From Eledone cirrhosa (Eukaryota): a DNA stretch of 64,000 nt. Position numbers and translations under genes: made by a program. Below, piece after piece: positions 1 to 64,000 of the stretch (position 1 is the stretch's first letter; each line of letters begins with the position of its first letter). The notes beneath the pieces were generated by a model. That model was not told the DNA's origin. It worked only from the letters and a program-made list of their open reading frames with translations, and ran no database searches. Location of the stretch: contig OZ024741.1 of assembly GCA_964016885.1 (NCBI GenBank), forward strand, positions 102,796,001 to 102,860,000, read 5' to 3'.

Positions 1-662
1 CCTTTTTACCTCCAACTTTAAGTCCTGGTATCGGTTAATTTTCTCCCTCTCCTTCTCTTGCACTCTCGTGTCGAATGGGCAGGCCACATCCACAATCAGG
101 CACGATCTTTTTCCTTGTCCAAAACCACCAGGTCGGGTCTATTGTATTCCAGTTTCTTGTCCGTCTGTATCCTAAAATCCCACAGCACATTCATCTGATC
201 GTTTTCTATCACCGACTCTGGCTTATGCTCATACCACTTCCCAGAATGTGGTAAATTGTTTACTTTGCATAGGTGCCAGTGGATCACCCTGCCCATCACA
301 TCATGTCTCCAGCCTTTATAGTGAGTCTGGGCTAGGTGTTTACACTCGGATACAATGTGAGCCACAGTCTCCTCTCTCTCTCCACAGATCATGTACAGTG
401 GGCTAGCCTCCTCCTTGTAAAGATGGTGTTTCAACCACTTAGTTTTGAGGGCCTGCTCTTGCGCAACCATTAGCATTCCTTCTGTAGCCTTTTTAAGGTC
501 TCCTCTTTTCAACCAGTTCCATGTCTGTGGATCTCTGAATTCAGTTTTCTCAAGGAAAGTACTACGAAGGGATTTTTCAAGAAGGCTGCTCTTTCTCCTT
601 GTTGTTATTTCCTCTTGGACATCCCCTGGTCTATTCTCCTCTTCTTCAGTACAATTCTGAGC
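1..662 (-). mobile_element. Dong/R4-clade (RLE) non-LTR retrotransposon, 5'-truncated copy running off the window edge
   Basis: ORF 96..755(-) has the zinc-knuckle region (ICGEREETVAHIVSEC) and the start of the RLE (RPDLVVLD). Near-identical by eye to 6740-7400. Its 5' break abuts (ATT)n at 663. Confidence 0.9.
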
Positions 663-680
663 ATTATTATTATTATTATT
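663..680. repeat. (ATT)6 microsatellite between the Dong copy and the Tx1 5' end
   Basis: attattattattattatt read directly. Confidence 0.95.
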
Positions 681-891
681 GGCGAACCACGTAGTAAATC
701 GTATCCTCGTGAGCTCCGCAAAGGTTTGTTGTTTTCCTTTGTTAAAAATTGCCATTTATGGAAACTTGTTATTGTTAACTGTATATAAGCGCACATACAT
801 TGTTTTCCAAAAAGGACACTCAAAAAGATTGCCTTGAGCCAAAAATTTAAACTTTTATAATTAGCAAACAAAAGTTTTTCTTTGAAACATC

Positions 892-2799
892 ATGGCTGAC
901 TCAGATTCACTCCTTTCTCACAAACTAACACCTCACACCGACACCACCATTGTAAATATTACTACGTTTGCCAACACTAAAGATATAAGCAGTAGCAATA
1001 TTTTAAATTTGTCTCAGGCAGACATTCATTTCTCGCCATTACCAATGACTGCAGGTTTTAAAGCCGCCACCACCACAACAACCACCACCGCGACAACAGA
1101 AACAAAAGAAAAAAATAAATTAACTCGTGATATCGAAATGAATTCAACCAAAATGAACTCTTCCACACCGAACACCACTGACGCCACCACCACCACAACT
1201 GAAACTAAAATTAATAATAACAAAAATAACGATAACAATAACAGCAACAATGACATTAAAAAACCACCCTGAGTTTTGCCAGAGTAGCAAAAAAATGCGA
1301 AGCATTCCAGGTAACTCAGGAGGAATTAGAAGACGCCAAAAAAATGGTAAAGAAAGACGGGTACAGGGTCAGCCATACGCCCCCCCCCCCAACCGATTAA
1401 AATAGAGCATCGGCGCCTATGCACCGTGTCTTATCGAACAATTAGTATAAAATCGCGCCGAGTGGAACGGGGGCATCCGAGTCCCAAGTCCAAAAAGCTT
1501 TGGGACATGTGTGGGCAAAAAAAACCCACACCAGACGTGGGCAGAAGTATGGAACCGTGGACGTGTTCTTTGAAACGCCACAGGAGGCTAGAGAACACTC
1601 CATGGCCCCATTAAGAAGTGACGACTTCACACTCGTCCCAAGCTATTGTGGCCAGAGACTCGTAAAGATCAGGGTGACCCACGTTCCACCGGCCATCGAA
1701 ATTCCATGGCTAATAGCTGTCGTCCTCGCCGGCATCTAAGCCAACACCAAGATAATAGAAATAGCTAAATAAAAGCAGAACTGGTCCGGATCTGGGATGG
1801 AGCTCCTGATCCAAGCGGACCAAAAAAGCATTGAGTAGATCCCAGAGGTAATAGACCTCACTGACGGCAGCCACCTAACCGTAATTGTCGAGGGCAGAAG
1901 GCCTAGGTGTGTCGTTTGTGGTGAAGGAACCCACCTAAGGGCTTTCTGTCCTCAGGCTAAAAGGATGAGACCACCTCTCCTACCCACCCCAGTGACTCAA
2001 CCATCAACACCACCAGCAGCAGAGATAGCAGCAACAACTGTAGCAGCAACAACAGAGGCAACTGTAACAGCAACAACCCCAGCAACAAGCAAAACCAACA
2101 CCACCACCACCCAACGCTTCAGAACTAGCGCCAGCGCCTACACCATCCACCACGCCACAACCAAAACTAACGCCTGTGGAGGATTTTCCACTCCCCGGCC
2201 TATCACAACTGGAGACAGATTGTGACGACGAGGAGTGGGAAACGGTATCAGGAAAAAAGAAAAAAACTCCCTTCTTCCCTCTCCAAAAACAAAATACAGA
2301 GGGAAACAAATAAACTATCAAACAAAAAAGTTAGGACAGACATGCCACCATCCACACCAGCATCACCAACCCCATCATCCCAAATACCAACACCATCACC
2401 ATCATTAACCCCAACACCACCATCACCTACACCACAAAAGTCACCAAAATGCGAAACAGAAACAAACCCACTACAAACGCAAACAAAACAAAACAACCAA
2501 AACGATACACACTACACAGCATTAAATTTGAACAACACCCAATTATTACACTACATCCAACACAACACCAGCATCACAGAAAAAGACTACACAACAACCC
2601 AAAAGTTCACACCTCCTCCACACATACAAATCACTCGCATCACACAGAAAACGTAGATGACACTAAAACAAAAATTCCCCCAAAGACATCGGAGACTTCC
2701 GACAAGCACTCTCCAGGAGGATTTATAAGGACATCCTTCCTGAGGAGGCCACAAGCAGTGAAAAGGATGGAGAAACCGTCCTTCCTCTACGAGAAGTAA
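892..2799 (+). pseudogene. Tx1 ORF1 (gag-like), broken by stops and frameshifts
   Basis: Thr/Pro-rich low-complexity segments; RRM-like piece (KYGTVDVFFETPQEA); EGRRPRCVVCGEGTHLRAFCP = CX2CX4HX4C at about 1890-1953. Confidence 0.75.
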
Positions 2800-2838
2800 G
2801 GTAAGTGGTCTTTCCCATCTTTTCCACTCCATTTCAAC

Positions 2839-5800
2839 ATGACCTCACTCAGAATAGGCAGCATAAATGCGCGTGGCTTGGGGTCGTCATGGAAGCAGAG
2901 CCACCTGCTCAATGACCTCAGGTTACTAAACATAGATGTAGTGGCCATCAGCGAGACCAGAATCTCCGAAGAACGGGCCTTCGCACCGATCTTCGGCGGC
3001 TACGATGTGTACGCATCTCCCAGCCGTCCGGGATCGGGGGGAGGAGTTGCTGTGCTTTTTCGGAGAGGTTTGGATATTGCCATACGGGCCATCTTCCTGG
3101 ACCCAAAAGGTAAGTTGGTGGTGTTGGACGTGACCAGCGGAGAGGGGCAAGCTTTCAGGTTAGTGGCCGTCTATGCCCTGACAGGAGCAGGGCGGCCTGA
3201 TTTCTTCCGGCGTCTGGAGATCTTTCTTGGAACGTCCCGCTCTTTAGTGTAAGTGGGCGACTGGAACGGGATCTTAGATGGACGCTGGGACTGTGTGGGA
3301 TTGGTGGATAGGGGAGGAGGGTGCTAGAGTCTCACCAACCTGCTCAGGCGTTTTGAACTGTCTGACAGGTACCGATTGGATTTCCCGAATGTGCCAATGT
3401 GGACTTGGACAAATCGCATAGGGTCATCCAGATCATATCTAGATAGAGTATTTTGTAGGGAAATAGATAGGTCTAGCATAGGCTGTCCACAATTCAAGAT
3501 AGTCAGCTACACGGACCACGAATTGGTGATCTGTGTGCTTGACTTAGATAGGCTTCATAGACGAGGACCCGGCTACTGTAACCTAAACGCGTCCTTTCCA
3601 GCGCGCAAGGCCTACAGAGACCGGATTAGCGAACTAGTTGACGGGGGCCATCGTCAACAACAAGTGGTGGTTTGCTCTGAAAAGAGGAATTAGAATAGAG
3701 TCCATTAGGTTTAGTAAGGCTTTAGCAATAGAGAAAAATAGAGCAGAGGGAGAATTAGTTAGAACATTAGACGAGGCGCTTGGCAAAGGCATCGCGACCG
3801 AAGTACTTGCGGCGAAATTGGACCTTGACCAATTCTTCAATGCAAAGCACGAAGGCTGCGTTGTCAGAGCTAGGGTGCGTACTCTCAGACACGAGGGGGC
3901 GAAAGCCGTTCAATGGGCCCGAGTAGCGGAGGCGCGTCGTGGCAACAAAGCCACGATCCGGTCTTTGGTGGACCACGACGGGCGCATGCTACTCGATCCC
4001 GAGCAAATGTGTGAAGCTTTTCAGCGACACTTCGCACAGCTGCTAGGGGGCAGTGGCGGGCCGGATCGAGGGATGGACTTTAGTGTCTACCTGGACGGAC
4101 TACCGCAGCTCCAGGCCACTGACGCGTAGTGTTGCGAAAAGCCGATAGCAGCCGCTGAAGTACGGGAGGCAATGACTGGCTGCACAAGGGGCAAATCGCC
4201 AGGTTTTGCTGGTCTGTCCTATGAACTTTACGTACAAATGCCAGACTTGTTCGGAGGCCTCTTGGCGGACGTCTACTGTAACTGGCAACAGAACAGGAGA
4301 ATTCGCAGCTCTGTGAGCCGAGGAGCTGTGGCGCTGCTGAGAAAGGATCCGAACAAAGGGGATAACATAGATAATTTCAGGCCCATAACTCTGCTAAACA
4401 CAGAGTTCAAGATTTTGGCCAAGGTGCTAGCAAAGAGGTTGGCGCTTGTCGTTGGTGGTCTGGTGGGTGAGGCGCAAACGTGCGCCATTCCCGACAGATC
4501 CATCCACAACAACCTCCACCTCATGCGATACATCGTAGAGAGGGTAGCTGGGGAACCTGGCACGGGTGGGTCCTTGATCAATTTAGATCAGTCGAAAGCT
4601 TTCGATAGGGTCGACCATCGTTACCTAGCGGTAGTCCTGAGGGAGGCTGCCTTTGGGCCCGTCTTCAGAGGCTGGATCGCGACACCTTTTGGAACCGTTC
4701 AACATCATGAGCTCGGTCAGCCAAGGATGTCCCCTCTCGTCCCTCTTGTACGTATTGACTCCCGAGCCATTACTGCACAAACTGGAGACGTTGAGGGGGG
4801 TCGCGCGCGAACTAGGATGCGGAAGATCCGTGTCCGAATATGCGGACAATGTCACCGAAGTGGTGTCGAACGCCAAACACATCGAGGCGATCGGCACTAC
4901 ACTAAGAGAATACGAAGCGGTGACAGGAGCAATGATCAACCAGGAAAAGTCAGTGGGCCTGCAGCTCGGCACCTGGAGAGGCAGGTCCATGCCGTCCAAC
5001 AGCGTCGTCGGGCGCTGGACGGACGGACCAGTTAAATTGCTAGGGGTCTGGTTCGGTCCGGACCTCCAGATGGACAAAAGCTGAGACGAGGTGACGTGCA
5101 GGGTGGCTTCTCTCACCCAGAAATGGGCGGAGAGGAAGCTATCCCTGACAGGTCGAGCGGAGGTGGCTAACGCGTACATCGCGTCCGTCATCTACTACCG
5201 CCTGACCGTCGTACCTTGTCCTAAGCCCCGCCTGACTGCGCTGGAGCGTTTGCTCTTTGGCTTTTTGTGGAAGGGACGCGCTCCGATGGTCAGGCGGTCC
5301 ATTTGCTGCCAACACCCGCTATGTGGAGGGCTGGGCATGCCGTGGCTGATGATGCGCAGACACGCGCTCAGGCTACGACATCTCCACCTCTTCCGCGACG
5401 GTGATCAGGTGTGGTCGCCGTTTGCGAGACGCGTCTTTCCCCAGCTCGTCTCCTTGACGGAGCTGCAGTCCTGGTTCAAGCAAAGACCGAGAGGGAGCGC
5501 TTGGAGACTGGAATGCCTTCAGGCGCTCACAGCCCTCGACCAATCGGGCAATGTGATCGGTGGAAACTCAACCTTGGCGTTCTATAGGGGATTAGTGGAG
5601 GAGAAGAGCGACGACGTACTTGGAGAAACTCTAGGCGTCGACGAAAATACACTAGCCAATCTCTTCGGAAGGACTTTCGGGCCGGGGCCTATGGACAACT
5701 TCCAGAAATCCCTGGCCTGGCAGTACCGAGGAGCTTTGCCAGTTCGGGATAAACTCTACAGGCATGGAGGTGCCGTCAGCCGGGCGTGTCCGAGATGCGC

Positions 5801-6203
5801 GCAATGCGACAAAACCGTCCTGCACGCACTCGTCCAGTGTCCGAAAATTGCTGACTTGTGGGTTTATGTCGAACACCTGCTGTCGCGTGTAGGACGGATC
5901 CGGCTATCATCTGGGTCCATCGTGAGGATTGCCCCGCCCTCTTCCTTTAGCCGGGAAGGGCAGGCAGTTTTTATCTGTCTGGTGGCCATGGCGAAAGAGA
6001 TAGTATGGTGGACACGTTTGAAAGGGCTGAAGACGAGCACTTACCTCTTCGGTGATGCCCTGATTGACTTTTTCAAATTCCATTTGAAAAGGAAAATCAG
6101 AATAGAGAGGGAAGTGCTCTCTTCCCAGCATTTTGTTGAAAGATGGGTGAGAGAAGCAAGAATGACCCGAGTGAATGGGCCTACTCTGAGTATGTATCTG
6201 TAA
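2839..6203 (+). pseudogene. Tx1 ORF2: AP endonuclease + reverse transcriptase + C-terminal zinc finger, disrupted
   Basis: IGSINARGL, SETR, YLDRVF, TDHELV (APE); FRPITLLNTEFKILAK, LDQSKAFDRVDH, QGCPLS, YADNV (RT); CPRC...HALVQC. Confidence 0.92.
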
Positions 6204-6454
6204 ATTAGAGGTGGAAAACTGGGAGAGGGCACTTGCCTTGGTGGTCAGGGTCACTGTGGCCTTTTACTGGGCTTTCTCCACAAATGTCCCTAGGAAGTCT
6301 CCCCCCTATTGGGGAATGTTTCCTTGTTATGTTTTTGTTACATCCTCTGTTTTTGTTTTTTACACTCAGAAATGCCAATTTGTACCGTCCTGTATTGTCC
6401 TGCACTGTCCTTAATGTCTACTTTATGTAAACCCTTGTGGTTAATAAAGAAATC

Positions 6455-6487
6455 ATTATTATTATTATTATTATTATTGTTGTTATT
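6455..6487. repeat. (ATT)n/(GTT) tract shared by the Tx1 3' end and the Dong 3' end
   Basis: read directly. Confidence 0.9.
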
Positions 6488-9195
6488 CCTTCAATCTCAG
6501 TCATTGATGTTGGTTAACTGGAAAGTCCGTTGGAATGAATATCAAGCCACTACCTGCAGCCTCAGATATTCAGGACGTATCGGAGGGTTCTTGCTGTTCC
6601 AAGCGAGCATGCCTTTTGAAGCGTTCCAAAAAGCGTGAAGGGGCCGATTTTCTTTAACCATCCCTGGAAACTTTTGGAGAGGGTCCCCAGTGCGCCTATG
6701 ACAATCGGGATCACTTTGACTTCATGGCAGTTCCAAATCCTTTTCACCTCCCACTTTAGGTCCTGGTATCGGTTAATTTTCTCCCTCTCCTTCTCTTGCA
6801 CTCTCATGTCGAACGGGCAGGCCACATCCACAATCAGACACGATCTTTTTTCTTTGTCCACAACCACCAGGTCAGGTCTATTGTGTTCCAGTTTTTTGTC
6901 CGTCTGTATCCTAAAATCCCACAGCATCTTCACCTGATTGTTCTCCATCACCGCCTCCGGCCTATGCTCATACCATTTCTCAGAATGTGGTAAATTGTTT
7001 ACTTTGCACAGGTGCCAGTGGATCACCCTGCCCATCACATCGTGTCTCCAGCCCTTATAGTGGGTCTGGGCTAGGTGTTTACACTCGGACACAATGTGAG
7101 CCACAGTCTCCTCTATCTCTCCACAGATCCTGCACAGTGGGCTAGCCTCCTCCTTGTAAATATGGTGCTTCAACCACTTCGTTTTGAGGGCCTGCTCCTG
7201 CGCAGCCATTATCATTCCTTCTGTAGCCTTTTTGAGGTCTCCTCTTCTCAACCAGTTCCATGTCTGTGGATCTCTAAATTCAGTTTTCTCAAAGAAGGTA
7301 CTATGAAGGGATTTTCCCTTAAGGCTGCTCTTCCTCCTTGATGTTATTTCCTCCTTGGACATCCCCTGGCCTACTGTCCCCTCCTTCAGTACAGTTTTGA
7401 GCATTGGCTCCTTACTATAGGTCACGTATTTGTATAGGTTGTTTTTCTCCATCTGAACACAGTCCTCTATGCTGATAAGACCTCTTCCACCCTCAGATCT
7501 CCTTAGGTAGAGTCTATCGACATCACTCCTCTTGTGGAACATGTTGTAGATAGGCTATAGCTTCCTAGTCTTCCTATCCATTTCTTTTTGTTCAGCAACA
7601 TTCCATCTCAGAATTCCTGCACTGTACCTAATAATAGACACAGCTCGGGAATTTACTGCGCTTATGGCATTTCTGCTGTTCAGATGTGACTTCAATACGC
7701 TCCTTACTCTCCGAATGTATTCAGTTCTTAACAATTCCTTCATTTTTTTGTTCTTTATGCCATCAGCCTCCAGAACGCCCAAATACTTGTATCCTTCCTC
7801 AGAGTCAATTTCCTTTATCATCTCACCTGTTGGTATCTGGATCCCGCTACTTCTGCTCAACCTACCCCTCCTCATCACAATGACTCCACATTTACCAATA
7901 CCAAACTGCATACATATATCACTGCTGAAAATACGGACAGTGTCAACAAGCACATTCAACTCCTCTCACTTTTCCCGAAGAGCTTAAGATCGTCCATGAA
8001 GAGGAGGTGATTGATGGTAAGCTCTCCCCTTCCCAACTTGTATCCTGCTCTCACTTTTCGCAGCATAATGGTCAAGGGCATTAGGGCAAGGACAAACAAC
8101 AGAGGGGACAGGCTATCTCCCTGGAAGATACCTCTCTTGATCTTCACGCTTCCCAAGGATACTCCAGTTGATGTCAACTCTGTCTCCCAGGACCCCATAC
8201 TCCTGCCCAGCAACTGTCTGATGTTATCCGCCACCCTGAAGATCTCCAGGCTTTTGGTGATCCAAGAATGAGGCACCATGTCAAATGCCTTTCTGTAGTC
8301 TATCCATCCCATGGCAAGATCAGTGTGTCTCCTCCTGCAATTCCCCATTACCATCTTATCAATAAGTAATTGGTCCTTTGTACCACGTGACTTCTTTCGG
8401 CATCCTTTCTGTTCGTCCGGTAACAAGTTGTTTGTGTGGAGGTGATGGTAGATTTCCTCAGACACAATGCTCGTCAACAGTTTCCACATTACGGACAGAC
8501 ATGTGATAGGTCTATAGTTGGTAACATCATTACCCTTGATTCGGTCTTTCATTATCAGAACTGTGGTACCTTTTGTCAACCACTCTGGCACCTCACCCGA
8601 CACCAAGCAGTCATTGAACATGGCCGTCAGCTTCGGGTGGAGGGATGTTAAATGTTTAATCCAATACCCCTGCACACCATCTGGGCCTGGTGATTTCCAG
8701 TTGGTTAGTTTTTTGGCCTGCCCCTTAAGAGTTTCAACTGTGATACTCAAATCAGTTTGTTGTTGTGCCTGCTCACCGATCTCCCTCTGTACTGTCTCAA
8801 TCCACCCTGCCTGGGCATTATGTCTAACATCCTGTTCCCATATTCCTCTCCAGAATGTTTTAGTTTGTTCCGCCCCAGGGATCAAGTCGTTGCCTCTTTC
8901 TTTCCCCTCAAGCTGTCCAAACAGCATCTTCTGGTTGTTGTCGAACATGCGGTTCTGTTTATACTGACTGACTCTGTTCTCGTATCGCCTGATTTTTGCA
9001 CTCTTTGCTACAATGCGTTGCTTCAATTCCTCTATGATAATATTTAGCTTTTTACTCCTAGTTTTGTATTTTATTTCCAGTCTATTTTTAGTGCCTATGT
9101 TTTTTAGTGTCCCATTCAGTAGTGACTCAAGCTTTCCTATGTCATTTCTCATTTCCCCGATTTGCCCACTCAGTCGCTTCTTCCACCACGGCTCT
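6488..9195 (-). mobile_element. Dong/R4-clade RLE non-LTR retrotransposon, 5'-truncated, inserted in (TAA)n
   Basis: ORFs 7956..9152, 7555..7959 and 6562..7542: NYRPITCL, GIFQGDSLSPLLF, HLLFMDDLKLF, CRICGE..HIVSEC, RPDLVVVD..IVDVACP..K (RLE). (TAA)n at both ends. Confidence 0.93.
6562..9195 (-). pseudogene. RT-zinc knuckle-restriction-like endonuclease ORF with one frameshift and one stop
   Basis: Three consecutive ORF pieces join into one RT-RLE protein. Confidence 0.9.
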
Positions 9196-9196
9196 A

Positions 9197-9244
<48 letters not shown>
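9197..9244. repeat. (ATT)16 microsatellite
   Basis: read directly. Confidence 0.95.
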
Positions 9245-9247
<3 letters not shown>

Positions 9248-9487
9248 AATATTATTGTAGGTTATTAATATTATTTTGGGAGGTCCATACTGCACCTGCT
9301 GGTTTTCACTTCAATTTATTATAAATTTCCGGTTTGTTGGTTGGTTCGATAACCGGATGTTGTTTATATATTGTCAAAGCACTTTTGACACACATTCTGT
9401 GACCTCCTCAGTGACTATGTTTTTATTTTGTGTCTCTCCTTTGTTCTGTCCTACACCATATTGCTTTTGTGTTTTGTGTGTTGTGTG

Positions 9488-9800
9488 TCCAGAAATTCGC
9501 TTGGCAGTGCTATCGCGAATGCCTGCCAGTCCGAGATAAACTCTATAGGAACAGTAGTGTGGTCAGACGGAGCTGTCCGAGATGCGCGCAGAGCGACGAA
9601 ACCGTTTTGCACGCACTCGTCCAGTGCTCATGTATAGAGTATGACGAACATCTGTTCCCGCATGTGGGACGGATCCGGCTATCGACCGAGTCCATAGCGA
9701 AGATCGCCCCACCGCCTTCTTTTGGCCGGGAAGAGAAGGCAGTCTTCCTCTGTCTGATAGCTCTAGCAAAAGAGGTTTTGTGGTGAACGTGACTTGAAAA
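9488..9800 (+). mobile_element. Older Tx1 ORF2 3' fragment
   Basis: LPVRDKLYR..CPRCAQSDETVLHALVQC..GRIRLS..IAPPPSFGRE matches 5700-6030. Confidence 0.85.
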
Positions 9801-11273
9801 AGTTGACATCTCGAAGGAAGAAGAGTATCTTCAAATGCAGTCGCTGCATACAAGTGTGCTACTCCCATGTGGGCCTATCCAGCCACAGCAGATGCTGCAC
9901 CGCCGTCAGTAGCTGACATAATATTCTATAGGCACAGATCCAGATCCATGGCCTTTCGAGACCGACGGATGCCACAATATATATGTAGTAGTAGTAGTAG
10001 TAGTAGTACATCGAAGTTGTCATTGCACATCGCAAACACAAATCGTATTATACTGTATGAGGTAATCTCTACACCCAGTGTATATCTGATACGACGGAGT
10101 TGCGGAGCGAACCCCTTCATCACACAGGTACGCCTGCGCCTATTAAATAAAATGAATATAAACGACGCCCCAAGTTATTTTTTGTTTCAAATCACTTTAT
10201 TTTCTTGCACTGAACTTGTATTTCGTACTACATTTCTTAAATATTTATAAGCGTTTATTGGAAAAAGTGCAAATATTGCGAAAGCAAATCATTAAGTTCA
10301 GGCTTTTTAGTTAGTATTGTTTAATTCCAAACGATGAAGAATTTTAATAATTATAGAACAAAATTACAAACTTCATTACAATTTTAGGCAATGATCTAAT
10401 ATGTACCTGTCTTTTAGACGGAGACGAAACCTTTAACTATATTTTATTGCGATATGTGGCGGCTTTTAGGTTGCAGAATACATTCTGATCAATTCAGCCA
10501 ACATCGACAGCAACATTATTCAGATATTTCAATTATAAAATATTTAATTATAAACAACAATTAATCGGTTTACGAAGCGTCGTGTGCATTTAAGATGTTG
10601 AAAGTATGTTTAACTATGAAATAGTTGAATTCAGTCAACATATTCAGTTGTGGCAGTTTTACAACGGCAACATACTTTCAAAATGTGATTATAAACTTCA
10701 TTAATCAAAACTTTAAGTAATAAACTACGGTGTACCGGTCGGTCATTGAGGGGTATAGAGCAGCTACAAGCTTCCAGAATACATTGCGATGAAGTAAATA
10801 AATCAATATTATTAGCCGAGGTTAGCTTACGGGGTCGATAAAATAAAGTACATGTAATGTACTGGTAATTGCTGGCCTTGTGCCAATAGTAGAAACAATT
10901 ATTAGCATATTGCAATTATCAAATATAAGATTACAAACGCCATTAATACACGTAAAACATTGATTAGTTGTTAATTTAAGCAAAAGATTTTAGGTGTAAC
11001 AATTAGTCAGATGACGTCGCGCTTCTAACCAAATTTCAATGCGGGCTATGAAACATTTAGCTTCCAGAAAATATTCTGATCAACATTATTTGGATATTTC
11101 ATTTCTTTAGACAACAATTATTATTTTTTTCGGGAGTTTAATGCTGATTAAACAACATAGAAATAAGATAAATAATTTCGAATAAAAATTAAATTAAATT
11201 ATTCGAGCTGGAGACACGAACATTCGCTGCTTAATATTAATGCACTTTATAAGACTGTGTTCATCATTTGAAT

Positions 11274-11386
<113 letters not shown>

Positions 11387-11976
11387 TTAGTTTATGCCAT
11401 TAGATGTAAAGGATGTAATGCAGATTATATAGGGCAAACTAAACTCACCCTCAGAAACTGAAAGACAATTCATCGCCAACAATTACGAGACCCTACCGCA
11501 AGACACTCAGTGGACATCTAGACATAAGTGCAAACGATAAGACACCTAAATTCCACGTCTTTCCCCTTTATCTTTGCACTGACAATACAACAGACCAAAT
11601 ACGAATAAATAAGGAAAATATGTTTATTCATAAATATTGACCAACATTAAATATAGTTTAATATACGTTAGTATGTTAACACCATAACATGCTAACCATC
11701 CACCCACACACATACATATACACATACACATGCATATATATACACACACACGCACACACATAACATCCTTCTCTATATTCGAAAATAAAAGACCAGAGCT
11801 AAATATACTTTAACATACGTTAATATTTTAACACCTTAACATGCTTGTCATTCCCACCCCCCTTACTCATACACATAACACTTTTCTCCATTTCTACTAA
11901 TGGAATCATTTTTATTTCTATTATCAAGACTATAAACAGCTTAGCTATACACACACGCACACGCACACGCACACGC

Positions 11977-12011
<35 letters not shown>

Positions 12012-12525
12012 TAAAAAATGTATTTCTCTTTTCAACTCTGCCACCACCATCGCCGCCGCCACCACTAGCGACATAAACATTCAATTAATTTCAATAGGAA
12101 GTCTGAATTTTGACACCCCAGAACGACATCAGCCATACTCACTGAATCAGAACTATTGCTCCCTCTCCCATTTCTTGACCATTATCTTTTCTTTGGCACA
12201 AAACTGTCCATGACAAATCAATGATTGTGACAATGGCAATGAAGAACCCTCACACACGAGATGGCGCGAAAGTTGATGTACTTATTCACGTGACAGTCAT
12301 CAACCAACCAAATTACTTTTTTAAATTCCCCAGCAATTCGAACCAGTCTTTCCACATGAAACAGAAAGGACTTTCTAACACGAACCAGATGCGAGACACA
12401 CCACAAACCCTCCATCTCAATTCTACTTTTGAAAAGCATAAGAACTGTGAAACCGGTAAAGGAAATAAATAAATATTCTTAAAAAGACTCCAGTTGCATT
12501 TTCGATTTCTTTTTCTTATATGTAT
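11387..12525 (+). mobile_element. Penelope-like element 3' part: GIY-YIG endonuclease remnant, long 3' region, hammerhead
   Basis: Translation at about 11393-11450 gives YAIRCKGCNADYIGQTKLTLR (GIY-YIG). Lies between (TA)n tracts. 12330-12520 is homologous to 49380-49570(-). Confidence 0.75.
12425..12462 (+). ncRNA. Minimal type I hammerhead ribozyme, U3-A8 core variant (slightly decayed)
   Basis: actt TTGAAAA gcat aagaa ctgt GAAA ccgg TA aagg. Confidence 0.65.
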
Positions 12526-12541
12526 ATATGTGTGTTTATAT

Positions 12542-12574
<33 letters not shown>

Positions 12575-12575
<1 letters not shown>

Positions 12576-12668
12576 ACAAAGAGGGTGTGGTAAGATACCA
12601 GGTGGATCCTAATGCACCAGAGTACGCGATACTTAGGGTAGTAGGGTGGGTAATAGGAAAAGAGTCAG
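12575..12668 (-). mobile_element. pLTR-like fragment of the same family as 57477-57570
   Basis: Reverse-complement match to 57477-57570; flanked by (TA)n. Confidence 0.7.
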
Positions 12669-12679
12669 CTATATATATT

Positions 12680-14055
12680 ACTCTCCTTATATACTTATCA
12701 TTGTACACATTAGCACACGACCCTAGAATATTACTATCTGTACCCTTTATATCTGTTTTATCTTCATTAACTCCCCCTACCCACTCAAGATTCACACTAC
12801 ATATAACCCGGACTAACTGGGGACTAACTATAGTCTATTTGCACATTTCATCAGATTTTGCCACTTTTAAACTTCACATCGCGGGTGTGAATAACTAATA
12901 ATCGTTTGGTACACGCGATGGTCTGACGGATGTGGCGGCTTTCCCGACTGCACGCCAGGCGCTCGGGTCGATCAGCCTTCCTAGAGTGCTTGGAAAAATA
13001 AATTTCCCCTTCTTTCGGTACGGCTGCTTCACCCTGGGACCCTGTCAGACTTGGAACCCGCCGCGCCACCGATTATTGACCGCCAAACAGTACCTTTAAA
13101 TTGTAGGCTTAATTATAACTTTTAACTTTATCATGCCTCCTACTACCACTTAACTGGATCCCCCACCAGTATGAATAACTAGTAATCGCTAGGTATATAC
13201 GATAGCCAGCTGGTGGTGGAGGACTTCCCGCTAACACACCCGACGCTTAAGACAGTTAACATTCCTGGAGTGCTCGGAAAAATTAATTTCTATTTTTTCG
13301 CTAGACGATAATACTCGGAACGGTTTGGCCCCGGGCTGGCCGAGGATCCGTAACGTCGCTGGTTATTAACCGCTAAGCATGGGCTTAATCTTTACTCTAT
13401 ATTCTACCCTGAAACTTTATCGTGACTATATATAATACACTTAAACTTTTTCATAAAAGCCTCCCTCTGTAAATCATTTAACTAAATCCCACAACTTTAA
13501 ACCTAAACCTTATTTTTCTAATTTCACCTTAAATGGCATCTTCTAACTCTAAACATAAATTTAACGTTTTCTAATTGCTAATCGTAATTTCTGTCCATAC
13601 CATGCAGACGCCCACTATATATTACTATATGTAGCTTTGTTGAAGAGATATATGTTCTTTGAAAGAATATTGTTCGCGGCACATTCTAGCACTCATGACC
13701 AGCATGATTATAACCTGATCTCAACGCTGGACTCTGTCTTTGACGGGGTGGTAGTAGTACACTATAAGCCTACGCCCCTTCACTAGATGGATATAAGTAA
13801 GCTTAATAATCAACACTTGAGGGCGGCCGACCGGGGTAGAAGCTGCTAAATGTTCGGTCGCCGTCATGTCTCTATTTTTCAGCCCCATGGATTTTGTCTA
13901 TTATATTCCTTTGTTATATTTCGAATACCTGATGATGTCACCGGATTCATACTGAACCCGGTGATTGAAATGATCATAGTATAATAAACCTTTTAAGGAA
14001 TTCCACCAGTCCAGCCTCCTGTTACTTTATAATAATTAACTCGCACCACCAACTA
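12680..14055 (+). mobile_element. ORF-less, structured, hammerhead-bearing element (probable non-autonomous PLE derivative)
   Basis: Diverged internal duplication 12890-13095 / 13173-13385, GC hairpin at 13818-13865, hammerhead at 13925, AATAAA at 13983. Confidence 0.55.
13925..13982 (+). ncRNA. Type I hammerhead ribozyme with palindromic stem III
   Basis: atac CTGATGA t gtcaccgg-loop-ccggtgat t GAAA tgatca TA gtat. Confidence 0.8.
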
Positions 14056-14169
14056 CACAAACAAAGACGGGTGAGTTGCATTACGTTGAGTGCTCTCCAT
14101 AATATTACATCTAGGTTGGCCATACGGAATGACCAGTTCTATCCAGTGGTAAACCAACAAAACTAAATA

Positions 14170-14206
<37 letters not shown>

Positions 14207-14583
14207 AACATGGGGAGAAGAATACTGCATGGTTGCACATGGATTACATATTATAAAATTAGTCCCTCATCAGTGATTTGCCAACGATCATTGGTATTTC
14301 ATCGCATTAAAAATCATATACCTCAGGTTGGTGCGAGCAATAACTAAAATAAGCTATTTGGACGAGTGAGTCGCGTAAAGCGAGTGAGACAAGTAAACAA
14401 CATAGAAGGAAAAGCGAACCGAAGATGGGAAGAAAAACATGCAACATGGTGAATTTCATGAGCGCTCAGAAAACATATATATATATATATATATACATAT
14501 ATATATACATACAGACAAACGCACATATATATATATATGTATGTATGTATATATATATATGTGTATAGGTATATATGTGTATA

Positions 14584-14708
<125 letters not shown>

Positions 14709-14709
14709 A

Positions 14710-15330
14710 TAACCAAAAGTGTATATGGTTCGTTGATTATTCAACGAATTCATTTTTACAACAGATTAGAAGAACTCTACAGTTATTTATCTGGAGTATC
14801 CTTAATATTCAAAATATTAATAAATGAGAAATACTTTCACATAACCAAAGTATGTATGTTATTATATATATATCAAATCCCGCCGAGGTTAACTTTGCCT
14901 TTCATCCTTACGGGGTCGATAAAATAAAGTACCAGTAATACACTGGGATAATTGCTGGCCTTCGGCCAGAAGTAGAAACAATTATATATATTTCAAGGGT
15001 ACAGTACTTTTTTAGTACGCTTTCATCAGATAAAACACAAATTGGTTATTCGACATACCGCTATGGTCTTGATCCTTCAATCCCTATAGGGGCAGTAAAT
15101 TACTTCCTCAACACTCAGCATTTATATACCACAAAGAATATGTTAACTTAGAGAAAAAGATTTAAAGAAACAAAGAAATAGAGAAGAGAAGTTGAAATGG
15201 AAGATGCGGAGAGAAAAAGAAGAGAAAAAGAAAGAAAGAAAAAAAAGAAAGTGGAAAAGAGGAGGATAAAGAAAAACAACCGTTGTATTCAGACGTTAGA
15301 CAGAAATTCAAAAAATTATACTTAGGAGTT
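14710..15330. mobile_element. PLE remnant (inverted pLTR plus 5' region) related to 32105-35510, interrupted by a SINE
   Basis: 14710-14850 matches the reverse complement of 35380-35510; 14990-15330 matches 32170-32690. Confidence 0.7.
14873..14985 (+). mobile_element. 5'-truncated tRNA-derived SINE (family A)
   Basis: aaatcccgccgaggttaactttgcctttcatccttacggggtcgataaaataaagtaccagt..., same as 63497-63682. Confidence 0.85.
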
Positions 15331-15661
15331 ATCAGAGAATGGCGCTTACATTGGATTAAGCTTTAATTAATTTATAGGTTTATAATACATGTATATCTAG
15401 TAATATACTTTATAATATGTATATCTAGTATATAGGCTTATGCTCTATCAGTGATTATGGCACATACATACATAGATACATTCACATCCACACATCCATT
15501 CCTCTATTTATCCATACATTCATACATACATACCTGTACACCTGCTCACACACATCTGAGAAGAATTTCGAATCAATAGTATCAAATTAACTACATTTCA
15601 TTTTATATTGTGCCTCGTCTTTAAACAAACAAAATAGGTAATTAGCATTATACATACATAC

Positions 15662-15746
<85 letters not shown>

Positions 15747-15751
15747 CATAA

Positions 15752-15790
<39 letters not shown>

Positions 15791-16387
15791 TATATGCCTA
15801 TACACACATAAATGTGTGTATCCTCCACATGAAAATGTAGCAGACAACCTGCTGAGACCTCTGTGGTTCCGATACTATGAATGTAATTATGATCGTTAAA
15901 ATCACTTAAGTATTTAGATGATGTAATTGTTAAAATATAAATGTTAAATCCCTCCATTGGTCGTTGGTAGATTAACACAATCAAAATATTCCTAAATATA
16001 AATCAAATGCAGAATTTGATTCCTTGGAGACCAAAGCTGGAAAAGGTATTTCAGGTAATTGCCGTTCAATAAAATGTAAAGCTAAAAAAAAAAAATAATA
16101 ATAAGGAATAAATAGTTAAACAAGCAAGCAATCAGGATGCACTCGTCTGTACCATTCTGAGACACATACACGCTAACTTTCGCGGGCAGTCTGTTCCAGT
16201 AATCGAACAACTGGAAATCTCATCGTTGAAACCGATGGAGGCGCAATCTAGTAATAGATGAATTTATTTATCTTTCTCGTTATCTCTCCGAGGTCAACTC
16301 TTTCTTTACCCCTCTCTAATTACCTCTCTCTCTCTCTCTTTATATATATATATATATATATATGTGTCTGTGTGTGTGTGTATGTGC

Positions 16388-16449
<62 letters not shown>

Positions 16450-16462
16450 GCATATATATATA

Positions 16463-18530
16463 GTTACAACAGTGACATAACCAGGTACAACAGTTTCGTT
16501 GGGTTAGGGACGCCAAATCATTCAGCCTATCATAAGAAAAAGGAAAATTAGTATAAAGATAACCGCCGGAGGTTGAATTTGTTTTCCTTTCTGAATATAA
16601 CTTGTAAAAGACAGGTAATTTAGGAAATAGTTAAAAGATTTTGATAAAAATACGTAAGATCAAGGGATGTAACTCTTGCAAAACCACAGTCAAGGGCGAG
16701 GAAAAATAATTTATTTCTCAGCTAACTCAAAGAATCGAAATTCCTTGATATTCAAATTAGTCAGTAACACAAAGAAAATACATTCCTAGACTAGTTAGTC
16801 AGGTCTAAGCCATTTACTCAGAATATACTTCATTTCGTGTGGAGAGTGGCTAAAGCTGTTAAGCTAAATATTCAGGCAGTGTTTATCTGAAGCTAGTTGT
16901 TAGAGTATATTCCATTTTTCCAAGTTACAAAGGCGACAAAGTTTAGACCCATTAACATAGGGGGTAGCTCACTCTAATATGCTCCATTTGATGAAAAATC
17001 GTATCCCGTTATGCTAATAGCTCCATTCATGATTTGCGACCCGGGTGGCATGCTTTTTTGTTAGGAAATTCCTGAAATTGCTGATGGTTTTTGAACTGGC
17101 TCTCGGACATACCGACACAGGCTCAGGCTACAGTTTGGTGGTTGTAGTTGGTGAAGGTAACTTCTGCTGGATATATAACCGCCGGAGTGTTACACTGTTG
17201 GTCTAGTGGGCATGTTTCTGGTCTTCTTCATGAGCATCCGTACGGTGGAGAGCTTTTGCATTTGCCGGTGATGTAGGATTTAACGTTATTAGTGCATAAG
17301 TATCCTATTTTCACTGTATGGTGATTGAATATCTTTCGGTATTTATGGCCAACAAGGAAGTGGTGGTCTATGAGGGCTAGGAATTTTCATATTGAGTGAA
17401 AAAGGTGGTGCGAACCACATGACATCTTTATGTTTAGGTTTTTCTTTCTAGATGTAGAGCGGTGAACTGGAGAGTAAGTGTTTTTTTCAGAGAAGCCGTT
17501 GTTGCTTAGTGCTGCCCTATCAAAGATGGCTTTGCTAGAAGAGAGGTTGAATACCCTCTTACTAATGTTATTAATAAGACTTGTAAAAACTATAGGGTGG
17601 TGGCTAGACTCATTATTGATGTATTGAAGTTTCTCACTGGGTTGGGGGATTGGTCTATATGTGCGTGTCTGGAGGTCAAGTTAACGCCCATGAAGTTGAT
17701 ATTGGTGAGGCTGGTTGCTATCGTATTTTTAATCCTAGGCTGTTGAAGGTAGCAAATAGGTTTTTCCTAAAGGTGTCAAGGTGATGGCCCCTTTTATGGC
17801 TCGATAGTGTGAGACCGTCATCACGATATTGGCCCGTATGAAAGTCAGGCAATTTATTATGTATTGTATCTAGACTAAACAGGCCCACATCGATCGCACA
17901 TATCGGTGCTGTCAAATGATCCCATCGGCACATCGAATGGGTCACCGATAGTGGATTTCTTTTTATCCCTGAGTCGCCGTTGTTAAAGGGGAAGGTTTCC
18001 TTGCAGTGGGATATGACTAATCGATCTAATCAGTCTATGTTAGTGAATTTGCTAGCGAAATCAAGGGCCTTATCAAGTAAGTTCTGAATATCGAGGGGTA
18101 TAAGTCAATAATGTCAAATAATGTAAACCTAGCTTTCTTAGTGCGTTTGTGGACATTAAACAAATCTATAACTGTTTGACTATTATTCCACTGATTACGG
18201 TTGGACTGTTTTCTAATGGCTATATTAATTTTTCTAAGTATGTCTTTACTAACAAAACCTAACTCCGTTGTAGCAGGGTTTATGAGTCTGCAAGTTAGTT
18301 TATTCGCAAAGTCATTCTTATGTTCCTTAAGGGTAATATAAGCCTCTCTCCTAGCTAAGCACTCTAACTTATTATCTACTCTAAGGGTGGCGGCTATATC
18401 CTTCGCCTCAGTATTGATGGCATAATAGGTACCAGGGTCAGCTTCTTTGTATTCTGCCAGTATGGTTTTGTTAAGAAGTTGATTATAGGTAGACTGATCT
18501 AATTGATAATTGTTGATGGTTTTATCAGAT
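16463..18530 (-). mobile_element. Penelope-like element (RT + GIY-YIG region + pLTR), degenerate
   Basis: Minus-strand translation: KEHKNDFANKLTCRLINPATTELG, FDIIDLYP, GQYRDDGL, IKWSILE. 3' end abuts (TA)n. Confidence 0.85.
16482..16529 (-). ncRNA. Hammerhead-like motif with one extra core nucleotide, in the PLE pLTR
   Basis: Minus strand: tagg CTGAATGA t ttgg-loop-ccaa c GAAA ctgttg TA cctg. Confidence 0.55.
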
Positions 18531-18750
18531 AGGACGAAATATGTATATATTCAAAATAGGGGCGCACAGGATATAAACTATGGGAAAAGCAGCGGAAAGA
18601 CGGATAGTCCTATTACCCAGTGGACCTACCTCAGGAAATCACTACGCTTTCGGTTAATAAAGGTTGATGCCACTCATTCCAGTGTACATTGGGACATAAC
18701 AAAACAGGTAGAGATAAGTTATGCGTTTAGACGAATTACACAACTATAGA

Positions 18751-18780
<30 letters not shown>

Positions 18781-18787
<7 letters not shown>

Positions 18788-18960
18788 TGAGATTCTACAG
18801 GACTAGAACTGTTTCATTCTTTAGAAATCATCCTGATGATTTCTAAAGAATGAAACAGTTCTAGTCCTGTAGAATCTCATCTATATTAAAACTTTTATAC
18901 TCTGCAATGTATTGAGTACCTTACTTACTGTGGTTACCTCCGATTCAACCCGGAATTACG
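18781..18960 (+). mobile_element. Fold-back pLTR fragment: perfect 52-bp inverted repeat pivoting on a hammerhead core
   Basis: Arms 18781-18832 and 18835-18886; CTGATGA at 18833-18839, tttctaaagaat, GAAA cag..ctg TA. Sits in (TA)n. Confidence 0.8.
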
Positions 18961-19397
18961 TATATATATATATCCAAAATTAAGATAAATCAAATGAATG
19001 GGTGTCATGCCAGAAAGACTCGACTGCTGTTTCTAGTTGTCGATAACCCTATTCACGCCACTGGGACGAGGCTAGTATGATGTGTGTATTTCTAGTAAAT
19101 ACAACACGTGCTGGCCAGTCGCTGATTTGAACTTGAAGTGTAAACACGGATTGCTGAAACTTCTTCCTTGTTGAAAATCCAAGTCTCCACTTCTGTGGTT
19201 TACCATCTGATTAATTGGTGAAATATATTTCTTTAATGGAATATATACAGGGAAGATTAATCATATTATAAGGCATCTATTTTTGAAGTTCTGGTCAACT
19301 TTATTTAGTTACCTACCTAGCTATGTGTGGTTACACACTTGTAAAAATTATCTCCTGTAATTATTCATGTTTATTTATATGTTAATCAATCTCTAGT

Positions 19398-19525
<128 letters not shown>

Positions 19526-19920
19526 GTGTGAGTGTTTACTACTACACGTGTTGTTGATGGCCGTCATTGATATGTACTAGTAGGCATAACGGAACTTTCT
19601 ATTCGCAAGAGGCTAACTCACGCTGTGTAAGCAATTTCAAGCCAAATTATGTAATGTCTCCTGATATTACTTAATTTCCGTGAACTGTGGTTCCAGTTGG
19701 ACTATTGTCAACAGATCGGAATTACAGAAAATACATCTTAATCCCGGATTTTGATATATTCATACCAGACCCACACGAAGTCGTTTATCTTACTGATTAA
19801 TGTATGTGTGCTCTCGTAGTAATGGGTTTGTACTTTTTAATAGTACAAATCTAATTATATCTTTGGGTAAGAGAAGAAACGATCGAGACTGTGCCGAATC
19901 TCTTCGTCTGGCTTCGTATA

Positions 19921-19993
<73 letters not shown>

Positions 19994-20559
19994 ACTAAAT
20001 ACAGGTCTCCCGCTTTCTCTCAATTTCTAGCTTCTGTAAGAAACGAAATATTCCTGTTTTCTCCACTCTGTTTATGTTACACGATTCTGTAGAAATTTTA
20101 ATTGGAATCCTTGAAATCAATAGATTTTAATAAATTTCACGAAAATTACTAATCTATTTGAATAGTAGCTAGATAGAGAATTAGATTTGGTTTTATACTT
20201 TGATTAACAATTTAGTATTCGAATAGGTTGCAAAGCTGATGAGAAAATTTAATTTGAAGAAGCTTTATATTTCGCCTGATTCAACTGTTCAAAGTAATAT
20301 CATGAGAATGTTAATACTATTATTTTGTCTGAATATGAAAGGTCTCTCTTTAGCTTAAATAAAATACAATGTTTTGATCATATACTTCGTTTGTCTTCAA
20401 GAGATCATATATTTTATATACCATAATCACATGCTTTCTGAATTTGTAGTTTCATAGTCATATTATAAATTCATGTACTATAAAATGTTACAATGAATGT
20501 TAATAGTAATACACACACAGACACTTAATATTACAGTTGTTTTAGTGGATTGCTGTTTT

Positions 20560-20830
20560 TCTGGGGGCCCGCCTTGAAAAGGTTTAGTCGATAATATCGA
20601 CCCCACTATTTATATTTTTAAAGTTTTGTATTTCTTTACCGTGTCATTTTATAGAATCACTACGTTACGGACATAGACATACAATAATCGAAAGTCATAC
20701 ACACACACACATATATGCGACGGATTTTTCTGCAGTTTTCATTTACCAGATTTACTCACAGAGCATTGTCCAAACCGAAACCATATAGTTACGAAGCGAA
20801 TCGCTAACGCTTAACTAGACAATCATGCAA
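20560..20830 (-). mobile_element. Decayed SINE with internal CA tract
   Basis: gccgccttgaaaaggtttagtcgataatatcgacccc resembles the SINE body in reverse orientation. Confidence 0.5.
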
Positions 20831-21659
20831 TCATGCTTGTGCGTACGCACACACACATGCACATATTATATATATATAAAGCGCTGTTACCACCCCTTCC
20901 ACAAATGTATGAACGTCACTTAATTTAACACTAATTATATGCAGTTATTCTACTGTGTAGGCAACATCAAACTTGGGTGGGGTGGAGTGGATTTGTAGAT
21001 CTTATAAGTTTTATTAATCATTATAGAGGTTAATTATGGATTATTGGACAATAGCTTCCAAGTGATTTGAAATTAATTTTGAATTATATATATATATATA
21101 TATATATAAGTGTGTGTGTGTGTGTGTGTGTGTGTAAATATATATATACTGACAGTAATGAATAGAAACTTAAAACCAAAATATATAATAATATAAATTG
21201 AAAGAAATATATTATGTCTGATCCGTAATCAAAATCTGTCTACTTACATTAAATTCTAATTTTCTCATCAAAGTTCAGTAATGATTGATATTTCCCCATT
21301 CGCCAAGAATTCGAAAGGATATCAAGTGTGTACAGTCTAAATCAATATAAAATATATCTTTCTCCATTTAACAAATTGACAATATTTTCCAACAAAATCT
21401 CATGCATTTCTCTTTGGGGAATTATTTTCTGAATATTGAATTATCGAGGCAACTAACAAATTCATCAAATTTATTTCGCCGCCTTTTCGTCACCATATTC
21501 GTCTTATTAAAATATAACTTTTATATTCAACAATACTTAGATAATTTAGCATCTTTTAAATTAATATGTTTGAATTTAATTGAATCAGTAATAGTTATGT
21601 TGTATACGTTACGACTTACATCACGAGAATGGTAATATTTGTGAATAGAGTTGTGATGA

Positions 21660-21880
21660 TGTACATGGCCGAACGCTTACAATGGTGACATTGAAAACAT
21701 AAGGCTCCTGGTTCCACCTCACTGCATGCCATATTGGACTAGTGTCACTTGCTCAAACCCTCTAATTGAATTTGGGAGGACAAATATTATTTGAAAGCCA
21801 ATTAGATGGACTTGTAATTCAAAGTTCCAATCTTGTCACACTTTATGTTAAGGGTTTACGGGTCTCAACGTATTCTCTAA
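21660..21880 (+). mobile_element. Decayed SINE-like repeat (family B)
   Basis: tgtaattcaaag..cttgtcacact..gttaagggt motif also seen at about 28470-28815(-), 30100-30600, 53860-54340 and 61330-61570. Confidence 0.55.
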
Positions 21881-22189
21881 TGAAACACGCTACTATTTTT
21901 ATAATTATATCTGAGGGTGATTAGAATTCCTCTAAAATTGTATACCATTTATAAAATCCTTGGATAGTTTTTAGTTCTTAACATTTTCTTTGGAGAGCCC
22001 GGATAGCTAATTGGATTGGTACCTTCTTCTGTCAAACCGATATGTTATATATGTGGTCAAGAAAATTAACTCTGAATCAACACAGCCAACTTAACTAAAA
22101 AGAGTTACCGCATGTTAAGAAAAACATACTGCTTCAGTTAACAACTGAAAAGTATTTTCATTATTCTAGGCCCCAGGGACGGTTGTTAG

Positions 22190-22370
22190 GAAGAATGGTT
22201 AGAACGTCAGGCAAAATGTATTACGGCATTAAATGACGGCTCTATGTGTTCTAGGTTCAAATATCGCCAAGGTCAACTTTGCTTTTCACTCTTCCGGGAT
22301 CACTAAAATAAAGAACTAGATTTTCCCACCCTTAAATTGCTGGCATTGTACGTATATTAGAAACATCTAT
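22190..22370 (+). mobile_element. Decayed SINE family A
   Basis: ggttcaaatatcgccaaggtcaactttgc..aaaataaag..aattgctggcattg. Confidence 0.7.
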
Positions 22371-22959
22371 TGTTGATTATTGAATTCAACTCCTCCGGTG
22401 AGCAGGTATGGAGATGAGTGGATTTCTTAACTGATTTGCTCTCTAGGGGACAAACTAATCAATACATCAAAGGTTTCGCCAATTCTCGTTTAGTAATTTT
22501 CAGTATTTCATTAATGTTCATGTTTTGGTGTCTTTTTCGTGATTTTTCGTGTTTTCAAGCCTTTTCTTTAGCCATTTGTAATTTTTTCAGCTTTGTCTTT
22601 ACATCATAATGCGTACTTTTTAGTGTTTTGAATAAATTTTAAGTTTGTTTCAATATTTGATCATTAATTTCGATACACTTTTGTCTTTTCCAGTTCTATT
22701 TTAATATTTTTTATGGATCTGTTCTATTATTTCAATTTCATTTTAAAATCTTACAATGTTTGTAATATTTGAATTCGCTTACCTTCGCTACCTACTTTTT
22801 CAGTCATTGTTATCACCTCATTTATTTTCATTCAATTCCGCAAATTATATTTATTCAGTGTCTGTTTTTATTTTACACCCATTTCCGGTAATCATATTGT
22901 GTTTTATAACCGCTATGTTTATACATTATTGTTTCCAACCGTATGTATAAAAATGTGTT

Positions 22960-23845
22960 CCAAATTTCTGTACAATTTCTTTTATTCATATGATTCCTAA
23001 TCTGTTCATTTCTATTATCTTTTTGATAATAGAATATTACGGTGAATTATTATGAAAATAACATGAGCAATTTTTTGAGGAAAACTTCATTAATAGCGGT
23101 CATTGTAACTGTCGGCTGCTAATTCAAATGTTATCATCCACATCATTTCATATTTTCTCTCTCGTGACAGCCAGTGTTGTATGGCGGCGTATGTCTGGAA
23201 CATTCCGGTCTAACAGTAGCTAACCTCTGATTTATATCTTCATTGTAATATAATATTTTCTACATAAATATCGATGTTGTTCAGTGAATGCTTGCCTGAA
23301 ATATTTAACAGAATATCTTTGTTCCATTTGCTGTCAAACCATCGTCTTCTCCTCCTTTAGGGAAGAAAAATAACCCTCACCTCATCTTCTCAACATCTGT
23401 TTTCATAAGAAAAAGGAAAATAAAACCTACGACCAATGTATAACAATTCTAAATAGGATTTTTCGTTTGCTATTATCTACGTTAATTTACTGCATCGAAT
23501 ATACAAAAACGGCATATTATAGAATTTGTGTATGATTTCTGTCCACACATCTATAACAGACCGTATTTTATTGTTATCTGCTTATATTATTAAACGTTGG
23601 ATGTTATTATGAATGATTGTTCTAGGAATAACCACAATGAAAATTATAAAGCAGTGGTTCTCAACATTTTCACTACCAAGCACCCCCTTTTTTTAAAGGA
23701 ATCTTCCCATCACGCCCCTGCTACAACTACGTCCCTCCCAGATCGTTATATTACCAGAATAACAATCTAAAGAGAGAAATTTTTATACTTAGGAAAGATA
23801 GATACCCAAGACCATATGCATAATGGTACACATTTTTTAACAAAG
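22960..23845 (+). repeat. Left arm of a ~880-bp diverged inverted duplication
   Basis: Reverse complement of 27165-28050; includes a hAT-MITE-like terminus cagtggttctcaac at 23652. Confidence 0.9.
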
Positions 23846-24199
23846 TTCTATCTTTTCAGACGACTGAGCTGGTAGTTGCTGGTATAAAGTCTCGCAGATG
23901 GTATGTAACACTTCATTGTAAACAACTTTCTGTTTTTAGTTCAAATAGTTTCTCAATATAAGGAAATTGAATTCCTTGATAATGCCTCAGCCATTTAAAT
24001 AAATAACTAGTGGACAGCACTGAAAATAATAATTTCAAATAATGATGTAAGGCCTAACATTGGAGGTGGATATTATTCAGTTCTTCACACTGAAGGAAAA
24101 TATAATATTTACTCTAATATACATCACAGCTTCCTATTACGAAATCCACGGATGGTCTGCCAGAATAATTTATTTGCTGATCTAAAGTCGAATTCCAGC

Positions 24200-24760
24200 T
24201 TAAAACCAGTCTTCACATGTCTTAAACTTAGAAGCCTTTACAGTCTCTGCTACGCCTTTTCTCACTCTCTTGTTCCACGAGTGCAAGATGGATGACATAC
24301 ATCCGAGCCATGCTAATCATCGCCCTTAGTTTGATCAGAAATTTCTCTGAATTTAGATGCAATAGTACCTGCAAACCTAGTCTAACCTCCTCATCAGCTA
24401 ACACCTCACACTTTATCCTGTAATCAAGCTGGACCCGTCAATTTTGTGGGTATGCTTGACTTTAAGTAGTCTTAGGTTTCAGAAAACTAAATGGTGATCA
24501 ATTGACAGTCCAATCTCTCTCTTAACACGAACATCCAAATTCGAAAAGATCAGAGACAATTACAAAAGAAATTACTGACGTCTTTCTCCGATTCCCCTTA
24601 TACCATGTGTATTTATGTATATTTCTGTGTTGGAAAAGATTCTCATAATAGAGAGCCCATTACCAGAACGAAAGTCTCATAAGGCCTCTCTGTGCGCATT
24701 CATGTCGAAGTCACTTTTCAATCACACCTTCCAATTACTCCTCCTCTACGCCTACTATTA
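24200..24760 (-). mobile_element. RTE-clade LINE endonuclease remnant, inverted relative to the adjacent RT part
   Basis: Minus-strand translation: LFQHRNIHKYTW and LSIDHHLV (APE motifs). Confidence 0.6.
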
Positions 24761-24889
24761 GGAACTCACCCGGAGTCTTCTCTGACGAGAGATGCATCCC
24801 CACGAGCTAGAGAACACACGTTGCTAATTTCTTAAATCCGGCCACAACAATTCCTGATGTACAAGAGATACATCTTCACCTGAGGAATA

Positions 24890-26113
24890 ATCCCTCTGTG
24901 ACTGATGTCACCAGAGCAAATATAGACTACGGGAAGGGAGAAATTTGGCTAGGGATGTTAAAAGCCATAAATAGAAAAGGTATGCCCTGGCTGATTCGTG
25001 TGAGCCTGATGGCCTGGAGCTCTGGAAAGTAATGTTAATCGGGAGTGACAATCACAGTTTTCATAAAAGGAGACGAGAGAGATTACTCTAATTACAGATA
25101 AATCTCATTGTTAAGCTTTCTCGGTAAAGTCTATGCTAAACGTCTGGAAAAGATATGTAAGGATATTGTCGAGTACAACCTAGCTGATGAACCGGGTGGT
25201 TTTCGCACTGGACGTAGCACAGCTGACCAAATATTCACGAGATATCGTGAGAGTATTGCCAAGAGGTATATGTTTGTTTTGGGATTTGTTGTGAGTAATT
25301 CTGCAAGAGTATGTGATCGATAGACAGCTTCGTTTTGCCTTGAAGTCTTTACACGAATGCCCTAGGATTCGAAATGATTTAATCAGAGCGTCGGACTCCA
25401 TCATGGGTACAGATCGTCACCTCTCCATTTCATAATCTTCATGAACAGGATTGTGATGAATGGCCAAGCTGGAAGTGGTCTCAAAAGAGATAGATATAGG
25501 ATCACTCAGCTGATATTTGGAAACGAAATTATACTACTTAGCTCGTCGGAATTTTATTTCTAATACGCGCTGAAAAGAAATGAAAATCAGTGCTGTAAAG
25601 ACTGCGACATTTGTCTTCACAATGAAGCCTGCGTTGTGCGTTCTGCAGTTGAGTGAAATGTGGAGTTTGACTGAAGCAGGTGGAAGCATTCAAGTATCTC
25701 AGGACTGTTTTCACGATTGATTGAATTAAGTACAAGAATTGCTGGAGCTGTTGCAATAATGCGCATTCGGTCATCAGATGTGAAGTAGGTGTAAATACCA
25801 AATACGTTATCTTCAATTCCGTGTTCGCACCTACTCTTACCTATAGTCATGAAGCTAGTGTAATCTTCGAAAAAATGCAATCGTAAATAAACGCGGCCGA
25901 AACGGAGTTTTTTCCGAAAGGGTTTTTGAAGTAACGTTACACGGTAGGGTGTGGCTCGGAAGCTTGAGGATCAAGCCGGATCATTTGGAAACAGTTGCTT
26001 CTGATACGACCTCTGACGAAGAAGAAGAAGAAGAAGAAGAAGAAGAAGAAGAAGAAGAAGAAGAAGAAGAAGAAGAAGAAGAAGAAGAAGAAGAAGAAGA
26101 AGAAGAAGAAGAA
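24890..26113 (+). mobile_element. RTE-clade LINE RT remnant ending in a (GAA)n tail
   Basis: LLSFLGKVYAKRLE, GFRTGRSTADQIF, QVEAFKYL; same family as 54880-56220; (GAA)n at 26018-26113. Confidence 0.8.
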
Positions 26114-26410
26114 TGTAGCAGTAATATGTTTGAATTCAGTTCATAAAAATCTTCTCAACTCTGTTAGATAATCTGAAATTCCCAATTCCCTCGCCTTTTA
26201 AATATATTTAAAAAACTATTTTACGCCATTAAATTTCTGTGAAAAAAGAAGTTAATCCAAATAATCGAAAACGACTGACAAAAAATATATATTTGAAACA
26301 AATACCATGAAATTAGATGAAAGAACCCAGATAATCATATCTTCCCAGAACTTGACTGTCGCCTTAATTTATTGATGCACCCCAGCCCGGTACATGCATA
26401 TATATATATA

Positions 26411-26499
<89 letters not shown>
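26411..26499. repeat. (GA)n microsatellite
   Basis: read directly. Confidence 0.95.
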
Positions 26500-26502
<3 letters not shown>

Positions 26503-26729
26503 GAAGGCAAAGTTAAGCTCTAAACAATCAGCCATTTCAGTATTATCTACGGTTCCATTTTGCTTCATCAATCATTTAAGTATCTGACACATTATCAAGG
26601 AATCCATAATATCAAGAATATATTTTATTGACAAGTCGTCAAATCATACCGGGCTATCATAAAAAATGAAAAAAAGGGAAGGGAATTGATCACAGATCGG
26701 ACCAAGGAAACAATTGCTGCCTGTCTTAA

Positions 26730-26940
26730 CCCTTCAGCATTTACATTACTCTTTATTCACTATTACATTTTTGTGGTAAAGGCTTTATCTTACATAATTA
26801 TCTCACATAGTATCGAAGCTATGAGATTTTGATATTATTTATTTTGAGAAAAATACCTTAACATCAGTATGAGCGGTCGGTTTGAACAGAAAGATATGAG
26901 AGAATTCTGGCCGGATACGGACGGTTTAAATGCTAAAGGG
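26730..26940. mobile_element. Small MITE with CCC-terminal TIRs (piggyBac-like)
   Basis: ttaa|cccttcagcattta ... taaatgctaaaggg|taaa. Confidence 0.55.
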
Positions 26941-27164
26941 TAAAATATAGTCTTAGATGAAACAAAAAAGGTAGTGTCCGTATGGCTACTGCAGTGATGA
27001 TTTTCATCAAAGATTTCCTGGATCGCCAATGAACACGGGACAAACAGCAACGAAAATAACATTACCCATGATACGCCAATATCTGAATTGAGAAAAATAA
27101 ATTATTTTACAAATTTTAAACCGAGGTGTCTGAAAACATTGGGCTAAGATCAAAATTTCAAAAT

Positions 27165-28050
27165 TAATTTGTTAAAAACGTTTACTTTTATGCACATGCT
27201 ATTGGTTATCTGTCTTTCCCCAAGTTTAAACAATATGGAAGGGACGTAATTGTAGCAGGGGCATGATGGGAAGATTCCTTTAAATAAAAGGGGGATGATT
27301 AGTAGGGAAAATGTTGAGAATCATTGCTTTATACTATGTACCAACATTGCCACCACCAATGTTATTGACTGTCTTTCATTGTGGTTATTGCTAGAACAAT
27401 CATTTATAGCAACGTCCAACGTTTAACAATATAAACAGATAAAAATAAAATATGGTTTGTTGTAGTTGGATGGACAGAAATCATACACAAATTCTATAAT
27501 ATGATGTTTTTGTGTATTCGATGCAGCAAATTAATGTAGTTAATAGCAAACGAAAAATTCTCTTTAGAATTGTTTGAATACATTGGTCGTAGGTTTTATT
27601 TTCCTTTTTCTTATGAAAACAGATGTTGACAAGGTGGGGTGGATGTTATTTCTTTGCCTTAAATGAGGAGGAGACGAGGTTTGACATCAGAGAGAACAAA
27701 ATATATTCTGTTAACCGTTTCAGCCAAGCATTCACTGAACAACATCGATATTTGATGTAGAAAATATTATAATACCATGAAGATTTTAGAATCATAGGTT
27801 AGTTACTGTTAGACTGGAATGTTCCAGACACACGCCGCCATACAACATTGGCTGTCATGAGAGAGAAAAATATGCAATGATGTGGATGATAACATTTGAA
27901 TTAGCAGCCGACAGTTACAATGACCGCTATTAATGAAATTTTCCTTGAAAAATTGCTCATGTTATTTTCACTGAGGAATTCTATTATCAAAGTAGATAAC
28001 GAAAATGTACAGATAAGGAATCATGTGAATGGAATGAATTATGCAGAAAA
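27165..28050 (-). repeat. Right arm of the ~880-bp inverted duplication
   Basis: Reverse complement of 22960-23845, with indels. Confidence 0.9.
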
Positions 28051-31000
28051 TTGAAAAGAAATAAACTAATATATTGTTATATTGTTTGAAAATGTTAGAA
28101 CGAGTATTGGGAAAATACTAAGGAAAATACTAAGCAAAACAATCGAGTTTTATCCAAACAGAAACTCCGAATGCATTTTCTGTGAAAAAATATTCAATCA
28201 TTGCTTAGTCATTATTTTTAGTATTGTTCAAAATAAATTTAACAATAAACACGCATACTAAATAACACAAGCTTTTGTCATTAGGAGCGGCTGATGTCGC
28301 TTTATAATTTGATTAAATATATTCTGTTGGTTGGATTATATATAGGCTTTAGAGTGTTTCAATATATGTTTTACATGGCTAGAATTAATTTAACATCGTC
28401 AATGCAGTATTCTTTTTATATGTGAATGCAAAAGCAATATGAAGGTCCATCTTGTGTATTAAGTATGCAACCCGAATCAGCGTGATTCAGGGTCGGACTA
28501 GGCTAGTCATTTAAATTATAACAACAATCTATCTTGTAATGAAGCGTAAGTAATTGAGTATTCTACAGACACTCTTACCTTTAACGTATTCCTAAGGCGA
28601 GTCAGCGTGACATATTATGCGACAATGCGGAACCTTTGGAAGACAGTTGGATGGATTATACTTGTAATTCAAACAGTTGCAGTTTAGACAATTTCACTCA
28701 CATGGCTTGAGTTGACCTGAAGCTGTGGTGAACGACACGTTCCCAAGATGCCACGCAGTGTAATCGAACCAGGAACATAATGATTACAAGGCGAACTTCT
28801 TAACCATTCGGCTATGTTGTGTACACAGAAGGCAAATAGCGATGTGTAAAAATCATGATTATGTACAAACAAGATAATCCGTTGGCATCCAATCTACAAG
28901 TATAGATTTCCCAGTGAAACATTATCGAACACAACGTATGTTGTGTGTATTACAATGAAGCATTATTTCACTTATATATATATGTAAAGTTAGTAGTATA
29001 TTTTTATATATAACGTTAATGCTTAATGAATCTAAATAATATAGAAATAAAAATGAAGGATATACTCCTAACTATCAATTTATATTTATTTATACATTTA
29101 AGCTCATTATATTTTGATTAGACATATTTCAAACATTGTATATCTTTTGAAGAATATTGCGCCTTTGGTGGCGGATTGGCATTATAGGCAGTGAAATGGC
29201 AGAATCCTTAGAGAATCGGATTACACTGCCTTTAATCTCTGAGTTCAAATCCCTCTGAGGACAATTTTATCTCTATCGTGGTCGATAAAAAGTGGCATTC
29301 CAGGGTCGGTGGGTTAACGAAATTTTTAGTGTCGGGTAGAGTATTATACAGTATCTCATCCAGTTCTGTGGATTCTGATTTCAGATCTCACCTCCTTTTT
29401 CCAAGAGTTACAATTGCCATCATATAGTATCAGCTATATAAATATCAATTGGAAAGTTAGTTCCCTTGGTCTGATCTGATAATCGGCCCCTTTCCTTTTC
29501 TTTTCAAATGAGTTATAAAATTATATTGAAAGTTTGTAGAACTGCGTCATACATATAGACAGTGGTGTACAGTAAAGCATGGATGTTTCATATTTCAATA
29601 AATAGAATAACTGTTGCTCATGTTCGTCACATCTATAAACTGAATATTTGATCCGATCTGTGAAAATAAACTTTAATGGATTAAACTATTAAAATATATG
29701 TAAAATAGGAGGTAATAAAATGTTCAGATTTTTCAACAGGCTTACGAACTTTTTTAAGAAACGATTTCAAACACATTGTTGCTTTATACATCGAAGTAAA
29801 TATTTTACCATATTTTAAAGGCATTTCAAGAAACAGCATGACTATATTTTGATCTTATGTATCAATATTCAGTTCGTTTAATTTCTTTTCAATATGAGTG
29901 TTCCTTTTATCCTTTTGGAATAAAATAGGGACACGTACATATAATATGTTTATATTTTGAGATAGGATAAGGATAAAATCTATGTTTATGAATCATAACA
30001 TAAACATAATGTCTCTTGTTAGAGGAATACAGTCACTGATATCTACTTCAATATATCATTGATATTTATTTTATCAAACCTGGTAGGATTTTAACCCCTA
30101 ACCTAAAGAGCCGTAAGTACATTCCGCATGAAATTTTGTTCGGAACTCTGCCTATTGGGCAACTGTCTTTATCATAGCCTTGTGTCAACCCAAAACTTGT
30201 GAGGGGAATTTGATAAACGGAAACTGTGTGGACGCCCATCAGATGGAATGTACCTGCAATTCTAAGTTCCAGCCTTTCCACACTGCGTCATGCCGCTCCT
30301 GACTCAGATTTACATTAAAGAAGCGTCTGTTTAATACTCAGTCACTTGCAACCTAATACAAGGTGTATTGTACCAGTAATTCAAAGGTCCATCCTTGCCA
30401 TATATTGTGTCGCCCTGATTCTACTTGAGAATCACGTTAATGATACACGTATCTGTATAATACACGTCACTTACAATATACCACAAAATAGACTTGAATC
30501 ACATTGAATCGGCTCCAGTTTTACATTAAGGGTAGACATGTCTGCACACTACTCAACAAGTTACGTGCTAATTCGCAACTAATTGTTCATCATCGAGGCC
30601 GATGGAGGATCTATCATGTTATCTACGCGTATATATTTTCTGCAAATGACAGCGTCTTTTCAAGAAATGGTACTGAAGTAATTCTATCATATTTTATAAG
30701 CTTCTTAACCCATCTTATTTGATTTATCAATATCAGCAACCCAAGAAAGTTTATTTATATAACAAAATGGCGGGATAACGCTGCTAACCAGATTACTTCT
30801 GTTGAAATGAAATCTTAGATTAACTTTCCACAAATCTTGTAAATTGAAAGAACTAACCGTAGGGAGGATTCTCATCATGTAGTGGATATCTACGTGGTGA
30901 GAATAATTTCGTTTCTTTCCAAATTTCCGAGGTTTTGATATTGTGTGATCAGACAATATTTTATTATGAAAACCTCCTATGGCATGATGTATGATATGTA

Positions 31001-32374
31001 TGATAAAATACCGACATTGTTTACTATGTTCATAACATCACATCATGATATTTCATATCACTTCCTTGCAAACTGTGATTTGATGTTTATTAATATACAG
31101 AAGATCACAATATGCTTTGTATCGTTATTGAAATTGTGTCTGTTCAATCCATATGTCGCTAAACTTCCAGGGCATTAAACAGATCACAGAAAATGGTAAG
31201 TTGATAAGATTCACCGTTTTAATCAACGCTATCGCTGGACAACTATTCATATAACTTTTAAAGACAAGAAAGGTAATTTTGACTGATTAAAGAGACTATA
31301 CAGTTCCCACTGGTTTGTCTAAAATTATTATTAATATAATCCGCACGAAGCTACCCTCTAGGTAGACTGGAAATGAACGATGCAAGAATATGTAATTTAA
31401 TACCATTACTCCTTTCAAATTCCGAATTAAGGTAAAAGCTATTGTTTCTGAAATTGCACACTACGTTTATATAAGTTGTTTGACCTCCAGCGTTTCCGAC
31501 GACGAGTGCTCCCGCTGACTCATTCAATGGAACTACCAGCTAATGAACATGTAACTCGCTGCGTTTAATTCATTCATTCATTCAGCCATACAATTGAAGG
31601 TAAGCTACACTCTAATATGTATCTATGCTTATGTCTAAATATATGCGTTCCTTCTGACTTTATTCTAACTCCCTTACGGTTGAATAAACCTTAGGCGGTA
31701 ACTAACTGCTTCTTGTAGCAATGAACTTACTGGCCACCAGTCTACCCTTCACAACACTTCTATCTTGATCGCTAGCTACCTGATAATTTTCACCCCTTTT
31801 CGAATTTGTTACTGGCAGCAATCACTTTGGAAAAACATCGCTCCTAACTGAGGGAGTCTCTTGATAAGCTTGAAACCTTGTGGATAATGCAACGATTAAA
31901 CATTTCTACAAAGCACAAGCGAAATTGTCGACTGTCAGGGCTAGAGGAATATTGGTAAACATTTATCTATTATTTCTTCAAACTTATATTTTAAACTTAG
32001 CTCCGTTTAATTGATTATTTATTTAATTTCTACAGACTAAGAAGAAAAATTAGGTAAATTTTATCTGCCTGTTCTTCAAACATATAATTATATATATATA
32101 TATATTATTCAAAATATTAATAAATGAAAAATATTCTCATAACCAAATATATATATTTTATTATACATATTTCAAAGGTACAATGGTATTTCATTACGTT
32201 TTCATCAGATAAAATATATGAGAGATTGGATATGCGACATACCGCTAAGGTTTTGATTATTCAATTCACCAACCCTCAACATTTTTATACCACAAATAAT
32301 ATAACAAACTTAGAGAAGAAGAGGCCGTAAAGCAAGGTAGAAATATAGAAGGGGGGTTGAAAGGGAAGATGTGA

Positions 32375-32503
32375 AGAAAAAAGAAAAAAGAAAAAAGAAA
32401 AAAGAAAAAAGAAAAAAGAAAAAAGAAAAAAGAAAAAAGAAAAAAGAAAAAAGAAAAAAGAAAAAAGAAAAAAGAAAAAAGAAAAAAGAAAAAAGAAAAA
32501 AAG
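32375..32503. repeat. (GAAAAAA)n heptamer tandem repeat inside the PLE 5' region
   Basis: read directly. Confidence 0.9.
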
Positions 32504-35280
32504 AAGGGAAATAAATAAAAGAAGAAAATGGATGATGCAGAGAGAAAAGAAGGGAAATAAATAAAAGAAGAAAAGGGAATATGCGGAGCGAAAAGAAGGG
32601 AAATAAAGAAAAGGAAGAAAAGGAAAGGGAAAGGATAAAATAAAGGGGAGAATAAAATACCCTAGACAAAATTCAAAATATATATCCCTCTAGGATATAC
32701 CATTACCATCAAATGATGAATATATGAGACAGCTTATAGAGAAATCTAATTATTCCATAAGAAGACTGCGGTGGCGTGCTTTCCACTTTGAAAACAACGA
32801 AAAAGTTGATAAGAAAAACACCAATCATAATTTTGATCTTATTTTTAGATGTAGAAAAAATCCCCCATATAATAAATTCCTGGCTAATTTTGAAAATGAA
32901 ATCATAAATATAATACGAAACATTAAATTTTAAAAAAAACATATAGAGGCCAGGAATACCTCAGAGGCCTAAAAGATAAAATTGATGACATGCAAAAAAC
33001 AAATAAGATATTAGTTAAATCGGATAAAACGAACAACCAAAATGGGATGGAAAAAGTAAAATATAATAATTTAATTTTAAAAGAACTGAGGAAAAACTAT
33101 AAAAAGGCCTCAAGCGAGGATTCATCGGACATAAAAGAGGAAGCATATAAAATTATCACCAACCTAAGAATCGAGCGTAAGACAGAACCTTTCATACTAA
33201 AACAGCCGAGGATTAATATGAAAGACCATAAAAAACTTTGAGGAAGATTTACTAGTAAGACTCATAGCACCTTCTAAATCTGATCTAGGAATCATTAGCA
33301 AGAATATAATAGATAGGATTATACCAACACTTAAATTGAAATCACAAATAAATCTATGGAAAAGATTGGTTCATAAATATTAAACATAAAAATAATTATA
33401 AGTTTATTCAAATGGATATAGCCAGTTATTATTCCTCGATAACTCCCAATCTATTAAATAAGGCGCTGTCATATGCATACAAACACACATACCTATCTAG
33501 TGAGGAGATAAATATTATATTAACTGCAAGGTGAACTTTGATAGATTTTAATAATGATCTTTGGACTAGGGCTGGGTTCTTCGGACTCAGCCCAAGTCAC
33601 AGATCTAGTGGGCATTTTTATCCTTAACATGGTAAATAGAAAATTGCCGGAGATTACCGGAGGTTTGTATAGGGACGACATACTATTTATTGTAGAGAAA
33701 CATACAATAGTTAATTAAATAGAGTAAAGAAAGCAATTATAGAATTTTTAAAAAATTACAACCTGAAATTAGAAATAGAAAATAATAATAAAATAGTTAA
33801 TTTTTTGGATGTGACTCTAAATCTTAACTCAGGCATTTATTACCCTTTCCACAAAGTTAATGAGAACTTAAATTATGTTAGTTTTTATTCTAATCATCCT
33901 AAAAGTGTTAAGAATGCGATAGTCAACAAAGAATATCCAGGCTCTCTGCTAATAGATCTATATTTAATAGTAAGGCTATATATTATAACGAAGCGCTACA
34001 TAAAGCTGGATATAACAATAACATTGAGTATATAGATAAACATACTGAAATCCATCAAAATAAAATTAATTATAATCATAATAATCATCATAAAAAGGAA
34101 TATAAACACAACTGGATGAATAAATCGAAGAAAAAAGTAAGAACTAGATCTATAATTTGGTATTCACCGCCAGCATCCTTAGGTATTAAGACACCTGTAG
34201 CACATTTATTTTTTAAAGCTTTAGATAAATGCTTCCCTAGATCTCATAAATATTACCATATCTTCAATAGACACACAGTTAAACATTCTTACTCAACTAC
34301 TATGAATATTGCTCAAAATATAGCAAAAATAAATAATAAGAATCTAAAATCAGACCAACCTCTACTAAGCAATAATAATAATAATAATATATTAATAGAA
34401 ATAACAATAATAATAGTCTAAACATGAATAATAGTATAACGCCTTTAAATAACAATGCGAATAGTATAATACCTGTAAAATAACAGTCAGAATAAATGTA
34501 ATTGTAGAAATAGGTCCGAATGCCCTTTACAAAATAATTGCTTTGATAAAAATATTGTATATAAATGTACCATTAAGGCAAATGGTAATATATATAATTA
34601 CATCTAAAATAAAGAACGTTGGTATAATCACAGACATACTTTTAATAGGCCGGATAAAAAATGTTCAACTTCACTTTCACAATTAGTATGGTCTTTAAAA
34701 GACAATAACATTAAATACTCCATCTCTTGGAGAAAATTACGTATGCTACCCCCTAATCTCAGAATTTTGCCATCTTTGTAATGAGGAAATACTTCACATA
34801 ATCACAAATTTAATCAACAAAAAGAATAAATTATTTAGTAGTTGTCATCATAAAATTGGTAAGACTTTCCAGACAATGTACCAGTTCCAAAAAAATAAGG
34901 ACAAATAACATCATGAATATATGTAAATTTTGACTAATTAAAATAATAATTTATAGATATTTATATGTAATAGCATAACCTCATTGAGAGTTTTTTATCC
35001 TACGAATTGATTATTTTAGCTCAATATTTAATTAGACATCAATTAAGATATATACACTAGATACGTTAAGGTTCTTAAAATATCGTTGGACGCGAGAGAA
35101 GAGATTCCCTCTAAGTTATAAAATGTTTTACTTTGTAAAAGAGTTATCTTCCTTGTGTTTACATTGTCCGTAAAAATTGTTATTAGCTTGGGAAAAACAT
35201 ATATAAAATATAGATTACTACCACTACAGGAATTGAATAATACCTTAGCGGTATGTCGCATATCCAATCTCTCATATATG

Positions 35281-35350
35281 TTATCTGATGAAAACGTACT
35301 GAAACAGATACGTGTATCATTATACAGATACGTGTATCATTAACGTACCT
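35281..35350 (+). ncRNA. Degenerate hammerhead-like motif in the PLE pLTR (mirrored at 32176-32212(-) and 14997-15033(-))
   Basis: CTGATGA aaacgtact GAAA cag...; a three-copy consensus suggests GAAA cagtactg TA. Stems I and II pair poorly, and this copy has an 18-nt duplication in stem III. Confidence 0.4.
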
Positions 35351-36236
35351 TTGAAATATGTATAATAAAATATATATTTTGGTTATGAGAATATTTTTCA
35401 TTTATTAATATTTTGAATAATATAAAATATTCCAGATACATTACTGTCGAGTGCTTCTAATCTATAGTAAAATTGTATTCGTTGAATAATCAACGAACCA
35501 TATAAACTTATATATATATAATTTTTTCAGAACTGCGAAATTATACCGGTGACTTGCTAACCCGGATTATTGGGCTTAATCTACATTTCAAACTTTGTAA
35601 AGAGCACTAACACGACACTATGATAAAATATACATCACTCTAGCGAGAGTTTTCCTTTTCTCCCGTTTGCACAGCCAACACTCCAAACAAATACACGTTA
35701 AATAATACATATTTATACACATAAAAGCGTATATATCAATATATATAGTGAGTATAAAAGCCTCGTTCTACAATCGCAAACAAATTAGAAAACCTCAATT
35801 ATACGTATATTGGATGTTTTAATAAATACTGTATTGTGCACAAATATTTCTTACTTAATTAATTACGTCATACTTGAATGCACATTATATAAATTAGAGT
35901 GACTATTTTAGTTAAGTTCCAGTTTTCTGATGATAGTCCAACTACGCTATATCTTGATTTTTTTCAGTGTATGAATAGAATAGTAATGCTTTTTGTATTC
36001 AATTGTGTTTTCAGAGTGATAAGCTGAATGTAAAAGGGAGTTTGATTCAAAGGAGATTTGACTGCTATTTCTAAAAGGCATGTGAATTCTTATAACCGCT
36101 CTTGTAATTTCCTGTCTCTGTCTTTAACAGAGATAGAAGTGTCTCTCAAATGAAGGATGCGTTAGTTAGCACCTATGTTCTTTCTGATTGAGTCAAGCTA
36201 TCTTATACAATAATATACATATGTGAAAATATTGAA

Positions 36237-36358
<122 letters not shown>

Positions 36359-36812
36359 TGGGGGAATAGAGAGAGAGAGAGTTTCAAAACAATCAATCAT
36401 CTGTAATCCATAATTCAGGCAATAATCTGATTTCGATTATTTATTTGTGTAAGTTCAATCGTGCAAGGATATAATAAGATAGCAACAACCATATCGATTA
36501 CAATATTTTGATTAATATATAAATCTTCTAGCATGTGTTGTATATATCCGATTTAGAATAGGGACGCTATAAGAGATGACAAAAATTGTTGGCGCCAGAA
36601 AACCATTAGATTGTAAAACTACGATGAGCATATAATCTTCATGGGGCGCGCAAGGCTAACTCTTGATTTGGCTTGAAAAATAGCCTCAAAATGCTTCTTG
36701 TTGCTGTCTTGTGGCGTTTAAATAAAACAAATTTTTCACATTTCTCACCATTACCTAAAGTGCCAATCTCAGATTTTGAAAACTTTCATTGTAAATTAGA
36801 CATCATATAGAC

Positions 36813-39019
36813 CAGTGGTCACCAAACTACGGCCCGCGGGCCGGATCAGGCCCGCGACGTCAGGTCATCAGGCCCGCCGACGGTACGTGCATTTGCGTGA
36901 TAAAACGGATGGAACACGAGATGTTTCTAATTCAATGTCTTTTTTATTTTCAGATCCCGTTTTCTTCATCCTTTATTATGGCTACGAAGAAAAGAAAAGT
37001 GGACGCCGAGTGTCGCGTTTTCAATGAAGAATGGGGAGTAAAGTACTTCTTTGTGGAAACAAAGGACCAGAAAGCTAGTTGCGTGGTATGCAGCGAAAGT
37101 GTTGCCGTTTTGAAAGAGTACAATCTTCGGCGTCACTATGAAACAAAACATTTATCAACATATTCAAAGTTTTCAGGAAAGTTACGCTCTGAGAAATATG
37201 AGTGCATGAAACGTGGTTTAGAAACTCCAAGAAATCTCTTCACGAGAAAGTTTGCTGAAAATGAATCTGTCACTCGTACAAGTTACAAAATAGTGCATAA
37301 GTTGGCAGAGCGAGGAAAACCGTTTACTGATGGCAACTTCATCAAAAGTGTATGATGGAAGCAGCAAATGACTTGTGTCCTGAGAAAGCCGATTTGTTTG
37401 GAAGTATCAGCCTTTCGGCAAGTTCCGTTGTGCGGAGAACAGAAGAACTTGGAGAGAACATAGTGCTACAGATACGTGAGAAAGCTAGGAGCTTGTTGTG
37501 GTATTCTCTGGTGCTGGATGAGTCTACTGATCTCTCGAGTACGTCACAACTTCTCGTGTTCATTCGTGTGTCAATTTGGACTTTCAGCTAACGGAAGAGT
37601 TGGCATCCGTTTCCTGCAGGCATGGAACAACAACTGGAAAAGACATTTTCATGGAAGAGCAGAAAACTTTGCAAGACTATAACCTTCAGTGGAATCAGCT
37701 TCGAGGTGTTACAGTTGATGGAGGAAAAAACATGGCTGGAGTGAGGAAGGGTCTGGTCGGGCAGATCAGGACTCAGTTGGAAGATTTGCAAATTCTGGGC
37801 GCTCTGTTCATACACTGTATCATACATCAGCAAGCACTCTGTGGAAAAGACTTTGATATTTCTTTTTTTCTGAAACCAGTCGTTTCTGTTGTGTACTTCA
37901 TTCGGGGAAATGCACTCAATCACCGTCAGTTCCAGGCTTTTCTTGAAGAAATTGATTCTGATTTCTGTGACTTGCCTTATCACACAGCAGTGAAGTGGCT
38001 CAGCTGCGGTAAAGTCCTGTTTCGTTTTTACAAGCTCCGAAACGAAATAGATGTTTTTCTCACTGAAAAAGATAGAGCTGATCCACAGCTGTCAGATCCT
38101 ACCTGGCTGTCAAAGTTGTCATTTTTGGTCGACATCACATCCCACATGAATGAACTGAAAGATTTCGGAGAAAGCTGTCATTGTTTGAAGCACAAGTGGA
38201 AGGAGAAAACTTCTCTTATTTTCACTGTTGCAAAGAGTTTTGCGCTACAATTGCTGAAGATGTCAACCTCGATTTTCCTAAAAAGATTATTCGTGACTTA
38301 AAGAAGCATTTTTTGAGAGATTTTGAGATCTCGACAGAATTGAGAGTGACATTCTTCTGTTCAAGAATCCGTTTGATTGTAACCTTGATGATGTGCCAGT
38401 TGAACTACAGTTGGAGCTCATTGATTTGCAAGCAAATGACTTGTTGAAAGAGAAGCACAGAGAAGGAAAACTTGTTGAATTTTACCGCTTCTTACCTAAT
38501 GTTGAGTTTCAGAAATTGAAGAAATTTGCCGCTGGTTTGGAACAACTTATGTCTGTGAGCAAACATTTTCAAAAATGAAGTATGTGAAGTCAACACATCG
38601 AACGAGATTGACTGATGAACATTTGAAAGCAATTCTCTTCATTGGATGCAACAATTCCAAACCAAAAATTGATGATATCTTGAAAGTCAAACGTCAGTTT
38701 CACAAATCTCACTAACCTTTTTTTGCTGCTTAGTTTGTAAGATTCAGATATGTGCACACTAGGTCTGATGTAACTATATTTTTGCTAACATCGCCTTCTT
38801 TGATTACTTTTTAGTAAATAAATATGTTGGTTGTCTTTGTTTTTTGTGCATTGCACGCCACTCACCCATGATTAACATGGAATGCTAAACGTAGTGTTTC
38901 GTCTTTTTTCCCAGAGCTTTCGTTCTGGCTTGCAAGTATTGAACAGAATGATTATGCGGCCCGCACTCGTCATTCTTTCAGTTTTTCGGCCCACTGTGAA
39001 AAAAGTTTGGTGACCCCTG
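36813..39019 (+). mobile_element. Complete hAT DNA transposon (Buster/Charlie/SPIN-like), 2207 bp
   Basis: TIRs cagtggtcaccaaact / agtttggtgacccctg; perfect 8-bp TSD atatagac (36805-36812 and 39020-39027) with central TA; subterminal ggcccg repeats. Confidence 0.96.
36978..38714 (+). pseudogene. hAT transposase (GTF2IRD2/SPIN-like), frameshifted
   Basis: MATKKRKVDAECRVFNEEW, CVVC..KEYNLRRHYETKH, LDESTD, TVDGGKNM, HCIIHQQALC, VKWLS, LQLELIDLQ. Confidence 0.93.
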
Positions 39020-39479
39020 ATATAGACAGACATAAATATATATACATAAATATATCTGCTCACCTCTGTATGTGTATTACATTCATGTATGTCAATGCGT
39101 GTCTGAATAGTTATTCTTCGACTTGTGTATTTGTGCACATACATGTTTGGATGTCATTACGCGCACGCATTTGTGCTTGCGTGTGTGTATGTGCGTGCGC
39201 GTGTGTGTGCGTGCGTGTGTATGCACAAAAGGCTAAAGGGCTAGAATATTTTACAGATTTTAACTGTTTAATTAACATTTTGTAATTGTAACCGTGATTT
39301 CTTTTTGTTAAGATTGGTGTTGGAAATGTGCTCCAAAATTTAGATATGCTTCTAAATTTATATTTTGGGTGTTTAAGCTGCAAAATTTGAATAAATTCAC
39401 CACAGATATTTTCATTTTCTTTTACCCTTAGCATCGTGTCCATTCGCCGCAATAATGAAAGCAACGATGGGATAAAATG

Positions 39480-39650
39480 GCCATCATTGTATTTTTCAGG
39501 TTCTTTAGGCTCTGTGTTCAAATCCCGCCGAGGTAAATTTTGCATTTTATCCTTCCGCTGTTGATAAAGTAAAGTACCAGTCACGTACTGGGGTTGATTT
39601 AAACAACTTTGCCCGTCCACTAACATTTTCTGGCATTGAGTCTAAATTAG
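39480..39650 (+). mobile_element. Decayed SINE family A
   Basis: gttcaaatcccgccgagg..gataaagtaaagtaccagtc. Confidence 0.75.
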
Positions 39651-40129
39651 AATCTAAATCAGTCTATTCTCACAGATAAGATCAATTTTTCTCACAACAT
39701 AGCTATGCACAACTTTTTGTTGATTAAAAGAAAGCTTTTCGTTTCATGATTTGTTGCTGTGTAATTGTACAAATCCCATGGGTGTGTATACCTGGTCATA
39801 TATATATGACGACTGCAGCCTGGTGTAGTCCGCCACGTCCGAACCAGGTTTGGATATAATTATGCATTTGTAGATTTCTGAAAAACCTAATATACTTTTT
39901 ACTTTATATATGGTATGTATATGGTATGTATATATGGTATGTATATGATAGGTTAGGTTGGGGTTACTTAAGCTCGTAAATAGCGTTGGATTGGAATCAC
40001 TTTGTTCGAGTTTATAATAGAGCATATAAACAGGACTTAGTGCGCTGTATGAGCTATCAGTGTGTTAGGGATTAGCGTGTTGCGTCACCGTATGACGTAA
40101 TATCCGAAGAGTATATTACTGCGATATCA

Positions 40130-40860
40130 GCTCTCTGTAGCCATTTTATATTTTTCACATGCTTTTGTTAACAGCTCCTCAATTTTAGGACGTCGAACGA
40201 TGGGCACCGAGCAACGAACCAGAAAGAGATGTTTAGTCCGGCTGGGGAAAATTCCATCAGAATCACTCGGAGTACTGCAGCAAGTATACAGAGATGAGAC
40301 TATGTTGCGTTTATGGGTTTTCGAGTGGTGCAAATGGCTCAAAGAACGACGCGGAAGACCTCCAACGAGCAGAACTGAGGCCAACATTGAGCGCGTGAGG
40401 CAGGTGGTGTGTGGTGATCGTCGGCTGACTGTTCGCAAGAGAGCTGGGCATGAACCGTGACAGCGTTTGAAAGATTATCACCGAAGATTTGGGCATGCGG
40501 AAGATCTGTGCGAAGACGGTGCCGAAGCTGCTGAAAGATGACCGGCAAAGTGGTGTGTCAGGGCATCCTCGAGCGTCTTGAAACCGAACCAGACTTGCTG
40601 GGGAGAGTCATCGCCGGGGATCTTTGAGTACAATCCGAAAACGAAGCGCCAAAGTCGTCGAGAGAGCCGTGACGGTGGAGGTGTGGAGATTCCCAGGAGA
40701 ATCTTTCTACGAATGCATGGAGGCTTGGCGGAGAAGGATGGAAAGGTGCGTTAGGTTCGAGGGGAATATTTTGAAGGAGAAAATGTGTAGTTTGTAGTTT
40801 GGATTTTAAATATTTTTCTTCGACCCCAGTCTTGTTTCTTTTCTGATATACACTTCGTTT
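40130..40860 (+). mobile_element. Mariner (Tc1/mariner) remnant with internal deletion
   Basis: EQR..CLVRLGK..LQQVY..VFEW..GRPPTSRTEANIERVRQVV..DRRLTVR, EDLGMRKICA..VPKLL; right TIR-like end at about 40830-40860; left TIR not found. Confidence 0.85.
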
Positions 40861-40877
40861 ATATATATAAATATATA

Positions 40878-41339
<462 letters not shown>

Positions 41340-42376
41340 ATATATATATATAATATGGCACCTCGAACTGTCAACTACCCTTAGAGTCGGGAAAAGAAGT
41401 TTAGAGCGGCCGCTATGAGGGGTCGCTGAGTTACTGGCTGAGTAAGCCTTTGAGCCAAGGGACCTCTGAATCTTCTTACCGTGTACGTTAATCAGCTGAA
41501 TCAAACGCCCTTTTGAAAATGTAAACACACATCGCATGGGAAGCTTGAACTTACGACGCGCTAAAGGAATGAGCATACTACATCTATATATATATATACA
41601 TGCAAGTTTACGATTCTGTGTATCCGCCTAAAACTAGCAAACTACCGGACCAAATTCCTCAAAATTACATGTACATATTCACTATACACTCGGACAGGTA
41701 ACGGTCGAAAAAGTTTTACTTTGCAAAACAAGGAATTCATTTAAATTCAATTTATCTTATTTTCTAATGAATATCAAAAGAGATCATCCATTTTGTTTTT
41801 TATGTTCTCCAGTCTATAGATAAGAGAGTGAGGGATGGGAGAGATAAAGAGAGAGAGTAAGGGATGAGAGAGAAAGAGAGAGAGAGTGGATGGGAGAGAG
41901 AGTAAGGGGATGAGAGAAAAAGAGAAAGAGTGAGTGGGTGGGAGGAGAGAGTAAGGGGGATGTGAGTGAGAAAGAGAATAAGGGATCAGAGAGAGAGAGA
42001 GAGTGGGAGATGGGCGAGAAAGAGTAAGAAGATGTGAGAGAGAAAGAAAGAGAGTAAGGGGATGAGAGAGAAAGACGATGAAAGAGAGAGAGGGAAAGTA
42101 ACCAGCGTTCTTAACTTTTATTTATTTATTATTTTTACACACTTTTTAACTCTCCCGCTTCCTTAATGTTATTTATCTTTTCTTTATTTTTTGTTCTCTA
42201 TTCCGTAGAGAGAGGGGGCTGTGAGAGGGAATAGAGAGAGAGAGAGAGTAATGAGATGGGAGAGGGAGAGGGAAAGCAGCTAGCGTTCATTAACTTTTAC
42301 TTATTTATTATTTTTACACTCTTCTTAATTCTCTGTTATTTATCTTTTATTTATTTTTTGTTTGCTTTGTCTAGAG

Positions 42377-43074
42377 CAAAGGTTCTCAACGGGGGGCATA
42401 TGCACCCCCGGGGGCGTTTCGGAACTCCAGGGGGGCGTTTGGGAGCAAGGTCGCGTTAGGAGGGCGTTTGGAGCTGGGGGAGGAGGTTTAGGGGGCGCTG
42501 GAAGGCTCTTTATTTTGGTAAGTTTTATAAGCCATATTTGTATGTCTTTGAGACAGCCAGTGTGAATGCATTTGAATGAGCTTGCAGACAGCATAACTAT
42601 AGTCTGACCGCAGCTGTGAGCAGGTGTGCAGGTTTGTCCGGTAATTGAGACGTTAACCGGTAATTGAGATCCTAAAAATGGAAAAACCCACAGTCAACTG
42701 GGTCAAAGACACTTTTAGCGCAGCCAGTTAGAATCTTATTTTTCCTTCACCGATAACAATGTATTTCATGTCTGAAATTATTGACTCAACCGCAACGAGT
42801 TAACACTATGTAGATCTATTTTATTCCCTATTGTATAAATAATATTACAAATAAAAAAAAAGAAAAGAAAAAAACAGAAGCGCACACATCTAGGACCCAC
42901 ATACAACACATAAGCAGGTAATACACACATCTTTGAAATATTGATAATCAATGTTTTAGTAATCTACTGATATAAAAATAGTATATTGAAAAATGGAAAA
43001 ATAGGGTGGGGGGGCATTTCGTGATTTCGAGGGACAAAAGGGGGCGTTTGGCCTAAATGGGCTGAGAACCTGTG
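42377..43074. mobile_element. hAT-type MITE nested in the Helitron
   Basis: TIRs caaaggttctcaac / gctgagaacctgtg; 8-bp TSD gtctagag / gtgtagag. Confidence 0.8.
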
Positions 43075-43649
43075 GTGTAGAGGATGAGTGAGAGAAAGAA
43101 AGAGAGGAGATGAGAAAGAGAAAGAGAAAGGGAGTGAGGCGGATGGGGAGAGAAAGACAATAAGAAAAGAGAAAAGATGGGAGAGAGAGAAAAAGTAAAG
43201 AGGCAGGAGAGAGGGAGGGTGATTGGAGAGATTCTTCTACCTAACGTGTGTCCGCGTTTACACACACATATGTGTGTGTTATGGGGGGGGGGGCATTCTT
43301 TAGCAGACGATATATGTTACCATCAAAGCTTATTTTTTACATATGTCTAAAGAAATCACAGATGCTTTTATAGAAGTTGTATATATATGTATGTATTTAA
43401 CAAAAAAAAAACGCTATTTTAAAAAGATATTATTTGAATATATTATTTTCCGCTGTTATTTGAATTAACACGGAAAATATTTTTTTTGTAGTGTTTGTCG
43501 CGTTTTTGGGATACAATCTGAAATCCTAATATTTTCTACATATGTCTAAAATTAATTACACCTAATATACATTCATATAAAGAGATCATTTAAAACAACT
43601 TTACTGAGTGAACAATACATTCTATAGTTGTTTCTATTTCGGAAAGAGT

Positions 43650-43830
43650 GTGGTGTGTAATAATTGTTTCTACTTTTGGCATAAGGCCAGCAATTATTCC
43701 AGTGCATTACTAGTACTTTATTTTATCGTGTGGTGTGTAATAATTGTTTGTACTTTTGGCACAAGGCCAGCAATTACCCAGTGCATTACTGGTACTTTAT
43801 TTTATCGACCCCGTAAGGATGAAAGGCAAG
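43650..43830 (-). mobile_element. Two tandem SINE family A 3' fragments inside the Helitron
   Basis: aattgtttctacttttggc..aaggccagcaatta..actggtactttattttatcgacccc, twice. Confidence 0.8.
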
Positions 43831-46800
43831 TTTCAGATCATTATATGGAAGGTCATCTTCAGAGGCTAAGAGAAAGAAAACACAGCGATCTGAAGAAAGT
43901 GAAGAAGTTCGGCATGCACGTCTAGCTGCTAGCAGAGCCCAAACAGCTTTAGCACGAACACACCATTTGGATGAAAGGGAACAAAGGACTGCTGTTACAC
44001 GAGAACAACAAATTAAGGAACAGCAGCAAATCAGACAAAATGCTAATCAAGCACATCGTTTCTACTGCCCGAGCAGGAGAACAAGCCACAAGTAAAATGA
44101 ACTGGCTGATGGGTGCTTTTTATTATGACCCCCAAAAGGGCTACAGCAGTAATCCACAAATCAACATTGGGAAAATGAACAAATGCTGCCAGTATTGTGG
44201 TGCCAAGAAGTGGGCAGCAGAAACACCAAGTCTATGCTGCTCAAAAGGCAAAGTGAGCCTTAAAACAATACAAGAACCACCTGAATTTCTGAAGAATTTG
44301 CCCCTTCAGCACACACCAGAAGCACGACACTTCAATAAATACATCATAAAATATAATTCTGCCTTTCAAATTACATCTTTTGGGGCTGACAGGAATGTGA
44401 TTGACTTTGGATTCTGTACAACTTATAAAATTCAGGGACAGTGTTACCACTTAATGGGTGGCCTTCTGCCACTTTCACAGAAGCCTCACAAATTTGTGCA
44501 GGTTTACTTCATGGATGGAAATGAAACTCAGGCATAAAAAAGATGTACCAATGTCCATGGTGGATTGCAGTTCTACATAGTCATAAAGTTACAAGAAATG
44601 CTTCACCAACATCACATGTACGTCAGTATATTTAAATATGCACTGGAGCATATGAACAACACCAGAGATCGTAAAATCATCATTAGGGCAGACAAACGCC
44701 CAGATTCAGAACATGAACGCAGATTCAATGCACCTGTCATTGATGAAGTTGCAATCATAATGGTTGATGAACAGCATGAACGACGTGACATTGTTTTGCA
44801 AAAACAAAGTGGACATTTGGAGCGAATTTGTGAAACTCATAGAGCCTATGATTCACTCCAATATCCGCTCATCTTGTGCAATGGTCAAGATGGATATCAT
44901 TTTCAGCTACGGCAGATCAGCCCAGGAACGGGACAAGAAACTCGCCGATCAATCAGCTGCAAAGAATTCTATGCTTATCATTTCATGGTACGTGATCACT
45001 TCAACCAAGTTCTGCGTTTCAAAGAAGTAACCAGCCAGTTCATGCCAAAATTGAAACAGAAAAATTGGGTTTTCTGCGAAGGAATCAAACTAAGTTGAGG
45101 GCAGATAAATACATCCACCTTAGAGATGCCATCAATTCTGATGTTGACCCAAGAAATATTGGCCAGCCAGTCATACTACCATCAAGCTTCACGGGAGGAC
45201 CATGTTACATGCATGAACCTACGCAAGATCTAATGGCCTATGTCAGAAAATTTGGTCGGTCAGATCGCTTCATTATATTTACATGCAACTCAAACTGGTC
45301 AGAAATATCAAATGAATTATTTCAAAATCAAAAACCAAAGGATCGACATGACCTCATTGCTCGGGTTTCCCATGAAAAGCAAAAGAAAAACTAAAAGAAG
45401 GAAGTATCTTTGGTGAGCTTAGTGCTTGGATGACCACTATTGAGTGGCAGACGAGAGGTCTTCCTCACTCTCACACATTAATCTGGTGCAAGGAGAAGAT
45501 AAGACCAGATGATGCTGATAAGATCATTTCAGCAGAGTTGCCTGATAAAGGTGGTGATCCAGAGCTCTTTGAAACCATCAAGTCCAAACTCATTCATGGT
45601 CCATGTGGAGTCATCAATCCAGCCTCTCCCTGCATGAAAAATTAAAAATGCAGCAAACATTATCCTAGAGTTTTTATTCGGGAAACTAGTACTGACAATA
45701 ATGGATACCCCCTATATCGTAGGCGTAGACCAGAACATGGAGGCAATACTGCAAGCCTAACAGTTCGAGGAGAGGAGCTGACCATAAACAATCAGTGGGT
45801 CGTCCCACAACAAATTGTTGTGTAAACTTTTAAAAGCTGATATCAATGTTGAGTATTGCAGCTCCGTCAAGGCAATCCTATATGTCATAAAATATATCAA
45901 CAAGGGCAGTGACATGGCTACATTTATTACTGACAAAGAACTCAATGATGGTGGGCTGGATGAGGTCAAATGGTATCAAACAGGTCGATACATCTCCAGC
46001 AATGAAGCTATCTGGCGAATCTTTAGATTTGATATCCATGAACGCCACCCAACAGTGATCAACCTCGCAGTCCATCTGGAAAATGGACAGAGAGTGTACT
46101 TCAATGAGATCACTGCTCATCAGTTGGTACAAGCATCACATGACACTACACTAACTGCTTTCTTTAAACTCTGCCAGAATGATGAATTTGCTCGATCCCT
46201 CCTATATGCTGAAGTCCCAACATACTACACCTGGACCAATTGCAAGACCTGGAATCGAAGAAAGCAGGGTCATTTAGTGGAAGGTCACGAAGTCAAGTCA
46301 AGTGATGCTATTGGGCGTGTTTACAATGTCCATCCCAACAACAGAGAATGTTTTTTATTTACGGCTACTTCTGCATACTGTTCGAAGACCAACGTCATTT
46401 GAGGATCTTAGGTGCTTCAGAGGAAGGGAGTGCGCAACATACCAAGAAGCATGTAAACAGCATGGACTCCTGCATGACAATAGACACTGGAAGAAGTGCC
46501 TAGAAGAAGCAGCAATCACTCAAGTAGCCAGTAAAATAAGACACTTATTTGCTATTATGCTTACTGAATGTGGAATTGATGAAGCTCATCTACTCTAGCA
46601 GGAGTACAAAAGCAATATGTCGGACGACTATCTACACCTAGCTCGAAGACATCATGGCAATATGTATATGGAATATACCGCCAGGATTTACAATCAAGCT
46701 CTCTGTGACCTGTCCCATCGAGTTCAGGCAATGAATAGCACATTAGCTAACTGCGGCATGCCAGAGCCAGATGAAGAAATGGAAGTAGCACAAGACATTT

Positions 46801-48211
46801 TTCAGGAGACAAACTACGATATTCAAGCATTGCGTAAGTTTGTGGATGAAAATGAACCTCGATTGATGGATGACCAGAAATACGCTTATCACATCATCGA
46901 AAACATTCAAAATGACAGGGGATGACTTTTGTTCATCGATGCTCCTGCTGGCATATCAAGGCATTCCTCATAAACCTCCTGCTTGCAAAAGTTCGCCAAA
47001 AGCAACATATTGCCCTTGCTGTGACTTCAAGTGGCATTGCAGCAACACTTCTGGATGGAGGAACAACTGCACACTCCATGTTTAAGCTGCCCATAGATCT
47101 CACACGGCATGAACAATCTTTTTGCAACATCAAGAACTCACCCAAGGGCAAGCTTCTGCAAACATGAAAGATGATAATTTGGGATTAAGCTACTATAAGC
47201 CATAAGGGAGCTATTGAAGCTTTGGACCGGACGATAAGGGATCTGAGAGAAAATAGTTGCATAATGGGAGGAGTGACAATGGTTCTTGCTAGTGATTTCA
47301 GACAAACTCTGCCTGTAATTCTTCGAGGGACTCGAGCTGATCAGGTCAATGCCTGTCTGAAAACATCCTATATCTGGCCCCACTTTCAGCTGCTGAGCCA
47401 TACAACCAACATGCGAGTGCACTTAACTGGTGACGAAGGTGTCAGTGAGTTTGTCATCCAACTACTTAAATTGGGAAATGGACTTCTTGAAAAGGACTCC
47501 AATGACCATATTCAGTTGCCATTTGGCCATATCATTGACACAGAACAAGAACTGATTGCCAGAGTGTTTCCAAACATTCAGACCAGGCAATGTGATCCGA
47601 ATTGGCTCTGTGAACGAGCAATCTTAGCACCTAAAAATGTTGTTGTGAAAGAAATCAACAGAAGGCTGCTGGAGATGTTACCGGGAGAGAAAATATGCTA
47701 CAAATCAGTTGACACAATCACTTCTCAAGACCAGGTTGTAAACTATCCAACTGAATTTTTGAACAGTCTTGAACGAGCGGGAATTCCTCCACACAACCTG
47801 ATACTGAAGCTTGGAGCATCGGTTATGCTACTTCGCAATCTGGATCCTCCAAAACTATGTAATGGTACAAGGCTCATCATAAAAAATATGATGTCCAATG
47901 TTCTAGAAGCTGCAATCATGTCAGGAAAATTTGCTTTTGACAATTGTTTCATTCCCAGAATACTGAAGCCAGCTGATTTGCCATTTGAATTTCAAAGACT
48001 TCAATTTCCGATCAGGCTCAGTTTTGCCATGACCATTAATACATCTCAAGGGCAATCATTGAAAGTTGTTGGGTTGAATCTGGCAGATCCTGTCTTTTCA
48101 CATGGTCAACTCTATGTTGGCACAACAAGGGTTGGGAACCCTGATTGTCTCTTAATTGTGGCACCACAGGGCAAAACCAAGAATGTTGTTTATCCAGAAG
48201 CTTTGGAATGA
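43830..48211 (+). pseudogene. Helitron Rep (HUH)/Pif1-like helicase, multiply disrupted
   Basis: [112 protein letters not shown]. Confidence 0.95.
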
Positions 48212-48672
48212 GCAATGTCGTAATTCCTCATTCAATGACCATACACACAGATCCTAATTCCTTAGTCATGTAGTTTGCAAGGAATTCTGAAGCCGCAAAT
48301 TTACTGCATGGTGTTACTTTGGAAGAATATGCAGGCATTCCCGGGTACCTCTGCTATATAAAGTAGTATAAGTGAGGACTTTGTTGGGTAGAAATAGCAG
48401 CCAAATTTCCTTAAAATCCCACCTTACTTTCTCAGGTATGTATATATGTATGAAGCAAAAAGGAATGGTTCTATCTGATAACTCGATCTACTAGAAATAT
48501 GAGCTTTTAAATTAGTCTTTACGTGTTGTTTGAATTTCAGAGGTTCAGATTGAGCAAAAAAGAAAACTAAATGTATTTTTTGGGGTCATGCCCTTTTCAC
48601 TGACAACATACCTAATGATTCATCTATGAATAAAGCATCATATGTGCTGACTGTAATAGGGAGCAGTATTCA

Positions 48673-49282
48673 AAAAATCACCACTGGAAAAAAATAATAT
48701 TTTTATCTAAATGATTTACTTTGACCAAACGGCAATAAATATTCTGCTATAATTCCTACTTTGCTTAAAATTCAGCACTCATATTTGAATGATCAAATAT
48801 TTTGTAATGTGTGCCAAATATATTGTAAGTTTCATAAAATACCCGGGTATCACCGGGTAGTTCAGCTAGTCTTCTATAAATGTCATTCCCACGGCGTTTC
48901 GTTGCTGCGAAATGTTGAGCTTCACATATAATATTTGTTTACATTTTCAAAACGCTGTTTGATTCACCTCCTTGAACCGATCAAAGAAAATTCGTTCGGG
49001 ATTCTAGGGTGTTGTCTCTTTCTGGAGAAAGCGTGTGAGATAGCAGTATGAATCAATCAAATCCTCCACAGAACTTGGTATTTTATTTAAAACCCCAGAT
49101 ACGCAAGAAAGTGGAAGTGCAAAGTTAACATCGCTGGGATTTGAACTCAGAACGTAGAGTGACTGAACATATACAAGGCATTTATATCGGCCGCCTTAAT
49201 GGTTATTTCATTTCAGTTCGTCATGGATAGCTACGAAAGTTGGGGTAAGAAAGAGAGAGCTTTGGAGTGAGACAGAGTTAGG

Positions 49283-49312
<30 letters not shown>
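48673..49312 (+). repeat. Left arm of a ~620-bp young inverted duplication (Helitron 3' end + flank + SINE fragment)
   Basis: Reverse complement of 51299-51924 with few substitutions. Confidence 0.93.
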
Positions 49313-49319
<7 letters not shown>

Positions 49320-49748
49320 GTGAGGTTTTTTTTACAAAATGAAAAATAACCGAGGTGTCTTACACGAGTGAAAGTATAAAGAAAAAGAGATGAAATCGAA
49401 AATGCAACTGGAGTCTTATTTTTTTTTTAAATATATATATTTATTTGGTTCCTTTACCGGTTTCGCAGTTCTTCTGCTTTTCAAAAGGTGAGTTGAGATG
49501 GAGGTTCTGTGGTTTTTCTCACATCTGGTTGGTCTCTGAATGTTACTTGTTTTATATGGAAAAAGTGGCTCGAAATGCCAGGTTTTTCGAGAAGTAATTT
49601 GATTGGTTTGTCAATAATTATAATAAATTTCGCGCCAGTTCGCGTTACAATAGTTCTTCAAATAAGAGGGGGGGTTGTCGCAGGTTGTTTTTTCATATAT
49701 GAGTGTTTGAATTTCTTTTTACTTGAAAAAAGGAGGCTCACGAAGGCT

Positions 49749-49750
<2 letters not shown>
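49313..49750 (-). mobile_element. PLE pLTR fragment of the 11387-12525 family
   Basis: Homologous to 12330-12520 in reverse; bounded by (TA)n. Confidence 0.75.
49451..49488 (-). ncRNA. Minimal type I hammerhead, U3-A8 core variant, all stems intact
   Basis: Minus strand: cctt TTGAAAA gcag aagaa ctgc GAAA ccgg TA aagg. Confidence 0.8.
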
Positions 49751-49792
<42 letters not shown>

Positions 49793-50101
49793 ACCAACCA
49801 TATGCCAATGTGGTTCAATGGCAGGTTAATAAATTAACGAGCCAGAACATATATATAATCAAGGTTTAGCAAGCAAATAAAAAAAGTTTCAAAATAAATT
49901 TTAAAAGATTAACTTTACTCACTATGGTTCCCTTTACCGAATCGGTTTCTAGTCTCAAAAATAAATGGACAGTCCTTACGGCATCCATTGCAAAGATAAA
50001 CTCTCGTCAGCACATCATTTATTTTCTTCTCGGGAATAATTTTGAATAGCGCAAGTTCGTAATTTGAACTCGGGAATTTTATATTCTCCGAGTGAAAAGA
50101 T

Positions 50102-50185
50102 CCTTCTGACGAGAGTTTATCTTTGCAATGGATGCCGTAAGGACTGTCCATTTATTTTTGAGACTCGAAACCGATTCGGTAAAGG
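50102..50185 (+). ncRNA. Type I hammerhead ribozyme, canonical core (unit 1)
   Basis: cctt CTGACGA gagttt..aatgga..cc-gtaa-gg..tccatt..agactc GAAA ccg-att-cgg TA aagg; predicted cut after GUA at 50181. Confidence 0.9.
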
Positions 50186-50583
50186 TAACCATAGTGAGTA
50201 AAGTTAATTTTTTTAAATTTATTTTGAAACTTTTCTTATTTGCTAAACCTTGATTATATATGTTCTGGCTCGTTAATTTATTAACCTGCCATTGAACCAC
50301 ATTGGCATATGGTTGGACAATAAATGTGTCCCTAAGCGCTTTGAGCGTGTAGGGATATATACTTTATTATTATTCTCCTCTTGGTCGAGAAAAAAATTTG
50401 GTCGTTCTGACTGCTGATAGTTATAGTGGTAGTAGACTGACCTCCCTGACTTTGCTTCTAACTTTACACACGGCACTTGATGGAATTGCTTCCACATCAT
50501 TTATTCTCATCTCGGGAACAATTTTGAATTGCGCCAGTTCGTAATTTGAACTCGGGAATTTTATATTCTCCTAGTGAAAAGAT

Positions 50584-50667
50584 CCTTTTGACGAGAGTTT
50601 ATCTTTGCAATGGATGCCGTAAGGACTGTCCATTTATTTTTGAGACTCGAAACCGATTCGGTAAAGG
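50584..50667 (+). ncRNA. Type I hammerhead (unit 2; C3>U)
   Basis: cctt TTGACGA ... GAAA ccgattcgg TA aagg. Confidence 0.8.
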
Positions 50668-51066
50668 TAACCATAGTGAGTAAAGTTAATTTTTTAAAAT
50701 TTATTTTGAAACTTTTTCTTATTTGCTAAACCTTGATTATATATGTTCTGGCTCGTTAATTTATTAACCTACCATTGAACCACATTGGCATATGGTTGGA
50801 CAATACATGTGTCCCTAAGCGCTTTGAGCGTGTAGGGATATATACTTTATTATTATTCTCCTCTTGGTCGAGAAAAAAATTTGGTCGTTCTGACTGCTGA
50901 TAGTTATAGTAGTAGTAGACTGACCTCCCTGACTTTGCTTCTATCTTTACACACGGCACTTGACGGAATTGCTTCCACATCATTTATTCTCATCTCGGGA
51001 ACAATTTTGAATAGCGCCAGTTCGTAATTTGAACTCGGGAATTATATATTCTCCGAGTGAAAAGAT

Positions 51067-51150
51067 CCTTTTGACGAGAGTTTATCTTTGCAATGGATGC
51101 CGTAAGGACTGTCCATTTATTTTTGAGACTCGAAACCGATTCGGTAAAGG
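51067..51150 (+). ncRNA. Type I hammerhead (unit 3; C3>U)
   Basis: cctt TTGACGA ... GAAA ccgattcgg TA aagg. Confidence 0.8.
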
Positions 51151-51298
51151 TAACCATAGTGAGTAAAGTTAATTTTTTTAAATTTATTTTGAAACTTTTT
51201 CTTATTTGCTAAACCTTGATTATATATGTTCTGGCTCGTTAATTTATTAACCTGCCATTGAACCACATTGGCATATGGTTGGACAATACATGTGTCCC

Positions 51299-51924
51299 TA
51301 TATATATATATCACCCTAACTCTGTCTCACTCCAAAGCTCTCTCTCTCTTACCCCAACTTTAGTAGCTATCCATGACGAGCTGAAATGAAATAACCGTTA
51401 AGGCGGCCGATATAAATGCCTTGTATATGTTCAGTCACTATACGTTCTGAGTTCAAATCCCAGCGATGTTAACTTTGCACTTCCACTTTCTTGCGTATCT
51501 GGGGTTTTAAATAAAATACCAAGTTCTGTGGAGGATTTGATTGATTCATACTGCTATCTCACACGCTTTCTCCAGAAAGAGACAACACCCTAGAATCCCG
51601 AACGAATTTTCTTTGATCGGTTCAAGGAGCTGAACCAAACAGCGTTTTGAAAATGTAAACAAATATTATATGTAAAGCTCGAAATGTCGCAAGTACGAAA
51701 CGCCGTGGGAATGAAATTTATAGAAGACTAGCTGAACTACCCGGTGATACCCGGGTATTTTATGAAACTTACAATATATTTGGCACACATTACAAAATAT
51801 TTGATCATTCAAATATGAGTGCTGAATTTTAAGCAAAGTAGGAATTATAGCAGAATATTTATTGCCGTTTGGTCAAAGTAAATCATTTAGATAAAAATAT
51901 TATTTTTTTCCAGTGGTAATTTTT
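51299..51924 (-). repeat. Right arm of the ~620-bp inverted duplication, carrying a second, inverted Helitron terminus
   Basis: actagctgaactacccggtgatacccgggta at about 51728-51758. Confidence 0.93.
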
Positions 51925-51930
51925 ATATAC

Positions 51931-53442
<1,512 letters not shown>

Positions 53443-53859
53443 AGAGTGAGAAAGAGAGCGAAAGAGAGAGTCAGATATCTATGAAAGTGACAGAGCGTAA
53501 ATTAAACAGCTATAAGGTATGTGAGTGTAGGTAATGGTCTCACAAAGAAAAAATATAAATGATAAATAACAAAATATAAAATTCGAGTTAAGTGATGATT
53601 TGGAAAGATATCAAATTGTGAAACAGCTTAATATGCATAAATGTCACGTATAATTAAAATGAACATCAAATTGTTTCTTTGCTTAAGAACATTTGTTGAC
53701 TTTCTACATCTAATATATCTGTTATAGCCTTTAAAATGATCTTGTTAAATTAGTTATTATTCAATGATCTGTACATTTTATGGATGTTTTGGTTTTATTT
53801 TATATTTGTTGTTCTTTTTACAACATTATAATGCCTTATTTAATGCATGGCGTTAAATA

Positions 53860-54340
53860 GCAGGTGGGGTGGTTGGCAAGTTTGATCGAACGATTAACAA
53901 GTTCGCTTCTAATTATAAGTCCTGAGTTCTATCCCACTGCGTTGCTTCTTGGGAAAGTATCATTTACTATGACCTCGGATCAATCCAAGATATGTAAGAG
54001 AAATTAAGTAGACGGAGCCTATTGGAAAGCCCGTTAGATTAACTGTACCTGTAATTTAAAGGGCCAATCTTGTCACATAATGTCGTACTGAATCCTCCTG
54101 AGAATGACGTTAATGATGCATGATCTGTGAAATGCTCAGCCACATAGCCAGTAGTACAAGATGGACTTACAGTTAAAGTCCAAGGGCCAGATTTGTCATA
54201 CATTGTGTCAAGCTGAATCGTCCTGAAAACTATATTAAAGAAACACGTGTCTGTGGAGATTCTCAGCCACTTTCACGTTAATTTCATGAGCAGGCTGTTC
54301 TGTTGATAAAACAAATAGAATATTCATCGTCGAAACCGAC
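53860..54340 (+). mobile_element. SINE-like family B copy with an internally duplicated module
   Basis: aagggcca..ttgtcacata..ctgaatc..ctgagaa..ctcagccac occurs at about 54060 and 54180. Confidence 0.6.
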
Positions 54341-54879
54341 GTGACTGTAGTCCAATTCCATTCCTTTCTCATTCATTCTCACAATAGATGGGAGCATCAT
54401 TTTAGAGATAAATCACACAATGGTTGCAGCAGTTATTGCAATTTATGTTCAATTAAGCAGCTCAAAATACTACCTTTGCCGGTTGAATAGATAAGAGAAG
54501 AAACGTTCTCTTGTTTACACACAAAATACATTGAAATCTTTCAAACATATGTTTGTGTTGGAAGATTTTCAATTATAAATCGGTTGAACATTTGATATCC
54601 GGTGTGAGGAATAAAACGTTTATTGTCACCTTTTTTCTCCCCCTCTCTCCTCTTTCCTCTCATTCTACTCTATTCCTGCTTTTACTTTCTTTCCATCTCA
54701 TGCATTCTACCCTCTCTCATTCTCTTTGCAAAATGTGGCCCTCAAGACTTAAATTCGTATCACATGGTTGAAAATGCGACTTTAAGAAAAGGGAGATGAG
54801 AGAAATTTCAATCTAAATTCTCTCATTATAATTCCGTTGAGAGTCCGAACAGGGATGTCCTCAAGCATACCTTCCAGCG

Positions 54880-56220
54880 AGTCTTGTCAGAAAGAATTGA
54901 TCCGACTAGATCCCGAAGTGAGACCAGCTAAGCTCATAGATGTTATCCAGCCGTTTTTCTCGGCGTCTACCCCTGGCTTTCCGACCGGCTGGTTTCACCC
55001 GTAAACTTTGTCCAGCGATTGTTTCCTGAAACATGCTAAACATATGTCCGTAATATCGGTGCTGTGGTTTCTCAATTTGGAGAAGTAGCGACTCTACCTG
55101 GAGCCACACTTTGATCTTGGAGCTACGCACTCTATCGAGTAGCGTTATGCCAAAGACACTTCGGAGGAATCATATTCCGACCGCTTGTATTCGCGAATGT
55201 CTTTTGGGGTGATTACCAACGATCAGGACCTAGGTGTGGGTTGGCAAGACTACCGAATTGAAGTTAGAGAGTTTGGGTTTTACGCCTACGTCCTTTCTTC
55301 TGATTACCAGCCTCCCGCCGTCCATCACTCGTGAATACAACCCAGAGATACTTGAAATTCTCCATTTGATTCAGTGGAGGTACACTCACGCGTAGAGTGC
55401 AGTGCGCAGGCTTCCTTGAGAGAACGAAAGTCTCAGTTGTCGCAGCACTGATTTTCATTCCAGCCATGCAGAACTTGGCAGCAAAACTATCATGTGCATG
55501 TCGGAGATCACCTTCTGGCGAGTTGAATAATACCATTTCGTCCGCAAATTCCAGTCGACTGATGCTACAGCCCCCAGTCTTGATACCACATATAACCCAG
55601 CTGCGCATTTCAATCCTGTCCATGAAGATTATGAACAGGAGGGCCGACAATACGCACCCTTGCCAGAGTCCGATTCCCACACTGAATGGTTTCGATTTCC
55701 CACTATCTATCCGAACACAAATACTCGGGCATTCATATAACGACATCGGGACAACAAGCTGTTCATCGATCTCATCCTGCTGCAGAACTTTCCATGGCAG
55801 GTCCCGTGGGAGGCCATCGTATGCATTTTCGAGGTCTACGATATAAGAATACACTTCTTGGCAATACTCCGACGATTTCTCAAAGATCTGCCGATAAGAC
55901 TTTACGAAGGAGGCTTAGCAAAGAAATCCCATTATAATTGGAACAATCTCCCTGGTCTCTCTTTTTGAAAATTGGGATTATCACTCCCGATTGCCATTGC
56001 TTAGGCGCCTTTCTAGAGATCCAGGCCACACAACACAGACTAGTCAGCCAGAGAATATCTTCTCTATTTACGGATTTTAACATCTTGGTCAGAATTTCAT
56101 CCGCCTCAAAGATTTTTCCAAATCTGTGCTTTTTAATTGCTGTTGTGACCTCAGCCTCCGAGATGTTAGTCATCACGACTAGATGCACCTCGACAGAGCT
56201 GTTCTGCTTCAGAACGGGTC
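54880..56220 (-). mobile_element. RTE-clade LINE RT remnant
   Basis: ISEAEVTTAIK, VIIPIFKK, NYNGISLLSL, VDLENAYD, GLWQGCVLSALLFIIFMD, LEFADEMVL, ENFKYL. Confidence 0.88.
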
Positions 56221-56350
56221 GTAGGTGGTGGATAGTGATACAGCCAACAGATATGATGATGTGAGCCTTGAAAATGAAATTGTTAGCAAATGCATGCATA
56301 TATAATACATATGTGCATACATACATAAAAATATACAAACATACATACAT

Positions 56351-56352
<2 letters not shown>

Positions 56353-56443
<91 letters not shown>
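56353..56443. repeat. (GT)n microsatellite
   Basis: read directly. Confidence 0.95.
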
Positions 56444-56444
<1 letters not shown>

Positions 56445-57167
56445 CTGTGTCTGTGTGTGTGTTATTGTAGTAGGCGGACTACAGTCGAGGGGGGATGATA
56501 ATTGTAATGCGTCTGTGAATGTAAATGAGTATTCAGTAATTTAGAAAATACTATGGAGAGCATGATACACTGCTGGGGGAAATGATTCAATCATTTTTCA
56601 AAGATATTATTCCATCTTTTGTCCGACTACAAAAATACACTACACCATCAAAATACCAACAAAACACATTATACTATCTTTTATTCAAATCTCAATGATT
56701 TTATTTGAAAATAATTTAATATTTCTTCTTTTTTTCCTTTCCTATTTGTCTTATTTACTCGTTTATTTTTCGAAATGTCTGACTCTCTCTTTAATTAAGA
56801 TCCGACGACAATTGTGAGAGATCTTTTTAATTTTACTGTCTCCATAGTTACCTGTACCGGAACGGTATTGTGGCGGAAAATTTCGCACACGTCATTTTCT
56901 TTTATGACCAATTGATTTCTTAATGGGGGCCCTAATTTCGTATGAAAGGAAATATAAAACACACTCACACAAATATACACACTATATCAACGCAAATGCA
57001 CGTGATATTGTGCTTTTGTTGTATGCTATAAAACAGCTACGAATACTATCATTATATTCTTTATCATTGTTCCTTCCTTTCTTTCTTTCCTTTTTCTTCC
57101 TGTCTTTCTTTCTTTTCTCTTCCTTCCTTTTTTCTTTATTTCTTTTCTCTTCCTCTCTTTTTCTTAG

Positions 57168-57269
57168 ATCTGCAGACAAAATGCTTCGTAGAATTTGTTT
57201 GGGATTCTTTGCGTTCAAATCTTGCCGAAATGGAAAAGCAAAGGCCAATACAACTTATTATCAGCAGTG
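57168..57269 (+). other. Candidate internal exon (102 bp) of an unidentified host gene
   Basis: About 100-nt polypyrimidine tract ending ttcttag; 102 bp open in two frames; followed by G|gtaact. No recognisable protein family. Confidence 0.3.
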
Positions 57270-57421
57270 GTAACTCATTTATACATTATACACAAGATAT
57301 ATATATTATATACATGATATATATTATACATACATTATATATGATATAGTCCAAGAGAAAGGCAACGGTCAATATAGCTTGGTAGCAGTGTCATCGCAAC
57401 TCATATGTACATTATATATAT

Positions 57422-57570
57422 AGGAAAAGAGTCAGGATTTAGCTGTCGAAACGGCCGAAACTCAGCCATTGGGGTCCTGACTCTTTCCATATTACCCACT
57501 CTACTACCCTAAGTATTGAGTACTTTGTTGTGTTATAGTCCACCTGGTATCTTACCACACCCTCTTTGTT
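57422..57570 (+). mobile_element. pLTR-like fragment with a degenerate hammerhead and a short fold-back
   Basis: ttag CTGTCGA aacggcc GAAA ctcagccattgggg TC ctga; ggaaaagagtcagga is inverted to tcctgactctttcc; in (TA)n. Confidence 0.55.
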
Positions 57571-57588
57571 ATATATATACATATATAT

Positions 57589-57663
<75 letters not shown>

Positions 57664-59059
57664 TGTGTGTATGTATATGTGCGTGTGTACTATATTCATT
57701 ACTTCTGATGTCCAAGGAAAAGGCAATGGCTGACACAATTTGGCACTAGTGTCGTCACATTTCAGCTGAGTGTACTGAAATAACATGTAATAAATATCTA
57801 ACTGTTACGTCAGACTATTCTAAGCACCATGAAAAAGATGCAGCAACTCAACTTCAAATGCTTCATTTTTATTTGCTATGTCTATCGGTTTATAGGTTAC
57901 TGCACGTACGAAAAACGATTTATTGATGGTAAAAGAGTGGAGCGTGAGAACCTGGAATTATTTATTTGCAGGTATTAATATTATTAGTATGTCTTCATTC
58001 TGAAGTAGAAGACGATAAAAGTATCTTTGAAGAATAAGCTTGCTTGCTAATGCACGCTTTTTCCTAGATGAAGTAATAGAAATTGAAGAGATTCTTCTTA
58101 AATTAAATCAAGACTAAATGATCTCTTTTAAGTTGCAAGTGACGTTTTAGCCAGGGAAACGAGGTATTGTAAAAGTAACTGCTAAAACTGACATTCGCTA
58201 TTTCACTAGTTCTTTGGTTGAATACAATTTTGGATTAAATCAATTTACCATTTCGTACTTTTGTGATCAATGAAATACTTTATTTCTCGAGAAATCAACG
58301 TGTGTGGAGAGGGTTTAAACATATAATTACCTATACTTTTACGCACAATTTTCGTTCGTTGTTTTCATGCTTTGCATTAAGATGGAGAGTGCTTTCAAAT
58401 TATTATTAACCTAGACGTGATTCAGTTTTACTTCGATTCGTGTTAACATTGCGCCGAAAATGTACTATAACAACGTCGCTGTAAGTATATTATAACTATT
58501 AAAATGTAAGATTGATAAATGGATATTTATTTAGTATTAAATCAGGCTGAATACACACAATGAAAATGAATACCAGGACTGAAAGAACGAATAGAATCAT
58601 AGACGAATAATTGTTTGACATCACGGAATGCCTCAGGCATGATGATTATAAGGATTATATAGATTTCCCACCGTCAGAAGAGGGTTGCAGTTCTCTTTAT
58701 ATCTCACACAAATAAAAATGCATGGCATAGTGGCTAAACTGTTCGTTTCGTGATCGCAATGTCAGGAGTTCCATTCCTTGCAGCACGATGTGTCCTTCAG
58801 CAAGGCACAATAACAAGCAAGGCGTATATCGCTGTACTTCCGACGACTAATAGAATCAGATTTATGAAACAGGACTCAATTATTTATATTGCTTCAATTT
58901 CATAACACAGTAGTATTAGCAGCACCATGTCATTTCTCTTCCTTCGAAAGCCTACCCATCCCCACCATCAACATCACCACCCATATTTAATTACAGCTAT
59001 CCACCCATGTTCCTCAACTCATTAGTTGTCTTCATGATTTTGACCAGTATTATCATTGT

Positions 59060-59665
59060 CGTCAGCGTCGAACAGCATGCTTTGCAGCATAGAGTTACGG
59101 CCATTTGTGGTCTGAGTTCAAATCCCGCCGAGGTTAACTTTGCCTTTCGGGGTCGATAAAATAAAGTACCAGTAATACACTGGAATAATTGCTGGCCTTG
59201 TGCCAAAAGTAGAAGCAATTATATAGCGTTGTGCGGCAGGATTGGCAGTATCGGTAGGGCATCAAACAACATGCTTTGCGACATGGAGTTATGGCCCTTT
59301 ACGGTCTGAGTTCAAATCTCGCCTAAGTTAACTTTGCCTTTTATCCTTACGGGGTCGATAAAATAAGGCACCGGTAACGTACTGGGGTGGATTTAATCGA
59401 TTTTTCCCTCCCCCCAAATTGCTGGCCTTGTTCCTATAGTAGAAATCCTTATTACATAGCATTGTTTTTGGGTAGCAGAATCATAGAACATCGGACAAAA
59501 TGTGTTTTGGCATGAGTTAGTTCAAACTCTACGAATTCATATAATGTCGTGGCCAACATTGCCTTTCATCCTTCCGGAGTTGATAAAATAAAGTACCAGT
59601 CACTTACAAGGGTCAAGTTAATTGACATTCTCCTCTCCCCAATTTGCTGGCCTTGTGTCTAAATT
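59060..59665 (+). mobile_element. Three tandem SINE family A copies
   Basis: B-box gagttcaaatc at about 59114 and 59309; gataaaataa.g.acc.gt repeated three times. Confidence 0.85.
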
Positions 59666-60957
59666 AAATCCCCGCTAAGTTCACCCATACCACCACACCA
59701 TTAATCATCATCAACAAATAGTTACATGTTTGAGTTGAAATCCCTCTAAAGTTAGCCTTGCTCTTATTACGTCTGGAACAATAAAGTAGATATCAGTCAT
59801 GTATAATAGAGGTGGGATTTAATACAATTATTCTTCTTCCAAAATTTATGGTCTGGGGCTTAAGGCAAAATTCAATATTCGTTTCTGATATTTATATATA
59901 CGTTACACAAACATATTAACACCAAACTAACGCTACTCACGAACTGAAGCAAATATAATCCATAAACCTACACTCAAACTGACTTACCAGATACAGATAC
60001 AGTAAGACATGAAGTGAAATCAATTATGCATTTCCTGTATAACAACAACCAAACCTATAGCAATTACTGGTAAGGAGCCGATGAACGTTATCAGGTTGCA
60101 ACCATCGTATTAAATATAATCTGTCTAGTAGAAACACCGGGGAAGAAATGTCTATGTGCATTTCAGCTCTGGCTCTCATCAGGACAGTGATTCCCCTGCT
60201 CTCTGCTAGAACTTGAAACTATAGTTTTTTCACCTGTGTAGGTGGGCTATTTAGCCTCGTTTTCATGTGGAGCTATATAAGTTGGATCAACTTAAAAGTA
60301 GAATTAAAAGTAGAATTAAAATTTAGCTCCGGCATAGCTATATACATACATATATGTGAATTTCGTATAACTAAAGATACATGGTATGTTTAATTAATAA
60401 ACATGTTGAAAGCCCAGTTATGAATATTGAAAGGCTAATGGCCAGAAGCGTCTAGTGGATTCCAGTAGAAGCAGCGGGAGACAACTGTCTATGCGCATTT
60501 CGAGCTTTATGGTTTCTGTAAGCAATAAAAAATAAATTCAACTCAGAATAACAACACCTCAGTCAACTCCCATTGACTAGAAAACGCCGTTTGATATTAT
60601 ACACATTATCATTATTCTTGCTTTTTTATATTTTGTCGATTTTCATTAATTTAATTAAATTTTAAAATAAAACAGAATGGCCAAACACATTTCTGGTTGC
60701 CATAATTGTTAATGCGATTACAAGCATAATAGTTATCTTCATTTCTATGTATTCATTAGCTTTAAAATATTTTAATGATCCGGCTATATGCATCATGTCT
60801 CATTGGAAATGTATGTCACCGAATTATTGCGATGGCTTACATATTTTCTTCATCATATCATCAACAACTAGGTTTCAGTCGTTGTTGATTGTAGAGTCTA
60901 TGACTCATACAGGTGTTAAATATTGCCAAGATTTAGTAGAACAGCTTTTAATTTGAC

Positions 60958-61095
60958 CAAAATTAATAATATTAACAAAATTAATAATATTAACAAAATT
61001 AATAATATTAACAAAATTAATAATATTAACAAAATTAATAATATTAACAAAATTAATAATATTAACAAAATTAATAATATTAACAAAATTAATAA
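60958..61095. repeat. 18-bp perfect minisatellite (caaaattaataatattaa) x ~7.5 at a SINE 3' end
   Basis: read directly. Confidence 0.95.
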
Positions 61096-61276
61096 TTGTT
61101 TCTCCTTTAGGCACAAGGCCAGCAATTACCCAGTGCATTACTGGTACTTTATTTTATCGACCTCGTAAGGATGAACGGCAAAGTCAACCTCGACGGGATT
61201 TGAACTCAGATCGTAAAGGGACGTAACTATGCTGGAAAGCATGGCGTCCGACCCTCTACCGATACTGCCAATCCAT
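61091..61276 (-). mobile_element. Young full-length tRNA-derived SINE (family A)
   Basis: Near-identical reverse complement of 63497-63682. Confidence 0.9.
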
Positions 61277-62499
61277 AACAAAAAATGGACATTCAGAAAC
61301 GAATTCAATAGCATTTGTTTGTCTAACTTGTAACTTGGATGTCGGATAACGACCGTACTTCGTGTGTTCGATTACCTTGAACAAAACACTTTTTCACGGC
61401 ATTCCAATCTACTAGGTGGGAAAACAACGAGTTGTACCTGTAATTCAAAGAGCATGCTTTGTCATAAACTGTGTCAGGCTTAATCTCCCTGAGAATTGCA
61501 TTAGGAACACACATGCTTGTGGAACACTCAGTCACTTCAAATTCAATTGTTCCACAGATCAACTGGAAAACTCATTTAAGAAACCCACATAAATGCGATG
61601 ATATGAAAATAATGTTCTCAATTATTTCAGTCAGTTTTCTTTCGTGCTTAATTATATTAGATCCTTCGAATTTAATGAGGAGACTGGAAGTTCACGTCTA
61701 TAAGTGTTTATAGACATCCATATTAGATTAGCAAAGAAACGAACACAGCGTGTAAATGGATCCATAAACAATATGTTTATGTATGGGTAAAAATTCTGAA
61801 ATACCTGCGTGCGCTCTTACACCGGTTACTAAGGTACTTGGAATATGATCACTGTTTAAAATAGAAGACTTATTTTGTATGTGTCAATATTTCAAACATA
61901 TTTTATATAGGTCAGTATACATATATATTTTGAAACATACGTTCTTAATGCTATCGCTAATTAACACTAAACAGTGACATTTGCACTATATATATATATA
62001 AATAGGACTTCAATAAAATGTTTTGTTTCCAAAACCTATATAAGAAATACTTTCTTACACATCAGCATGTGGTAGAAAGTAAACGTTGCTGACAATGGAT
62101 ATGTATGTATGTATGTCAGGTAACTCTTGAGTGCTACTCGTAACATGTAATCCAATACAACTTGTCCCATGGTCAGATCGTCGGCAACTAAACCAGTAAC
62201 CCCACCAAGATTACTTGGTGAGGAGGGTGATTTTGGACACCCTGCAGGACAAAAAACAAAACCTGACAAAGGGCGTAAGAACTCATAAGAGTCAACGGCC
62301 ATCCAAAAATATACAAATATGTGTATACTGTATGGGTGTGGGTATGTGTATGATTGATTGTGTGTTTGACTGTGTACATATATATATATATTTGACAAAA
62401 TATTTGTTTAAATAAGAAAAGGTTTTTAACCATTTAAAATTTTTTTTTAACTTTCAAATGGGATCGAATCCCTGGTCTACGTTTATGAAAGAGTCAGCG

Positions 62500-64000
62500 A
62501 ATCATTGTAACTCATTTGTGGTGGCTTACAGGTGGGTAAAAAGAAAATCCACTGGGTGTGAAGGACCCCGAGCTGTTGTTACAGTATCTTTCTAAAAGAG
62601 GGAAACTTTGAAATAAAACCTACGGTTGATGTGATTACTGGTCATCTGGCTTAGGCTTGTCACCAGACAATGTTCACTGAAACTTAGAGAGTGGTGCTCG
62701 TGTAGTACAAGCGTTTGTCACTATAATCCAATGATGTACAGATGTCTCTTTTCTGATCTGTCATTTTTACAGCTGAAAGTCCTATGGCGATGGAGGAGTA
62801 GCGACGTGTGCAGACCGGACCAGTTGGAAGCATATAGTTGCAAATCTACGCATAGGCGGCAGGGTCTTATCATAACATCGTTGTTATGTCTTCCTATTAC
62901 TGGGGCTAACTCCGGTGGAGACGCCTGTGTCTGAGCAGCCCTATCAGGGAGAGCACTGCTCACCCAAATCTTGGGAAGGTGCTAGAAAAGGTGCTTTGAA
63001 AATTGTCTGTCACATCAACGTTGGGTAGTTTAGTGCGGCTATCCGCGGTTCATTCAAGCAGGAAAAGAAAAATTGAATTACAAAGTAAAACATTTATGAA
63101 GAATCGAATTAAACTTAATATTTGCTGCTGGAATGTCAGAACCCTTCTGGACCATAACTCATCAAACCGACCAGAAAGAAGAACCGCACTGGTACCAAAG
63201 GAACTTCAAAGATTAAATATAGATATGCAGCCTTGTCAGAAACACGTGTATCATGGTGTGATCACTGACTGAAGCATCATCAGGTTTCACACTTTTCTGG
63301 ACAGGGAAACCAAAAGGAGAACGGCGAGATGGTGGTGTAGGTTTTGCAGTGCGAGAAACTCTAGCACAACATTTAGAGTGCCGCTCTATAATCAGTGACC
63401 GTATAATAAAGTTGCGCATTCCACTTGCATATGGGCGATGTGCAACCATTCTGTCAGTTTATGTCCAAACTCTCCAGGCCAGTGAAGAAAGTATTGTGGA
63501 TTGGCAGTATCGGTAGAGGGTCGGACGCCATGCTTTCCAGCATAGTTACGTCCTTTACGATCTGAGTTCAAATCCCGCCGAGGTTGACTTTGCCTTTCAT
63601 CCTTACGGGGTCGATAAAATAAAGTACCAGTAATGCACTGGGTAATTGCTGGCCTTGTGCCTAAAGTAGAAACAATTATTACATTCTATGAATCCCTTCG
63701 TGCTACAACTGCATATACTCCAGTCGAAGAAAATGTGATAATTCTTGGTGATTTCAAAATGTGATCATTCTTGGTGATTTCAAATTGATAGAGACCGTGA
63801 GACATGGGATGCACTACGCCATTACGGTATCGATAAGATGAATGCCAATGGTTTCAAGCTGCTTGAGCTTTGTTCAGAACTCAACCTAGCAATTTACAAT
63901 ACATTCTTTCGCCAAAGGAAGAAGCATAAAGTTACTTGGATACATCCAAGGTCAAAAGATGGCCATATGATAGATTTCATAGGAACCCGGAGATACAACC
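62500..64000 (+). mobile_element. RTE/BovB-like LINE: 5'UTR and AP endonuclease remnant, continuing beyond the window
   Basis: LNICCWNVRTLLD..RPERRTALV..EL.RLNID, SET, FTLFWTGKPKGERRDGGVGFAV, ILGDF, NTFFRQ..HKVTWIHPRSK.GHMIDF. Confidence 0.88.
63497..63682 (+). mobile_element. Young full-length tRNA-derived SINE (family A) inserted in the RTE ORF
   Basis: A-box tggcagtatcgg, B-box gagttcaaatcc, attatt tail; short tatt duplication at the junctions. Confidence 0.9.

Follow-up and report, generated by a model that had tools for sequence, protein, structure and literature searches.

The closest described systems to the locus analyzed here are the non-LTR retrozymes of metazoans and the Penelope-like elements (PLEs). 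The retrozymes are characterized by self-cleaving RNA expressed as linear and circular monomers. PLE insertions are described as having partial tandem copies, a 5' copy in inverted orientation, and a tail of 30 to 40 bp that is confined to one end; the same account lists Hydra-1_Obim, an element from Octopus, with (TA)n as its target (PMC8557442). For Poseidon PAc of Anolis, the tail is reported to be the stretch between two internal reverse transcriptase (RT) start sites downstream of the hammerhead ribozyme, and both target strands are described as cut and extended in vitro (PMC11167929). The works cited here leave open how retrozymes return to genomes and why PLE insertions have their tail on one side and carry an inverted arm. 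The retrozyme class itself is already published, and what appears to be new is a family in Eledone cirrhosa together with the evidence from its two ends.

The window (the whole stretch of E. cirrhosa DNA analyzed, 64,000 nucleotides) probably holds a damaged copy of a non-LTR retrozyme whose 483-nt RNA would be cut by paired hammerheads, likely circularized, and likely pasted into (TA)n by a PLE enzyme, probably one of the Hydra clade. The tandem array at 50011 to 51300 has a period of 483 with 2.7 copies (2.67 units) and 97% matches, the spacing being 482 and then 483 (Table 1). This bears out an earlier note on this DNA, which had described about 2.7 head-to-tail units of 482 to 483 bp, but the span given there, 49791 to 51300, holds only in part, as 49791 to 50010 is an inverted partial unit. 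The repeat unit, numbered here from window position 50493, is 483 nt long with a GC content of 0.37. It was rightly called non-coding: it has no ORF longer than 78 codons, the longest stop-free frame being 94 codons and the longest ATG frame 78. The claimed (TA)n flanks are present on both sides, but the right one has only about six repeats, after which come a stretch of upstream host DNA duplicated in inverse orientation and then a longer TA run. The inverted unit begins only at core base C3 and is therefore missing the 5' strand of stem I, and the base of its stem II has changed from C to A; judged from its sequence, it is not expected to form a working hammerhead.

Table 1. Features of the candidate retrozyme locus, in window coordinates
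Feature	Position	Strand	Basis or remark
(TA)n run, likely left half of target site	49750..49790	.	Repeat finding
Inverted unit, truncated at its 5' end and spanning unit positions 96 to about 312	49791..50010	-	94% identical
Unit 1, 482 bp	50011..50492	+	
Hairpin upstream of hammerhead; two compensatory pairs among subfamilies	50069..50092	+	
Type I hammerhead 1 with canonical C3 core; cut predicted after 50181	50102..50185	+	
Family end site A in unit 1, TA-like	50255..50261	+	Locus mapping
Hairpin H1, 2-nt 3' bulge, immediately 3' of site A	50262..50297	+	Subfamily comparison
Family end site B in unit 1, behind covarying hairpin	50361..50370	+	Locus mapping
Unit 2, 483 bp; site A 50744, H1 50745-50780, site B 50844-50853	50493..50975	+	
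Hammerhead 2 with U3.G8 core; cut predicted after 50663	50584..50667	+	
Partial unit 3, positions 1-325; stops past site A and short of site B, at a TA dinucleotide	50976..51300	+	
Hammerhead 3 with U3.G8 core; cut predicted after 51146	51067..51150	+	
Inverted duplicate of host DNA 48673-49298, 97.4%, 626 bp; opens with a short TA run	51299..51924	-	
(TA)n run, likely right half of target site by inferred role	51924..52001	.	Repeat finding

A hammerhead descriptor applied to both strands of the 64-kb window gave five matches, three in the array and two in a separate Penelope-like element. The claim of one full type I hammerhead per unit stands for the stems, the core, the GUA site, and the GUAA loop, but C3 is present in unit 1 only. 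Units 2 and 3 carry U3 opposite G8, a state that is rare in the family (2 of 134 listed loci). A U.G wobble at the C3-G8 pair probably slows hammerhead cleavage. The pair is described as covarying to U3-A8 in nature (PMC3088659), and a literature search found no published measurements of the effect of a U3.G8 core. As the sequence stands, a monomer from this locus would require a U3 hammerhead for its 3' cut. The hairpin reported just upstream of the hammerhead is present. The strand order is that of a type I hammerhead and not of the type III hammerheads inside LTRs by which plant LTR retrozymes are defined. Metazoan non-LTR retrozymes have no LTR, PBS, or PPT; no LTR layout was found at the mapped loci, and the one 8-nt PBS motif sought is absent from the unit. 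Searches against Rfam gave no hammerhead match at the gathering score or at E values up to 10, and the models were probably defeated by the 54-nt stem II. An Rfam match to MIR4208 (70.6 bits, with a gathering score of 140) was rejected as the fold-back of the inverted arm.

Further copies of the monomer are many and dispersed across the genome, and they lie in (TA)n. Exact motifs of 23 to 25 nt had 649, 1463, and 1739 matches in the 3.0-Gb genome, which are lower bounds on copy number, and reversed controls had 0; on these counts, the family comprises well over a thousand copies in the TA microsatellites of the genome. A genome search with one unit gave 2443 candidates, 40 of which were scored. 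In all, 197 distinct loci were mapped after overlapping fetches and one segmental duplicate had been dropped. This sample is non-random: part of it consists of the best matches to two queries, the second of which ends at site A and favors loci with A ends, and the other loci comprise the places that head the contig C1 listings for two motifs and, for the third motif, 20 chosen from its first 100 places with preference for arrays and for places new to the sample. The 114 whole units form six subfamilies and one singleton, with consensus identities of 75 to 93%, and family copies lie 0.4 to 5% from their subfamily consensus.

Compensatory changes in these sequences suggest that the hammerhead helices are under selection as structure. 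Within the subfamily of the window copy, a stem II pair changes from UA to CG in 28 loci, a stem I pair makes the same change in 5, and the pair at the base of stem II changes from GC to AU in 7; these counts cover related sequences and not independent events, and other consensus helices include broken pairs. Comparison of the six subfamilies shows further double changes, both in the hammerhead helices and in two hairpins, one lying upstream of the hammerhead and one before site B. The circular monomer folds with a z score of -5.3 against 60 shuffles. The 25 nt located 3' of site A, which form the start of hairpin H1, are invariant in the six subfamilies; H1 has no covariation of its own because its variable positions are unpaired. 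A conserved GNRA loop on stem II was rejected as a family feature, with the loop reading GCAA in 57 cases, GUAA in 32, and GUAU in 29.

Stem III bears on how the RNA might be cut. The unit had been expected to cleave as a monomer through a stable stem III, a claim left unsupported by a stem that is palindromic or nearly so: four of the six subfamilies have a perfectly palindromic stem III, with centers of CG, CG, AT, and TA, and the stem is centered on ATT in the other two, including that of the window, whose copy is a one-mismatch palindrome. A short palindromic stem III is described as the mark of hammerheads acting as dimers (PMC4209133). The predicted homoduplex reaches -14 to -20 kcal/mol, versus -0.9 to -2.0 kcal/mol for the hairpin; for the ATT form, these values are -14.3 for the duplex and -2.0 for a 3-bp hairpin. 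Paired cleavage is likely rather than single cleavage, since stem III is palindromic in four subfamilies, and some single cleavage may occur in the ATT form, which permits the 3-bp hairpin. In three folding windows, the hammerhead fold lies 1.5 to 5.3 kcal/mol above the minimum-energy fold and stem I has a probability near zero. Such a disfavored active fold would, as modeled, fit a circle that stays closed and would fit a poor ribozyme equally well. In vitro, one of nine frog retrozyme dimers is described as cleaving (bioRxiv 10.64898/2026.07.22.740005).

The 3' ends of the arms are largely restricted to two places in the unit. The 283 arms at the 197 loci have 3' ends at site A in 178 cases, at site B in 79, and elsewhere in 26, so that A and B together account for 257 of 283. 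Site A lies near unit position 252, 81 nt past the consensus cut, and site B lies at 350 to 367, about 190 nt past the cut; a TA run follows 244 of the 257 A or B ends. Among 71 head-to-head pairs, 58 combine A with B, none combine A with A or B with B, and 13 have a non-canonical end (one odd end in 12 pairs and two in the remaining pair, the window locus). Before the end-biased samples were joined, 44 of 53 inverted pairs were A+B, and simple arithmetic puts the A+B share expected under independent choice of sites at half at most. Single-arm loci have 100 A, 9 B, and 5 other ends. The 5' ends of arms are scattered around the unit, with a mean arm length of 365 nt. A target-site duplication, which in metazoan non-LTR retrozymes exceeds 4 bp when present, is not legible at these loci, whose targets are (TA)n runs. 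The insertions match the hallmarks of Penelope-like insertion (PMC8557442), including 5' truncation, partial tandem copies, a 5' copy in inverted orientation, a one-ended tail, and a microsatellite target. The class proposed in the earlier note, a non-LTR retrozyme moved by Penelope-like enzymes, is thus well supported by the dispersed family and its PLE-type ends. Other hammerhead families at the fetched loci are split in the same way; in inverted pairs, for instance, their TA runs lie 49 and 138, 43 and 132, and 47 and 98 nt past the cut. A literature search found no strand-paired two-site priming rule.

The window locus does not itself follow the A+B rule, since it is the sole inverted pair of the 71 in which both ends are non-canonical, near positions 312 and 325, each at a TA. 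Divergence at non-repetitive positions is about 2 to 3% alike for the array units, the inverted arm, and the duplicated host DNA, which fits one complex event. In such an event, the ends would stem from minor TA words used for priming or from trimming at a later time, and copying would have switched to neighboring DNA. Full-length copies of the 626-bp host segment were limited to the pair flanking the array among the 40 scored matches, and inverted duplication of host flanks was rejected as part of the mechanism, as it occurs at 3 of the 197 loci, the window locus included. Units 2 and 3 of the array have a derived C>T change in common, for which gene conversion is the simplest guess. The window copy is probably a damaged but ordinary family member with two weakened cores and aberrant ends and a poor source of new copies; the evidence on mechanism lies at the level of the family and not in this copy.

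Most arms (84 of 106) run across the cut site, 18 of them twice, and the junction there is clean, with A171 present in 231 of 236 passes, which indicates a template that was sealed or uncut at that point. Template jumping from cut 5' ends is not favored, as indels at the junction are not in excess. Subfamily-diagnostic columns mismatch at 5.5% within an array and 5.1% between the two arms of a locus, against backgrounds of 4.0% and 3.6%, and at 43.4% between loci; the presence of the same alleles in both arms does not separate one RNA from two RNAs of one source. One array of 63, that at L007, changes its subfamily haplotype from one pass to another at five diagnostic columns, which may reflect a template switch. 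The longest arm described here, 4272 nt or 8.8 units with an A end and an inverted B arm, is at L280 (G000:C1:82114500-82122500, 1752-6187), a very young insertion of another subfamily than that of the window, in which 8 units show 2 differences among them. The figure for L288 is 1 mismatch in 897. As read from the sequence, the near-identical units of L280 favor rolling-circle copying, although uniform arrays would also result if a young master array gave a long transcript that stayed uncut, and L280 could alternatively be a later tandem expansion or an assembly error. A template of that kind, a long linear tandem transcript left mostly uncut and trimmed only occasionally by the hammerhead, would keep the same family and the same PLE mobilizer with no need of a circle. 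There is a precedent in Poseidon PAc, for which the hammerhead is described as dispensable in vitro, with hammerhead mutants inserting normally and uncut, unprocessed RNA being used (PMC11167929), and the modeled disfavor of the active fold points the same way. Arms also stop within 6 nt of the cut site in 10 of 112 passes versus about 4 expected (P of about 0.007), as would be produced by cut 5' ends, yet this signal is weak, because other 12-nt bins hold as many 5' ends (10 versus 8). Moreover, arms averaging 365 nt should shorten the element at each round, yet six subfamilies keep the whole unit and multi-unit arms, and position-specific differences between units show no excess of inheritance (96 same-direction versus 126 opposite pairs). 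The linear template is accordingly considered unlikely, with a modest chance of being correct, and the circle is taken as the most likely template because a linear cycle with such arms should erode.

The possibility that the unit is the ordinary pLTR of a coding PLE duplicated locally, raised in the earlier note as one case that would overturn its reading, does not agree with the mapped loci, where arms circle the whole 483-nt unit in register. These in-register arms at independent loci, with scattered 5' ends and no fixed foreign junction, indicate that the unit is not a pLTR. Local amplification by unequal crossover, whether of a pLTR, of another end fragment of a coding PLE, or of a satellite, is very improbable. 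Retrozymes have been argued to derive from pLTRs and possibly to amplify locally (bioRxiv 10.64898/2026.07.22.740005), and the C>T change and the inverted host duplication are signs of DNA-level events at this locus; against this stand the dispersed copies, which number in the hundreds, are flanked by TA, and have fixed 3' but scattered 5' ends, and a unit that closes on itself, with no ORF junction and no coding-element similarity. Local amplification is largely refuted, and remote pLTR ancestry is possible. The unit contains no ORF with an RT and a GIY-YIG domain and so is not an autonomous Penelope-like element. Candidate partners are present in the genome as coding PLEs with a Hydra-type CxCX5C linker and DKT motif, assigned to the Hydra clade by these motifs; Pfam did not recognize the Hydra-type ORFs. 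We take other elements to be long-ORF elements of the Neptune type and one Poseidon-like element, names that follow their motifs. The Hydra-type coding elements have two ends about 90 nt apart with the same bulged hairpin past the first. An H1 descriptor, composed after the examples had been viewed, placed H1 directly past the first end in four families, three of them of the Hydra type, and not there in several others; it had 12 matches on both strands of the window, 3 of them in the array. No sequence homology of the family to a coding element was found by blastn and tblastx at 66 PLE-ORF loci, a small sample of the genome's PLEs, and that comparison gave nothing beyond one nested family copy and some AT-rich matches that were weak and short. 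An apparent hybrid at L261, with a Hydra-type hammerhead upstream of H1, was rejected since it resembles a nested insertion. A Neptune-, Naiad-, or Poseidon-clade enzyme in place of Hydra, a rival for the partner only, is unlikely though far from negligible. Neptune-type ORFs of 938 and 1096 codons are present, elements with such long ORFs likewise use TA and two ends, and one family is young, as the arms of a Neptune-type palindrome with a minimal hammerhead (L246, 1260-4592) are 99.7% identical. However, the only Neptune family examined has its ends, and hence a tail, at 35 to 40 nt, whereas the 90- to 110-nt tail and the bulged hairpin match the Hydra type, the H1 comparison covering Hydra-type and other non-Neptune families. 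The Hydra clade is the better guess for the mobilizing partner.

With a circular template, movement of the family may proceed as follows. A tandem genomic copy would be transcribed, two hammerheads would pair through the palindromic stem III to release a monomer, and a host ligase would close the monomer into a circle. A borrowed PLE RT-endonuclease would then bind the structured A-B stretch and nick (TA)n on both strands, with one nick priming at A and the other at B. From its start site, each cDNA would be extended backward around the RNA and past the cut site, over lengths that vary and reach 8.8 turns, and the two cDNAs would be joined head to head. A more specific version, in which a dimer of the Hydra enzyme reads the protein-free RNA circle, the bulged hairpin setting A and the second hairpin setting B with strictly one of each per insertion, is put forward tentatively and could well be wrong. 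If it is true, the tail and the inverted arm of PLEs would be the trace left when priming is coordinated between the two strands, without a separate second-strand step, and the 483-nt RNA would be a structural mimic with which the two-site rule and rolling-circle reverse transcription could be rebuilt in vitro. The family offers a short substrate with hundreds of readable insertions, strict A+B pairing, and an 8.8-turn insertion, and H1 is a candidate RNA signal common to the family and to coding elements.

The window contains several other elements. A decayed PLE of the Hydra type at 32090-35510 has two inverted arms, an ORF remnant at 33912-34421, and the two remaining descriptor matches (32158-32212, minus strand, and 35281-35368, plus strand); its minus arm ends about 55 to 60 nt past the cut and its plus arm about 145 nt past it, with H1 at 35429. 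A Helitron-like element at 43953-48869 includes a PIF1 helicase frame (47189-48211) and a hairpin with a CTAG end near 48840-48869, its 3' end lying within the inverted duplication. The segment at 49314-49750 is part of a very high-copy repeat with a second place at 12254-12517. A TA-flanked direct repeat at 51994-52861 (241 bp, period 627, 98% identical) has no long ORF and no ordinary plus-strand hammerhead and resembles another partial-tandem element. Judged by motifs, 18035-18550 on the minus strand is presumably an RT-like remnant of another Penelope-like family, and 2800-6203, 6562-9197, and 36795-38301 presumably hold broken non-LTR retrotransposon frames on both strands together with a DNA-transposase-like frame. 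Elsewhere in the genome, the flanks of L042, L103, L176, L092, L106, and L241 contain several unrelated hammerhead-bearing families, mostly TA linked.

The E. cirrhosa family resembles the metazoan non-LTR retrozymes, as those are described (PMC7229834; bioRxiv 10.64898/2026.07.22.740005), in having short non-coding tandem units with one type I hammerhead each, a GC content below 50% (37% here), thousands of dispersed copies, a highly self-paired monomer, and PLEs as the proposed mobilizer. The large size remarked on for the unit holds against the 150 to 450 bp of one account (PMC7229834) and not against the 51 to 972 bp of the other (bioRxiv 10.64898/2026.07.22.740005). The family differs in its 54-nt stem II arm, in being known from DNA alone, and in having no pLTR homologue among the sequences found; its fixed two-site ends with inverted arms are mapped here and do not figure in those two descriptions of retrozymes. 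No cephalopod retrozyme was found in the literature consulted, and Repbase, Dfam, or preprint supplements may list the family. Newt satellite 2 and axolotl retrozymes likewise have a palindromic loop III, with dimer cleavage favored there, but are described as 330 to 350 nt long with conserved loop 1-loop 2 contacts (PMC7229834).

Hydra-clade PLEs, as described, have in common with the family a (TA)n target, a hammerhead near the 3' end, partial tandems, an inverted 5'-truncated arm, and a tail at one end only (PMC8557442). In contrast to them, the family has no ORF and no detectable sequence similarity; its tail is about 110 nt, versus 30 to 40 bp for PLEs, and its stem III has GC pairs whereas that of PLEs is given as an AT-rich minimal palindrome (PMC8557442). 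Non-autonomous Chlamys elements such as MRC1 are also non-coding PLE parasites with multicopy head-to-tail insertions, but they share their 3' end with an autonomous partner, and their clade is described as having no canonical hammerheads (PMC8557442). In Poseidon PAc, a coding element, the first start lies about 85 to 92 nt past the cut, compared with 81 nt in the family, and the starts fall in an AC-rich loop with no homology to the target, whereas the family sites are TA-like (PMC11167929). For PAc, no difference in start site between the strands is reported in vitro (PMC11167929), whereas canonical two-armed insertions of the E. cirrhosa family strictly pair A with B.
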